Below are positions 1 through 39,413 of a stretch of DNA of 39,413 nt, one piece after another. Numbering within the stretch: position 1 is the first letter of the stretch; each line of letters opens with the position of its first letter. The notes under the pieces were generated by a model. That model was not told the DNA's origin, did no database searches, and saw only the letters and a list, made by a program, of their open reading frames with translations. Origin of the DNA: a virus (taxonomy: Duplodnaviria; Caudoviricetes); the IMG/VR virus record IMGVR_UViG_3300044568_001191, positions 1 through 39,413 of that record; one strand, 5' to 3'. The position numbers and the translations under genes are program-made.

Positions 1-127
1 CCGATTCGGGTGGCATTTCCATGAAGCGGTCGCGGAGCGTTTCAAGGTAAGTCTCTCGCTTGTAGGTCATCTTGGATTCCATTTTGGAGCGGAGTTCTTC
101 CACTCTCTTAGTGATATCAACATTTTT
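1..127. repeat. Terminal direct repeat (circular assembly overlap), left copy
   Basis: 1-127 is identical to 39287-39413 and the terS frame continues across the junction. 127 is a common assembler k-mer length. Confidence 0.95.
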
Positions 128-253
128 CAACAATCGCTCACCTCCTTGTCCTGCTCCATTTTCGGAGTAGCCGGCACGGATATAGGCTTGCGTGATTGAA
201 AGCCCGCTCGCATAGGCTTGGCAGAATGCTTCTTGTTTGGGGTTGATCTTCAT
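1..253 (-). CDS. terS: Terminase small subunit, 5' part (continues at 39286..39171)
   Basis: ATG at 253 gives MKINPKQEAFCQAYASGLSITQAYIRAGYSENGAGQGGERLLKNVDI, the typical TerS N-terminal HTH. It lies directly upstream of terL on the circle. Confidence 0.9.
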   Translation of the reverse strand, partial: MKINPKQEAFCQAYASGLSITQAYIRAGYSENGAGQGGERLLKNVDITKRVEELRSKMESKMTYKRETYLETLRDRFMEMPPES

Positions 254-261
254 AAGCGTTC

Positions 262-276
262 GGTATCAGTCAAAAC
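262..276 (-). promoter_or_regulatory. Conserved 15-bp box GTTTTGACTGATACC, copy 1
   Basis: Exact copy, 8 nt before the terS ATG. It contains the TGA stop of the RusA-like ORF. Confidence 0.75.
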
Positions 277-685
277 GAGTCTTGACAAGATTCGTCTTCC
301 CCCTTTTATAATCCCCACTGCTGCGCGTTATTTGGATGGTCGTTTTTTCTTCGGCCTTCGTTTTGCACTTGGCTTGGCGGAACGTGATTTCGATGGTTTC
401 CGGGTCGTCGTCTTCGATGAGCTTTGCGTAGCGGAGTTGGTCGATGAGAGGCTTGCAACCGCCTGCATAATTGTCGGCATCGAGGAGTCGCACGGCATGC
501 CTCGTAATGATGAGAGCAGTGCGAGGCGGGCGCGTTTCTTTTCCTTTTGGAGGAGGGTCCAGTGTTGGCCGAGCAGGCGGTTGAGGCTTGGGGTTGTGTA
601 TCCCGGCAGTTGTAGAGTGAGAGTAGCTTCCATCGGGGTTAGGTCGGTATCCGAGCTTTTCGAGTTGGTCATGTGTCCAGTTCAT
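266..685 (-). CDS. rusA: RusA-like Holliday junction resolvase, catalytic (C-terminal) frame
   Basis: RLLDADNYAGGCKPLIDQLRYAKLIEDDD matches the RusA DxDN...K...D...DD signature. The ATG at 685 overlaps the upstream stop (ATGA). Confidence 0.7.
   Translation of the reverse strand: MNWTHDQLEKLGYRPNPDGSYSHSTTAGIHNPKPQPPARPTLDPPPKGKETRPPRTALIITRHAVRLLDADNYAGGCKPLIDQLRYAKLIEDDDPETIEITFRQAKCKTKAEEKTTIQITRSSGDYKRGKTNLVKTRFD
328..672 (-). CDS. Overlapping alternative-frame ORF carrying a RusA N-terminal-like segment
   Basis: LTLQLPGYTTPSLNRLLGQHWTLLQKEKK resembles the RusA N-terminal 'LP..PSLN....HW' motif. Possible starts at 672 or 633. Confidence 0.5.
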   Translation of the reverse strand: MTNSKSSDTDLTPMEATLTLQLPGYTTPSLNRLLGQHWTLLQKEKKRARLALLSSLRGMPCDSSMPTIMQAVASLSSTNSATQSSSKTTTRKPSKSRSAKPSAKRRPKKKRPSK

Positions 686-1095
686 TGGGTATCGTCCTCG
701 ATGCAATCTGAGAGTTGAGACAGGCAGAACGCATCCTTTTTAATCAAATCGAGGATTGCTTTGAGCAACCTCACTTCCTCCCGCGCCTCGTCGCGCTCTT
801 TGTTTGCTTCGCGCACCTTGCCTTGAGCGATAACCATTTGATCAGTGGCTATTACAAAGGCCTCCCGCGCCTCGTCGCGCTCGCGTTCCAGTTTGCGAGC
901 GTGGAACATCATCAAACCATATCCAAGTGCATTACAATCGTTTGATTGATTTACAAAATCCGTCTCTGGCGTATCTCCCATTTTGTATCCCAACAAGCGC
1001 CGTGCCTCGTTACGTTCGCGTTCCAGTTGCTGAGCCCACTCGGTGGGCACGACATGGTTGCCCCGAGCGATGTCATCTGTTTGTGGTGTATTCAT
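682..1095 (-). CDS. Hypothetical coiled-coil protein with TPxTD / LERERDEAR repeats
   Basis: Repeated TPQTD/TPETD and (L)ERER(D/N)EAR units. Fits the operon spacing. Confidence 0.7.
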   Translation of the reverse strand: MNTPQTDDIARGNHVVPTEWAQQLERERNEARRLLGYKMGDTPETDFVNQSNDCNALGYGLMMFHARKLERERDEAREAFVIATDQMVIAQGKVREANKERDEAREEVRLLKAILDLIKKDAFCLSQLSDCIEDDTQ

Positions 1096-1099
1096 ATAT

Positions 1100-1303
1100 T
1101 TAAAACATGGGGCCATTTCGGCGCATGGCTTCGATTTTGCGGCGTTCTGGCGTGGCTTGCCAGAAGCGTTTGGAAGCGGCGTCGATCTCGCCTTCGAGGA
1201 GCGCCCACCACCGGTCGAGGCGGTCGGAGCCGCAGGATTCTGTTCCTGCGGCCCCTTGGCAGACGATTTCCCTGTTTCCTTTAGAACGAGATTTCTTCTT
1301 CAT
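1100..1303 (-). CDS. Small hypothetical protein
   Basis: ORF fills the gap between the SSB-like gene and the 682-1095 gene. Start is uncertain (ATG at 1303). Confidence 0.4.
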   Translation of the reverse strand: MKKKSRSKGNREIVCQGAAGTESCGSDRLDRWWALLEGEIDAASKRFWQATPERRKIEAMRRNGPMF

Positions 1304-1748
1304 TGCGGGCGATTTTGAGGCGTTCGTTGAGGTCGGCGATGCGGTCTGGAGCGAGGGTTTCCGCAGCACCTTCCAGCGGGTTGATCCACTTGATTTTGAA
1401 CCTGGCCTCGCCGTTGTATTCCTCGGCCTCAATGGTGAGGCGGCACTTCTGTCCGAGGAATGGGGACTTCCCAGAGGAGAGCGAGGCGATGTCCCACTCG
1501 CGGCCAAAAGCCTCATCGAGGGTCTTCGCCGTCCGTGTTGCCGCCTTCTCCGACAGCCATCCCTGCCAGACGATTTCGCGTCCATGCTGGTCGCTCGCCG
1601 GATCGTCAATGAGGAGCGGGAGACGGATGAAATCCGTGCCGGTCTTCGTCTTGCCGAGCCATCCGTTGCCGGGTTGCTTCACCTTGGCAATGAATTTGCC
1701 TGCCGAGGTGACGTATTTGGTTTGTTCTGCTAGTTCGTGTGTTGTCAT
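1281..1748 (-). CDS. Putative single-stranded DNA-binding protein (DUF669/OB-fold-like)
   Basis: Beta-rich pattern including GQKCRLTIEAEEYNGEARFKIKWIN and an acidic-aromatic C-terminus (EEEISF). Located in the replication arm. Confidence 0.6.
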   Translation of the reverse strand: MTTHELAEQTKYVTSAGKFIAKVKQPGNGWLGKTKTGTDFIRLPLLIDDPASDQHGREIVWQGWLSEKAATRTAKTLDEAFGREWDIASLSSGKSPFLGQKCRLTIEAEEYNGEARFKIKWINPLEGAAETLAPDRIADLNERLKIARNEEEISF

Positions 1749-1777
1749 TTTGTTTGGTTGTTTATGTTGGGGAGATT

Positions 1778-1792
1778 GGTATCAGTCAAAAC
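1778..1792 (-). promoter_or_regulatory. Conserved 15-bp box, copy 2
   Basis: Exact copy in intergenic DNA, 29 nt before the ATG at 1748. Confidence 0.75.
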
Positions 1793-1800
1793 TTTGTAGT

Positions 1801-2439
1801 TTATAATGAAAATTGCAGTTGAGGGCGGCGATCTCCTCCGGTTGATTGCTTTAAATAGCGATGGAGTTCCTCCAAGCGTTCCTCTCCTCCGCGCATCCAC
1901 CCCGTGCCATCGCAGGATTCCACTCCAGCTTCATGGCAAATCCAGAGGAGACGCTCAGAATTCACCCGTCCCACATGGACGCGTGGGAAGTTGTTTGTCC
2001 AAGTGTGTAGGTGCTTCCACTTCCACTCGGTTGTGCCTCCCACAAAAATCACATCCGCTTCATCCGGAACATCGTTTGGGGTCATTCCATCTTGAACAGC
2101 AAATGCAAACTTTACCCCATGAAGGCATTCTCTCAATTGCGGCATCCACTCATGCCAACGAATAATTGTTGCCTCTCGATCAGCGACTACATCCGGAACA
2201 ACAACCCATAGAGGCTTGTGTGCGGATTTTGATTTCTCAATCAATTTGAGAAATGCGTTTGCATCCCACTCCCGATCATTTACGAAAGCGCCATATGCTC
2301 CATTGTCTAAAGCGTAGGACATCCAGCTTGGTGGAGTTCGCCACCCATCTGGAGATAGCAACCAACCGATGCGCCCTTGGAACTTACCGGCAAGATAACC
2401 GATCTGGATGCCAGAGTTGTTGGAAGGCATCACCATCAT
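1801..2439 (-). CDS. TGT/DpdA-like TIM-barrel protein (possible DNA base-modification enzyme)
   Basis: Motif series ALDNGAY, VVPDVVAD, AVQDG, FVGG, VHVGRVN, SCDG resembles tRNA-guanine transglycosylase/DpdA-like proteins. ATGA overlap with the upstream stop. Confidence 0.5.
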   Translation of the reverse strand: MMVMPSNNSGIQIGYLAGKFQGRIGWLLSPDGWRTPPSWMSYALDNGAYGAFVNDREWDANAFLKLIEKSKSAHKPLWVVVPDVVADREATIIRWHEWMPQLRECLHGVKFAFAVQDGMTPNDVPDEADVIFVGGTTEWKWKHLHTWTNNFPRVHVGRVNSERLLWICHEAGVESCDGTGWMRGGEERLEELHRYLKQSTGGDRRPQLQFSL

Positions 2440-3128
2440 GACACCACCTTCGTAAACTCCGATAACCGCCGGAGGATCGGCTCGCCACGGTCTGACGAGA
2501 GCATTTTGCGTAGGTCGCCCTTGACGGCGTTGGCCGTCCAAATGATGGGCAGTTCATGGGAGGATCGGTGTTCAAGGAGGTCGAAGAGTTCTAGCTCGCT
2601 GCGCTCGGTCATCTTCTGCTTGCCGAGGTCATCGAGGAGCAGCACCTTCGTCCGGCGGCAGCGGGTGAGCATGTCCTCGGCCAGCGACTTGGACTGGTGG
2701 TCGTCATGCCACTGGTCGGCGCAGGCTTTAGCGAAGGCCGTTGAGGTTATCCCGAAGACGCGAAGCCCGCTGAAATGCAGTCGCTTGAGCAGTATCCATG
2801 CCGCTCTGGTCTTACCGCAGCCCGCAGGCCCGATGAGTCCCATTCCAACTGGATTATACTGCCATGCCTCGCATTCGCGCAGGAAGGCGCTTGGGATGCG
2901 TCCGAGGTCGCTTTGGCGGTAGAGTGGTGGACATAGGGCATTGAATGCCTCCTGCCGCCTCTCCTGCTCTTCTGCGGCCTGCTCCTCGCGGAGCTTCTGG
3001 GAGTGCCGAGCGAGGCAATCCTCGCACAGCACCCGGAGGTTCGGGAAGTAGCGTGACACGTTCTCATCTGGTAGCGGGACCGACTCGAAACATTCCTCAG
3101 ACGCACAGGGTTGGTAGGTCATTACCAT
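2436..3128 (-). CDS. DnaC/IstB-like AAA+ helicase loader
   Basis: N-terminal Cys pairs, Walker A GPAGCGKT, Walker B LLLDDLG, and IIWTAN. Follows the initiator gene. Confidence 0.85.
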   Translation of the reverse strand: MVMTYQPCASEECFESVPLPDENVSRYFPNLRVLCEDCLARHSQKLREEQAAEEQERRQEAFNALCPPLYRQSDLGRIPSAFLRECEAWQYNPVGMGLIGPAGCGKTRAAWILLKRLHFSGLRVFGITSTAFAKACADQWHDDHQSKSLAEDMLTRCRRTKVLLLDDLGKQKMTERSELELFDLLEHRSSHELPIIWTANAVKGDLRKMLSSDRGEPILRRLSEFTKVVS

Positions 3129-3790
3129 TGCTCTACCTCCTCGACCTTGGCTGGGGCCAATGCCGGTTCCACCTTGTTGAGCCAGCCGATCACGAACATC
3201 CGGGTCTTCTTGCGTCCGGGGCGGGCGAGAAGCCACGCATCCATCTTGCGAGACTCGGCATCGACATCGACATTGGGGTAGTGCCGCTTCATCTCTGCCC
3301 AGAACTCCTCATCGAGAAGATAGGATTTTTTCGGAGCGCCTACTTCTTCTTTAGAAGAAGTATTAGTAATAGTAATAGAAGACTGAAGAGTTGCCTTTTT
3401 GTTGGTACTACCTTCCAACAACCCTTCAACTAAACTTGAACTACCCTTGCCGATTTTCCGCATTTCAGCGGACTTTCTGCCACCTTCGCGGCATTTTTCT
3501 GACCAAGCATCCTGTTTCTCCCTTTCCTTCTCTAGCCTGTCATGCACCAGCAAAGCAGGGTTGAAGGGGTGCGGTTGGAACATAGTTGCTAGGGTAGTTG
3601 CTAGGGTAGTTGAAGCACCCTTGCCTATGAGTCTCGCGATCATGTCGGGAGCCGAAGGGATCGACCCGTGTTGCCAGCATGATGCCAGCAACCTCAGATA
3701 TGCTCCCTCCTCCTCCAACGTGAGCAGAGAGACCCGCTGCGACCCTAGCCAGTCGCCGGGGTAGAATTGAAATGCTGGGCGCTTAGTCAT
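3122..3790 (-). CDS. Replication initiator (YdaU/DUF1376-like)
   Basis: PAFQFYPGDWLGSQRVSLLTLEEEGAYLRLLASCW N-terminus. Carries internal iteron-like repeats and precedes the DnaC-like gene. Confidence 0.8.
   Translation of the reverse strand: MTKRPAFQFYPGDWLGSQRVSLLTLEEEGAYLRLLASCWQHGSIPSAPDMIARLIGKGASTTLATTLATMFQPHPFNPALLVHDRLEKEREKQDAWSEKCREGGRKSAEMRKIGKGSSSLVEGLLEGSTNKKATLQSSITITNTSSKEEVGAPKKSYLLDEEFWAEMKRHYPNVDVDAESRKMDAWLLARPGRKKTRMFVIGWLNKVEPALAPAKVEEVEQW
3355..3612. repeat. Probable replication origin: iterons plus AT-rich tract inside the initiator gene
   Basis: TAGTTGCTAGGG x2.5 at 3583-3612. Four related 11-bp units (consensus CTACCCTTSAA) in the opposite orientation at 3408-3450. 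AT-rich run near 3355-3380. Confidence 0.65.
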
Positions 3791-4664
3791 TTGAGATTCC
3801 CTCCAAGAATTCTCCATGCTGTTGCAGCCACAAGCGGAACTTGTCCATTTCCAATGGCTTTAAGTCGCTTTGACCTATCGGCCACCCCATTAGCCACTCG
3901 ACCCAATCGGGATTCAGTTGACCAATCTGCGGGGTCTGATCGCCACCATAAGCAACTGCATTCGGTAACTGATCCATTCGTGATTTTCCGTCTTGCCTCG
4001 TCAGTGCCTCTGGTGTATTTGATCCCTTCCAGTCCCTCGCGCACGGAGTAGGCCAGAATTTCGGAGTAACCACTTGTTCCGCCAAGCCGCCCGGAACATC
4101 TTTTCTGCCTATGCTCTTTCGATATTCTTCCCTCTTTCCCCTCCGCGTTTCTGTTGGAGAAATGTTTAGGCAAGTTGGAGTGAGCCAGTATCCAGATTCT
4201 TTCTCTTTTGTGAGGAGCGGAAACGTGATGCGCTCCCACAATCCCCCATTCCGCATCATACCCCATTTCGGAAAGGTCTCCAAGCACTCGCCCAAGTCCT
4301 CGAAGAGTAAGCATTGGGCTGTTCTCCATGAACGCGAATTTCGGTCGTATTTCGCCAATGATTCGGGCCATTTCTGACCAGAGTCCGCTTCGTTCTCCTT
4401 CAATTCCAGACCCCCCCCCTGCGATTGAAATGTCTTGGCAAGGGAATCCTCCGCAGACGACATCGACTTTCCCTCGCCACGGAGTTCCGTCGAAGGTGGT
4501 GACATCATTCCAGATTGGGAACTTTGGAAGGATTCCATCCCGCTGCCTTTGCAGCAGGACTTTCTGGCAATAAGGTTCAATCTCGACAGCACACACTGGG
4601 GTATGTCCGAGAAGGATGCCGCCGAGGATTCCTCCCCCTGCTCCAGCAAATAAGTGTAGCTCAT
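3783..4664 (-). CDS. Overlapping alternative-frame methyltransferase partner (TRD-like and motif IX-like)
   Basis: 293-aa ORF offset by 4 nt, with W(L/P)TP repeats and LNPDWVEWLMGWP (motif IX-like). Its ATG overlaps the upstream gene's TGA. Confidence 0.7.
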   Translation of the reverse strand: MSYTYLLEQGEESSAASFSDIPQCVLSRLNLIARKSCCKGSGMESFQSSQSGMMSPPSTELRGEGKSMSSAEDSLAKTFQSQGGGLELKENEADSGQKWPESLAKYDRNSRSWRTAQCLLFEDLGECLETFPKWGMMRNGGLWERITFPLLTKEKESGYWLTPTCLNISPTETRRGKREEYRKSIGRKDVPGGLAEQVVTPKFWPTPCARDWKGSNTPEALTRQDGKSRMDQLPNAVAYGGDQTPQIGQLNPDWVEWLMGWPIGQSDLKPLEMDKFRLWLQQHGEFLEGISND

Positions 4665-4668
4665 TCAC
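3787..4668 (-). CDS. DNA (cytosine-5) methyltransferase, main frame
   Basis: Motif I LFAGAGG, IV GGFPCQ, VI ENSP, VIII HKRERIWI, X RLKAIGNGQV. Confidence 0.92.
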   Translation of the reverse strand: MNELHLFAGAGGGILGGILLGHTPVCAVEIEPYCQKVLLQRQRDGILPKFPIWNDVTTFDGTPWRGKVDVVCGGFPCQDISIAGGGSGIEGERSGLWSEMARIIGEIRPKFAFMENSPMLTLRGLGRVLGDLSEMGYDAEWGIVGAHHVSAPHKRERIWILAHSNLPKHFSNRNAEGKEGRISKEHRQKRCSGRLGGTSGYSEILAYSVREGLEGIKYTRGTDEARRKITNGSVTECSCLWWRSDPADWSTESRLGRVANGVADRSKRLKAIGNGQVPLVAATAWRILGGNLK

Positions 4669-4906
4669 ATGCCCCCCCTGCCAGCGAATACTCCGCGACC
4701 CGCTTGCCCGTAGGTGTCACAACTTTCTTCTCGGTGATCGGCCAACCCGCCTTGCGAAGCTCGCAGACGCGAGCCGCCAGCCGGAAGCAACCAAAGAGGT
4801 TCAGCGCATCAATCGCCGTCACCCGGTGACCACCGCGCAGGTAGCCCAGTATCTGGTTCGCCTGCGTAGGGCGGGAGTGACCGAATTCTAGTTCTGGCTG
4901 GGTCAT
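4661..4906 (-). CDS. Winged helix-turn-helix DNA-binding protein
   Basis: TQANQILGYLRGGHRVTAIDALNLFGCFRLAARVCELRKAGWPI is a typical small phage wHTH. Confidence 0.8.
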   Translation of the reverse strand: MTQPELEFGHSRPTQANQILGYLRGGHRVTAIDALNLFGCFRLAARVCELRKAGWPITEKKVVTPTGKRVAEYSLAGGACE

Positions 4907-5199
4907 ATTACGCCTCCCACTCTTTTAAGCGCCCGATCTTTCGAGTAGCCTACCGCCACCAGAGCATCCACGATTTCCTCGTTCGTCGGGGTGCTGCCGC
5001 CGTACTCTTTGACGGCGCGATTGAAGACCCCGAATCCACGCTTCATGGCAAAATCCATGGTATGGAGCGACACGAAATCCCACCACACGATCCGCCTAGC
5101 AGCAGACTGCACATGCTCTGGGACGACTGAGAACGACTCCACCCACGCCTGCCCATCGCGACCACGCAACTCCTCCTCTTCTGGCCAGAGTGATCTCAT
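4903..5199 (-). CDS. Hypothetical protein
   Basis: 98-aa ORF with 4-nt start/stop overlaps on both sides. Confidence 0.7.
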   Translation of the reverse strand: MRSLWPEEEELRGRDGQAWVESFSVVPEHVQSAARRIVWWDFVSLHTMDFAMKRGFGVFNRAVKEYGGSTPTNEEIVDALVAVGYSKDRALKRVGGVI

Positions 5200-6227
5200 T
5201 TCAGCGCCCTCGCTTTCTTGTCCTCGACGAGTTTGACTATGTCGGCCTTGCGTTGCGCGTTCTCCTCGCGAACCGGCATTCGCATCTTTTCATGCCATTC
5301 GCGGAATGCCTTGCCACCCATGTCACCGCCCATCGCCGCGACCAGATCATCGAGTCCGCTCTTGCCTGCCACCGCTGCCGACACGATTGCGATCCTGTCG
5401 AAAAACTCGCTGCCGGTCTGGTGCTGTAGCTTCCATCCGGGTAGCGACCCGCCATCGAGCAGGAGTTGCTTTGCCGCATCCTTCAGTGGCTTGAGAAACT
5501 CCTTCTCCCAAATTTGAAAATCTTTTAGAATTCGTGCTGCGCGATCTGGATTGCCCAAGACCTCATTCAGCACCTCGGCCAGAGATGTCGCTGTTTTTGG
5601 GTACTCCACCACCGCCAGCGTCCGCACCACCGGATCGACCATCTGTTGGCATGTGTTCTTCTTCACGCACCATGAGCAGTACTCATTCGCGCAAGGCAGT
5701 CGGTTCGGATCGTTCGCTTTATCCACGATCCCCTTAACCCATTGCTCGGCCTCATCGTAGGTGTAGCGGTAGTGAACCACCTCCTGCTGGTCACAGAACA
5801 AAAGGACGCACTCCCACTCATTCACGAATTCCCGCGCCATGTTGCCCAAGGCGTATGCCGCCTGCTGCTTATGATACGTTCGTGGCTGGCCCGACTTTAG
5901 GTCCATGCTCAAACAAAGCGCCTCGACCCGCGCATCCTCGGTTCCAACATGGGAGAGGTGCGGGGTAACAACTTTGAGTTGCGACTCGTCGGAGATGATC
6001 GGATGCCCCTGCGCCAAATCCTTGGCAGTCGTGACCGCCCACATGACCGAGTCCTGCTCCAAGTCGGAGAGCGCCAAGAATGGCTGGCGCTCGCCCATGA
6101 GCAGGCCACGGAAGGCCAAATCCATCCGAGTCCCGCGCTCTGCCGCAGGGCCAGAGACGGGGTTGGATTCAAAACAAGGACACAGGTCGAGCTTGTCGAG
6201 AGCGGAGTGTCGGATCGTCGCGCTCAT
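5196..6227 (-). CDS. Cas4-like PD-(D/E)XK exonuclease (DUF2800-like)
   Basis: N-terminal CP, AAERGT, GTED...DLKSG, QxxxYALG and CSWC....C (Fe-S Cys set). Adjacent to the RecT-like gene. Confidence 0.8.
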   Translation of the reverse strand: MSATIRHSALDKLDLCPCFESNPVSGPAAERGTRMDLAFRGLLMGERQPFLALSDLEQDSVMWAVTTAKDLAQGHPIISDESQLKVVTPHLSHVGTEDARVEALCLSMDLKSGQPRTYHKQQAAYALGNMAREFVNEWECVLLFCDQQEVVHYRYTYDEAEQWVKGIVDKANDPNRLPCANEYCSWCVKKNTCQQMVDPVVRTLAVVEYPKTATSLAEVLNEVLGNPDRAARILKDFQIWEKEFLKPLKDAAKQLLLDGGSLPGWKLQHQTGSEFFDRIAIVSAAVAGKSGLDDLVAAMGGDMGGKAFREWHEKMRMPVREENAQRKADIVKLVEDKKARALK

Positions 6228-7036
6228 TATGCTACCTCCTTTAGTACGGCTGCGAGGAAGCGTGGCGTGTTGGACAAAACGCGGTTGCGGTAGCCCTCGT
6301 CCGTCATGTCACGGAATGTCTGCCCCTCGGCGATCTGCCCCTTGGCCAGCAGGAACGCATTCACCTTCGCCTCATGCTCGAAAATGCCCTTCTCCAAGTC
6401 GTCTGCCCATGAGGTATCATTTGATACCACCTCGGCCTCGATGACAGGTGTCGCAGGAACTGCAACAGGCTCGACCACCACCACCGGCGCTTCGATGACC
6501 TGCTCGGCCTTCACCGAGCGTGGCGTTGTTCTAGGCGCATCAAACTCCTGCACCTCTTCCGGGGTGTACATCCCGTTGAGTACCGCAGGGAATGTCGCAC
6601 GGACCCCCTCGCTGATGACCCGCGCCCGCAGCATTTGCCGTGGATACGAGCGCCAGTTGTCCTTGCCTCCCAGCCCCGCCGCCTTGGCCCTCGGCATGTC
6701 CCAGTCGATGCGGAGCGATCCGCCCGCAGGGTGGCTGAATGTTGCCGCCACCTTCTCGTTGGTATGGTCGTGCCACTCCACCCGCCCGCCGCTCTGCTGG
6801 AATCTCGCCAGCATCGAATCCGACTTCAGCGATGCGCGGCCTTGGATGATATGGTAGTCGCTCGCCACCGATCCCGGATGACGACCTTCGGCGGTCGCCA
6901 CGATCATCAAGGCGAGTGCTTGATCCGCTGTCTTCATTCCGAAGAGACCGCTTTTCACGATGGCGTTGGCCATCACCTGCATGTCGCCGAGAGCGACTTG
7001 TGTGTTGACTTGTTGTGTCAGTTGTGTATTACTCAT
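6227..7036 (-). CDS. recT: RecT/Red-beta-like single-strand annealing protein
   Basis: HIIQGR, AKAAGL..KDNWRSYPRQMLRARVISEGVRATFP, GMYTPEE. Confidence 0.8.
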   Translation of the reverse strand: MSNTQLTQQVNTQVALGDMQVMANAIVKSGLFGMKTADQALALMIVATAEGRHPGSVASDYHIIQGRASLKSDSMLARFQQSGGRVEWHDHTNEKVAATFSHPAGGSLRIDWDMPRAKAAGLGGKDNWRSYPRQMLRARVISEGVRATFPAVLNGMYTPEEVQEFDAPRTTPRSVKAEQVIEAPVVVVEPVAVPATPVIEAEVVSNDTSWADDLEKGIFEHEAKVNAFLLAKGQIAEGQTFRDMTDEGYRNRVLSNTPRFLAAVLKEVA

Positions 7037-7119
7037 GTTGTTATTACTGCTTTTCTTGTGGTTTAACTTGCCCCGTTGGATTGCCGTCCTTCGGGGCGCT
7101 TTTCTTGTGTTGAGGACGA

Positions 7120-7272
7120 TCAGTCCTCGAAATCTTCAAATTCTTGCCAGCGGCGTTTGCGCTCGGCGTGGCGCCGATACCTCGCGAGAATGTCTGCCTG
7201 TCCCAGCCTATAGCTGGCGTAGCAGGAACCAAGCGTGAGGACTGCGAGAGCGAGGCCAAACGTGGCGCTCAT
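7120..7272 (-). CDS. Small membrane-anchored protein (50 aa, not in ORF track)
   Basis: MSATFGLALAVLTLGSCYASYRLGQADILARYRRHAERKRRWQEFEDFED. ATGA overlap with the preceding ORF. Confidence 0.6.
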   Translation of the reverse strand: MSATFGLALAVLTLGSCYASYRLGQADILARYRRHAERKRRWQEFEDFED

Positions 7273-7379
7273 TTCGACACCCTCCATGCGACCGCGACCA
7301 ATGCCAGTGCCGGGCCAACGGCAAAAAGGAAATCAAGGAAGTAGCCGATGCTGCGGCAGACGTAGGCGGGGTCGCTCAC
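7269..7379 (-). CDS. Small hydrophobic protein (36 aa, not in ORF track)
   Basis: GTG start overlaps the xis stop (GTGA). Sequence MSDPAYVCRSIGYFLDFLFAVGPALALVAVAWRVSK has one predicted TM helix. Confidence 0.55.
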   Translation of the reverse strand: MSDPAYVCRSIGYFLDFLFAVGPALALVAVAWRVSK

Positions 7380-7570
7380 TTAGCCCTCCTGTTCGTGGTC
7401 GCCCGGCGCTTCGCCATCCACCATTGTTCCAAGGAGGGTTTGAGGATCGACCATCCACCGCGATTGCCACGGGGTTTCTCAGCCGTGAAATCTCCATTGC
7501 GGCAAAACACACGGATCGTGAATTCAGAGTAGCCCGTGTACTGCGCGGCATCTGTGACGCTGATCATCAT
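7376..7570 (-). CDS. xis: Excisionase-like HTH protein
   Basis: ISVTDAAQYTGYSEFTIRVFCRNG is a MerR/Xis-type HTH. Basic 64-aa protein near the integrase. Confidence 0.75.
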   Translation of the reverse strand: MMISVTDAAQYTGYSEFTIRVFCRNGDFTAEKPRGNRGGWSILKPSLEQWWMAKRRATTNRRAK

Positions 7571-7710
7571 TTTGATGCCCTCCGCTTCTCAGCGTTGAAT
7601 GCCGCCCTCACCGCCTTAGAGACCAACCGAGATAGAGGTATCCCCTCCACAGCAGACTTGGTTCTCAAGTACTCCATGAGTTCCGTTGGGAGACTCACAC
7701 TCGTTTTCAT
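7567..7710 (-). CDS. Ribbon-helix-helix regulator (Cro-position gene)
   Basis: MKTSVSLPTELMEYLRTKSAVEGIPLSRLVSKAV fits the CopG/Arc pattern. First gene of the leftward early operon. Start could be slightly further upstream. Confidence 0.75.
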   Translation of the reverse strand: MKTSVSLPTELMEYLRTKSAVEGIPLSRLVSKAVRAAFNAEKRRASK

Positions 7711-7730
7711 AAATGCACATTGCATGGTCA

Positions 7731-7909
7731 TACTCGTATTACTGGTCATACCGCGCTGACAAGAAAAAGTTTTAGAAAAAATCAAGTGGGGTATTCACCT
7801 AGCTTTACTTTTCTATTGACACGCTCATAAATACTATCTCTGCGGACGTATTTATTTTTTTACGTTCGGAAATGAAAATTTGCTTTTTGGAATACTCGGT
7901 ATTACTGGT
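7731..7909. promoter_or_regulatory. Divergent control region with paired operator-like repeats
   Basis: TACTCGTATTACTGGT (7731-7746) and TACTCGGTATTACTGGT (7893-7909) each lie next to one divergent start. The spacer is AT-rich. Confidence 0.6.
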
Positions 7910-7914
7910 GTCTT

Positions 7915-8187
7915 ATGAAAGACAACGAAAATGTCTCCAAGTTCACCATATCGCTAGAAAAAGACCTCTTCGATTGGGTCGAATCGCAGGTCGTTGCGAT
8001 TAACAAAAAAGACCGCAGAGCTAAGAGCAGTCGGAGCGCCGTCATCGCGCACGCCGTGCAAGCCATGAAAGAATCCGAAGAGGAAAAGTCCAAGAGGAGT
8101 GTTGGTGCAGTGATCCGTCCAGCCTCCGAGAATTCCGATACTGGGCGATCAATTCGAGCGAAGAAGAACTCCCGAAAGGCTGGCTAG
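7915..8187 (+). CDS. Ribbon-helix-helix repressor (CI-position gene)
   Basis: KFTISLEKDLFDWVE...SRSAVIAHAV fits the RHH pattern. It is the only convincing plus-strand gene and is divergent from the early operon. Confidence 0.75.
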   Translation: MKDNENVSKFTISLEKDLFDWVESQVVAINKKDRRAKSSRSAVIAHAVQAMKESEEEKSKRSVGAVIRPASENSDTGRSIRAKKNSRKAG

Positions 8188-8280
8188 GAAAAGTCATTGA
8201 CCTAACTAACAGCGAAGACCCTTTGTGCCAAGATACTTACCCAGACAAAGGCGGGGGGGGGGGTAAGTTGCTGCTTTTAA

Positions 8281-8457
8281 TTACTTTACCTTCGCTCTGT
8301 TCTCAAGCACTTTGGCAATGAGACGCTCCCTGTTTTTTTGATACCAATCTGACTTCCGTTTCGCCTCGGCGTTTTTGAATGCAAGGTCGGTGGCGTACTT
8401 CGTCCTGTACTGCCGAGCCATGAATTTTTTCTGCGTTTGCTTGTCTTGGTATGGCAT
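8281..8457 (-). CDS. Small basic protein (58 aa, not in ORF track)
   Basis: MPYQDKQTQKKFMARQYRTKYATDLAFKNAEAKRKSDWYQKNRERLIAKVLENRAKVK. Starts 1 nt after the integrase stop. Confidence 0.6.
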   Translation of the reverse strand: MPYQDKQTQKKFMARQYRTKYATDLAFKNAEAKRKSDWYQKNRERLIAKVLENRAKVK

Positions 8458-8458
8458 A

Positions 8459-9460
8459 TCAAATCTTCCAGAATGCTTTCCAATCGGCTCTCACGGCAGG
8501 AACGGCATAGACACGTTGCACCATCGTGGGAGATGTATGCCCCATCTGGTATGCCGTGAGACCAGCATTGCCACAACGTGCCAGATGGTAAGTCGCGAAC
8601 GAATGCCGCATCGCATTGTCGGGCCAACCCTCCCATCCCAACGCCAACACAACCTTCCTCCTTCGCTCGTAGAGCGCCTCCAGCGACCCGCTCACAATCT
8701 GCCCTGTCTTCTTCTCGAAAAACTTTTTGCGCTTCATCAGCGGTTCAGTCATATCGACCACCCGCTCCAGCATACCTTCATGCTGTTTGGAGACTTCCTT
8801 GCGGATATAGATTTGCTTTGTCTTCACATCGATATCTTCCCAATTCATCCGAGACACCTCTATAGTCCGCAGGCCCGCGAACCCACCCAAAAGGATAAGC
8901 GCCTTTACATCGTCCGGCATCGGAGCCTTGAGAAGGGATATCATTTTTTCAGCAGTCAAAATATTCCTTCCCGGAGTTGCTCTTGGAGGTCGAACTCCAT
9001 CGAGCGGCGAGCGGTCAATGAACCGCATGCGATAGCACCAGCGGAAAAACATCCGCGCATAACGAAACCACATCGACCGGCTCGTCTCCGTCTTACCCAT
9101 GTCCTTCACCCATCGCTCTACCTCAATCGAGGTCACATCATCGATGCGACACTTGAATTGCCGCATAAGCGCAATCTGGGTTGCTGCCACCTTATCTCTG
9201 TGGCTTTTACTTTTTCCATCCACTCCCCTAGCCCACAATGTCGCGGCCTGCGATACCGTTACTCCCTCCCTATCCGTCAAAGATTGTGTGCCTTTTTCGC
9301 GAATAAGTGACACCAACCTTTCCCCCTCCTCAAAAGCTTCCTGTTCGGAAGCAAAGAATCTGCGTATTTTTTTTCCTGCAAACGCCGACCTCACCTCCAG
9401 CTTCCACGGAGAGACAGGTCGAAGAGGGTAAGGCGACACGATAAATGGGGTTAGGATCAT
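8459..9460 (-). CDS. int: Tyrosine integrase
   Basis: GLRTIE (R), NAMRHSFATY, MGH and RVY catalytic set. Adjacent to attP. ATG at 9460 is preferred over the 9508 start. Confidence 0.92.
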   Translation of the reverse strand: MILTPFIVSPYPLRPVSPWKLEVRSAFAGKKIRRFFASEQEAFEEGERLVSLIREKGTQSLTDREGVTVSQAATLWARGVDGKSKSHRDKVAATQIALMRQFKCRIDDVTSIEVERWVKDMGKTETSRSMWFRYARMFFRWCYRMRFIDRSPLDGVRPPRATPGRNILTAEKMISLLKAPMPDDVKALILLGGFAGLRTIEVSRMNWEDIDVKTKQIYIRKEVSKQHEGMLERVVDMTEPLMKRKKFFEKKTGQIVSGSLEALYERRRKVVLALGWEGWPDNAMRHSFATYHLARCGNAGLTAYQMGHTSPTMVQRVYAVPAVRADWKAFWKI

Positions 9461-9470
9461 ATTGTTTATT

Positions 9471-9500
9471 GTTGCTCGCTGTTGTCCGCTGTTGTCCGCA
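9471..9500. repeat. Integrase arm-type repeats (left)
   Basis: GTTGCTCGCT-GTTGTCCGCT-GTTGTCCGCA with a 10-bp period. Confidence 0.6.
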
Positions 9501-9585
9501 AGCTGCACTTAAAAGCCAATATTAACCAAAATGAACAAACATCAAGCAACAATAAAGAGAGTCTGTCTGAGTGCTTAGATAAAGG

Positions 9586-9604
9586 CTCTAGACGCTGTCT
9601 AGAG
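9586..9604 (-). terminator. Hairpin just downstream of the attP tRNA fragment
   Basis: CTCTAGAC-3nt-GTCTAGAG, followed on the minus strand by CCTTTAT. Confidence 0.4.
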
Positions 9605-9605
9605 G

Positions 9606-9666
9606 TGGCGGAAGGGGCGGGATTCGAACCCGCGGTAGGTTACCCTACGTTCGATTTCGAGTCGAA
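9606..9666 (-). mobile_element. attP core: 3' portion of tRNA-Ser(CGA)
   Basis: Minus strand shows the anticodon arm TTCGA-CT-CGA-AA-TCGAA, a long variable arm, the T arm GCGGG-TTCGAAT-CCCGC and CCCTTCCG-CCA. The 5' acceptor strand and D arm are absent. Confidence 0.88.
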
Positions 9667-9700
9667 AAACAGGCGTTGGCTTGCAAAGCTTTGCGATGAC

Positions 9701-9720
9701 GTTGTCCATTGTTGTCCATC
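9701..9720. repeat. Integrase arm-type repeats (right)
   Basis: GTTGTCCATT-GTTGTCCATC share the GTTGTCC core with the left set. Confidence 0.6.
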
Positions 9721-9809
9721 AAGGGCATTTTCAACGACTTGCTAAAGTCCGATCAATGAGTTACATACACAGAATTCGACTTTTAGTCGAAAAGGGGAGT
9801 TTGGCGCTG

Positions 9810-10325
9810 TCAAACTGCCACAGGGCGGATGCGGATGAAATTTCTGGCGAGTGTTTTATGGCGCACCTTTCGCCAAACCCCGTCTCCCGATTCCGAGTCT
9901 CGCTCGCCGCGACCATTCGTGTTTCCTTCCAGAGTCACGATCTGGTAACCCGAATCGCTTTCGACGATGCCGACATGCGAGAAGTCGAAGACGACGATGT
10001 CGCCGGGCTTCGCCCACTCACGGTCGTGTAAAATGATGGAGGTCTTCGGGCGGGCCTTGGCCCAACCGATCATTCCGTAGGCGAGCGCGGTCTTGGGACG
10101 CCATTCCTCCGGCGTGGAGGATTGGAGGTTGAGCCACTCGCGGACTCCGTGCTTGTCGAGCCACTGAGCAACGCACCAGTCAACGAATGCCGCGCACCAT
10201 GGCCAATCGGCAGGCTTGAGGTCGGTCGCTTTCTGGAAGTTTCGGATCGGGGCGCCGTTGTTGTTGCCGCCCACTTCACGGACTCCGACCTGCGATGCCG
10301 CGATCTCTGCGAGGAGTTGGTTCAT
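9810..10325 (-). CDS. Endolysin, CHAP domain
   Basis: WPWCAAFVDWC (Cys), GDIVVFDFSHVGIVE (His), TLEGNT. Confidence 0.9.
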   Translation of the reverse strand: MNQLLAEIAASQVGVREVGGNNNGAPIRNFQKATDLKPADWPWCAAFVDWCVAQWLDKHGVREWLNLQSSTPEEWRPKTALAYGMIGWAKARPKTSIILHDREWAKPGDIVVFDFSHVGIVESDSGYQIVTLEGNTNGRGERDSESGDGVWRKVRHKTLARNFIRIRPVAV

Positions 10326-10486
10326 TTGCTGGAGGTAGGCAGTGGCAACTCGTAGCAGAACGTCCCGTAGTCAGTCCGCACGCAGACAGAGGGATTATTC
10401 ATCCCCGCACAGCTAGTGAGGAATGCCATGCCCAAGAAGGCGAATGAAAAAACAATCATCCACAGAGCGATGGATTTCGCGCTCAT
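10322..10486 (-). CDS. Small lipoprotein (possible spanin component)
   Basis: MSAKSIALWMIVFSFAFLGMAFLTSC has a signal peptide and LTSC lipobox. Located between holin and endolysin with ATGA overlaps. Confidence 0.65.
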   Translation of the reverse strand: MSAKSIALWMIVFSFAFLGMAFLTSCAGMNNPSVCVRTDYGTFCYELPLPTSSK

Positions 10487-10647
10487 TTCTCTTTGCGAAA
10501 AACTTCGATGAGTCCGATGATTGCGGCAAGCGTCGATCCGATAGCGTCCCACTTAGACGGGTCTAGGCTTATACCCACCACGCTACCAATTATCGCGATC
10601 CCGCGAATCGTAGACGGTTCTTTGAGCTTGAGTATTAGATGGTTCAT
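10483..10647 (-). CDS. Putative holin (54 aa, not in ORF track)
   Basis: MNHLILKLKEPSTIRGIAIIGSVVGISLDPSKWDAIGSTLAAIIGLIEVFRKEK has two TM segments and a charged C-terminus. Confidence 0.75.
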   Translation of the reverse strand: MNHLILKLKEPSTIRGIAIIGSVVGISLDPSKWDAIGSTLAAIIGLIEVFRKEK

Positions 10648-10655
10648 GTTGATTT

Positions 10656-10670
10656 GGTATCAGTCAAAAC
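10656..10670 (-). promoter_or_regulatory. Conserved 15-bp box, copy 3
   Basis: Exact copy, 8 nt before the holin ATG. Confidence 0.75.
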
Positions 10671-10680
10671 AAGTAATGTG

Positions 10681-13600
10681 TCAATCTTCGGTTTTGGCGT
10701 TTTCGTAGAGTCCCATGACCGGCTTGACCATGTTCAGCAGTACGGCTGGCGCTGCCATTGCTGGCGAGAGCGCCATCGAGCGGAAGATGTTGTTCCACTC
10801 TTTGAACATAGCGTCTGGGTCGTCGAGGTCGAAGGCGTCTTCTAGATTGTTCCCCGCCCGCACCCCCTGCTCCATGGCAGAGAGTAATGGATTTTGCGTG
10901 GTGCTGTTGAAAGTTTTCTGCCCTGTCAGTTTTGAAATGGCAAGCTCACCGAGAGTACCTGCGAAGAAGTACCCTTGCAGCGGGGCGAGGAGAATGGCCT
11001 TGGCAAATCCGCCGAGGTTCCAGATTTCCTCATCGTCGTCATCCGATAGACCATCACGGAATGCACTGGAGACCACATGGGAAAGTACGGCCATGGTTTC
11101 GATGGCAAGGATTCGGCGGATGTGTGTTCCCTTGTCACCACTCCCTGTAGCCAGTCCGCGAGCGGCATCGGCGAGGACGGCGGTTTTTAATCGTGCATCA
11201 GACATGAACAGGAAAAACATTTTGGCCATCACATTGCCGTTGTTTTCGATGATGCTTTTCTGACCGAAACTGACCGGCTGCGCGAATTGGTAAATGGCTT
11301 TACTGGCGGCATCGAGAGCAGTCTGTTTGGCGAGTTGTTCCGGCATTCCCGCTTTTAGCGCATCGATGAGGTTGGCTCGGTAAACGATGGCAGAGGAAAT
11401 CGATGTCGCGGCTGAATCCATCCAGTTGATTGGAGTCATCGATGCCTCGGCAATCTTCGCTGCGAAGTTCGGTTTTCCTGCGTAGCGAGAGAAGAGGAAT
11501 TTTGCCTCGGCAGTCGCTCCACCTTGGAGCCGGTTTTGGATAGCCTCCGATTCCCAGACGGTTTGGATGTCTTCTACGATTGTCGATGGGTTGGATAGCG
11601 CAGAAACAATCTGACTCATGTCGAGAGCGAGGCCGAACCGAATGCTGTTGTCCAACTGCATAGCCAGCGTCTTGAGGTTGAATCCCAGCGAGGAAACCGC
11701 TTTGCCGGACAGGACCGTGCCGAGGATGGTGTTCATCCATGTGGATTCGCGGGCCTTGTTGCCGCCTCGTTGTTCCATTTGGTCGGCCCAAAGTTCGGCA
11801 TCCTTTAGCACACTTTCTCCGTGGGTTTGTTTAATGGATTCGCGAACCTCCGGGTTGGAAAGGATGGCGCGGAATTCGCGAGCGAGTTCGGCGAAGTGGA
11901 CCCAATGGGCCTGTTGCGCGATGTGACCCTGCATGACATTGAGCGCATCTTCTGGCGCGATCTTAGCCGAGTGCGTGACACGGGATTTTGCAAAGCCGGG
12001 AGTCGTGCCAGTGGAGGACGGTGACCCATCGAGGCCGATATCCTTTGTGTCCTTGGCATTGATGAAGCGTGTTGGGGCGTAGTTTTTCACTTGCGGCATA
12101 TTCATGCCGAACATCCGCGAATAGACTGGATTCACGATGCCTGCGCCTTTGCCGTAGAGTTCCTTGGCGTAGGCCATGACCTCGCGGGATACGGGGTCGT
12201 TGACGAGCGCCTTGAGGTCGGCTGCACTATCATCGGTCCACCCTTCTTTTCTCATCTTAATTTGGACGTCTGGCTGATTCCATGAGAGCAAATACTGCAT
12301 TGCTTTGCCACGGGACATGTCGAGCTTCACATCCTCACCACGGAAGATGACACGCTTGATGGTGACGAATTCCTTTTGCGTGTCGGCAGGGAGTGCGGCG
12401 AGTTCGTTGCGGAGGGTCTCCACATCGGAGTCGGTGAGCTTGCTTCGGTCGGCCTCGCCGGTGACGATCTTTTGAGCGAGGTCGATGGCAATGCGCTCGT
12501 CCTTGACCTTGCGGCCTTCAAGGTATGAGACGGCATTTTTCTGGTCGGCCTTGAGCCAGAGCATGGCATCAGCGGTTGACATGTTCGCAGCCTTTGCTCC
12601 TGCCCGGACGGCATCGATGATGCCCTTGCGATCACGGATTTCCGCTGCTTGCGAAGCTTCATCGGCCTTGCGGAGTCGGTCTGACCATTTTGTTGCAATT
12701 TCCGGCGGGAAGATTGCGGTGACGAACTGCTCAAAGTTTGCGTGTGAAAGCAAATAGTGGTTCGCCAGATCGCTTGCCAGTTCGGATTTGGTTTTGGTGG
12801 CGTTGCGTTTTTTTGCTGTGCCTTTTCCGAGCCATTCGATGGTCGCTGCGTTACGCGCACGCTGTTCATCGATGCGGGCCTGCTCTTTTATGCGCCACGC
12901 TTCGCGGCCCATTTGGAATTGTCCCTTGAGCCAATCGAGTCCCTGCGCGAGCGTCTCGGAGGATCGGTTGTCGAGGTCTCCAAAAGTGTTGAGGATCGAC
13001 CACTCTTCGGAGAGAGCGGAGATGTCTTCGGCGGTAGCGTCCGGCAGGGTGAGCGCAGCCTCGATCTCGGCCATGCGCTTGGCAGTAGCCTCGTCATCGA
13101 GGAGCGTAGCGCGGAGGACCGTATCGGCGAACTTCTGCGTCTCGGCTCCCAGCGTGGATTTGCGGACTCCGTTGTCACCGGCCTTCGGGCGGGATTGCTT
13201 CACGACCTTGGTGATGGCCTCGGTGTATTCGCGCACCAGCACCTTTTCGAGTTCGGTGTCCATGCGTTTGATGCGGTCGCGGAAGAAGTCGGCGATGCTC
13301 TTGTCGGCCCGCTTGGTGGAGAGATTCTCGGTGGCCTCGTAGCCCGGAGGGAAATCCACTTTCTTCCCGGCTTGCCCAATGTTCAAACCTTGATCCATCC
13401 ACGCGCTGATCAGCGCCCCTTTCATCCCGCTGACCTCGCTGATTTTCACTCCATCCTTTAGGACATCCATCGGCGCGATACCGGCGAGCTTGGTGTAGCC
13501 ACCCACCCTGCCGCGCACTTCGGGCGGGAGGACTGAGAGGATGCCGTCGAGTTCGCCGAGGGCTTGTAGGATTTGCGTGCGGCGGATTTGCGAGTCGTCG

Positions 13601-16600
13601 GAGCCGGTGTCGGCCATCGCGGCGAGTTCGTCGGAATTCCACGCCATGAGCTTTGAGAATTTAGCCTTGGCCCGCTGGTAGACCTTGAGACGCTCGTCTG
13701 GGCCTCGGTTCATGCCGCCCAGCGCCTTGTTCACCCGGTCGATCTCCGACTGGCTGGCTATGGAGTAGTTTACTCCTCCGCTTCCATCTCCGCCCTTGCG
13801 TCCTTGTCGAACTCCAGATTGAACACTTCCTGCGGAGTTAGCGTTCTGCCCAGCATTTTTTCCCACGCTCCCTTGGATTCCCGAATTGGCGCTACCCACT
13901 CTGGCCCATTCTGGGGGAGTGATTCCCAGCTTGATGATTTGAGTTCTTGCAGAGTTAGCATCTTGAGAAGATTGCCATATTTTGGCGATATTTGCAACAA
14001 AGTTCTTGTCTCGCTTCTTGACATCGGTGAACAGCCCACGGATCGCTTCCCATGTGATGGATTGCATCTGCCGAGGCATTACTTTCCGAGCCGCAGCCGC
14101 TTCGCGCAGGGCTTCGTGGAAGAGCCAATAGGTTCCAGAGTTGCCTCCACCCGCCACACCCGCACCACCGAAGTTTAGATTGACCAAATACCCCTTGTTT
14201 CCCATCGGGAAAAGCACGGCGGCATTCACTGCGTGAGTGTCCACGGTGGCGTCTCCATATGGAGATGTGGGGGCGACGATGTTGTTGTAGAAGTTCCGAA
14301 TCTTGTGTTCGGTTCCCAGCACCTTGGAAATGTTTTTGGCGCTTCCGTCCTCGTAAATGGAAATCGCCTTTTCGATGAAAGTATAAGATTGCCACACCAA
14401 CTTCTTGTTTGTGCCGTTGAGGTTTTTGCGTATTCCAAGAGACTCCCCTTCTGGAGACAATACATCATGCGTCAGCCCATGCACATGTGTTGACATGAGC
14501 CGAACGGCAACTGCGGTGACTTTTCTTCCTTCCTCAGTTTTGTCGGCCAGAAGCTGTGAAATAGAGCGGCCTTTGATCTTCTTAAATGCTTTGCGGAGAT
14601 CGCTCTCGTTTTCGGCGGCAGTGAGCATCTCACTCATAGCATTGCCCACCGTAGCTTTTGAAATCTGCGTGTTCTTGTGGTTAGCCATCACATCGGCAAA
14701 CCTCTGACCCATTGCCACATTCTGGAACCAATCCTTCATCGGGCTGAATACCGCGATGACGGCTGATGATTGCTCAATAGTTAGCCCATACAGGTCACGA
14801 ATCCCTTCAGCGAGTAACCTTGCTCCATCATACCAATGCGTGGAGCGGATCACATAGTCGTGTGATAGATCATCAAATGCATCATAGAGGGCCAAGAGGT
14901 TTCCCTTTTGGAAATCGATGAAGGCCCGCATCCTCTCCTCTGGGTTTTGGAATTTGGTGATGAACTCTGGCAAAGGAACCCCATCGACAAAATGCGTGAG
15001 CATAGCCATTTGCTTTTCAAGTTCCTTTGCATTGATCGTAGCTATGCCGTCATTGGTGTCTTGCGTTGTGGGCTTGACCTTGCCCTGCCACGCAGTGCCG
15101 ACCCTGCTGCCGTCATGTTTTGGGTCTTCCTTGGTAATCTCATCGAAGCGAATGCCTCCGGCTGATTTCTTTTTTCCGATGCTGTAGTTGATGTTCGGGC
15201 TTGTCGGATCGAATGTGCCGCGATTGCCGGTGGCGGATTTGACCTGCGTCTCGTTGAAGGGAATCCAAACTTGGTGTTGCACGCCACCGCGCTTGCCGCC
15301 GGTGTCTTTGATTCCATCGTAACCGAAAGTCGAAAGGGTTTCTGTCACCCAATCTGGAATGCGTGTCCATGCGTGTGTCGATCCCTTGGCCATGTCCTCT
15401 TTCAATGCGGCCATCCACTCGTTTCCGCTGATGGTATTCTTGTCCCATGAATCAGCATTTTTACCCGCTGATTGCTTTGCCCGCTTGCGCTTCCCTGCTT
15501 GTTCCAAAGCAGAAATGACATCGGTTGGGATGTCTGCCGTATCGAGAGGGTTTTTGATGTCAAGATAGACAGGGTAAACCGCAGACCGGACCGAATTTGG
15601 ATCGTCCAGCGATGCGCCTTTGACGCCCGCCGCTTGCAATACTTCTAAAAACTTTTCCTCTTGGTTGAAAAGTGACCCGCTGGAAAGCCACATTTCGACC
15701 ATGGCGCGGAGAGCATTACCGCGAGCTTGGCGCAGTTCGTAGTCGATGCTGTCGCGTGACATGATGCTCTGGGAATCCGCAACAATCGGGCCGGTATATT
15801 CATCAGCGTTGGAATACCCCACGGTGTAGATGCGCTCCTTGATGGTGGCGCGTTCTGCCTCCGATAGGTTCCACCATGCTTGGTCGATATTGACCGGCGA
15901 ACGCATTCCCTTCCCTTTCCACTTGAACCACCCAGCGTAGTCGGAAGGCATCTCCATAGATGTGTCCATCTTTCCCGTTGCGTAAGACGAAGCAACTTCT
16001 GGATCACTCGTAAAATAAGCCATCGGTCCAGAGGTTGCGCGGGATTTTCGGAAGCGATCCCCCACTCGATCCGGCCTTTGAGTTCCGTGGAAAACGATTT
16101 GAGGTTTCCCATCTTGATCGACCACCTTGGAGGAAGTCTGCGGATCGTTTTCCCAATCTCCGAACCATCCCTTGAATGGCGTTGTCCCAATGCTGTAGTT
16201 GGTCGCGCCGGTATCAGTCAAAACATCACTGGCAACCCGCTCGCGTGCGGTATCGACACGCGCCTGCTGGTTGAGGCCAACCGAGTCGGCGAGGAAGGAT
16301 TCAAAGTTGGCGTCCACCTTGCCCTCGGCGATGGCGCGTTTGAGGTTGTAGGCGCGGCGGTAGATGTCTTTCACGACGATGGCCATCCGGCGCAGGAATC
16401 CACGGAACCCAGCGGGAATCTGCTCCTCGCGAATGCGCCCTGTCATGTAGGCCAAGGCGACATCAGAAAATGACTCGATGACATCGGTGTCAGTCTCGGT
16501 GCGGAGAGTGTGGCCCGTGATGCGCTCGCTATCGATGAGCGGGATGACTTGGTTGAGGTTCTCTCGCACCCAGTCCATGGTGATGCGTTGCTCCGCGATG

Positions 16601-19002
16601 GCACGCTTGAGGTTATCCTGCGAGAAGTCGCGCACGACTTTGTCGCCGGTCGCTCCACCATAGATGCGGATCACGGATTTGAAGATGCCCTCGGCAAGCA
16701 CACCTTGGTTGCTGGCAAGGACAGGGAAGTTGGCGAGTTCGGCGGGTTCTGAAATATCCTTCCCGATAGTACCTACGGTCTGGAAGAGGTTATCGAGGTT
16801 CTTTTCAGTGGGGTTGGCCTCGTATTCGTTGAGGAGGTCGCGGGGAGCATCGCTCAAAAGGAACTTCTGGATATCCTCGCCTCGACCAATGGATTCATTC
16901 CACCGGTTCAAAAATGACATGGACTCAAAGATGCCACGGGTCGTGCCGGTGATCTGGTTGCGTAAGAGTTCGCTGATGGCGATCTGTGCGGTCTGCGCGT
17001 CTTCGGTGCTGTATCGGACCTCGCCCTTGGGATCGCGGATGACAAACTTTTTGCTGCCATCGGCGAGGGTTTCGCGGGTGAGCGTGTGCGTGTTAGAGTC
17101 TTGCTGCTGCTCTTGAGCGGAGGTGATTTTTCCCTCTATGTAGGACACGCCTGCTTTGACATTCTCCGGGGTGAGCTTACCGAATTCGGTCTGGAAATTT
17201 TGCTGCACTTCGGCCAGGTCTTTTCCGTCCTCGATTTTTTTGATGGCGGCATCGTCCATGCCTGTCATGCGATAGATATCTTGGCGCTCCTCAAATTGGG
17301 CGAAGCGTTTGTTATCTGCAAAGCTGGCTACGCCTGTGCCAAAAAAGATGGTAGGAAGCGATGCGGCGAGGACATCAAGCCGTGACCCTTCCCATTTCTC
17401 AAGGATGGGTTGCCACTTCACATCCGGCACATCGGCTCCGAGCGCCTCGGCGACATCCTGCACCAGCGGGGTGGTGAGGTCTTGAGCGCCTTCCACAAGT
17501 TGCTCGCCGGTGGCGGCGGTCAAGAAGCGCACGCCCGCGCTGCCAGCTTTACCCACGCGAGCGGGGTTGCCGATCTTACGCATGAGTTTCTCAAAGACAG
17601 GGAGCTTACCGAAGAGCGCCTTCGCGCCGGTGCGCTCCATCCCAGCTTGGATGGCTGCGCTCACGCTACCGACCTGTATGGCTTGATCCACATTCATCCC
17701 TTGGCTGCGGAGTTGGTCGTACTCGTCGGAAAACATAGCTGCCCCTGCGAGGTAGGGACCGACGAATGGGACTAAAGCCGTGGCAGTGTAGGCCAGACCT
17801 TGCGGCGAGCCATAGGCCATTGATTCCATGAAACCGAGGAACCCGCCCTTGTTGATCTTTTCGATGGGGTCAAACTGATTGTCAGCGACATTCTTGAGTT
17901 CGCGGATGACCTCGAAACGCTTGACCTTCTGGCGGGCCTTGGCGGCATCGGCGGCGATCTCCTCTGGGGTGACCTTGCGGAGGTCGGCCTCGTCGTGGAA
18001 GGCGCTGTTGGCGAGCGGGATTTTTTCTCCCGTGGATTTGGAAATGAAATAATCTGGTGGAGTTTCTTTGTTCTCCAGCATGCGGAGGTCGGATTCTGCT
18101 GACATCTCCTGTGCGGTGAGCGCCCCTGTGCGGACCATGTTGAGGGTGCGGCTCCAGCTTTCTCCCCACTGCTCCATGAATGTCTTCGGGTCTTGACCGG
18201 CCTTTTTTGCCCCAAGCACGACCGAGGCGTAGGCCCGCTCGCGCACTGGCTTGGGCATGGAGGCGAGGGTGTCCACCATGGAATCCATCTCCTCTTCGTT
18301 CTTGGGGTTGGTCTCCCCTGCCCGCTCGGTATCTCGCCCGGTGACTGCGGAAAAGTGGTCGTAGACCTTTTTGAGAGGCTCGGCGTAGTCGCGGAGCATG
18401 CCCTCGGTCTCGGTGTGGAAGGCTTGCGCGGATTCCAAGAGCGGGGTTTCCCATCCCGGAGGCAGCTTCTTGATCGCCTCGGCGTTCTTGGTCTTCCAAG
18501 TCTCGATCAGTTTGGGAACATCCACGGGATCGCCACCACCGATGGAGTCGAATAGGGAAAGGGCGATGTCGCCGGGGATTTGGTTTGCCGCCTCGGACAC
18601 TTCGTTGCGGGCGTCAATGCCCTGCTTGATGAGGCCAAAGGTTTCCTTCTCTGAAAGTCCATTTTTCCCAGCTACTGACTCTGTCCACTTGTCTCGGAAG
18701 GAAGGGTATGTTTCCTGCTGCTCCTCCGGGGTCTGGTCGAACTGCGAGGCGATGAACTGCCGGTTGGCGGTGCGGTAGCGGGAATCCTCGTCGAAATCCT
18801 GCAACCCAGCCTCGTTCACATAGCCATCGAAGTCGGAGTAGATTTTGTTGAGCGTGTCGAACTGCTCGCGCTTCTGGTCGGCATCCTTCTGGTCGGCCCA
18901 GAGGCGAAGCGCCTCGGCGCGGGAGTCACGCTCTGCTCCTTCCAAAGTGTCGAGGTCGTTGTAGTATGTGGTTGCTGTGTCGTCGTCAATGATGTCGATC
19001 AT
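10681..19002 (-). CDS. Giant internal virion/ejection polyvalent protein (ART-PolyVal-like and HhH-glycosylase-like modules)
   Basis: 2773 aa in the gp16-like position. FKGWFGDWE..SKVVDQDGKPQIVFHGT...YFT...VYPVYL.IKNP...GYDGI...QVKSATGNRGTFD is ART-PolyVal-like. WY...AVFSP..W.QNV...KIRNFYNNI...TVDTHA...QMQSITW forms a second module. Confidence 0.85.
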   Translation of the reverse strand: MIDIIDDDTATTYYNDLDTLEGAERDSRAEALRLWADQKDADQKREQFDTLNKIYSDFDGYVNEAGLQDFDEDSRYRTANRQFIASQFDQTPEEQQETYPSFRDKWTESVAGKNGLSEKETFGLIKQGIDARNEVSEAANQIPGDIALSLFDSIGGGDPVDVPKLIETWKTKNAEAIKKLPPGWETPLLESAQAFHTETEGMLRDYAEPLKKVYDHFSAVTGRDTERAGETNPKNEEEMDSMVDTLASMPKPVRERAYASVVLGAKKAGQDPKTFMEQWGESWSRTLNMVRTGALTAQEMSAESDLRMLENKETPPDYFISKSTGEKIPLANSAFHDEADLRKVTPEEIAADAAKARQKVKRFEVIRELKNVADNQFDPIEKINKGGFLGFMESMAYGSPQGLAYTATALVPFVGPYLAGAAMFSDEYDQLRSQGMNVDQAIQVGSVSAAIQAGMERTGAKALFGKLPVFEKLMRKIGNPARVGKAGSAGVRFLTAATGEQLVEGAQDLTTPLVQDVAEALGADVPDVKWQPILEKWEGSRLDVLAASLPTIFFGTGVASFADNKRFAQFEERQDIYRMTGMDDAAIKKIEDGKDLAEVQQNFQTEFGKLTPENVKAGVSYIEGKITSAQEQQQDSNTHTLTRETLADGSKKFVIRDPKGEVRYSTEDAQTAQIAISELLRNQITGTTRGIFESMSFLNRWNESIGRGEDIQKFLLSDAPRDLLNEYEANPTEKNLDNLFQTVGTIGKDISEPAELANFPVLASNQGVLAEGIFKSVIRIYGGATGDKVVRDFSQDNLKRAIAEQRITMDWVRENLNQVIPLIDSERITGHTLRTETDTDVIESFSDVALAYMTGRIREEQIPAGFRGFLRRMAIVVKDIYRRAYNLKRAIAEGKVDANFESFLADSVGLNQQARVDTARERVASDVLTDTGATNYSIGTTPFKGWFGDWENDPQTSSKVVDQDGKPQIVFHGTQRPDRVGDRFRKSRATSGPMAYFTSDPEVASSYATGKMDTSMEMPSDYAGWFKWKGKGMRSPVNIDQAWWNLSEAERATIKERIYTVGYSNADEYTGPIVADSQSIMSRDSIDYELRQARGNALRAMVEMWLSSGSLFNQEEKFLEVLQAAGVKGASLDDPNSVRSAVYPVYLDIKNPLDTADIPTDVISALEQAGKRKRAKQSAGKNADSWDKNTISGNEWMAALKEDMAKGSTHAWTRIPDWVTETLSTFGYDGIKDTGGKRGGVQHQVWIPFNETQVKSATGNRGTFDPTSPNINYSIGKKKSAGGIRFDEITKEDPKHDGSRVGTAWQGKVKPTTQDTNDGIATINAKELEKQMAMLTHFVDGVPLPEFITKFQNPEERMRAFIDFQKGNLLALYDAFDDLSHDYVIRSTHWYDGARLLAEGIRDLYGLTIEQSSAVIAVFSPMKDWFQNVAMGQRFADVMANHKNTQISKATVGNAMSEMLTAAENESDLRKAFKKIKGRSISQLLADKTEEGRKVTAVAVRLMSTHVHGLTHDVLSPEGESLGIRKNLNGTNKKLVWQSYTFIEKAISIYEDGSAKNISKVLGTEHKIRNFYNNIVAPTSPYGDATVDTHAVNAAVLFPMGNKGYLVNLNFGGAGVAGGGNSGTYWLFHEALREAAAARKVMPRQMQSITWEAIRGLFTDVKKRDKNFVANIAKIWQSSQDANSARTQIIKLGITPPEWARVGSANSGIQGSVGKNAGQNANSAGSVQSGVRQGRKGGDGSGGVNYSIASQSEIDRVNKALGGMNRGPDERLKVYQRAKAKFSKLMAWNSDELAAMADTGSDDSQIRRTQILQALGELDGILSVLPPEVRGRVGGYTKLAGIAPMDVLKDGVKISEVSGMKGALISAWMDQGLNIGQAGKKVDFPPGYEATENLSTKRADKSIADFFRDRIKRMDTELEKVLVREYTEAITKVVKQSRPKAGDNGVRKSTLGAETQKFADTVLRATLLDDEATAKRMAEIEAALTLPDATAEDISALSEEWSILNTFGDLDNRSSETLAQGLDWLKGQFQMGREAWRIKEQARIDEQRARNAATIEWLGKGTAKKRNATKTKSELASDLANHYLLSHANFEQFVTAIFPPEIATKWSDRLRKADEASQAAEIRDRKGIIDAVRAGAKAANMSTADAMLWLKADQKNAVSYLEGRKVKDERIAIDLAQKIVTGEADRSKLTDSDVETLRNELAALPADTQKEFVTIKRVIFRGEDVKLDMSRGKAMQYLLSWNQPDVQIKMRKEGWTDDSAADLKALVNDPVSREVMAYAKELYGKGAGIVNPVYSRMFGMNMPQVKNYAPTRFINAKDTKDIGLDGSPSSTGTTPGFAKSRVTHSAKIAPEDALNVMQGHIAQQAHWVHFAELAREFRAILSNPEVRESIKQTHGESVLKDAELWADQMEQRGGNKARESTWMNTILGTVLSGKAVSSLGFNLKTLAMQLDNSIRFGLALDMSQIVSALSNPSTIVEDIQTVWESEAIQNRLQGGATAEAKFLFSRYAGKPNFAAKIAEASMTPINWMDSAATSISSAIVYRANLIDALKAGMPEQLAKQTALDAASKAIYQFAQPVSFGQKSIIENNGNVMAKMFFLFMSDARLKTAVLADAARGLATGSGDKGTHIRRILAIETMAVLSHVVSSAFRDGLSDDDDEEIWNLGGFAKAILLAPLQGYFFAGTLGELAISKLTGQKTFNSTTQNPLLSAMEQGVRAGNNLEDAFDLDDPDAMFKEWNNIFRSMALSPAMAAPAVLLNMVKPVMGLYENAKTED
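16210..16224 (-). promoter_or_regulatory. Conserved 15-bp box, copy 4 (intragenic)
   Basis: Exact copy encoding VLTDT, 9 nt before the NYSIG boundary of the ART module. Confidence 0.5.
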
Positions 19003-19008
19003 GTAAAA

Positions 19009-20952
19009 TTAAGCGTTGGGGGCTTTACGGAAGGACAGGACAGCCATGCCATCGTTCTTTTGTTTTCCTCCCGGCGAATGGAAGTCGAAGCGACCAGTGA
19101 GAGGTTTGCCGAATTTTTCGATGGCTTGCTTGTCCTGCATGGTGCGGTCATCCCAGTTGCGAACCACGGTTGATCCATCGGCGAGCGTGAGTTCCACGGG
19201 GTCGCCCTCGCCGATTCCTGCGGCTTTGAATTTGCCTTCGATATCGGGCGAGATGGCAAGCGAGTTTTCTTTGAGCTTGTTGTCCCAAGCCCCGATTCCG
19301 GCACGCGAATTAGAATCCGAGTGGGCATCTCCTTTGAAGCCATAACTCGTCACTTTCCCTTCGGCTTTGGCAATGTCCTCCTTGGAGGATTTTTTGTTGA
19401 TGCCATCGGCCTTGGAGGTTTTCGGTGGGGCGTCGGCCTTTTTGCGAACATCGTCGGTCGAAATGGCTGGCTTGGATGGAGCGAACCATGAACTCGGATA
19501 CCACCAAGACGACCCGCCGGACTTGGGTGTCTGTATTTCTTTATCTGCCTTGAGGATTTCGTTGAGCTTTTCGTAGACCTTGGTTTGGTCCCTTGCTTCT
19601 TTGGGGTTTGCCTTGGCCCAGTTTTCCAAGTTGCTTTTGAACCCGGCAAACTTCTTTCCTGCGGCGAGGAATTTCGGCACTTCGGCATCTGCCATCTTGC
19701 CGTCATCTTCTTTCCATGTTCCGAATTGGCCTTTGGTGAAAAGGGTCTTGAGTTGAGATGTCGCTTCGTTGACTGGGGTAGTCTCTTTTGGGTTGTTCCA
19801 CTTGTCCCGCAGAGAGGAGAGGAGTTCGCCACGCTCGCCTTCGGGAAGTTGGCGGATGGAGTCTTTTATTTTAAGATATTCGGAGCGGTTCTTGTCGTCC
19901 TTATTTGCATCGTAGGCATCGACCATGGCCAGCAATGTCGGGCGCATGGCGAGGGCTTTTTCCATTTCCGCTGGGGTCTTGGATAGCGTATCAATCGCCG
20001 CCAGAATCCGGCGCTCTGGCAAGACGCCTTCTGCCACATTGCGGATGTCTTCTGGCTTGGTCATTTGTCCAGACAGGATCAATTGATCCACGTCATCCTC
20101 GATGTTGTTGCGGTAGACGCTGGCTTCGCTGCGAGCGTTGCTGTAGGCACGAACCAAGTCGGATTTCTCAGTGAGGTGTGGGAAGAGTTCTGACTTTCCT
20201 GTTTGTATTGCTTTCTCCAAATCTGCTTCTGCGCCGATGGGGTTTTTGATAATGTCGCTTGCGACATTGGCGTCACGTTGCACCTTTGATTTGCGGATGA
20301 TATCATCCTGCATCATGGCTTTTTCAAGCTTGCCTTGTTCTTCAGAAAATACTCCTTTCTTGACCCCTTCGTCAATGGCGGCAAATGCGCCTTCATAGTC
20401 ATCATCGGCCATCTTTTTTACAGCGTTGGCCTTGGTGTTCATGCGGTATCCTTCGATACGCTTCTGGTTAGCTTGTCCTTCGATTTTGACTTTAGATAAC
20501 TCAGCCCATCGGTCCATTGTTGGGGAGAGTTTAGCGAATGTGTTTTTGGACATTCCAATCTCGGAGATTTGTTTTCTGGTATCAGCGACATTCGATGCCC
20601 ACTTCTCTTGCCATTTCTCGACAGGAGTCGTGTCTTGGTCATTGGCCTGCTTCTCAAGGGCGATCCGCATGAGGGTATCTGCACGGGTTTGGTCATCGTT
20701 CTCCTTCGCCTCGGCCATCTTGGTCGCGAAGCGGATGCCGAGGGTGGCGGCATCGCTCATCGCGTCACCGATCTTGCCCATGCCGATGGCCTCGCCCGCA
20801 AAGGCGTTGAGGTTGTAGGTCTGCAACTGCATGTCCTTGGCGACCCCGCGCATGGCGTTGGGGTCCATGGCTGCGGACCCGCCGAGTTGGGCAAACCGTG
20901 GAGCAATAATTCCTCCGGCATTGGGAATGTCTGTAAGTTTGATCGCTGGCAT
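19009..20952 (-). CDS. Internal virion/ejection protein with C-terminal DPBB/3D-like murein hydrolase domain
   Basis: Helical 647-aa protein in the gp15-like position. C-terminal VTSYG...LAISPD...GDPVEL...WDDR...GRFDFH. Confidence 0.7.
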   Translation of the reverse strand: MPAIKLTDIPNAGGIIAPRFAQLGGSAAMDPNAMRGVAKDMQLQTYNLNAFAGEAIGMGKIGDAMSDAATLGIRFATKMAEAKENDDQTRADTLMRIALEKQANDQDTTPVEKWQEKWASNVADTRKQISEIGMSKNTFAKLSPTMDRWAELSKVKIEGQANQKRIEGYRMNTKANAVKKMADDDYEGAFAAIDEGVKKGVFSEEQGKLEKAMMQDDIIRKSKVQRDANVASDIIKNPIGAEADLEKAIQTGKSELFPHLTEKSDLVRAYSNARSEASVYRNNIEDDVDQLILSGQMTKPEDIRNVAEGVLPERRILAAIDTLSKTPAEMEKALAMRPTLLAMVDAYDANKDDKNRSEYLKIKDSIRQLPEGERGELLSSLRDKWNNPKETTPVNEATSQLKTLFTKGQFGTWKEDDGKMADAEVPKFLAAGKKFAGFKSNLENWAKANPKEARDQTKVYEKLNEILKADKEIQTPKSGGSSWWYPSSWFAPSKPAISTDDVRKKADAPPKTSKADGINKKSSKEDIAKAEGKVTSYGFKGDAHSDSNSRAGIGAWDNKLKENSLAISPDIEGKFKAAGIGEGDPVELTLADGSTVVRNWDDRTMQDKQAIEKFGKPLTGRFDFHSPGGKQKNDGMAVLSFRKAPNA

Positions 20953-20954
20953 GG

Positions 20955-22469
20955 TTATTTTCCTGTTGCTGTTGATGTGCCTTTTGCTTTGCCGTTCCCC
21001 CCACCAGACCCCGATCCGCTTGCGGCCTGCGATCCGTAGTAACCGGCCTGCGAAATGTTGGAGAGTGCGGACCCGTACCCGGCCATCATGGTTCCCCGCG
21101 ATTGAGATATGCCTGCCCGTTGCTCAATGGCGGCTTGACGCATCGCGATTCGGTATCCTGCGCCAGCGGCTTCTTCTGCAAATTTTGCGTCATTGAATTG
21201 CATCTTTGCCGCCGAAGCATTCATTCCAGACTCAAAGAGATTTTGATTCAAATTGAACTGAAGCATACGTCCGTTTGCATCGAATTCATTTCGCATTGAG
21301 TTGGCTTGAGATGCAATGAGGGAGGAATCGAGGACTCCCGCATTCTTTTGTCCGATGTCTTCAAAGGCAATTAGGGATCGATTGACTCCGGCCTTTAATC
21401 CCGACGACATCATTTCGTATGCGCCTATCAACGTGTTGATGTCTGCTTGGTCGCGCATCTGCCCCGATTCAAAGTTGGTCACTTTTGCGTTATAATCGAT
21501 GACGGATGCTTTTTGTTCAGCGGACATCATTTCGTATTCACCGATACCCTTGTTAATCTCAGCTTGGTCGCGCATCCGACCCGATTCAAAGTTGGTCACT
21601 TTTGCGTTGTGATCGATGACGCCTGCTTCGTAGCGTTTTTTGTTGTACTCAAATGTGGCAATCTGTTTTGCGTTAGAAACGGTAATATCAAACTCGTTGG
21701 CGGTATCAGCCAAAACAGCTAATGGAGAACCCTCGGAAGTGACTCCTCCTGCGGCATACTTGCTTTTTTGTAATCCAAGGATGCGATCCTTCTCGGCGCG
21801 TATACGATCCACTTGGTCGCGTGATTGCTTGGCTTCTAGTTCTGCTTGTTGCCGCAGCATGGTTGCGGAATTGCGTTGCAAATCCGCCTGCATGTCATTG
21901 AAGCTAGCATTCTGCTTCAGTTGTTCGTTCTCGTATGTGCTAGCTTGATTTTGAAATTTTGCTTGGTCAAGAAGCGTGGTCGCGGAATTGCGCTGCAAAT
22001 CCGCTTGCATGTCATTGAAGTTAGCATTCTGCCTAAGCTGTTCGTTCGCGTAGTTGCTGGCTTGGTTTTGAAATTTTGATTGTTGAAGGTCTTGGTCGTT
22101 TTTGAAGTTGGCAACTTGAGTATTAAGCTCACCTTGAACTCGATTTTGTTCGTTTTGCCAATTAGCCACTTGCGTGGATTGTTCCATCTGCGCCCTCTGT
22201 TGAGCGATTTGCGCCGTCTGGACTGAGTTTGAAAATTGAGCTTGTTGCTTTTGTTGCTCCGCATTGAATCCGGCGATCTGGCTGTTGAATTGGTCGGCCT
22301 GCGCGGCACGTTCCCCGGCGAGGCGTTGCCATGAGGCGTTCTGCTCTTGGGCCATGCGGTTGTACTCGGCCATCGCGGCCTGCGCGCTTGACTGCTCGTT
22401 CGCCGAATAGATCGAGACGCCAGCGGAGACGACTGCGGCAACTGCGGCAATTGCGGTAAAATAGCTCAT
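20955..22469 (-). CDS. Internal virion protein (gp14-like), Q/N-rich with internal repeats
   Basis: Hydrophobic Ala-rich N-terminus, central AAGGVTSEGSPL motif, two 117-bp duplications. Confidence 0.75.
   Translation of the reverse strand: MSYFTAIAAVAAVVSAGVSIYSANEQSSAQAAMAEYNRMAQEQNASWQRLAGERAAQADQFNSQIAGFNAEQQKQQAQFSNSVQTAQIAQQRAQMEQSTQVANWQNEQNRVQGELNTQVANFKNDQDLQQSKFQNQASNYANEQLRQNANFNDMQADLQRNSATTLLDQAKFQNQASTYENEQLKQNASFNDMQADLQRNSATMLRQQAELEAKQSRDQVDRIRAEKDRILGLQKSKYAAGGVTSEGSPLAVLADTANEFDITVSNAKQIATFEYNKKRYEAGVIDHNAKVTNFESGRMRDQAEINKGIGEYEMMSAEQKASVIDYNAKVTNFESGQMRDQADINTLIGAYEMMSSGLKAGVNRSLIAFEDIGQKNAGVLDSSLIASQANSMRNEFDANGRMLQFNLNQNLFESGMNASAAKMQFNDAKFAEEAAGAGYRIAMRQAAIEQRAGISQSRGTMMAGYGSALSNISQAGYYGSQAASGSGSGGGNGKAKGTSTATGK
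21702..21716 (-). promoter_or_regulatory. Conserved box variant, copy 5 (intragenic, 1 mismatch)
   Basis: GTTTTGGCTGATACC, encoding VLADT. Confidence 0.3.
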
Positions 22470-22470
22470 A

Positions 22471-22884
22471 TTATTGAAGGTATTGAACTAAATGGATCAT
22501 ATTTTCGTCGGTTCGTTTGAACCCAGTTTTTTCGTAAACCTTGGCGAGCGAATCCTGTTTACATGTCGTGAGCATGATGGTGTATCCCATGTCCTTGGCG
22601 CGGTCTCGCAGGAATGAGGCGACACACTTGATTCCTTTGTAGACCTTCTTTGGCGCGGCTTCTGGGTCTGCCACCATCCACTCTAAAATTGAAACTCCAC
22701 AACTATTGTCGAGGTACACCCATCCCGATGCGACAGGCTTTTCATTGAAAAAAGCCATCACGCCAAGCTTTGGAAGAAATGCCTTATGCAAGGCGGGCCA
22801 CCCATGCCCCTCCCACCATCCGGCTACGGTCTCGTAATCGGTTTCTGGGTCAAACATTTTGAGGGTTGGAACTATGTCATTCAT
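22471..22884 (-). CDS. GNAT-fold acetyltransferase-like virion-module protein
   Basis: AKDMGYTIMLTT..SLAKVYEKTGF is a GNAT-like C-terminus. Lies between the nozzle and ejection genes (gp13-like position). Confidence 0.65.
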   Translation of the reverse strand: MNDIVPTLKMFDPETDYETVAGWWEGHGWPALHKAFLPKLGVMAFFNEKPVASGWVYLDNSCGVSILEWMVADPEAAPKKVYKGIKCVASFLRDRAKDMGYTIMLTTCKQDSLAKVYEKTGFKRTDENMIHLVQYLQ

Positions 22885-25762
22885 TTCCGTAGGCGTCCCA
22901 GACAGGTTCGATGGCGAGTACACACATTGGGTATGGGTCACTTTGCTGGACGGATACATCGGCGTCGAATCCAAACGTGCCTGCGGTCAAGATTTTTTGA
23001 TCGCCCGTAGTGAGGGTCGCGGCGAGGTCGTACCACTGCCCGGCATTCACGCGCACTTCGCCGCCTTTGCTCTTTTGAGTTCGCACGACGACCTTGTGGA
23101 TGCGTTTCTTGCGGCCTTGCGATGACCCGTCTTCTAGGTCCATGTCGAGCTTCATCGGCGTGAGGGTCGAAATGTAGGGCAGTCCAACATATCCGGCGGT
23201 GGTAGCGGGAACGGTGACCGCTCCTCCAGACACGACCGCAGTGCCGGTGAGGACTCCATTTTGCACAATGGTGACCTGCTTGCCATTGAGGTGCGAGAGA
23301 CCTGCTACGCTGCGGTTGGCCGCGCCGGAAGCAAAAGCCACATGCCCATCAAGGTAGCGCCATGAGGCGCTCGTCTGGTTGTCGAAAGCGGTGCGCCACA
23401 GGAGCGGGAACCGCTCGATGGTGCGGTAGGTCTGCCCGGAGACGGTGCGCTTGACGACCATCCAGACCTCGTCCTCTGTGCCATTCCCATAGATCGTAGC
23501 GACCGACTCGACATCGGCATTGTCGGCGATGGTGTGGCGATGCCAGCCGACGACTTTTTGGTCGCGCTCGTAGGTCATGCCAATGAGCGTGCCATCGCCG
23601 CGCACGCACCAGAGAATGGCGTCTGGTTGCTGCTGGTAGGCGACCTCGACGATTTCGCCGACCGTGATGTGTTCGGCAAGCAGAGTCAGATCGGGAGCGA
23701 CCCACCCGTCTTTGTTGAGTTCGTAGACGAGTTCGCGCACCTTGCGTCCGTTGCGTTGCACGAAGAGGAGGACATCGTTGACCATCGCGGCCCGCATATA
23801 TTTGCTCCCGTAGCTGGCCTGCCTGCGCGTCTTGACGTTGGTGGCTGAGAGCGCCGAGGCAGAATCCGCTGCGCCAATCGTCCACTCATCGCCGGATGTT
23901 CCGACGAGCATTTCACTCTGCGAGAACATCCAGTTGATGCGGTTGCCTTCCGAAGCCGCGAGGGTGAACTGGACCGCATCGCTGGCATTGACTCCGAGTT
24001 CAAAGTTTTCAAAGTCTCCAATGGCACTGCACCAAATCGTATTGGGTTGCGCCTTGGTCCCACCGAAGCAGAGTCTCTGCTCATGCAGACACACCGAGCG
24101 AGGGTATCCACTGGTCGCGTTGAATGCCCCGTATTGCCAGTATTTCGTTTTTGCGCCGGTGGCGGCGAGACGGCCAAGCCACTTGTCCACATTTATTGTG
24201 TTAGTTCCTGTGATGGTCGCGACCCCGCCGATGATCGGCGTAGAGCTATCGATGCGGGCGTTGGGAACCTGTTGCGTGGTCCATCTAGAGGCATCGAACG
24301 ATGCTGTCGAAGTGTGCGCCAGCACGCAGTAGTAGGTCTTGCCGCCAGAGTAGACAAAGTCGCCGACCACATAGACCGTACTTGCGGCCCAGTTGTAGGC
24401 GATCTTTTGCGCGTTGCGGATGATAATCTTGAGTCCACAGAGACTATCTTCCGTTCCACTTGTGATGATATTTTTGTCGTTGTCCACGATGTATTCGCGG
24501 ACGATTTCCATTTGACTCAAGTTCTCCGGGAAGACATCGCGGTAGCCAGTGAGAGCGGGAGCGGTCACGACATTGTAGCGATAGGTATTCGTCGTCACGG
24601 AGTAGATCGTGGCATTCGGTGCGGGATAGGCTCCTGTTACCGAAATGATGTCGCCATCTGACCATCCATGACTAGGTTGGTAGACCTCGATGGCCTTTCC
24701 ACCAACAGGGAGGCCAAGGCCAGCTATGACTCCTGCCTGCATGATCTCGGCTGGCACGCGCAGGATTTGGATCATTGCTCCCCATGTGCCAGAAGTTTCA
24801 AAATCCCATGCCCCGTCAACAAGGAGCGTTTCGCTTTCAAAATTACCGACGATTTCGATCTGCTTGTAGAGATTGGAATTCTGCCATTTGAGTTCGATCT
24901 GCGATCCCACATACCCAGCGGATGGGATGTTTTGTATAAACACGCCCATTTCGTTTGAGACCAATGGGAGTGACGAGATATTGCCTGCTGCAACATCGGC
25001 TTTAAATGTGGTCGCGGTAAAATCTTTTAGTGCGCGAAAAGTAATGGTTGATGAAATGTCGTCCCATTTCGTGGCGTCAAAAGTCACCCCAGAGGTATGG
25101 GCAACTTTGCATTTGTAAGTTCGGGGAGAGCTTGTGTATACCCAATCCCCTACAGCATAAACGACTGAAGCAGCCCAAAAAGGTGGGACATTCAGTTGGT
25201 CTTTTAAATAAAAAGACCCACTAGCATAGTTTGCGGATGCGATATTCAAATACAACTTCGTCTGATTTTCCGAGCTATCGAGCAGAGGCGGGTAGGCAAA
25301 TTGGACCTTCTCAAACGTCCAGTTGGTATCCGACAACCGCGAGAGTTTGTGCGGAGGGTAGTTCGCGTGCGCGAAGTACAAGATGTCGTTGATCTGGCAG
25401 TATTGGATTTCGCGCAGATCGGCTCCCGCATACGGAGTGACGAGTTCCGTGCCGCCGCTAGAAATGGCTTGCAGCGCCCCTGTGGCGGGATTCCACACAC
25501 GGAGGTAGCCTACGCCAAGCTCGATCACGAAGCGGGTCGTGGTGGAGAAGTTGAACCCGATCAATCGGGTTTGCGTGGACGAGGCTTTGGTTGTTCCGAC
25601 ATACTGAGTCCCCGGACGGCGGATCACGCCGCCGTAGGGCAGGATTTGGAAGTTCTCCAACGTGCGGCAGGCCGAGCGATATTTATCCAAGGACGTCCGG
25701 GCGTCCACCATGGGGGAGACTTCACCGGCGTTGAAGCTGGGATAAAAATCGAATTTCGGCAT
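22877..25762 (-). CDS. Tail tubular protein B / nozzle (T7 gp12-like)
   Basis: SFNAGEVSP, LENFQILPYGGVIRRPGT, GYPRSVCLHEQRLCFGG, DLTLLAEH, VVGWHRH. Confidence 0.88.
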   Translation of the reverse strand: MPKFDFYPSFNAGEVSPMVDARTSLDKYRSACRTLENFQILPYGGVIRRPGTQYVGTTKASSTQTRLIGFNFSTTTRFVIELGVGYLRVWNPATGALQAISSGGTELVTPYAGADLREIQYCQINDILYFAHANYPPHKLSRLSDTNWTFEKVQFAYPPLLDSSENQTKLYLNIASANYASGSFYLKDQLNVPPFWAASVVYAVGDWVYTSSPRTYKCKVAHTSGVTFDATKWDDISSTITFRALKDFTATTFKADVAAGNISSLPLVSNEMGVFIQNIPSAGYVGSQIELKWQNSNLYKQIEIVGNFESETLLVDGAWDFETSGTWGAMIQILRVPAEIMQAGVIAGLGLPVGGKAIEVYQPSHGWSDGDIISVTGAYPAPNATIYSVTTNTYRYNVVTAPALTGYRDVFPENLSQMEIVREYIVDNDKNIITSGTEDSLCGLKIIIRNAQKIAYNWAASTVYVVGDFVYSGGKTYYCVLAHTSTASFDASRWTTQQVPNARIDSSTPIIGGVATITGTNTINVDKWLGRLAATGAKTKYWQYGAFNATSGYPRSVCLHEQRLCFGGTKAQPNTIWCSAIGDFENFELGVNASDAVQFTLAASEGNRINWMFSQSEMLVGTSGDEWTIGAADSASALSATNVKTRRQASYGSKYMRAAMVNDVLLFVQRNGRKVRELVYELNKDGWVAPDLTLLAEHITVGEIVEVAYQQQPDAILWCVRGDGTLIGMTYERDQKVVGWHRHTIADNADVESVATIYGNGTEDEVWMVVKRTVSGQTYRTIERFPLLWRTAFDNQTSASWRYLDGHVAFASGAANRSVAGLSHLNGKQVTIVQNGVLTGTAVVSGGAVTVPATTAGYVGLPYISTLTPMKLDMDLEDGSSQGRKKRIHKVVVRTQKSKGGEVRVNAGQWYDLAATLTTGDQKILTAGTFGFDADVSVQQSDPYPMCVLAIEPVWDAYGNE

Positions 25763-25763
25763 G

Positions 25764-25946
25764 TTATTTTCGGAGGTCGCGAACGACTTTAATGAGAGTT
25801 GCGATGCCGACCGCGAGGCCGACCGACACCGAGGCGAGGCGCATCCCCGCTTCCAAGTGAGGAAGCAGGGAGTACGCCGCCGCGCCGATGGAGGTCGTGC
25901 TGCCGATGAGGCCGGTGGCTGCGGTCTTGAAGTTCTCTAAGCTCAT
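25764..25946 (-). CDS. Small two-TM membrane protein
   Basis: 60 aa with two hydrophobic segments and a basic C-terminus. Confidence 0.6.
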   Translation of the reverse strand: MSLENFKTAATGLIGSTTSIGAAAYSLLPHLEAGMRLASVSVGLAVGIATLIKVVRDLRK

Positions 25947-27535
25947 GAGTTGGATTGAGCGATGAGATTCCCCACGATGCTCGTCGTGGCGACTTGTCCC
26001 AGCCTGTCCGTATTCAATAAGTCCGTCTTAGCCTTGATCGCAGTGATGTTGGTGCTGACCGAAGACGCTAGGCGGCTCGATACGGTCGTATCCAAATTCG
26101 CAAGTTTGGTGGAGTTGCTGTCCATCTCCTGCCGGATTGCCGTGACGGTCGGCGCTGCGCTTGGTGCTGTGTAATCAGCGGCGGCGAGTCTGGATGAGAT
26201 GTTTTGATCCACTCGGCCAAGCTCAACCGAAAGCTCGGTGCGGACCTGGATGGCGATGGCGCTGGCGGTCGGTACCGTTGGCGCGTTGGTGAGCGTTGTC
26301 GCAGTATCGACCAATCCGCCCGTGATGGTGCGGGCAGCGGCGCTCCAGACGGCAGAGGCAACGCTGGCTCCGTCTAAGACGGCGGTGCCTTTGGTCTGAA
26401 GGACGGCTCCCGAGCCGGTCGAGGCTGGAAGGGTGTTAGGCACACTAAAGGTGATCGAGGTGCCGGAAACGACAGACGCCACCGTGTAATCTCCATTCCA
26501 GTCGGAGTAAAACGCTCCGGTGACCGTGAAGGTGTCGCCGACTTGGTAGGGGTAGCTGTAGGCCAGCGTGGCCGTGGCGGTCGTGCCGCTGCGGGTGGCG
26601 CTAAATGGCATGGCAGGGCCGTAGGTGACGCCGTAGCTGATCGTGCCACGCACGGGGACGGTCAGCTTGCCGGTAAGACTGCCACTGGCGTAGCTCACGC
26701 CGGTTCGGACATCGCTCGGGTTGGCTTGGCCGAGTGAGTTGTCGGCGGTAAACATGTCCACAAAGGCGCCGAGGCCGTCGAGTGCGTAGCGCGTCATCGA
26801 GTTTGACGGGGTGCTCCAGAGCAGAATGGAAGGGGCGCTCACAGGCGTTCGCCCATTAGCGGCGTAAATAAATGACCCGCTTGCGCGAACGGTGGCATTT
26901 GCGGAAGTAATCGCAGGGAACGCAGCACTAGCAATAAAATTCCCTAAGACTTGAATCATGCCACTCGACGCATTTAATATTGCGAAACCATTCCCGCTTG
27001 GACCGCCTTGCATATTGCCAGTCACAATAATGGTTCCCGCAGTGAGGTTGCGTATGGCGCAAGATACGGTTCCAGTGACATTTCCTGTGACATTGACTAT
27101 GCCGCCAGAAAGGTTTGCGATGGCGGAGTTGACGCCGGATGACACTGATGATCCAGTGACATTGCCTGTGACATTCAAAGTGCCACTGGAGTTGTTGGCG
27201 ATGGAATGAAAAGCGCTATTTTGAGGGAAGCCAATAACATCTCCGACGACATAGCATTGTGCTGGCGATGCACTATTAAACTCAACGAAATTTTGTGAGT
27301 TTGTTGAAATTACAACTGGCGATATATTTGCTCCCAAGGTGACGCCATCATTTATCACAAATCTTCCGTTGCCTGTTGCTGTGTTTGTGAGTGCATCGCA
27401 AGTTACATTCGCAGTGATCGTGATCGTGTGGCCGGTTGCGGCGCGGGCCGTGTCGCCGACTCCGGGAATGACGCCGCCGGTCCATGTGGAGGTGGCGTTA
27501 AAGTTGCCGCTTTGGGCAGAGGTGATGAGGGCCAT
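25943..27535 (-). CDS. Tail fibre/spike-like protein with beta-helix repeats
   Basis: SAQSGNFNATSTWTGGVIP N-terminus, repeated 'N.S.G.VNVTGNVTG' units, T/S/G-rich composition. Confidence 0.7.
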   Translation of the reverse strand: MALITSAQSGNFNATSTWTGGVIPGVGDTARAATGHTITITANVTCDALTNTATGNGRFVINDGVTLGANISPVVISTNSQNFVEFNSASPAQCYVVGDVIGFPQNSAFHSIANNSSGTLNVTGNVTGSSVSSGVNSAIANLSGGIVNVTGNVTGTVSCAIRNLTAGTIIVTGNMQGGPSGNGFAILNASSGMIQVLGNFIASAAFPAITSANATVRASGSFIYAANGRTPVSAPSILLWSTPSNSMTRYALDGLGAFVDMFTADNSLGQANPSDVRTGVSYASGSLTGKLTVPVRGTISYGVTYGPAMPFSATRSGTTATATLAYSYPYQVGDTFTVTGAFYSDWNGDYTVASVVSGTSITFSVPNTLPASTGSGAVLQTKGTAVLDGASVASAVWSAAARTITGGLVDTATTLTNAPTVPTASAIAIQVRTELSVELGRVDQNISSRLAAADYTAPSAAPTVTAIRQEMDSNSTKLANLDTTVSSRLASSVSTNITAIKAKTDLLNTDRLGQVATTSIVGNLIAQSNS

Positions 27536-27538
27536 GGC

Positions 27539-27820
27539 TTAGAGTCCTTTCGCTTGGAGGTAGGTTTGGAGGGCGGCTTGAATCGCGGCGATAGCTTGTT
27601 GGGTGGCGAGATCGGAGCCTGCCAGAGTGCCGAGCGCAATGCCGAGGGCAGCTTCGTCTGCGGTGATGACCTCACCGTTTTCAACGCGAGTCGGGACGAG
27701 GCGCATGGCGACATTTGCGTCACTTGAGCCGTCTGGCAGATACCGGCCCGTGATGGCGAGGTTGAGAGAGTAGCGGTCGTAGGATTTGCCGTCGATGGTG
27801 ATGGGAGTGGATGCGTTCAT
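27539..27820 (-). CDS. Hypothetical tail-region protein
   Basis: 93-aa ORF tightly packed in the operon. Confidence 0.7.
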   Translation of the reverse strand: MNASTPITIDGKSYDRYSLNLAITGRYLPDGSSDANVAMRLVPTRVENGEVITADEAALGIALGTLAGSDLATQQAIAAIQAALQTYLQAKGL

Positions 27821-27826
27821 ATAGAT

Positions 27827-28195
27827 TTAAGCGTAGGTTAAGTTAGTTTTGTTGCTCCAAGCGCCGATGGCGCTGGATTCGGAGACCACGTCTCCATTGT
27901 CATTGGTGGTTGTCTTGTTGATGTCCCAAGTGGCAACGTCATAGACGCTGCCCGTGGAAGGAAAGTCGGATGTCGAAATGCTACCCAGATAGATGGCATT
28001 TCCGATGAGGGCGAAGGCCCAGAAGCGTTCGACGGCGGCGCTTGCTCCTCCGATGGCGTAGACCGCTCCCGTCCCCGGATGGCGGGAATACAGGAGATGG
28101 TCGGCGTGATTCAAGCAAATCTCTCCGAGACCTAAATCATTAGATGTCGGGACTTTGCCTGCTACCGTGGATTTTTTGGGAATGATGGTGGCCAT
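27827..28195 (-). CDS. Tail fibre-associated protein
   Basis: IIPKKSTVAGKVPTSNDLGLGEICLNHAD resembles fibre N-terminal domains. The C-terminal AWSNKTNLTYA matches the end of 29464-30939 (AWNNRETATYA). Confidence 0.65.
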   Translation of the reverse strand: MATIIPKKSTVAGKVPTSNDLGLGEICLNHADHLLYSRHPGTGAVYAIGGASAAVERFWAFALIGNAIYLGSISTSDFPSTGSVYDVATWDINKTTTNDNGDVVSESSAIGAWSNKTNLTYA

Positions 28196-28209
28196 TATGG
28201 AATGGGGTT

Positions 28210-28236
28210 GCCTCCGGGGGATCGAACCCCGGAGGC
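28210..28236 (-). other. Intergenic 10-bp hairpin with T-loop-like loop
   Basis: GCCTCCGGGG-TTCGATC-CCCCGGAGGC on the minus strand, with no U-tract. Confidence 0.55.
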
Positions 28237-28246
28237 GGTGGAAGGA

Positions 28247-29185
28247 CTAGTAAGTGCCTCCGTCGATGGTGCTTTCAAGGGCGCTCACGCGAGCAGAAAC
28301 GGCAGAAACTGCCGAAGTGCGTGCGGAAACCTCTGAAAGGATGTCTGCCTCTGCGGCGGTCACCCGTGATGTGAGGGCAGTTGCAGCGGTCACCACGTTG
28401 TCGATACGAACTCCAAGAGCGGAATCGGCAGAAGTCCTTGCGGAAGCCTCTGAGGAAACAGCACTGGTGCGGGCGCTCACCTCTGCGGCGAGGTCGGTTT
28501 CGAGAGTAGCGATGTCGCTCTCTGCGGTCGTCACTCTACCAGCGAGTGCCGTTGCGGCAGTCGTGATGGTCGATTCCGCACCTGTGGCACGGGTCACTTC
28601 CGATGCGAGGGCGCTGGCTGCGCTGGCGGCGAGGCTAGTGATGGCTCCGTTGAGAGTTCCATCTGCGGCTTGGAAGGCAGTCACGACTTCGGTGAGGGAG
28701 TCGAGGGCTGCGCCGTCCACGTTGGAGAGGACGTTGTCGATGCGAGTTCCGAGAGCGACTTCTGCTGCTGTCGCACGCGAAGCTTCTGCACTGACTGCCG
28801 AGGTGAGAGTGCCTTCAGCGGCTTGGGCGCGGGTGATTTCCGAATTCAGCGAGGAGGTCACCGAGGTGATCGCGGCTGATCTCGATGAGGTCTCGGCTGC
28901 GATATCGTCAGCTAGATCACCTTCAGCACTTTGTGCCCGTGAAATTTCCGAATTCAGCGAGGAGGTGAGGGTCGAATCCGCTGCGGAGCGAAGCGAGGCT
29001 TCTGCTGCGACTGCGGAATCTACGAAAGTCTTTTTCGCAAAGACGTTTTCGCCACCAATCGCCAGAACGCCTTCTGCCGTTCCGATGAAAAGTGACTTGT
29101 TCAGTGTATCATAAGCCAACTCAGAGAGTTGCAAGGATTGAGGCTGACCACTGCCTCTTTTAATTTTGATGATTGGGTTCGCCAT
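28247..29185 (-). CDS. Coiled-coil tail fibre/fibritin-like protein
   Basis: IKIKRGSGQPQSLQLSELAY N-terminal domain, Ala/Ser/Thr-rich E..R..AE repeats, C-terminal IDGGTY. Confidence 0.75.
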   Translation of the reverse strand: MANPIIKIKRGSGQPQSLQLSELAYDTLNKSLFIGTAEGVLAIGGENVFAKKTFVDSAVAAEASLRSAADSTLTSSLNSEISRAQSAEGDLADDIAAETSSRSAAITSVTSSLNSEITRAQAAEGTLTSAVSAEASRATAAEVALGTRIDNVLSNVDGAALDSLTEVVTAFQAADGTLNGAITSLAASAASALASEVTRATGAESTITTAATALAGRVTTAESDIATLETDLAAEVSARTSAVSSEASARTSADSALGVRIDNVVTAATALTSRVTAAEADILSEVSARTSAVSAVSARVSALESTIDGGTY

Positions 29186-29236
29186 TTGATTTATTATGTT
29201 GGATTTGTTGGGTTTGTGTTGTTGTTTTAGGGGAGA

Positions 29237-29467
29237 TTAGAAGTCGCCACAATCAATCGTGGCGTTGAGGAGGACATAGGTGGTTTCCTGCCAGCGAAAA
29301 GTTGATCCCGTGGAGAGGTCGATGTAGAGGCGGGCCGAGCGACCGGTTTGAGGAAAATCGTCTTGGGTCGGGTATTCCACGATGCTTTGGGCGATTTCGG
29401 GCAGGATGACGTCGATCTTGCTGAGATCGAGGGTCTGCGCTAGGTTGGCATCGGTGATCGTTGTCAT
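29237..29467 (-). CDS. Small tail-associated protein
   Basis: FPQTGRSARLYIDLSTGSTFRW and C-terminal IDCGDF. ATGA overlap with the upstream gene. Confidence 0.65.
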   Translation of the reverse strand: MTTITDANLAQTLDLSKIDVILPEIAQSIVEYPTQDDFPQTGRSARLYIDLSTGSTFRWQETTYVLLNATIDCGDF

Positions 29468-30939
29468 GCGTAGGTAGCGGTCTCCCGGTTATTCCAAGCC
29501 ACGTTGGTCGCGGTGGCGCTGGAGGTGATCGATCCTGCGCTAGACACTGCCGAGCGGGTGATCGTCCACTTGGCGACTGCGGCGGGTGATCCCGTTGAAG
29601 GGACATCGGAGTTGAGCAGCATGCCGTAGTAGTTGAATGTTGCAGCGGTGTTGGTAGCGAACGAGTGGACGTAGAGGTCGGGAACACGCTGCGAGGCGGA
29701 ATAGAGACCCAGCACGACGACTACGACCTTGGCTCCATTGGGGATGGCCGTGGAAAACGTGATCGTCCCTGCACCTTGGTTCACCAGATAGTCGATGGTG
29801 GGTTCCTGCACCACGCCGTTGATGGAGACGATAACGTGGTTTGGGTCGCTCGACTTGAGGCCGGTGATGGTGAAAATCTTGGCGACCCCGTTGCCATAGA
29901 GGGTGTTTTTGGAAGAGTCGATGACGCCTGCCTGCGGGAGACCGAAGTTGAATACGGCGGTGTCGTTTGCGCCCGTGTTGGTGACAAAAGGGAGTTCTGC
30001 GCCGGTCACGGTGCGAACACTGCCGAGAGTCACATGGAGCGAGGGGTAGCTCACGCCACCGGCAGGACCACCACCAGAAGACTGTGCGGCATCAATGCCC
30101 TCGCCTCCGTTGCGGGAGGAGACAAGCTTGCTGCTCATCCAAGCGGGTTTGATTCTGCCCTTGCGCTCAGTGCTGTCCCGGCGCATGGCAGGGCTTTTGG
30201 CAAGGGAATCGCTGTCTTTGGCAAGCAGGAGCGCCTTGGCGGCATCTCCGGTTAGTGGAATGGCAAGCTTCGATGCGAGATTGGCCGTGAGCAAATCAAT
30301 GAACATCGAGTCAAAGAGGGTGACATCAGTGACCTTGCGGACGTACTCCAGCGTGATCGCCTTGCCGAGCCAGATATCCCAGTCGCTCGTCCATCCCGCA
30401 GTTGAGCCAGGTTGTTTTGTCGTGCCTGCAACGAGGCAGCGGTAGACGACACCGTTATTGGAAACGGCATTGCCGACCTCGTAGGATCGGTCCACGACCC
30501 AAGCGGGCGTGCCGGAATCCACGTTGCTCAGAACGAAATTGCCAGCCACCTCCCATGAGGAATCGCCAGTAGAGTAGTCGTAGTCGTTGACCCGGAAGAC
30601 GCGCAGGCAGTCAGATGGGACGGCGTAGCGGTAGGACCATTTATATTCCGGGCGAGGGAGAGTCTCGATGACGGTCCCGCTCTTCATGGCCCAAGTCCAC
30701 GATCCGGCTAGGAGCAGGGCATCGCGCACCTGTGGGTAGAGGGATTTCGCGAGAAGCATCGCCTGCGAGGAGGGACCGAACTGCTCGGCAGTGCCGACCC
30801 GCAGAATCGCTTGGCGACAGAGTTCGTCCTCGGTGAGTGCGCTGGATGGACGCGAGGAGGCGCGGGCCTCGACCGCATTCTTGAGAGAGGGCTTGCCTGC
30901 GAGGAAAGCGAGTTCTTTGAATAGTTCCTCGGATTTCAT
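29464..30939 (-). CDS. Tail tubular protein A-like adaptor (4th repeat) fused to accessory beta domains
   Basis: ELCRQAILRVG...WTWA...YAVPSDCLRV...FDSMFIDLLTANLASKLAIPLTG, followed by GNGVAKIFT...INGVVQEP..DY. Confidence 0.8.
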   Translation of the reverse strand: MKSEELFKELAFLAGKPSLKNAVEARASSRPSSALTEDELCRQAILRVGTAEQFGPSSQAMLLAKSLYPQVRDALLLAGSWTWAMKSGTVIETLPRPEYKWSYRYAVPSDCLRVFRVNDYDYSTGDSSWEVAGNFVLSNVDSGTPAWVVDRSYEVGNAVSNNGVVYRCLVAGTTKQPGSTAGWTSDWDIWLGKAITLEYVRKVTDVTLFDSMFIDLLTANLASKLAIPLTGDAAKALLLAKDSDSLAKSPAMRRDSTERKGRIKPAWMSSKLVSSRNGGEGIDAAQSSGGGPAGGVSYPSLHVTLGSVRTVTGAELPFVTNTGANDTAVFNFGLPQAGVIDSSKNTLYGNGVAKIFTITGLKSSDPNHVIVSINGVVQEPTIDYLVNQGAGTITFSTAIPNGAKVVVVVLGLYSASQRVPDLYVHSFATNTAATFNYYGMLLNSDVPSTGSPAAVAKWTITRSAVSSAGSITSSATATNVAWNNRETATYA

Positions 30940-32474
30940 TCGATGATTTGCGAAAGTTTAATGGCCAGAGTGACCGTGAGCATGTTGGCAAAGACTGGCG
31001 GATACTTGCTGGCGTCTGTGACAATCTGCGTTGTCTCCACCTTGATGGGAGTTGGGAAATTGGTGTGGATGTATCCCGCTACGAGTTCCCAGTTTCCAAA
31101 GTTTTCATCCTCGTCCACGCCATTGACGCGAAGCACCTTGAGAGTGCCAACGGGTAAAGCGTAGCGGGTTGTGTACCCGAAGGCTGGAGGAGTGGCATCT
31201 GCCGTAAGAGAAGACTGAAATCGAGCGAACTGCCAATCGAAGTCGGAAAGCACTTCGTTGCGAGTCTGATCTAAGAGGCTTGTGGCAATGGCCATGGGTT
31301 CCCCAAATGCTTTGAGGGTTTCGATATTACCGACCCGAAGTAGAGCTTGGCGGCAGATTTCGGAAATCGTATTAGCAGCAGTGCCGGTGCGAGGCTTTGC
31401 GGATTTATCAGCAAGGATTTGAATGCTTGGCCGAGTCAGTGTCTCAGAGGCAGCTTGGGCAAGGGCGGAAGCCAAATCGCCCTTGGCGGTGAGAGGGAGA
31501 GCAATCTTGGCCGCGAGGCGAGTGATGAGCGCCTCACTGAAAGGAGCCGGGAAAAGCGACACATCGGAAACATTGCCCGTGTAGTCGATGATGATGGGAG
31601 AAGCGAGATCGGTATGGATGAACCCCCCCACAATTTCCCACAAAGCAAAGTTGTCGGAGGCATCGATATTGTTGACTCGCAGAAGTTGAATGTAGTCCGC
31701 TGGGATGGCGTATCGTCTTGTGTAGCCTTGGGTCGGAGCGGTCGCATTGGCTGCAATGGAGGCTTGTTTCTTAGCAAAAGCCCACGGGATTTCCGAAAGA
31801 AGTTCTTCTAGGCAATGATCGTAAAAAGAAGTGGCAAAAAGAATCGGGTGACCGCCTGTCTGTGTTAAAATGTCTGTGGTTCCGAGACGCATGATTGCTT
31901 GTCGGCAGATTTCAGAGGCACTCATGGCCGAAGCGATCCGCGCCGATGCCGTCATTTTGGTCGCGTGGAGGAAGGCAGGCTTTTGAAGCATCGCTCCATA
32001 TAGCTCGATGCATTGCTTGAAGAGGTCTTTGCTGCCAGTGAGTGGCATGGCAAGGACGCCTGCGAGCTTAACGCCAAGAAGCTCAGTGAAGATCGCAGGG
32101 AACTTGGTGGTATCCGCGATGTTGGCGATGTAATCCAACGTGACGGGAGAGGCGAAATTGGTTTGGAGGGAAGAACCGAGGATTTCCCATTGTCCGAAAT
32201 TCTCGCTCTCGTCGATGTTGGCGAGGCGGATGGATCGGATGTAGTCGCTGGGGAGAGCGTACTGGAAAGTGTAACCTCCGAGCGGGGTCGTGCTGCTGGT
32301 GAGGTTGACTAGCTTGCGGCAGAACTGCCAATCGAATTCGGCTTGGAGTTCAGCGACCGTCTGCGTGTAGAAGAGCGTGCAATACTGCGCCTGTGCGGTC
32401 GCATCAGCGAGCGTGGTGATACGAGCATCACCAAGTCGAGCGAGGGCCAAGTTGCAGATTTGAACGTCCGTCAT
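30936..32474 (-). CDS. Tail tubular protein A-like adaptor with three tandem domains
   Basis: Three copies of IC..A..R.G...W.F...YA.P.....R...WE..G...FP..F. Lies directly after the capsid gene. Confidence 0.85.
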   Translation of the reverse strand: MTDVQICNLALARLGDARITTLADATAQAQYCTLFYTQTVAELQAEFDWQFCRKLVNLTSSTTPLGGYTFQYALPSDYIRSIRLANIDESENFGQWEILGSSLQTNFASPVTLDYIANIADTTKFPAIFTELLGVKLAGVLAMPLTGSKDLFKQCIELYGAMLQKPAFLHATKMTASARIASAMSASEICRQAIMRLGTTDILTQTGGHPILFATSFYDHCLEELLSEIPWAFAKKQASIAANATAPTQGYTRRYAIPADYIQLLRVNNIDASDNFALWEIVGGFIHTDLASPIIIDYTGNVSDVSLFPAPFSEALITRLAAKIALPLTAKGDLASALAQAASETLTRPSIQILADKSAKPRTGTAANTISEICRQALLRVGNIETLKAFGEPMAIATSLLDQTRNEVLSDFDWQFARFQSSLTADATPPAFGYTTRYALPVGTLKVLRVNGVDEDENFGNWELVAGYIHTNFPTPIKVETTQIVTDASKYPPVFANMLTVTLAIKLSQIIE

Positions 32475-32494
32475 TGAGGCAGGTACAGAGAGTT

Positions 32495-32529
32495 AAAAAG
32501 TGGGTGGCAGACATTGTCCCGGTCTGCCA
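32495..32529 (-). terminator. Intrinsic terminator-like hairpin after the capsid gene
   Basis: TGGCAGAC-9nt-GTCTGCCA followed by CCCACTTTTT. Confidence 0.55.
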
Positions 32530-32543
32530 GCGGGGTGCTTTTT

Positions 32544-33452
32544 TTAAGCTTCGTCGCAAGCGATCTCGACGACCTTCTTCTCTTCCATGCGGACAGCGGC
32601 GAGGCTGGCCACGGAGCGGATTTGAAGGGAGTGCGAGAGGTCCGTGCGGACGTCCATGTGAGTCTTCAGTCCACGCTCGGCCAAGATCACGCCCGACTTG
32701 ACGTAGGCGTAGCAGGAACGAACGGTGGTTGTTTTTGGCAGGAGTTGGCTGCGGCGGAATTTGAATCCCATGAAGGTATTCAAAGCCCCGTCCACCAAAG
32801 CGCGAACGCTGTTGTAGTCTTGGCTTGTGACTTCAATCGTGCGGAGCAGGTCTTGAAGTTGTTTGGCCGAAACCACCATGATGCGCTCCTCTTCCTCGTC
32901 CACTTCGTTAGAATCAAAGAGGAACTTCGCGGCACGGAGCTTGGCGATAGTGAGTCCAAGGTTTACACCCCCGGCTCCGGATTCCACGAATTGAACGCCG
33001 ACCTTCTGGCCTGCTGGCAATACGGTCGGCGTTGTGCCGGTCGTGCCTGTGTAGGCAGTTCCGCCGAGAGCGCCGATGATGATCGAGTCGCAGGTACGAG
33101 CGTATGCTTGAGCGTGCGATTGAATGATCGGGGATGTCGGAAGGACAACCTCACCGAGGAGTTGCTCATCCCACTCGTCTACGAGCTTGGCGCAGTCGTA
33201 TTGTGTGGGGCGAATCCAACGCTTGGCCATTGCTTGATCGGAGATACGGGTGTCCTTAGAACGATCCGTAATTTGCGTCATGCTGGTTGCGTCGATTTGA
33301 TTGTAGGATTTCTCCTTACCTTCGATTGAATCGATGGTGACGTATTCTTTCAGCTTGCTGTTCTTCTGCTGAACGAGGTGTTTCCAGTTACTGTCGAACT
33401 GGGTTGTGAAGTGATTTGGTACGTTCGTGAGAACGCCGTTTAAGTCGGCCAT
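32544..33452 (-). CDS. Major capsid protein
   Basis: 302 aa after the scaffold gene. QQKNSKL, LTIAKLRAAK, SQDYNSVRALVDG..TFMGFKF and AVRMEEKKVVEIAC resemble BPP-1-type capsids. Confidence 0.88.
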   Translation of the reverse strand: MADLNGVLTNVPNHFTTQFDSNWKHLVQQKNSKLKEYVTIDSIEGKEKSYNQIDATSMTQITDRSKDTRISDQAMAKRWIRPTQYDCAKLVDEWDEQLLGEVVLPTSPIIQSHAQAYARTCDSIIIGALGGTAYTGTTGTTPTVLPAGQKVGVQFVESGAGGVNLGLTIAKLRAAKFLFDSNEVDEEEERIMVVSAKQLQDLLRTIEVTSQDYNSVRALVDGALNTFMGFKFRRSQLLPKTTTVRSCYAYVKSGVILAERGLKTHMDVRTDLSHSLQIRSVASLAAVRMEEKKVVEIACDEA

Positions 33453-33630
33453 TTTATTCCTTTTGTTGAGTTGGGTTGGTATCAGTCGAAACTGATGGAT
33501 GTTCTGCTCCCTTCGCTTCCGAGTGTCCCGTATGGGGTCAGCGGCGGCGGGTAATTAGGGAGCAGGCTCAACAAGGAGGTGTCTGCTCTGACGGATTTAC
33601 GTTTCAGCCCGATTGAGTATCAGTCAAAAC
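33453..33630 (-). ncRNA. Structured 5' leader of the capsid gene, bracketed by box copies 6 (33478-33492) and 7 (33616-33630)
   Basis: 9-bp stem 33504-33512/33557-33565, alternative stem 33560-33565/33583-33588, and an ATCAGT-TTCG-ACTGAT tetraloop hairpin. Confidence 0.5.
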
Positions 33631-33645
33631 ATATTTTCAGAAATG

Positions 33646-33716
33646 TTGCGGGGCCGGGAGTCGAACCCGGAACTCAAGGGTATGGGCCTTGCAAGATACC
33701 TTTTCTCCACCCCGCG
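33646..33716 (-). tRNA. tRNA-Met(CAT), initiator-like
   Basis: CGCGGGG TG GAGA AAAGGTA TCTT G CAAGG CCCATAC CCTTG AGTT CCGGG TTCGACT CCCGG CCCCGCA A folds as a full cloverleaf with C1:A72 mismatch and A11-U24. CCA is not encoded. Confidence 0.85.
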
Positions 33717-33722
33717 AAATTG

Positions 33723-34580
33723 TCATCCCTGCTTGAGCAGGCCGGTCACCAGAGTCGCGGCCTCGCGGTCGCCCTCCATGTAACGCTTGTGCCAAGAGTT
33801 GTCGGAGTTGGTCATGATGTCCTTGGCGCGAGCTTGGCCGGTCATGAACTCTGAGCCACTCATCGAGCGTCCGACCTTGTCCTCGCTCATCATTTGAGCC
33901 ATGCGAACGAAGCCACGCACGACTTCGGGGTCTGCGAATCCCTGTGAGTTCGCATTCACGCCCGCGAGCTTGGCCGCCTGCTTGGCGAGTCCGATGTTCT
34001 TGTCAAACTCCCCTCCCCATTCTTTCTTGAGGGTGTTGACCGACTGGACATGCTGCTTCTCAATCTCCGCCTGCATGCCCTGCATTTTGAAGTGCTCCAT
34101 CTTCGCGTGCTCGGTCACTAGCGCCTTCATCGCCGAGGGCGGGATGTTGTGCTTGTGCGCGATCTCTGCGTAGTTTTTGACGTTGTTGTCATCCCATGTC
34201 ATGCCCTCTGGGAGCGCATCGGGAGCGAACTTGTACTCGTCAATGGTATCGGGAACTCCGAGCGAACGACGAAATGCCGCGACCTCTTCGGGTGAGGATT
34301 TCTCATTCGGCACACCGAGTTTTTTTCCGATCAGCGCATTCGCATTCGCGAGCGCCTTGGCCATATCGGGAACGCTCTTGTATTTGCTGAGAGTGTCCTT
34401 GTAGGCGGCGGAATCCTCCGGGAGGTTATTCGCCCACCCATCGGCAAATGTGCCGTCCGGGTTGACGTAGCCTTGGGTTGCGGTTGGTGTCTCCGTTGCG
34501 CTAGGCGCTTCGGCGTTGGTGTCGGCTCCTGTGTCGAGCAAACTCTGCTCGGAGGAGGTGTCGTCGGTGGTGTCTTCCAT
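33723..34580 (-). CDS. Capsid scaffolding protein
   Basis: Acidic N-terminus, RRSLGVPDTIDEY, LKKEWGGEFDKN, MSED. Lies between portal and capsid. Confidence 0.85.
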   Translation of the reverse strand: MEDTTDDTSSEQSLLDTGADTNAEAPSATETPTATQGYVNPDGTFADGWANNLPEDSAAYKDTLSKYKSVPDMAKALANANALIGKKLGVPNEKSSPEEVAAFRRSLGVPDTIDEYKFAPDALPEGMTWDDNNVKNYAEIAHKHNIPPSAMKALVTEHAKMEHFKMQGMQAEIEKQHVQSVNTLKKEWGGEFDKNIGLAKQAAKLAGVNANSQGFADPEVVRGFVRMAQMMSEDKVGRSMSGSEFMTGQARAKDIMTNSDNSWHKRYMEGDREAATLVTGLLKQG

Positions 34581-34586
34581 AAATTA

Positions 34587-34601
34587 GGTATCAGTCAAAA
34601 C
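34587..34601 (-). promoter_or_regulatory. Conserved 15-bp box, copy 8
   Basis: Exact copy, 6 nt before the scaffold ATG. Confidence 0.75.
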
Positions 34602-34605
34602 ACCA

Positions 34606-34767
34606 CTACTCTTCGGGGTGGTAACCGAGATGGGTCTCACGCCCGGCGTAGGTCGTTTTGAATTCCTCTGGGGCGTAGTCGCGAAGCCATTCGACTAGCG
34701 CGATGGTCTTGTCTCCAAGCATCGGGTCCATATCGGGGCGTGGTGGGATGTCTTGTTTCTTGCTCAT
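34606..34767 (-). CDS. Small hypothetical protein (53 aa, not in ORF track)
   Basis: MSKKQDIPPRPDMDPMLGDKTIALVEWLRDYAPEEFKTTYAGRETHLGYHPEE. ATGA overlap with the upstream gene. Confidence 0.65.
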   Translation of the reverse strand: MSKKQDIPPRPDMDPMLGDKTIALVEWLRDYAPEEFKTTYAGRETHLGYHPEE

Positions 34768-35063
34768 TTTTTGATGACTTTGCGTTTGGGAGTTTCGATA
34801 TCGCCATCACCGATGACGGGGCGGCGAAGCATGGTCTCGATGTGGATGAGAACGCCCCGCTGACCATCGCGGAGTGCGGCGACAACAGGGTTGAAATCGT
34901 AGCCGGGGAGGAAGACCTGCGAGTCGGTCGCGAACTGGTGCTTGATGTCAGCGATAACGAGTGCGCCATCCTTTGTATTGAATACGCGGTGGTAGGCGTT
35001 GGTGAGGCGCTGGCGCTCACGCTCGCGCTTGAGGGCGCTGGCTTTGTCTTCGGGGGCCATCAT
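34764..35063 (-). CDS. Bbp19-like head-module protein
   Basis: AYHRVFNTKDGALVIADI...ALRDGQRGVLIHI. Lies just after the portal gene. Confidence 0.7.
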   Translation of the reverse strand: MMAPEDKASALKRERERQRLTNAYHRVFNTKDGALVIADIKHQFATDSQVFLPGYDFNPVVAALRDGQRGVLIHIETMLRRPVIGDGDIETPKRKVIKK

Positions 35064-36721
35064 GCCATACCGGGGATCATTTGAGCGATGGCCGAGTCTT
35101 GCTTGATGCCACCGACCTTGCCGATGGCTGCGGCTTGACGTTCCATCTGCTCGGCCTGCGCTTGAGCTTGTGCGGCCTGCGCTCGTTGGGCGCGGGTTTG
35201 TGCGACCATTTCCTCGTCCATGAGCCAGCGGGCTGGCAGGCCATCATTGCGGGCCATGTCACGGGTGATCTCGTCAAAGTCAAAGTTGTCCAGCATCTCC
35301 GGGCGCAAATTTGCAAATGGCAGGAGCATCTCGCTGGTGCGGATGAAGGCGGCGTTCTCAAGCGACTTGATCGCAAGTGCGATGCGGCTGTTGTAGTTGA
35401 CCTCTGGATCGGGAACCATGCCGGTCTGCTGGAAAGCCTCTGGTGGCGGCGGGAACTTGCCAGCGCGGGCAAGGATCGCGAATATCCGGCGCAGCATGGG
35501 ATTGAATAGCTCGGTTGTGAGACGAGCAAAGGTCGGGGAAAATTGGATGAGCTTTTCGCTCGCACGCTCGGCGACTTCGCGAGCGGTCATCTGCTTCTGT
35601 AGTTGCGCGAACATCTGGAAGAGGTCCACATGGAACGCTTCGTTGATGGCCTTGCGCTTGCTCTCAGCCCGCTCGACGCCGATGTCGTAGCGCCCGCCTG
35701 TTCCCCACTCCTTCGGGGTGGCCTGCGGGTTGTTGGCGTCGAAATACGTCACGCCTCCCGCACGCAGGTCGATGTCGCCATCGAACCCAGCAGGGATGAG
35801 GATGCGCGGGAAGGCGTGAATCTCTGCCAAGCTATCGAGTTGCTTCTCCAAAAAATTGAGTTGCTTGCATTCGGGAAGCGCCGTCCATGAAGGGGAGTAG
35901 CCATAGCACTCGCTGTTCTTCCATTTCAAATAGCGGGTGACGAAGAAAGGTTGCTCATCAAAGCCCGATTTGAGGAAGACGTGCTTGGTCGCCTTCTCGA
36001 CATAGACGCTGCCATAGGGTTTGTTTTCCGCATCCCGCTTGCCATCCTCAATCTCGCCGGGTCCGCGAGGAGATATGAGGTGGATGCAGGTGAATTTCTT
36101 GTTGGAGTTGGGGCGCTCCAAATCCTTCCGCATCGCCTCAGTGAGGTTCTCCACGCCGAACTTGAGCGCGGCTTGCCGAGCCGTGATCTCGTACTCGCGG
36201 GAGAGTGTATCGACATACCCTTCATCGTCCTCGCTGATCGCGAAGCTACCCATGTCGAGCTTGGTAAAATTGAGTGAGTTGTTCTTGCCGCCTTCGACCA
36301 AGATGGCAGCGGTTCCGAAGCATCCTCTGTCCAAATACAATTCGTGAATCTCAGTGTAGAAGTTCGATCTCGAAAGCTCGGCTTGCATGACCTCGGTACA
36401 CCGCTTGAACCATTGCTCAACCTCGTCTTCGGACTCCATCGACTTTGGAGGTTCTAGGCTGAACCACCGGCTTTCGAGCGGGGTCATCCATGAGAGTTGA
36501 CCATTGGCCAAGATCATGTTCGCCCTCACCGCAGTCGCATCAAATAACTGCGACTCATCATCCGTGGATGGCGATGTCGTCTGAGTGAACATCGAAGCTT
36601 TGCGCGGCATCACATATCGCGCGATGTCCTCCCAGAGCGATTCCCAAGTCGCACGCTGATGGACCAACTCAGCATGCCGCTGAATGACCTTGTCTGCGAG
36701 TTCGGGGTTGTTGCCGTTCAT
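35060..36721 (-). CDS. Portal (head-to-tail connector) protein
   Basis: 553 aa with WEDIARYVMP, FDATAVRA, SNFY, YGYSP and MTAREVAER motifs of the T7 gp8/BPP-1 connector family. Confidence 0.92.
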   Translation of the reverse strand: MNGNNPELADKVIQRHAELVHQRATWESLWEDIARYVMPRKASMFTQTTSPSTDDESQLFDATAVRANMILANGQLSWMTPLESRWFSLEPPKSMESEDEVEQWFKRCTEVMQAELSRSNFYTEIHELYLDRGCFGTAAILVEGGKNNSLNFTKLDMGSFAISEDDEGYVDTLSREYEITARQAALKFGVENLTEAMRKDLERPNSNKKFTCIHLISPRGPGEIEDGKRDAENKPYGSVYVEKATKHVFLKSGFDEQPFFVTRYLKWKNSECYGYSPSWTALPECKQLNFLEKQLDSLAEIHAFPRILIPAGFDGDIDLRAGGVTYFDANNPQATPKEWGTGGRYDIGVERAESKRKAINEAFHVDLFQMFAQLQKQMTAREVAERASEKLIQFSPTFARLTTELFNPMLRRIFAILARAGKFPPPPEAFQQTGMVPDPEVNYNSRIALAIKSLENAAFIRTSEMLLPFANLRPEMLDNFDFDEITRDMARNDGLPARWLMDEEMVAQTRAQRAQAAQAQAQAEQMERQAAAIGKVGGIKQDSAIAQMIPGMA

Positions 36722-36723
36722 TT

Positions 36724-36738
36724 GGTATCAGTCAAAAC
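36724..36738 (-). promoter_or_regulatory. Conserved 15-bp box, copy 9
   Basis: Exact copy filling the intergenic gap: TAG-TTTTGACTGATACC-AA-ATG(portal). Confidence 0.75.
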
Positions 36739-37475
36739 TAGCCGAGAGTGGACTGCCTGCTGGGATCATAACCACCCATCTGATTGCTCTCCCCGGCAAG
36801 AATGCTTTTACGCATGCCTTTCTTTCTCATATTAGTTGGCGTTTGATTCGTTCCATCAACGTCTACCTGTGCTCCCGGAGAGGGGCGGTTCGCCTCTTGA
36901 TAGGCTTTCGTTTCTTCGAGTTGTTTATTTTGAGCGGCAATCTGTTCCTGCCTTTGTTTTTCTAAGGCGGCAGCTTGAGAGGCTTGTGCGGCAGCTTGAG
37001 AGGCTTGGGTTGCCTTCATTTCTTCGGATTGTTTAGCTTGAGCGGCATTTTGTGCCGCAATTTGTTCCTCCCTCTTCTTTTCCAATTCGGCAGCTTGAGT
37101 CTCTTGTTGCGCTTTCATGGCTGCGGCTTGTTCTGCGGCTTGTTTTTGTTGACCCTCGTACCTTGCTTGGGCTTCTTGTTGTGACTGAGCTAGTGCGGCA
37201 GCTTGAGAGGCTTGTTGTGCTTGGAATTCTTGTTGCGATTTTTCGTAACTGACTCGTTGATTCTCGGCTGCTACACGTTGCTGTTCCATAGATGCGGCCT
37301 GCAAATCATACTGTTTTTGCCAATTAGCCTTTTGGTCAATAGAATCTTGCTCTGCTTTCTTTTGTGCAGCGGCGGCGGCGGCTTTGTCTGCTTTACTCGG
37401 TCCCTTTGATCCTCCTCCGAACCAAGCTAGGACTGGCGAGAGGATGGGGTTGAGAGTGTGGTCAGTGAGTCGCAT
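36738..37475 (-). CDS. Gln/Ala-rich repeat protein upstream of portal
   Basis: Repeated AASQAAA / LEKxRxEQIAAQN units and C-terminal STLG, typical of pre-portal virion assembly proteins. Start is uncertain. Confidence 0.75.
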   Translation of the reverse strand: MRLTDHTLNPILSPVLAWFGGGSKGPSKADKAAAAAAQKKAEQDSIDQKANWQKQYDLQAASMEQQRVAAENQRVSYEKSQQEFQAQQASQAAALAQSQQEAQARYEGQQKQAAEQAAAMKAQQETQAAELEKKREEQIAAQNAAQAKQSEEMKATQASQAAAQASQAAALEKQRQEQIAAQNKQLEETKAYQEANRPSPGAQVDVDGTNQTPTNMRKKGMRKSILAGESNQMGGYDPSRQSTLG

Positions 37476-37822
37476 CGTGGTTGGATTTTGCTGGTTTCGT
37501 AGATTCGGAGCGGTCGATTTCGACGACTCCATGCGACTAAAGGAAGGGGGTAAGGGGCGAAATGGCAAGGATTATTTTGACTGATACCACAATATATTGT
37601 GATGAGCCAGCAGTTCTGACACAACCTGTGGTATGTGTAGGCGGCATCGCGCCACCGTTCCTGCGGGTCGTGAATGTCCACCGGGCGGGCGAGCATGAAG
37701 AAGTCCTCTGTGTTGATGACGACCCCATTCCATGCGGTGAGTTCAACCTCCTCGGCGAATGATCGCGTCTGCGGGTAGCGCCGGTAGAGGTCGAGGATTT
37801 GGAGTTCGATTTGGCGATTCAT
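37427..37822 (-). CDS. Hypothetical protein
   Basis: 131-aa ORF between terL and the Q-rich gene. Confidence 0.6.
   Translation of the reverse strand: MNRQIELQILDLYRRYPQTRSFAEEVELTAWNGVVINTEDFFMLARPVDIHDPQERWRDAAYTYHRLCQNCWLITIYCGISQNNPCHFAPYPLPLVAWSRRNRPLRIYETSKIQPRCDSLTTLSTPSSRQS
37575..37588 (+). promoter_or_regulatory. Conserved box, copy 10, opposite orientation
   Basis: TTTTGACTGATACC on the plus strand (14 of 15 nt). Confidence 0.45.
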
Positions 37823-37858
37823 TGTATCCCCTCAGATAAGTTACAAATTAGAGGGGAT

Positions 37859-39184
37859 TCACCGCCGGACCTTTCCGAATCCACCCCCTCGGAATCCTGC
37901 CACCACTCTAGTCGCCTCACCTCGCTCGGCCTTCCGTGGGATCGCGCTGCGGTCGATCACCATCCCGCGCTTGATCGCTTGGTGAGAGAGGCTGAACGCA
38001 TCGGAGTAGTGCGATGACCAGTCATGCACCGGCACATCCTTGATGGTCACGCCATCGCGTTCCTCCTTGGCGTGGTAGGCATCGAGCGCCTCTAGTCCCT
38101 CGGCGCATCCGGCCTCATTGATCGAGATGCGAGGGAACGCATCGTTGGCTAAGTTGATGCCATCCCACACGCTGTTCTGTCGCGGTACAGGGCAAACGCC
38201 TGTTAGCCCGCTGCGACCCAGCGCCTCCTGCCAGAGTCCACCGACCTCCGCTGCGGCGTCATGCGGTATGAAGTGCCCTCCGTAGCCATACTGCTTGTCC
38301 TTGAGTCGTGCTGCCCAGTCTGCGGGCGTAGCGCACTCATCGGACCCAGAGAGCGCCTCGATGTAATTGATGCGGTCACCGACCATCTGCCAAATCCACA
38401 CCTTCTGGTTGAGTGGCGCACCCACATCCCAGCTTGTGTAAACCGGCAGTTCCTTGAACCACAGGATGTCGTTGGTCACCCGCTTCTCAGCGCGGGCCTT
38501 TTCGAGTGACCTCACATAGATCGCACCCGGACGTCCCACATTGAAACTGCACTCGTATTCTTGCTGGTAGGCATTCTCGGTCGTGCCTTTTTTAATGTCA
38601 TCGAGTTCAGCGGCAGGAATGATCCCCGACTCGCTGGCTCGTTGCATGAGCGAGAACCACTCGCTGTCCGCGCACGCCCTGTTCCACTGCTTCCAGAAGA
38701 GATTCCTGCCCTTCGGCGTGCCGACCCATGTCGCCCAGCCATTGTAGTCGGTGAGCGTGGGTCGAATGACAGAATCCCATGCCGCTGGGTCAAGGTCGGC
38801 GGCTTCGTCCATAACCACGCCATCCAAATAAATTCCGCGCATGCGCTCGAAAGCTTCGCCAGAGTAGAGTCGGATCGTAGCTTGGTTGTGGAAGGTGATC
38901 GCGAGATCGGCCTTGTTCACCACCACGCCGGGTATCTGCGAGGTGAACTGCACAAGGTATTTCCAAGCGATGTCCTTGGCCTGCTCGCGGGTCGGAGCCA
39001 CATAGGCATACCGGAGCGGTGGCCCGCTGCGCTTATGCTGGAGCGCCTTGACGATGAGGTCTTGAATGCAAACAAACGACTTGCCAGCGCGGCGATGAAG
39101 CACCATCACGGCCCAGCGTTGCGTGCGGTGCAGGTAGCTCGCGAGTTGCGGTCGCGGGACGATGGCGATGTTAATTTTGGCCAC
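37859..39184 (-). CDS. terL: Terminase large subunit
   Basis: HRRAGKS (Walker A), YVAPT, VVMDEA (Walker B), GTPKG, WDVG nuclease motif, HDWSSHYSDAF. Likely GTG start at 39184 overlapping the terS end. Confidence 0.93.
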   Translation of the reverse strand: MAKINIAIVPRPQLASYLHRTQRWAVMVLHRRAGKSFVCIQDLIVKALQHKRSGPPLRYAYVAPTREQAKDIAWKYLVQFTSQIPGVVVNKADLAITFHNQATIRLYSGEAFERMRGIYLDGVVMDEAADLDPAAWDSVIRPTLTDYNGWATWVGTPKGRNLFWKQWNRACADSEWFSLMQRASESGIIPAAELDDIKKGTTENAYQQEYECSFNVGRPGAIYVRSLEKARAEKRVTNDILWFKELPVYTSWDVGAPLNQKVWIWQMVGDRINYIEALSGSDECATPADWAARLKDKQYGYGGHFIPHDAAAEVGGLWQEALGRSGLTGVCPVPRQNSVWDGINLANDAFPRISINEAGCAEGLEALDAYHAKEERDGVTIKDVPVHDWSSHYSDAFSLSHQAIKRGMVIDRSAIPRKAERGEATRVVAGFRGGGFGKVRR

Positions 39185-39413
39185 CGATGGTGAGGTTGAT
39201 TTCCAACGCGCCGACGATATCGAGCTTCTCTGGCTCATTCCATCCCATCGCCTTCGCCAGCATCTCCCCGTACTTCGCGCAGGTTGCCGATTCGGGTGGC
39301 ATTTCCATGAAGCGGTCGCGGAGCGTTTCAAGGTAAGTCTCTCGCTTGTAGGTCATCTTGGATTCCATTTTGGAGCGGAGTTCTTCCACTCTCTTAGTGA
39401 TATCAACATTTTT
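39171..39413 (-). CDS. terS: Terminase small subunit, 3' part
   Basis: In-frame continuation of the ORF starting at 253 across the circular junction. Confidence 0.85.
   Translation of the reverse strand, partial: KNVDITKRVEELRSKMESKMTYKRETYLETLRDRFMEMPPESATCAKYGEMLAKAMGWNEPEKLDIVGALEINLTIGGQN
39287..39413. repeat. Terminal direct repeat, right copy
   Basis: Identical to 1-127. Confidence 0.95.

What the first reader, a model, noticed from the sequence alone, without database searches (positions are those of the whole stretch)
266..685. RusA-like resolvase divided between two overlapping reading frames
Seen: frame 266-685 carries the catalytic RLLDADN...K...D.L...LIEDDD, but its N-terminus is Pro-rich and unlike RusA. 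The overlapping frame 328-672 carries LTLQLPGYTTPSLNRLLGQHW..KEKKRARLALL, the strand-PSLN-helix segment that normally begins RusA. The predicted helix of one frame overlaps the next beta strand (ALIITR) of the other, so the same DNA appears to code in both frames. Inference: either a two-chain enzyme from nested frames, or a -1 frameshift at the CAA AAG GAA AAG AAA run (about 535-549), which contains A_AAG slip tetramers.
Basis: partly seen in the sequence, partly recalled or inferred. Interest (0 to 1): 0.75.

Follow-up and report, generated by a model that had tools for sequence, protein, structure and literature searches.

The report
RusA resolvase split over overlapping frames
In this lake phage and many relatives, the front half and the catalytic back half of a RusA-type DNA-junction-cutting enzyme are written in two overlapping reading frames of the same DNA, both conserved, so the enzyme is likely built from two separately made chains rather than by a frameshift.

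Summary
Confirmed, on the minus strand. A profile of single-chain RusA-like proteins matches this phage twice: positions 3-42 in frame B (502-624) and 52-117 in frame A (323-529), overlapping by 28 bases. It is no error: a scan that used only frame-A catalytic residues found the split layout in 76 of 106 distinct viral loci; the other 30 are ordinary single chains. Both frames stay open and have their own start codons. Codon choice follows frame B over strand 1, PSLN and helix 1, also past the proposed slip site, and follows frame A elsewhere. The -1 frameshift idea fails its tests: a slippery heptamer occurs in 7 of 165 and 3 of 76 loci, and frame A is under selection upstream of the slip. 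Best reading (about 0.75): two separately initiated chains that would assemble into one RusA fold. Genome hits are mostly Verrucomicrobiota. Not found in eight literature searches. This scan has reported the layout before on other DNA. The same phage also carries a methyltransferase nested in two frames.

The parts
266..685 (-). Frame A ORF (139 aa): N-terminal mini-domain, linker and RusA catalytic core (strand 2, helix 2, strands 3-4)
   Evidence: weak PHROG RusA-like hits, E 1.8e-4 and 1.7e-3; model; profile match
620..685 (-). A residues 1-22: small predicted helix plus beta-hairpin, conserved in frame A; absent from some distant relatives (e.g. L346)
   Evidence: motif in 150 of 165 loci; third-position entropy 1.34 against 0.85 and 0.74 in frame A; model H5-10, E13-15, E21-23
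524..619 (-). A residues 23-54: linker without regular structure; its sequence is largely the shadow of B's strand 1, PSLN and helix
   Evidence: coil in model; entropy highest at B's third codon position
497..523 (-). A strand 2 (RTALIITRH), dual-coded with the end of B's helix
401..481 (-). A catalytic motifs D69-x-D71-N72, K78, D92-D93 (RusA D70, D72, N73, K76, D90/D91)
   Evidence: invariant in alignment A1; mapped through; residue roles from PMC1636454
328..672 (-). Frame B ORF (+1 relative to A), 114 aa from ATG 672 or 101 aa from ATG 633
   Evidence: conserved and open
670..672 (-). First B start codon, formed by A's His5 codon CAT plus G
   Evidence: His codon is CAT in 96 of 96 loci with WxH[DE], never CAC
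631..633 (-). Second B start codon, formed by A's Asp18 codon GAT plus G; close to where single-chain RusA-like proteins begin
502..624 (-). B core: strand 1 (607-621), PSLN (580-591), HW (559-564) and helix 1 to RARLALLSSLR (502-534)
   Evidence: maps to single-chain positions 1-41 and profile positions 3-42; invariant P, S, L, N (partly by selection of loci)
535..549 (-). CAA AAG GAA AAG AAA run (QKEKK in B): conserved as Lys-rich protein, not as a slippery DNA motif
331..501 (-). B tail: Ser/Thr/Lys-rich shadow of A's catalytic part, kept free of stops in most lineages but lost in some
   Evidence: stop-forming codons 7 of 162 against 40 of 124 in GC-matched single chains; tail of 3-4 residues in L262 and L302, short in L368
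682..1116 (-). Upstream ORF (144 aa); its TGA (B frame) overlaps A's ATG as ATGA and lies 9 bases before B's first ATG
   Evidence: sequence
2..253 (-). Terminase small subunit, the next gene downstream
   Evidence: Pfam Terminase_2 E 1.1e-16; phrog_51

Best explanation
The two halves of one RusA-like fold are encoded in two overlapping, conserved reading frames and are likely translated as two separate chains that would assemble into one resolvase. Chain B (+1 frame) carries strand 1, the PSLN turn and helix 1; by mapping to E. coli RusA these are the S13/N15 DNA contacts and probably the R35-equivalent Lys. Chain A carries strand 2, helix 2, the last two strands and all catalytic Asp/Asn/Lys residues, behind its own N-terminal extension. 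Inferred: an A+B unit completes the sheet-plus-two-helices fold, dimerises like RusA to (AB)2, and cuts Holliday junctions or branched DNA before packaging, which fits its place between the replication genes and the terminase small subunit. Shown: the sequence layout, its conservation, the homology of each half, selection on both frames and the start codons. Inferred: translation of both, assembly and activity.
For: (1) The halves tile the single-chain protein without redundancy. The single-chain model has the RusA fold (pLDDT 94; Foldseek 2h8c E 1.7e-4, TM 0.64), while the model of A alone lacks strand 1 and helix 1. (2) Split layout in 76 of 106 distinct loci of a scan blind to B; the +1 frame has no stop in 163 of 165 split loci but has stops in 28 of 30 single-chain loci; PSLN-to-Asp spacings of 110, 116, 122 and 131 nt all keep the same phase. 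(3) Frame A is open across B's strand, PSLN and first helix half in 27 of 27 representatives (12.5 expected from recoding B) and 40 of 40 more distant ones (9.1 expected); all 165 have an in-frame A start upstream of PSLN, and A's N-terminus varies at A's third codon position. (4) B has an ATG 9-34 codons before PSLN in 63 of 67 representatives (34.8 expected; tail control 34 of 56), and the other 4 have ATG, GTG or TTG nearby; His codon CAT in 96 of 96. (5) Selection on B past the slip run: A's Ile codon at +28 is ATT 42 to ATC 2, giving Leu in B, whereas Ile/Phe codons in the catalytic part end in TC 229, TT 79, TA 30; in 22 loci where A's strand has moved 7 codons downstream, B keeps Ala20, Ala23 and Leu24 in 22 of 22. 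(6) The frame-A shadow of TPSLN is in 100 of 137 distant protein representatives (5.6 in shuffles), 85 of them at exactly -37. (7) No other RusA gene in this complete genome.
Against: No ribosome-profiling, proteomic or biochemical data. No clear Shine-Dalgarno site before B's starts in the contexts printed (judged by eye). An ATG in an open +1 frame is common by chance (34 of 56). The loci are related, so the counts are not independent and the expected values are guides, not probabilities. B's tail is kept open more than a bare half-enzyme needs, which this model does not explain. A singleton protein (P0210, 112 aa) joins a B-type front directly to an A-type back with the short 37-residue spacing, so a fused form may be viable. 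The RusA R69 position is Leu. The A-alone model matches RusA only weakly (rank 21, E 0.78).
Confidence: 0.75

Rival explanations
1. Programmed -1 frameshift or transcriptional slippage: ribosomes start in B and move into A near QKEKK (or at the helix end), giving one shortened RusA chain.
For: B precedes A in fold order and A is the -1 frame; A_AAR tetramer in 146 of 165 loci; singleton fusion P0210 has this architecture.
Against: Heptamer in 7 of 165 and 3 of 76 loci, none in the window; longest A run is 3-5 in 142 of 165; no downstream structure in 5 of 5; B is selected past the run; A is open and selected upstream of it; helix end and strand 2 share bases at the 110-nt spacing (138 of 165 loci), so one shifted chain cannot hold both; the product would be 13-25 residues short.
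Confidence: 0.08
2. Both chains are made, but B is a regulator or accessory DNA-binding protein (for example through its basic tail), and A works without forming a RusA fold with B.
For: B's tail is kept open and is Lys/Arg-rich in most lineages; A has its own extra N-terminal module.
Against: B's conserved residues are those of single-chain strand 1, PSLN and helix 1; A alone lacks these elements; the tail is lost in L262, L302 and L368 while the core persists.
Confidence: 0.09
3. The assembled enzyme is a RusA-fold nuclease with another substrate (for example branch trimming for packaging), not a Holliday-junction-selective resolvase.
For: R69 is not conserved and there is a three-residue insertion between N and K; the gene is often directly upstream of terS.
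Against: All catalytic residues and the S13/N15 turn are kept; the single-chain relatives have the RusA fold. This reading is compatible with the two-chain layout and only changes the substrate.
Confidence: 0.06
4. Assembly error or recent pseudogene.
For: None beyond the unusual look.
Against: Same phase in 165 + 76 distinct loci; no indel in the overlap in the laid contigs; the halves overlap, which a single indel cannot produce.
Confidence: 0.01

Closest known systems
E. coli RusA Holliday junction resolvase (DLP12 prophage; PDB 1Q8R, 2H8C, 2H8E; Pfam PF05866; phrog_34, phrog_1682)
   Same: Fold of the single-chain relatives (TM 0.64); catalytic D70, D72, N73, K76 and D90/D91 equivalents in A; S13/N15 turn and helix 1 in B (PMC1636454, parts 1-3 of 5 read); position among phage replication and packaging genes.
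   Different: One 120-aa chain in RusA against two overlapping frames here; extra N-terminal module and linker on A, basic tail on B; Leu at the R69 position; 3-residue insertion before the Lys; A alone has no Pfam RusA hit.
Single-chain RusA-like phage proteins of the same subfamily (30 loci such as L239 and L229; P0263, P0265)
   Same: Same DxDNxxGGxK...DDxP core and PSLN...HW front; 8 of 28 hit Pfam RusA at E up to 0.05, best 3.5e-5.
   Different: Contiguous, with 50-62 residues from PSLN to the first Asp and a +1 frame full of stops.
M.EcoHK31I and M.AquI two-polypeptide C5 methyltransferases
   Same: One normally monomeric enzyme supplied as two complementary polypeptides (PMC3404938, passages). 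That the small EcoHK31I chain is read from an alternative frame inside the large gene is recalled, not read here (the original paper was not held).
   Different: Different enzyme family. Here two neighbouring secondary-structure elements of one fold share the same bases, and the layout spans a large phage family.
Interacting products of overlapping viral genes
   Same: A review cites 11 overlaps whose two products interact (PMC8227390, passages).
   Different: The review treats such overlaps as new proteins arising by overprinting. Here both frames descend from halves of one ancestral domain; the review has no occurrence of 'resolvase'.

Membership tests
RusA (PF05866) | Profile match to the family | tested here: inconclusive
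   A and B: no Pfam hit; A weak to phrog_34 and phrog_1682; 8 of 28 single-chain relatives hit PF05866; language-model features of B 1-55 give a cluster with 13% RusA at 0.95 (a lead only)
RusA (PF05866) | Catalytic D70, D72, N73, K76, D90/D91 | tested here: met
   D69, D71, N72, K78, D92, D93 invariant in 27 sequences; mapped through (the latter weak, E 0.11)
RusA (PF05866) | S13/N15 turn and helix 1 that contact DNA | tested here: met
   Present, but in frame B
RusA (PF05866) | Arg-rich loop with R69 | tested here: not met
   Leu68 at that position; R62 invariant and R66 nearby; single-chain relatives also have Leu
RusA (PF05866) | Four-stranded sheet with two helices on one side | tested here: inconclusive
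   Met by a single-chain relative; A alone is partial; A+B was not folded
RusA (PF05866) | Single polypeptide that homodimerises | tested here: not met
   The elements lie in two frames that overlap; dimer state not testable
RusA (PF05866) | Mg-dependent symmetric cleavage of four-way junctions | not testable with these tools
   Needs biochemistry
Programmed -1 frameshift gene | Conserved slippery heptamer | tested here: not met
   7 of 165 and 3 of 76 loci; none in the window
Programmed -1 frameshift gene | Stimulatory RNA structure 3' of the site | tested here: not met
   z -0.74 to 0.62 in 5 of 5 sequences; pseudoknots not tested
Programmed -1 frameshift gene | New frame unconstrained upstream and old frame unconstrained downstream of the site | tested here: not met
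Nested two-chain enzyme (EcoHK31I-like) | Complementary motif sets in two frames, each with a start codon | tested here: met
Nested two-chain enzyme (EcoHK31I-like) | Both chains expressed and both required for activity | not testable with these tools
   No proteomic or activity data
Nested two-chain enzyme (EcoHK31I-like) | The chains form a complex | not tested

The most novel reading that the evidence does not exclude
A large phage family (hundreds of 50%-identity clusters) builds its junction resolvase as an obligate (AB)2 from one dual-coded stretch of DNA in which a helix and the strand it packs near are written on the same bases. The gene arose by fission with the two halves sliding over each other, and the spare frames became a new N-terminal module on A and a selected basic DNA-binding tail on B.
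Probability: 0.55. Interest if true: 0.82.

Novelty: new variant of a known kind. Interest (0 to 1): 0.7.

Why it matters
It is a route to overlapping genes other than overprinting: one domain broken in two, with the halves overlapped and both kept under selection. Gene callers report only one frame (554 A-type against 104 B-type database hits in two searches that are not strictly comparable), so a widespread phage gene is missed and its partner looks like a truncated hypothetical protein. At about 50 + 75 residues it is a small, testable model for co-evolution of interacting parts on shared codons, and a natural split nuclease.

Tried and rejected
No match in the GenBank phage collection with two A-type queries, so no cultured model was found. 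Sequence search of PDB with the A and B profiles gave nothing meaningful; PHROG scan of 46 B cores gave nothing significant. A deep alignment was too divergent to seed a locus search. A tree of 64 catalytic cores (68 columns) was unresolved: the label clusters (5 changes against 21.6 shuffled), one origin is neither shown nor excluded, and the one-clade test did not finish. Coupling of B's stop to the next gene was rejected as general, since B's stop lies from -197 to +40 nt relative to A's stop. An RNA-library contig covers 346-667, but contigs cannot show transcription or strand, so it is not used as evidence. Literature: eight searches; no listing described a split or dual-coded RusA, and searches returned no paper; most subscription journals are not held. 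One search was a mistyped comparison without content. Dropped before counts: 13 of 119 loci (7 too short, 6 duplicates); 55 of 131 (19 short, 36 duplicates); 13 of 150 proteins (3 without the motif, 6 short, 4 with in-frame PSLN).

Full report
Setting. The window is a complete 39,413-base phage genome with direct terminal repeats. It carries an integrase, a RecT-like protein, a primosomal protein, a DnaC-like loader and a methyltransferase, then this locus, then the terminase small subunit. The runs that hold most of the stretch are lake and freshwater metagenomes. A pattern for the split layout found 11 loci in bacterial genome bins, 7 of them titled as Verrucomicrobiota, one on a 432-kb contig. 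The host is therefore probably a freshwater verrucomicrobium (inference; bins can hold stray phage contigs).

Observation. On the minus strand, frame A (685->266) has the catalytic motifs, and frame B (672->328, +1 relative to A) has LTLQL...PSLN...HW...KEKKRARLALL. A profile of 28 single-chain relatives hits the genome twice: positions 3-42 at 502-624 and 52-117 at 323-529. Profile-profile comparison agrees (B core to residues 1-41, E 3.4e-9; A core to 51-120, E 3.6e-29). One single-chain relative folds with pLDDT 94, and its best structural matches are E. coli RusA (E 1.7e-4, TM 0.64). The model of A alone has a small N-terminal helix-hairpin, a long coil and then only the back part of the fold, and matches RusA weakly (rank 21, E 0.78). 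In RusA, residues 13-16 contact DNA, and D70, D72, K76 and D90/D91 are catalytic (PMC1636454, parts 1-3 of 5 read). B thus holds a DNA-contacting turn and helix 1, and A holds the active site.

Not an error. PSLN is in the +1 frame in 77 of 79 loci found with A. A scan using only frame-A catalytic residues returned 119 loci; after dropping 7 short and 6 duplicate ones, 76 of 106 were split and 30 single-chain. The +1 frame had no stop around the core in 163 of 165 split loci (the two exceptions end just after the helix) and had stops in 28 of 30 single-chain loci. All four spacings keep the same phase. Laid contigs show no indel in the overlap (the one full-length contig may be the source of this DNA). 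A further 76 distinct loci from metagenomes and genomes, selected by the two motifs but not for open frames, had both frames open in 76 of 76. The A profile finds 643 clusters at E up to 1e-10. Of the top 150, 137 could be scored, and 100 of these carry the amino-acid shadow that TPSLN casts on frame A (5.6 in shuffles; 85 at exactly -37). DNA was not seen for those proteins.

Two chains or a frameshift. In 36 representatives, nucleotide variability peaks at B's third codon position over strand 1 to KEKK and at A's third position from residue 63 on; between them both frames are constrained. Four results favour separate initiation. First, A is open upstream of the proposed slip in 27 of 27 and 40 of 40 representatives, against 12.5 and 9.1 expected from synonymous recoding of B. 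It has an in-frame start upstream of PSLN in 165 of 165 loci, and its N-terminal module (150 of 165) varies as an A-frame gene while the B frame there has stops in 16 of 150. Second, B has its own ATG in 63 of 67 representatives (34.8 expected; tail control 34 of 56), often 9-16 codons before PSLN, where single-chain proteins begin. A's His codon that spells B's first ATG is CAT in 96 of 96 loci. Third, B is selected past the slip run: ATT 42 to ATC 2 at +28 against TC 229 to TT 79 elsewhere, and in a 22-locus group where A's strand has moved 7 codons away B keeps Ala20, Ala23 and Leu24 in all 22. Fourth, no slippery signal is conserved: heptamers in 7 of 165 and 3 of 76 loci and no downstream structure in 5 of 5. 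A fusion would be 13-25 residues shorter between PSLN and the first Asp than any of the 30 single chains. These loci are kin, so the expected values are guides rather than probabilities.

Against, or unexplained. Nothing here shows translation, assembly or activity, and co-folding could not be run. No clear ribosome-binding site precedes B's starts (by eye). B's tail avoids stops across A's catalytic part (7 of 162 opportunities, against 40 of 124 in GC-matched single chains and 171 of 945 in the window's genes), yet it is only 3-4 residues long in L262 and L302. It may be a dispensable basic DNA-binding tail (inference). A singleton B-to-A fusion exists (P0210). The R69 position is Leu. The tree does not settle one origin or several.

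Mechanism. Most likely, ribosomes leaving the upstream gene (its TGA overlaps A's ATG and lies 9 bases before B's first ATG) restart in either frame, giving roughly matched amounts of A and B (inferred). These would assemble into a RusA-like unit, dimerise, and resolve junctions in replicated or recombined DNA before packaging (inferred from RusA and from gene position). Since B often starts where single-chain proteins start, B probably keeps the ancestral gene start, while A gained an upstream start through the -1 frame after the linker was lost and the halves slid over each other (inferred; direction not rooted).

Comparison and novelty. It works like RusA, but it fails the single-chain and R69 features, so it is filed as a RusA-like variant and not as a plain member. 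A two-polypeptide version of a monomeric enzyme is known for M.EcoHK31I and M.AquI (PMC3404938, passages); the nested-frame coding of EcoHK31I is recalled. This phage has such a nested methyltransferase at 3783-4668. Overlapping viral genes with interacting products are known (PMC8227390, passages). PMC12707154 (passages) added nothing. Eight searches (listings only) showed no split RusA. Ten earlier notes of this scan on other genomes reach the same reading; I had recorded my reading before seeing them, and they are not independent support. Verdict: real, widespread, a new variant of a known kind; two-chain model about 0.75; interest 0.7.

Noticed in passing
window 3783-4668 (-): A C5 DNA methyltransferase is written in two fully overlapping 293-aa frames: 3787-4668 hits Pfam DNA_methylase and phrog_363; 3783-4664 hits methyltransferase phrog_1008 (E 1.8e-22) and has WPTP-like and LNPxWVEWLMGWP motifs. 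It looks like the EcoHK31I-type two-chain layout (motif names recalled). L347 shows the same pair of frames.
   Followed up: partly
L377, L378, L439 (about 11 codons before PSLN): B's ATG directly follows a B-frame TGA, and that TGA lies inside an A-frame ATG, TTG or GTG codon, so possible starts of both frames sit 4 bases apart.
   Followed up: partly
L346 (Prosthecobacter MAG), L415, L435, L470: An A-frame ATG lies 7 codons before PSLN, inside B's strand 1; in L346 and L435 frame A is closed just upstream of it, so A lacks the N-terminal module there.
   Followed up: partly
P0210, P0128, P0263, P0265: Four of the top 150 distant hits have PSLN in frame. P0263 and P0265 look like full single chains; P0210 and P0128 are shortened B-to-A joins. 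All four are singletons, so errors are not excluded.
   Followed up: partly
window 10681-19002 (-): 2773-aa protein with ART-PolyVal and DUF7178 domains, a phage polyvalent protein.
   Followed up: no
window 1801-2541 (-): 246-aa ORF, phrog_15826 with a weak queuine tRNA-ribosyltransferase hit (E 0.036), overlapping the end of the DnaC-like gene.
   Followed up: no
window 8459-9508, 22877-25762, 29464-30939 (-): Tyrosine integrase (likely temperate) and tail proteins with CBM_5_12 carbohydrate-binding modules; the genome is complete with direct terminal repeats.
   Followed up: no
L350 and L351: The locus occurs twice, about 40 kb apart, with the same proteins on one 80-kb MAG contig, possibly a circular phage assembled twice.
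   Followed up: no
L443: A's C-terminus runs into B-tail-like sequence after the catalytic helix, suggesting an indel in that copy.
   Followed up: no
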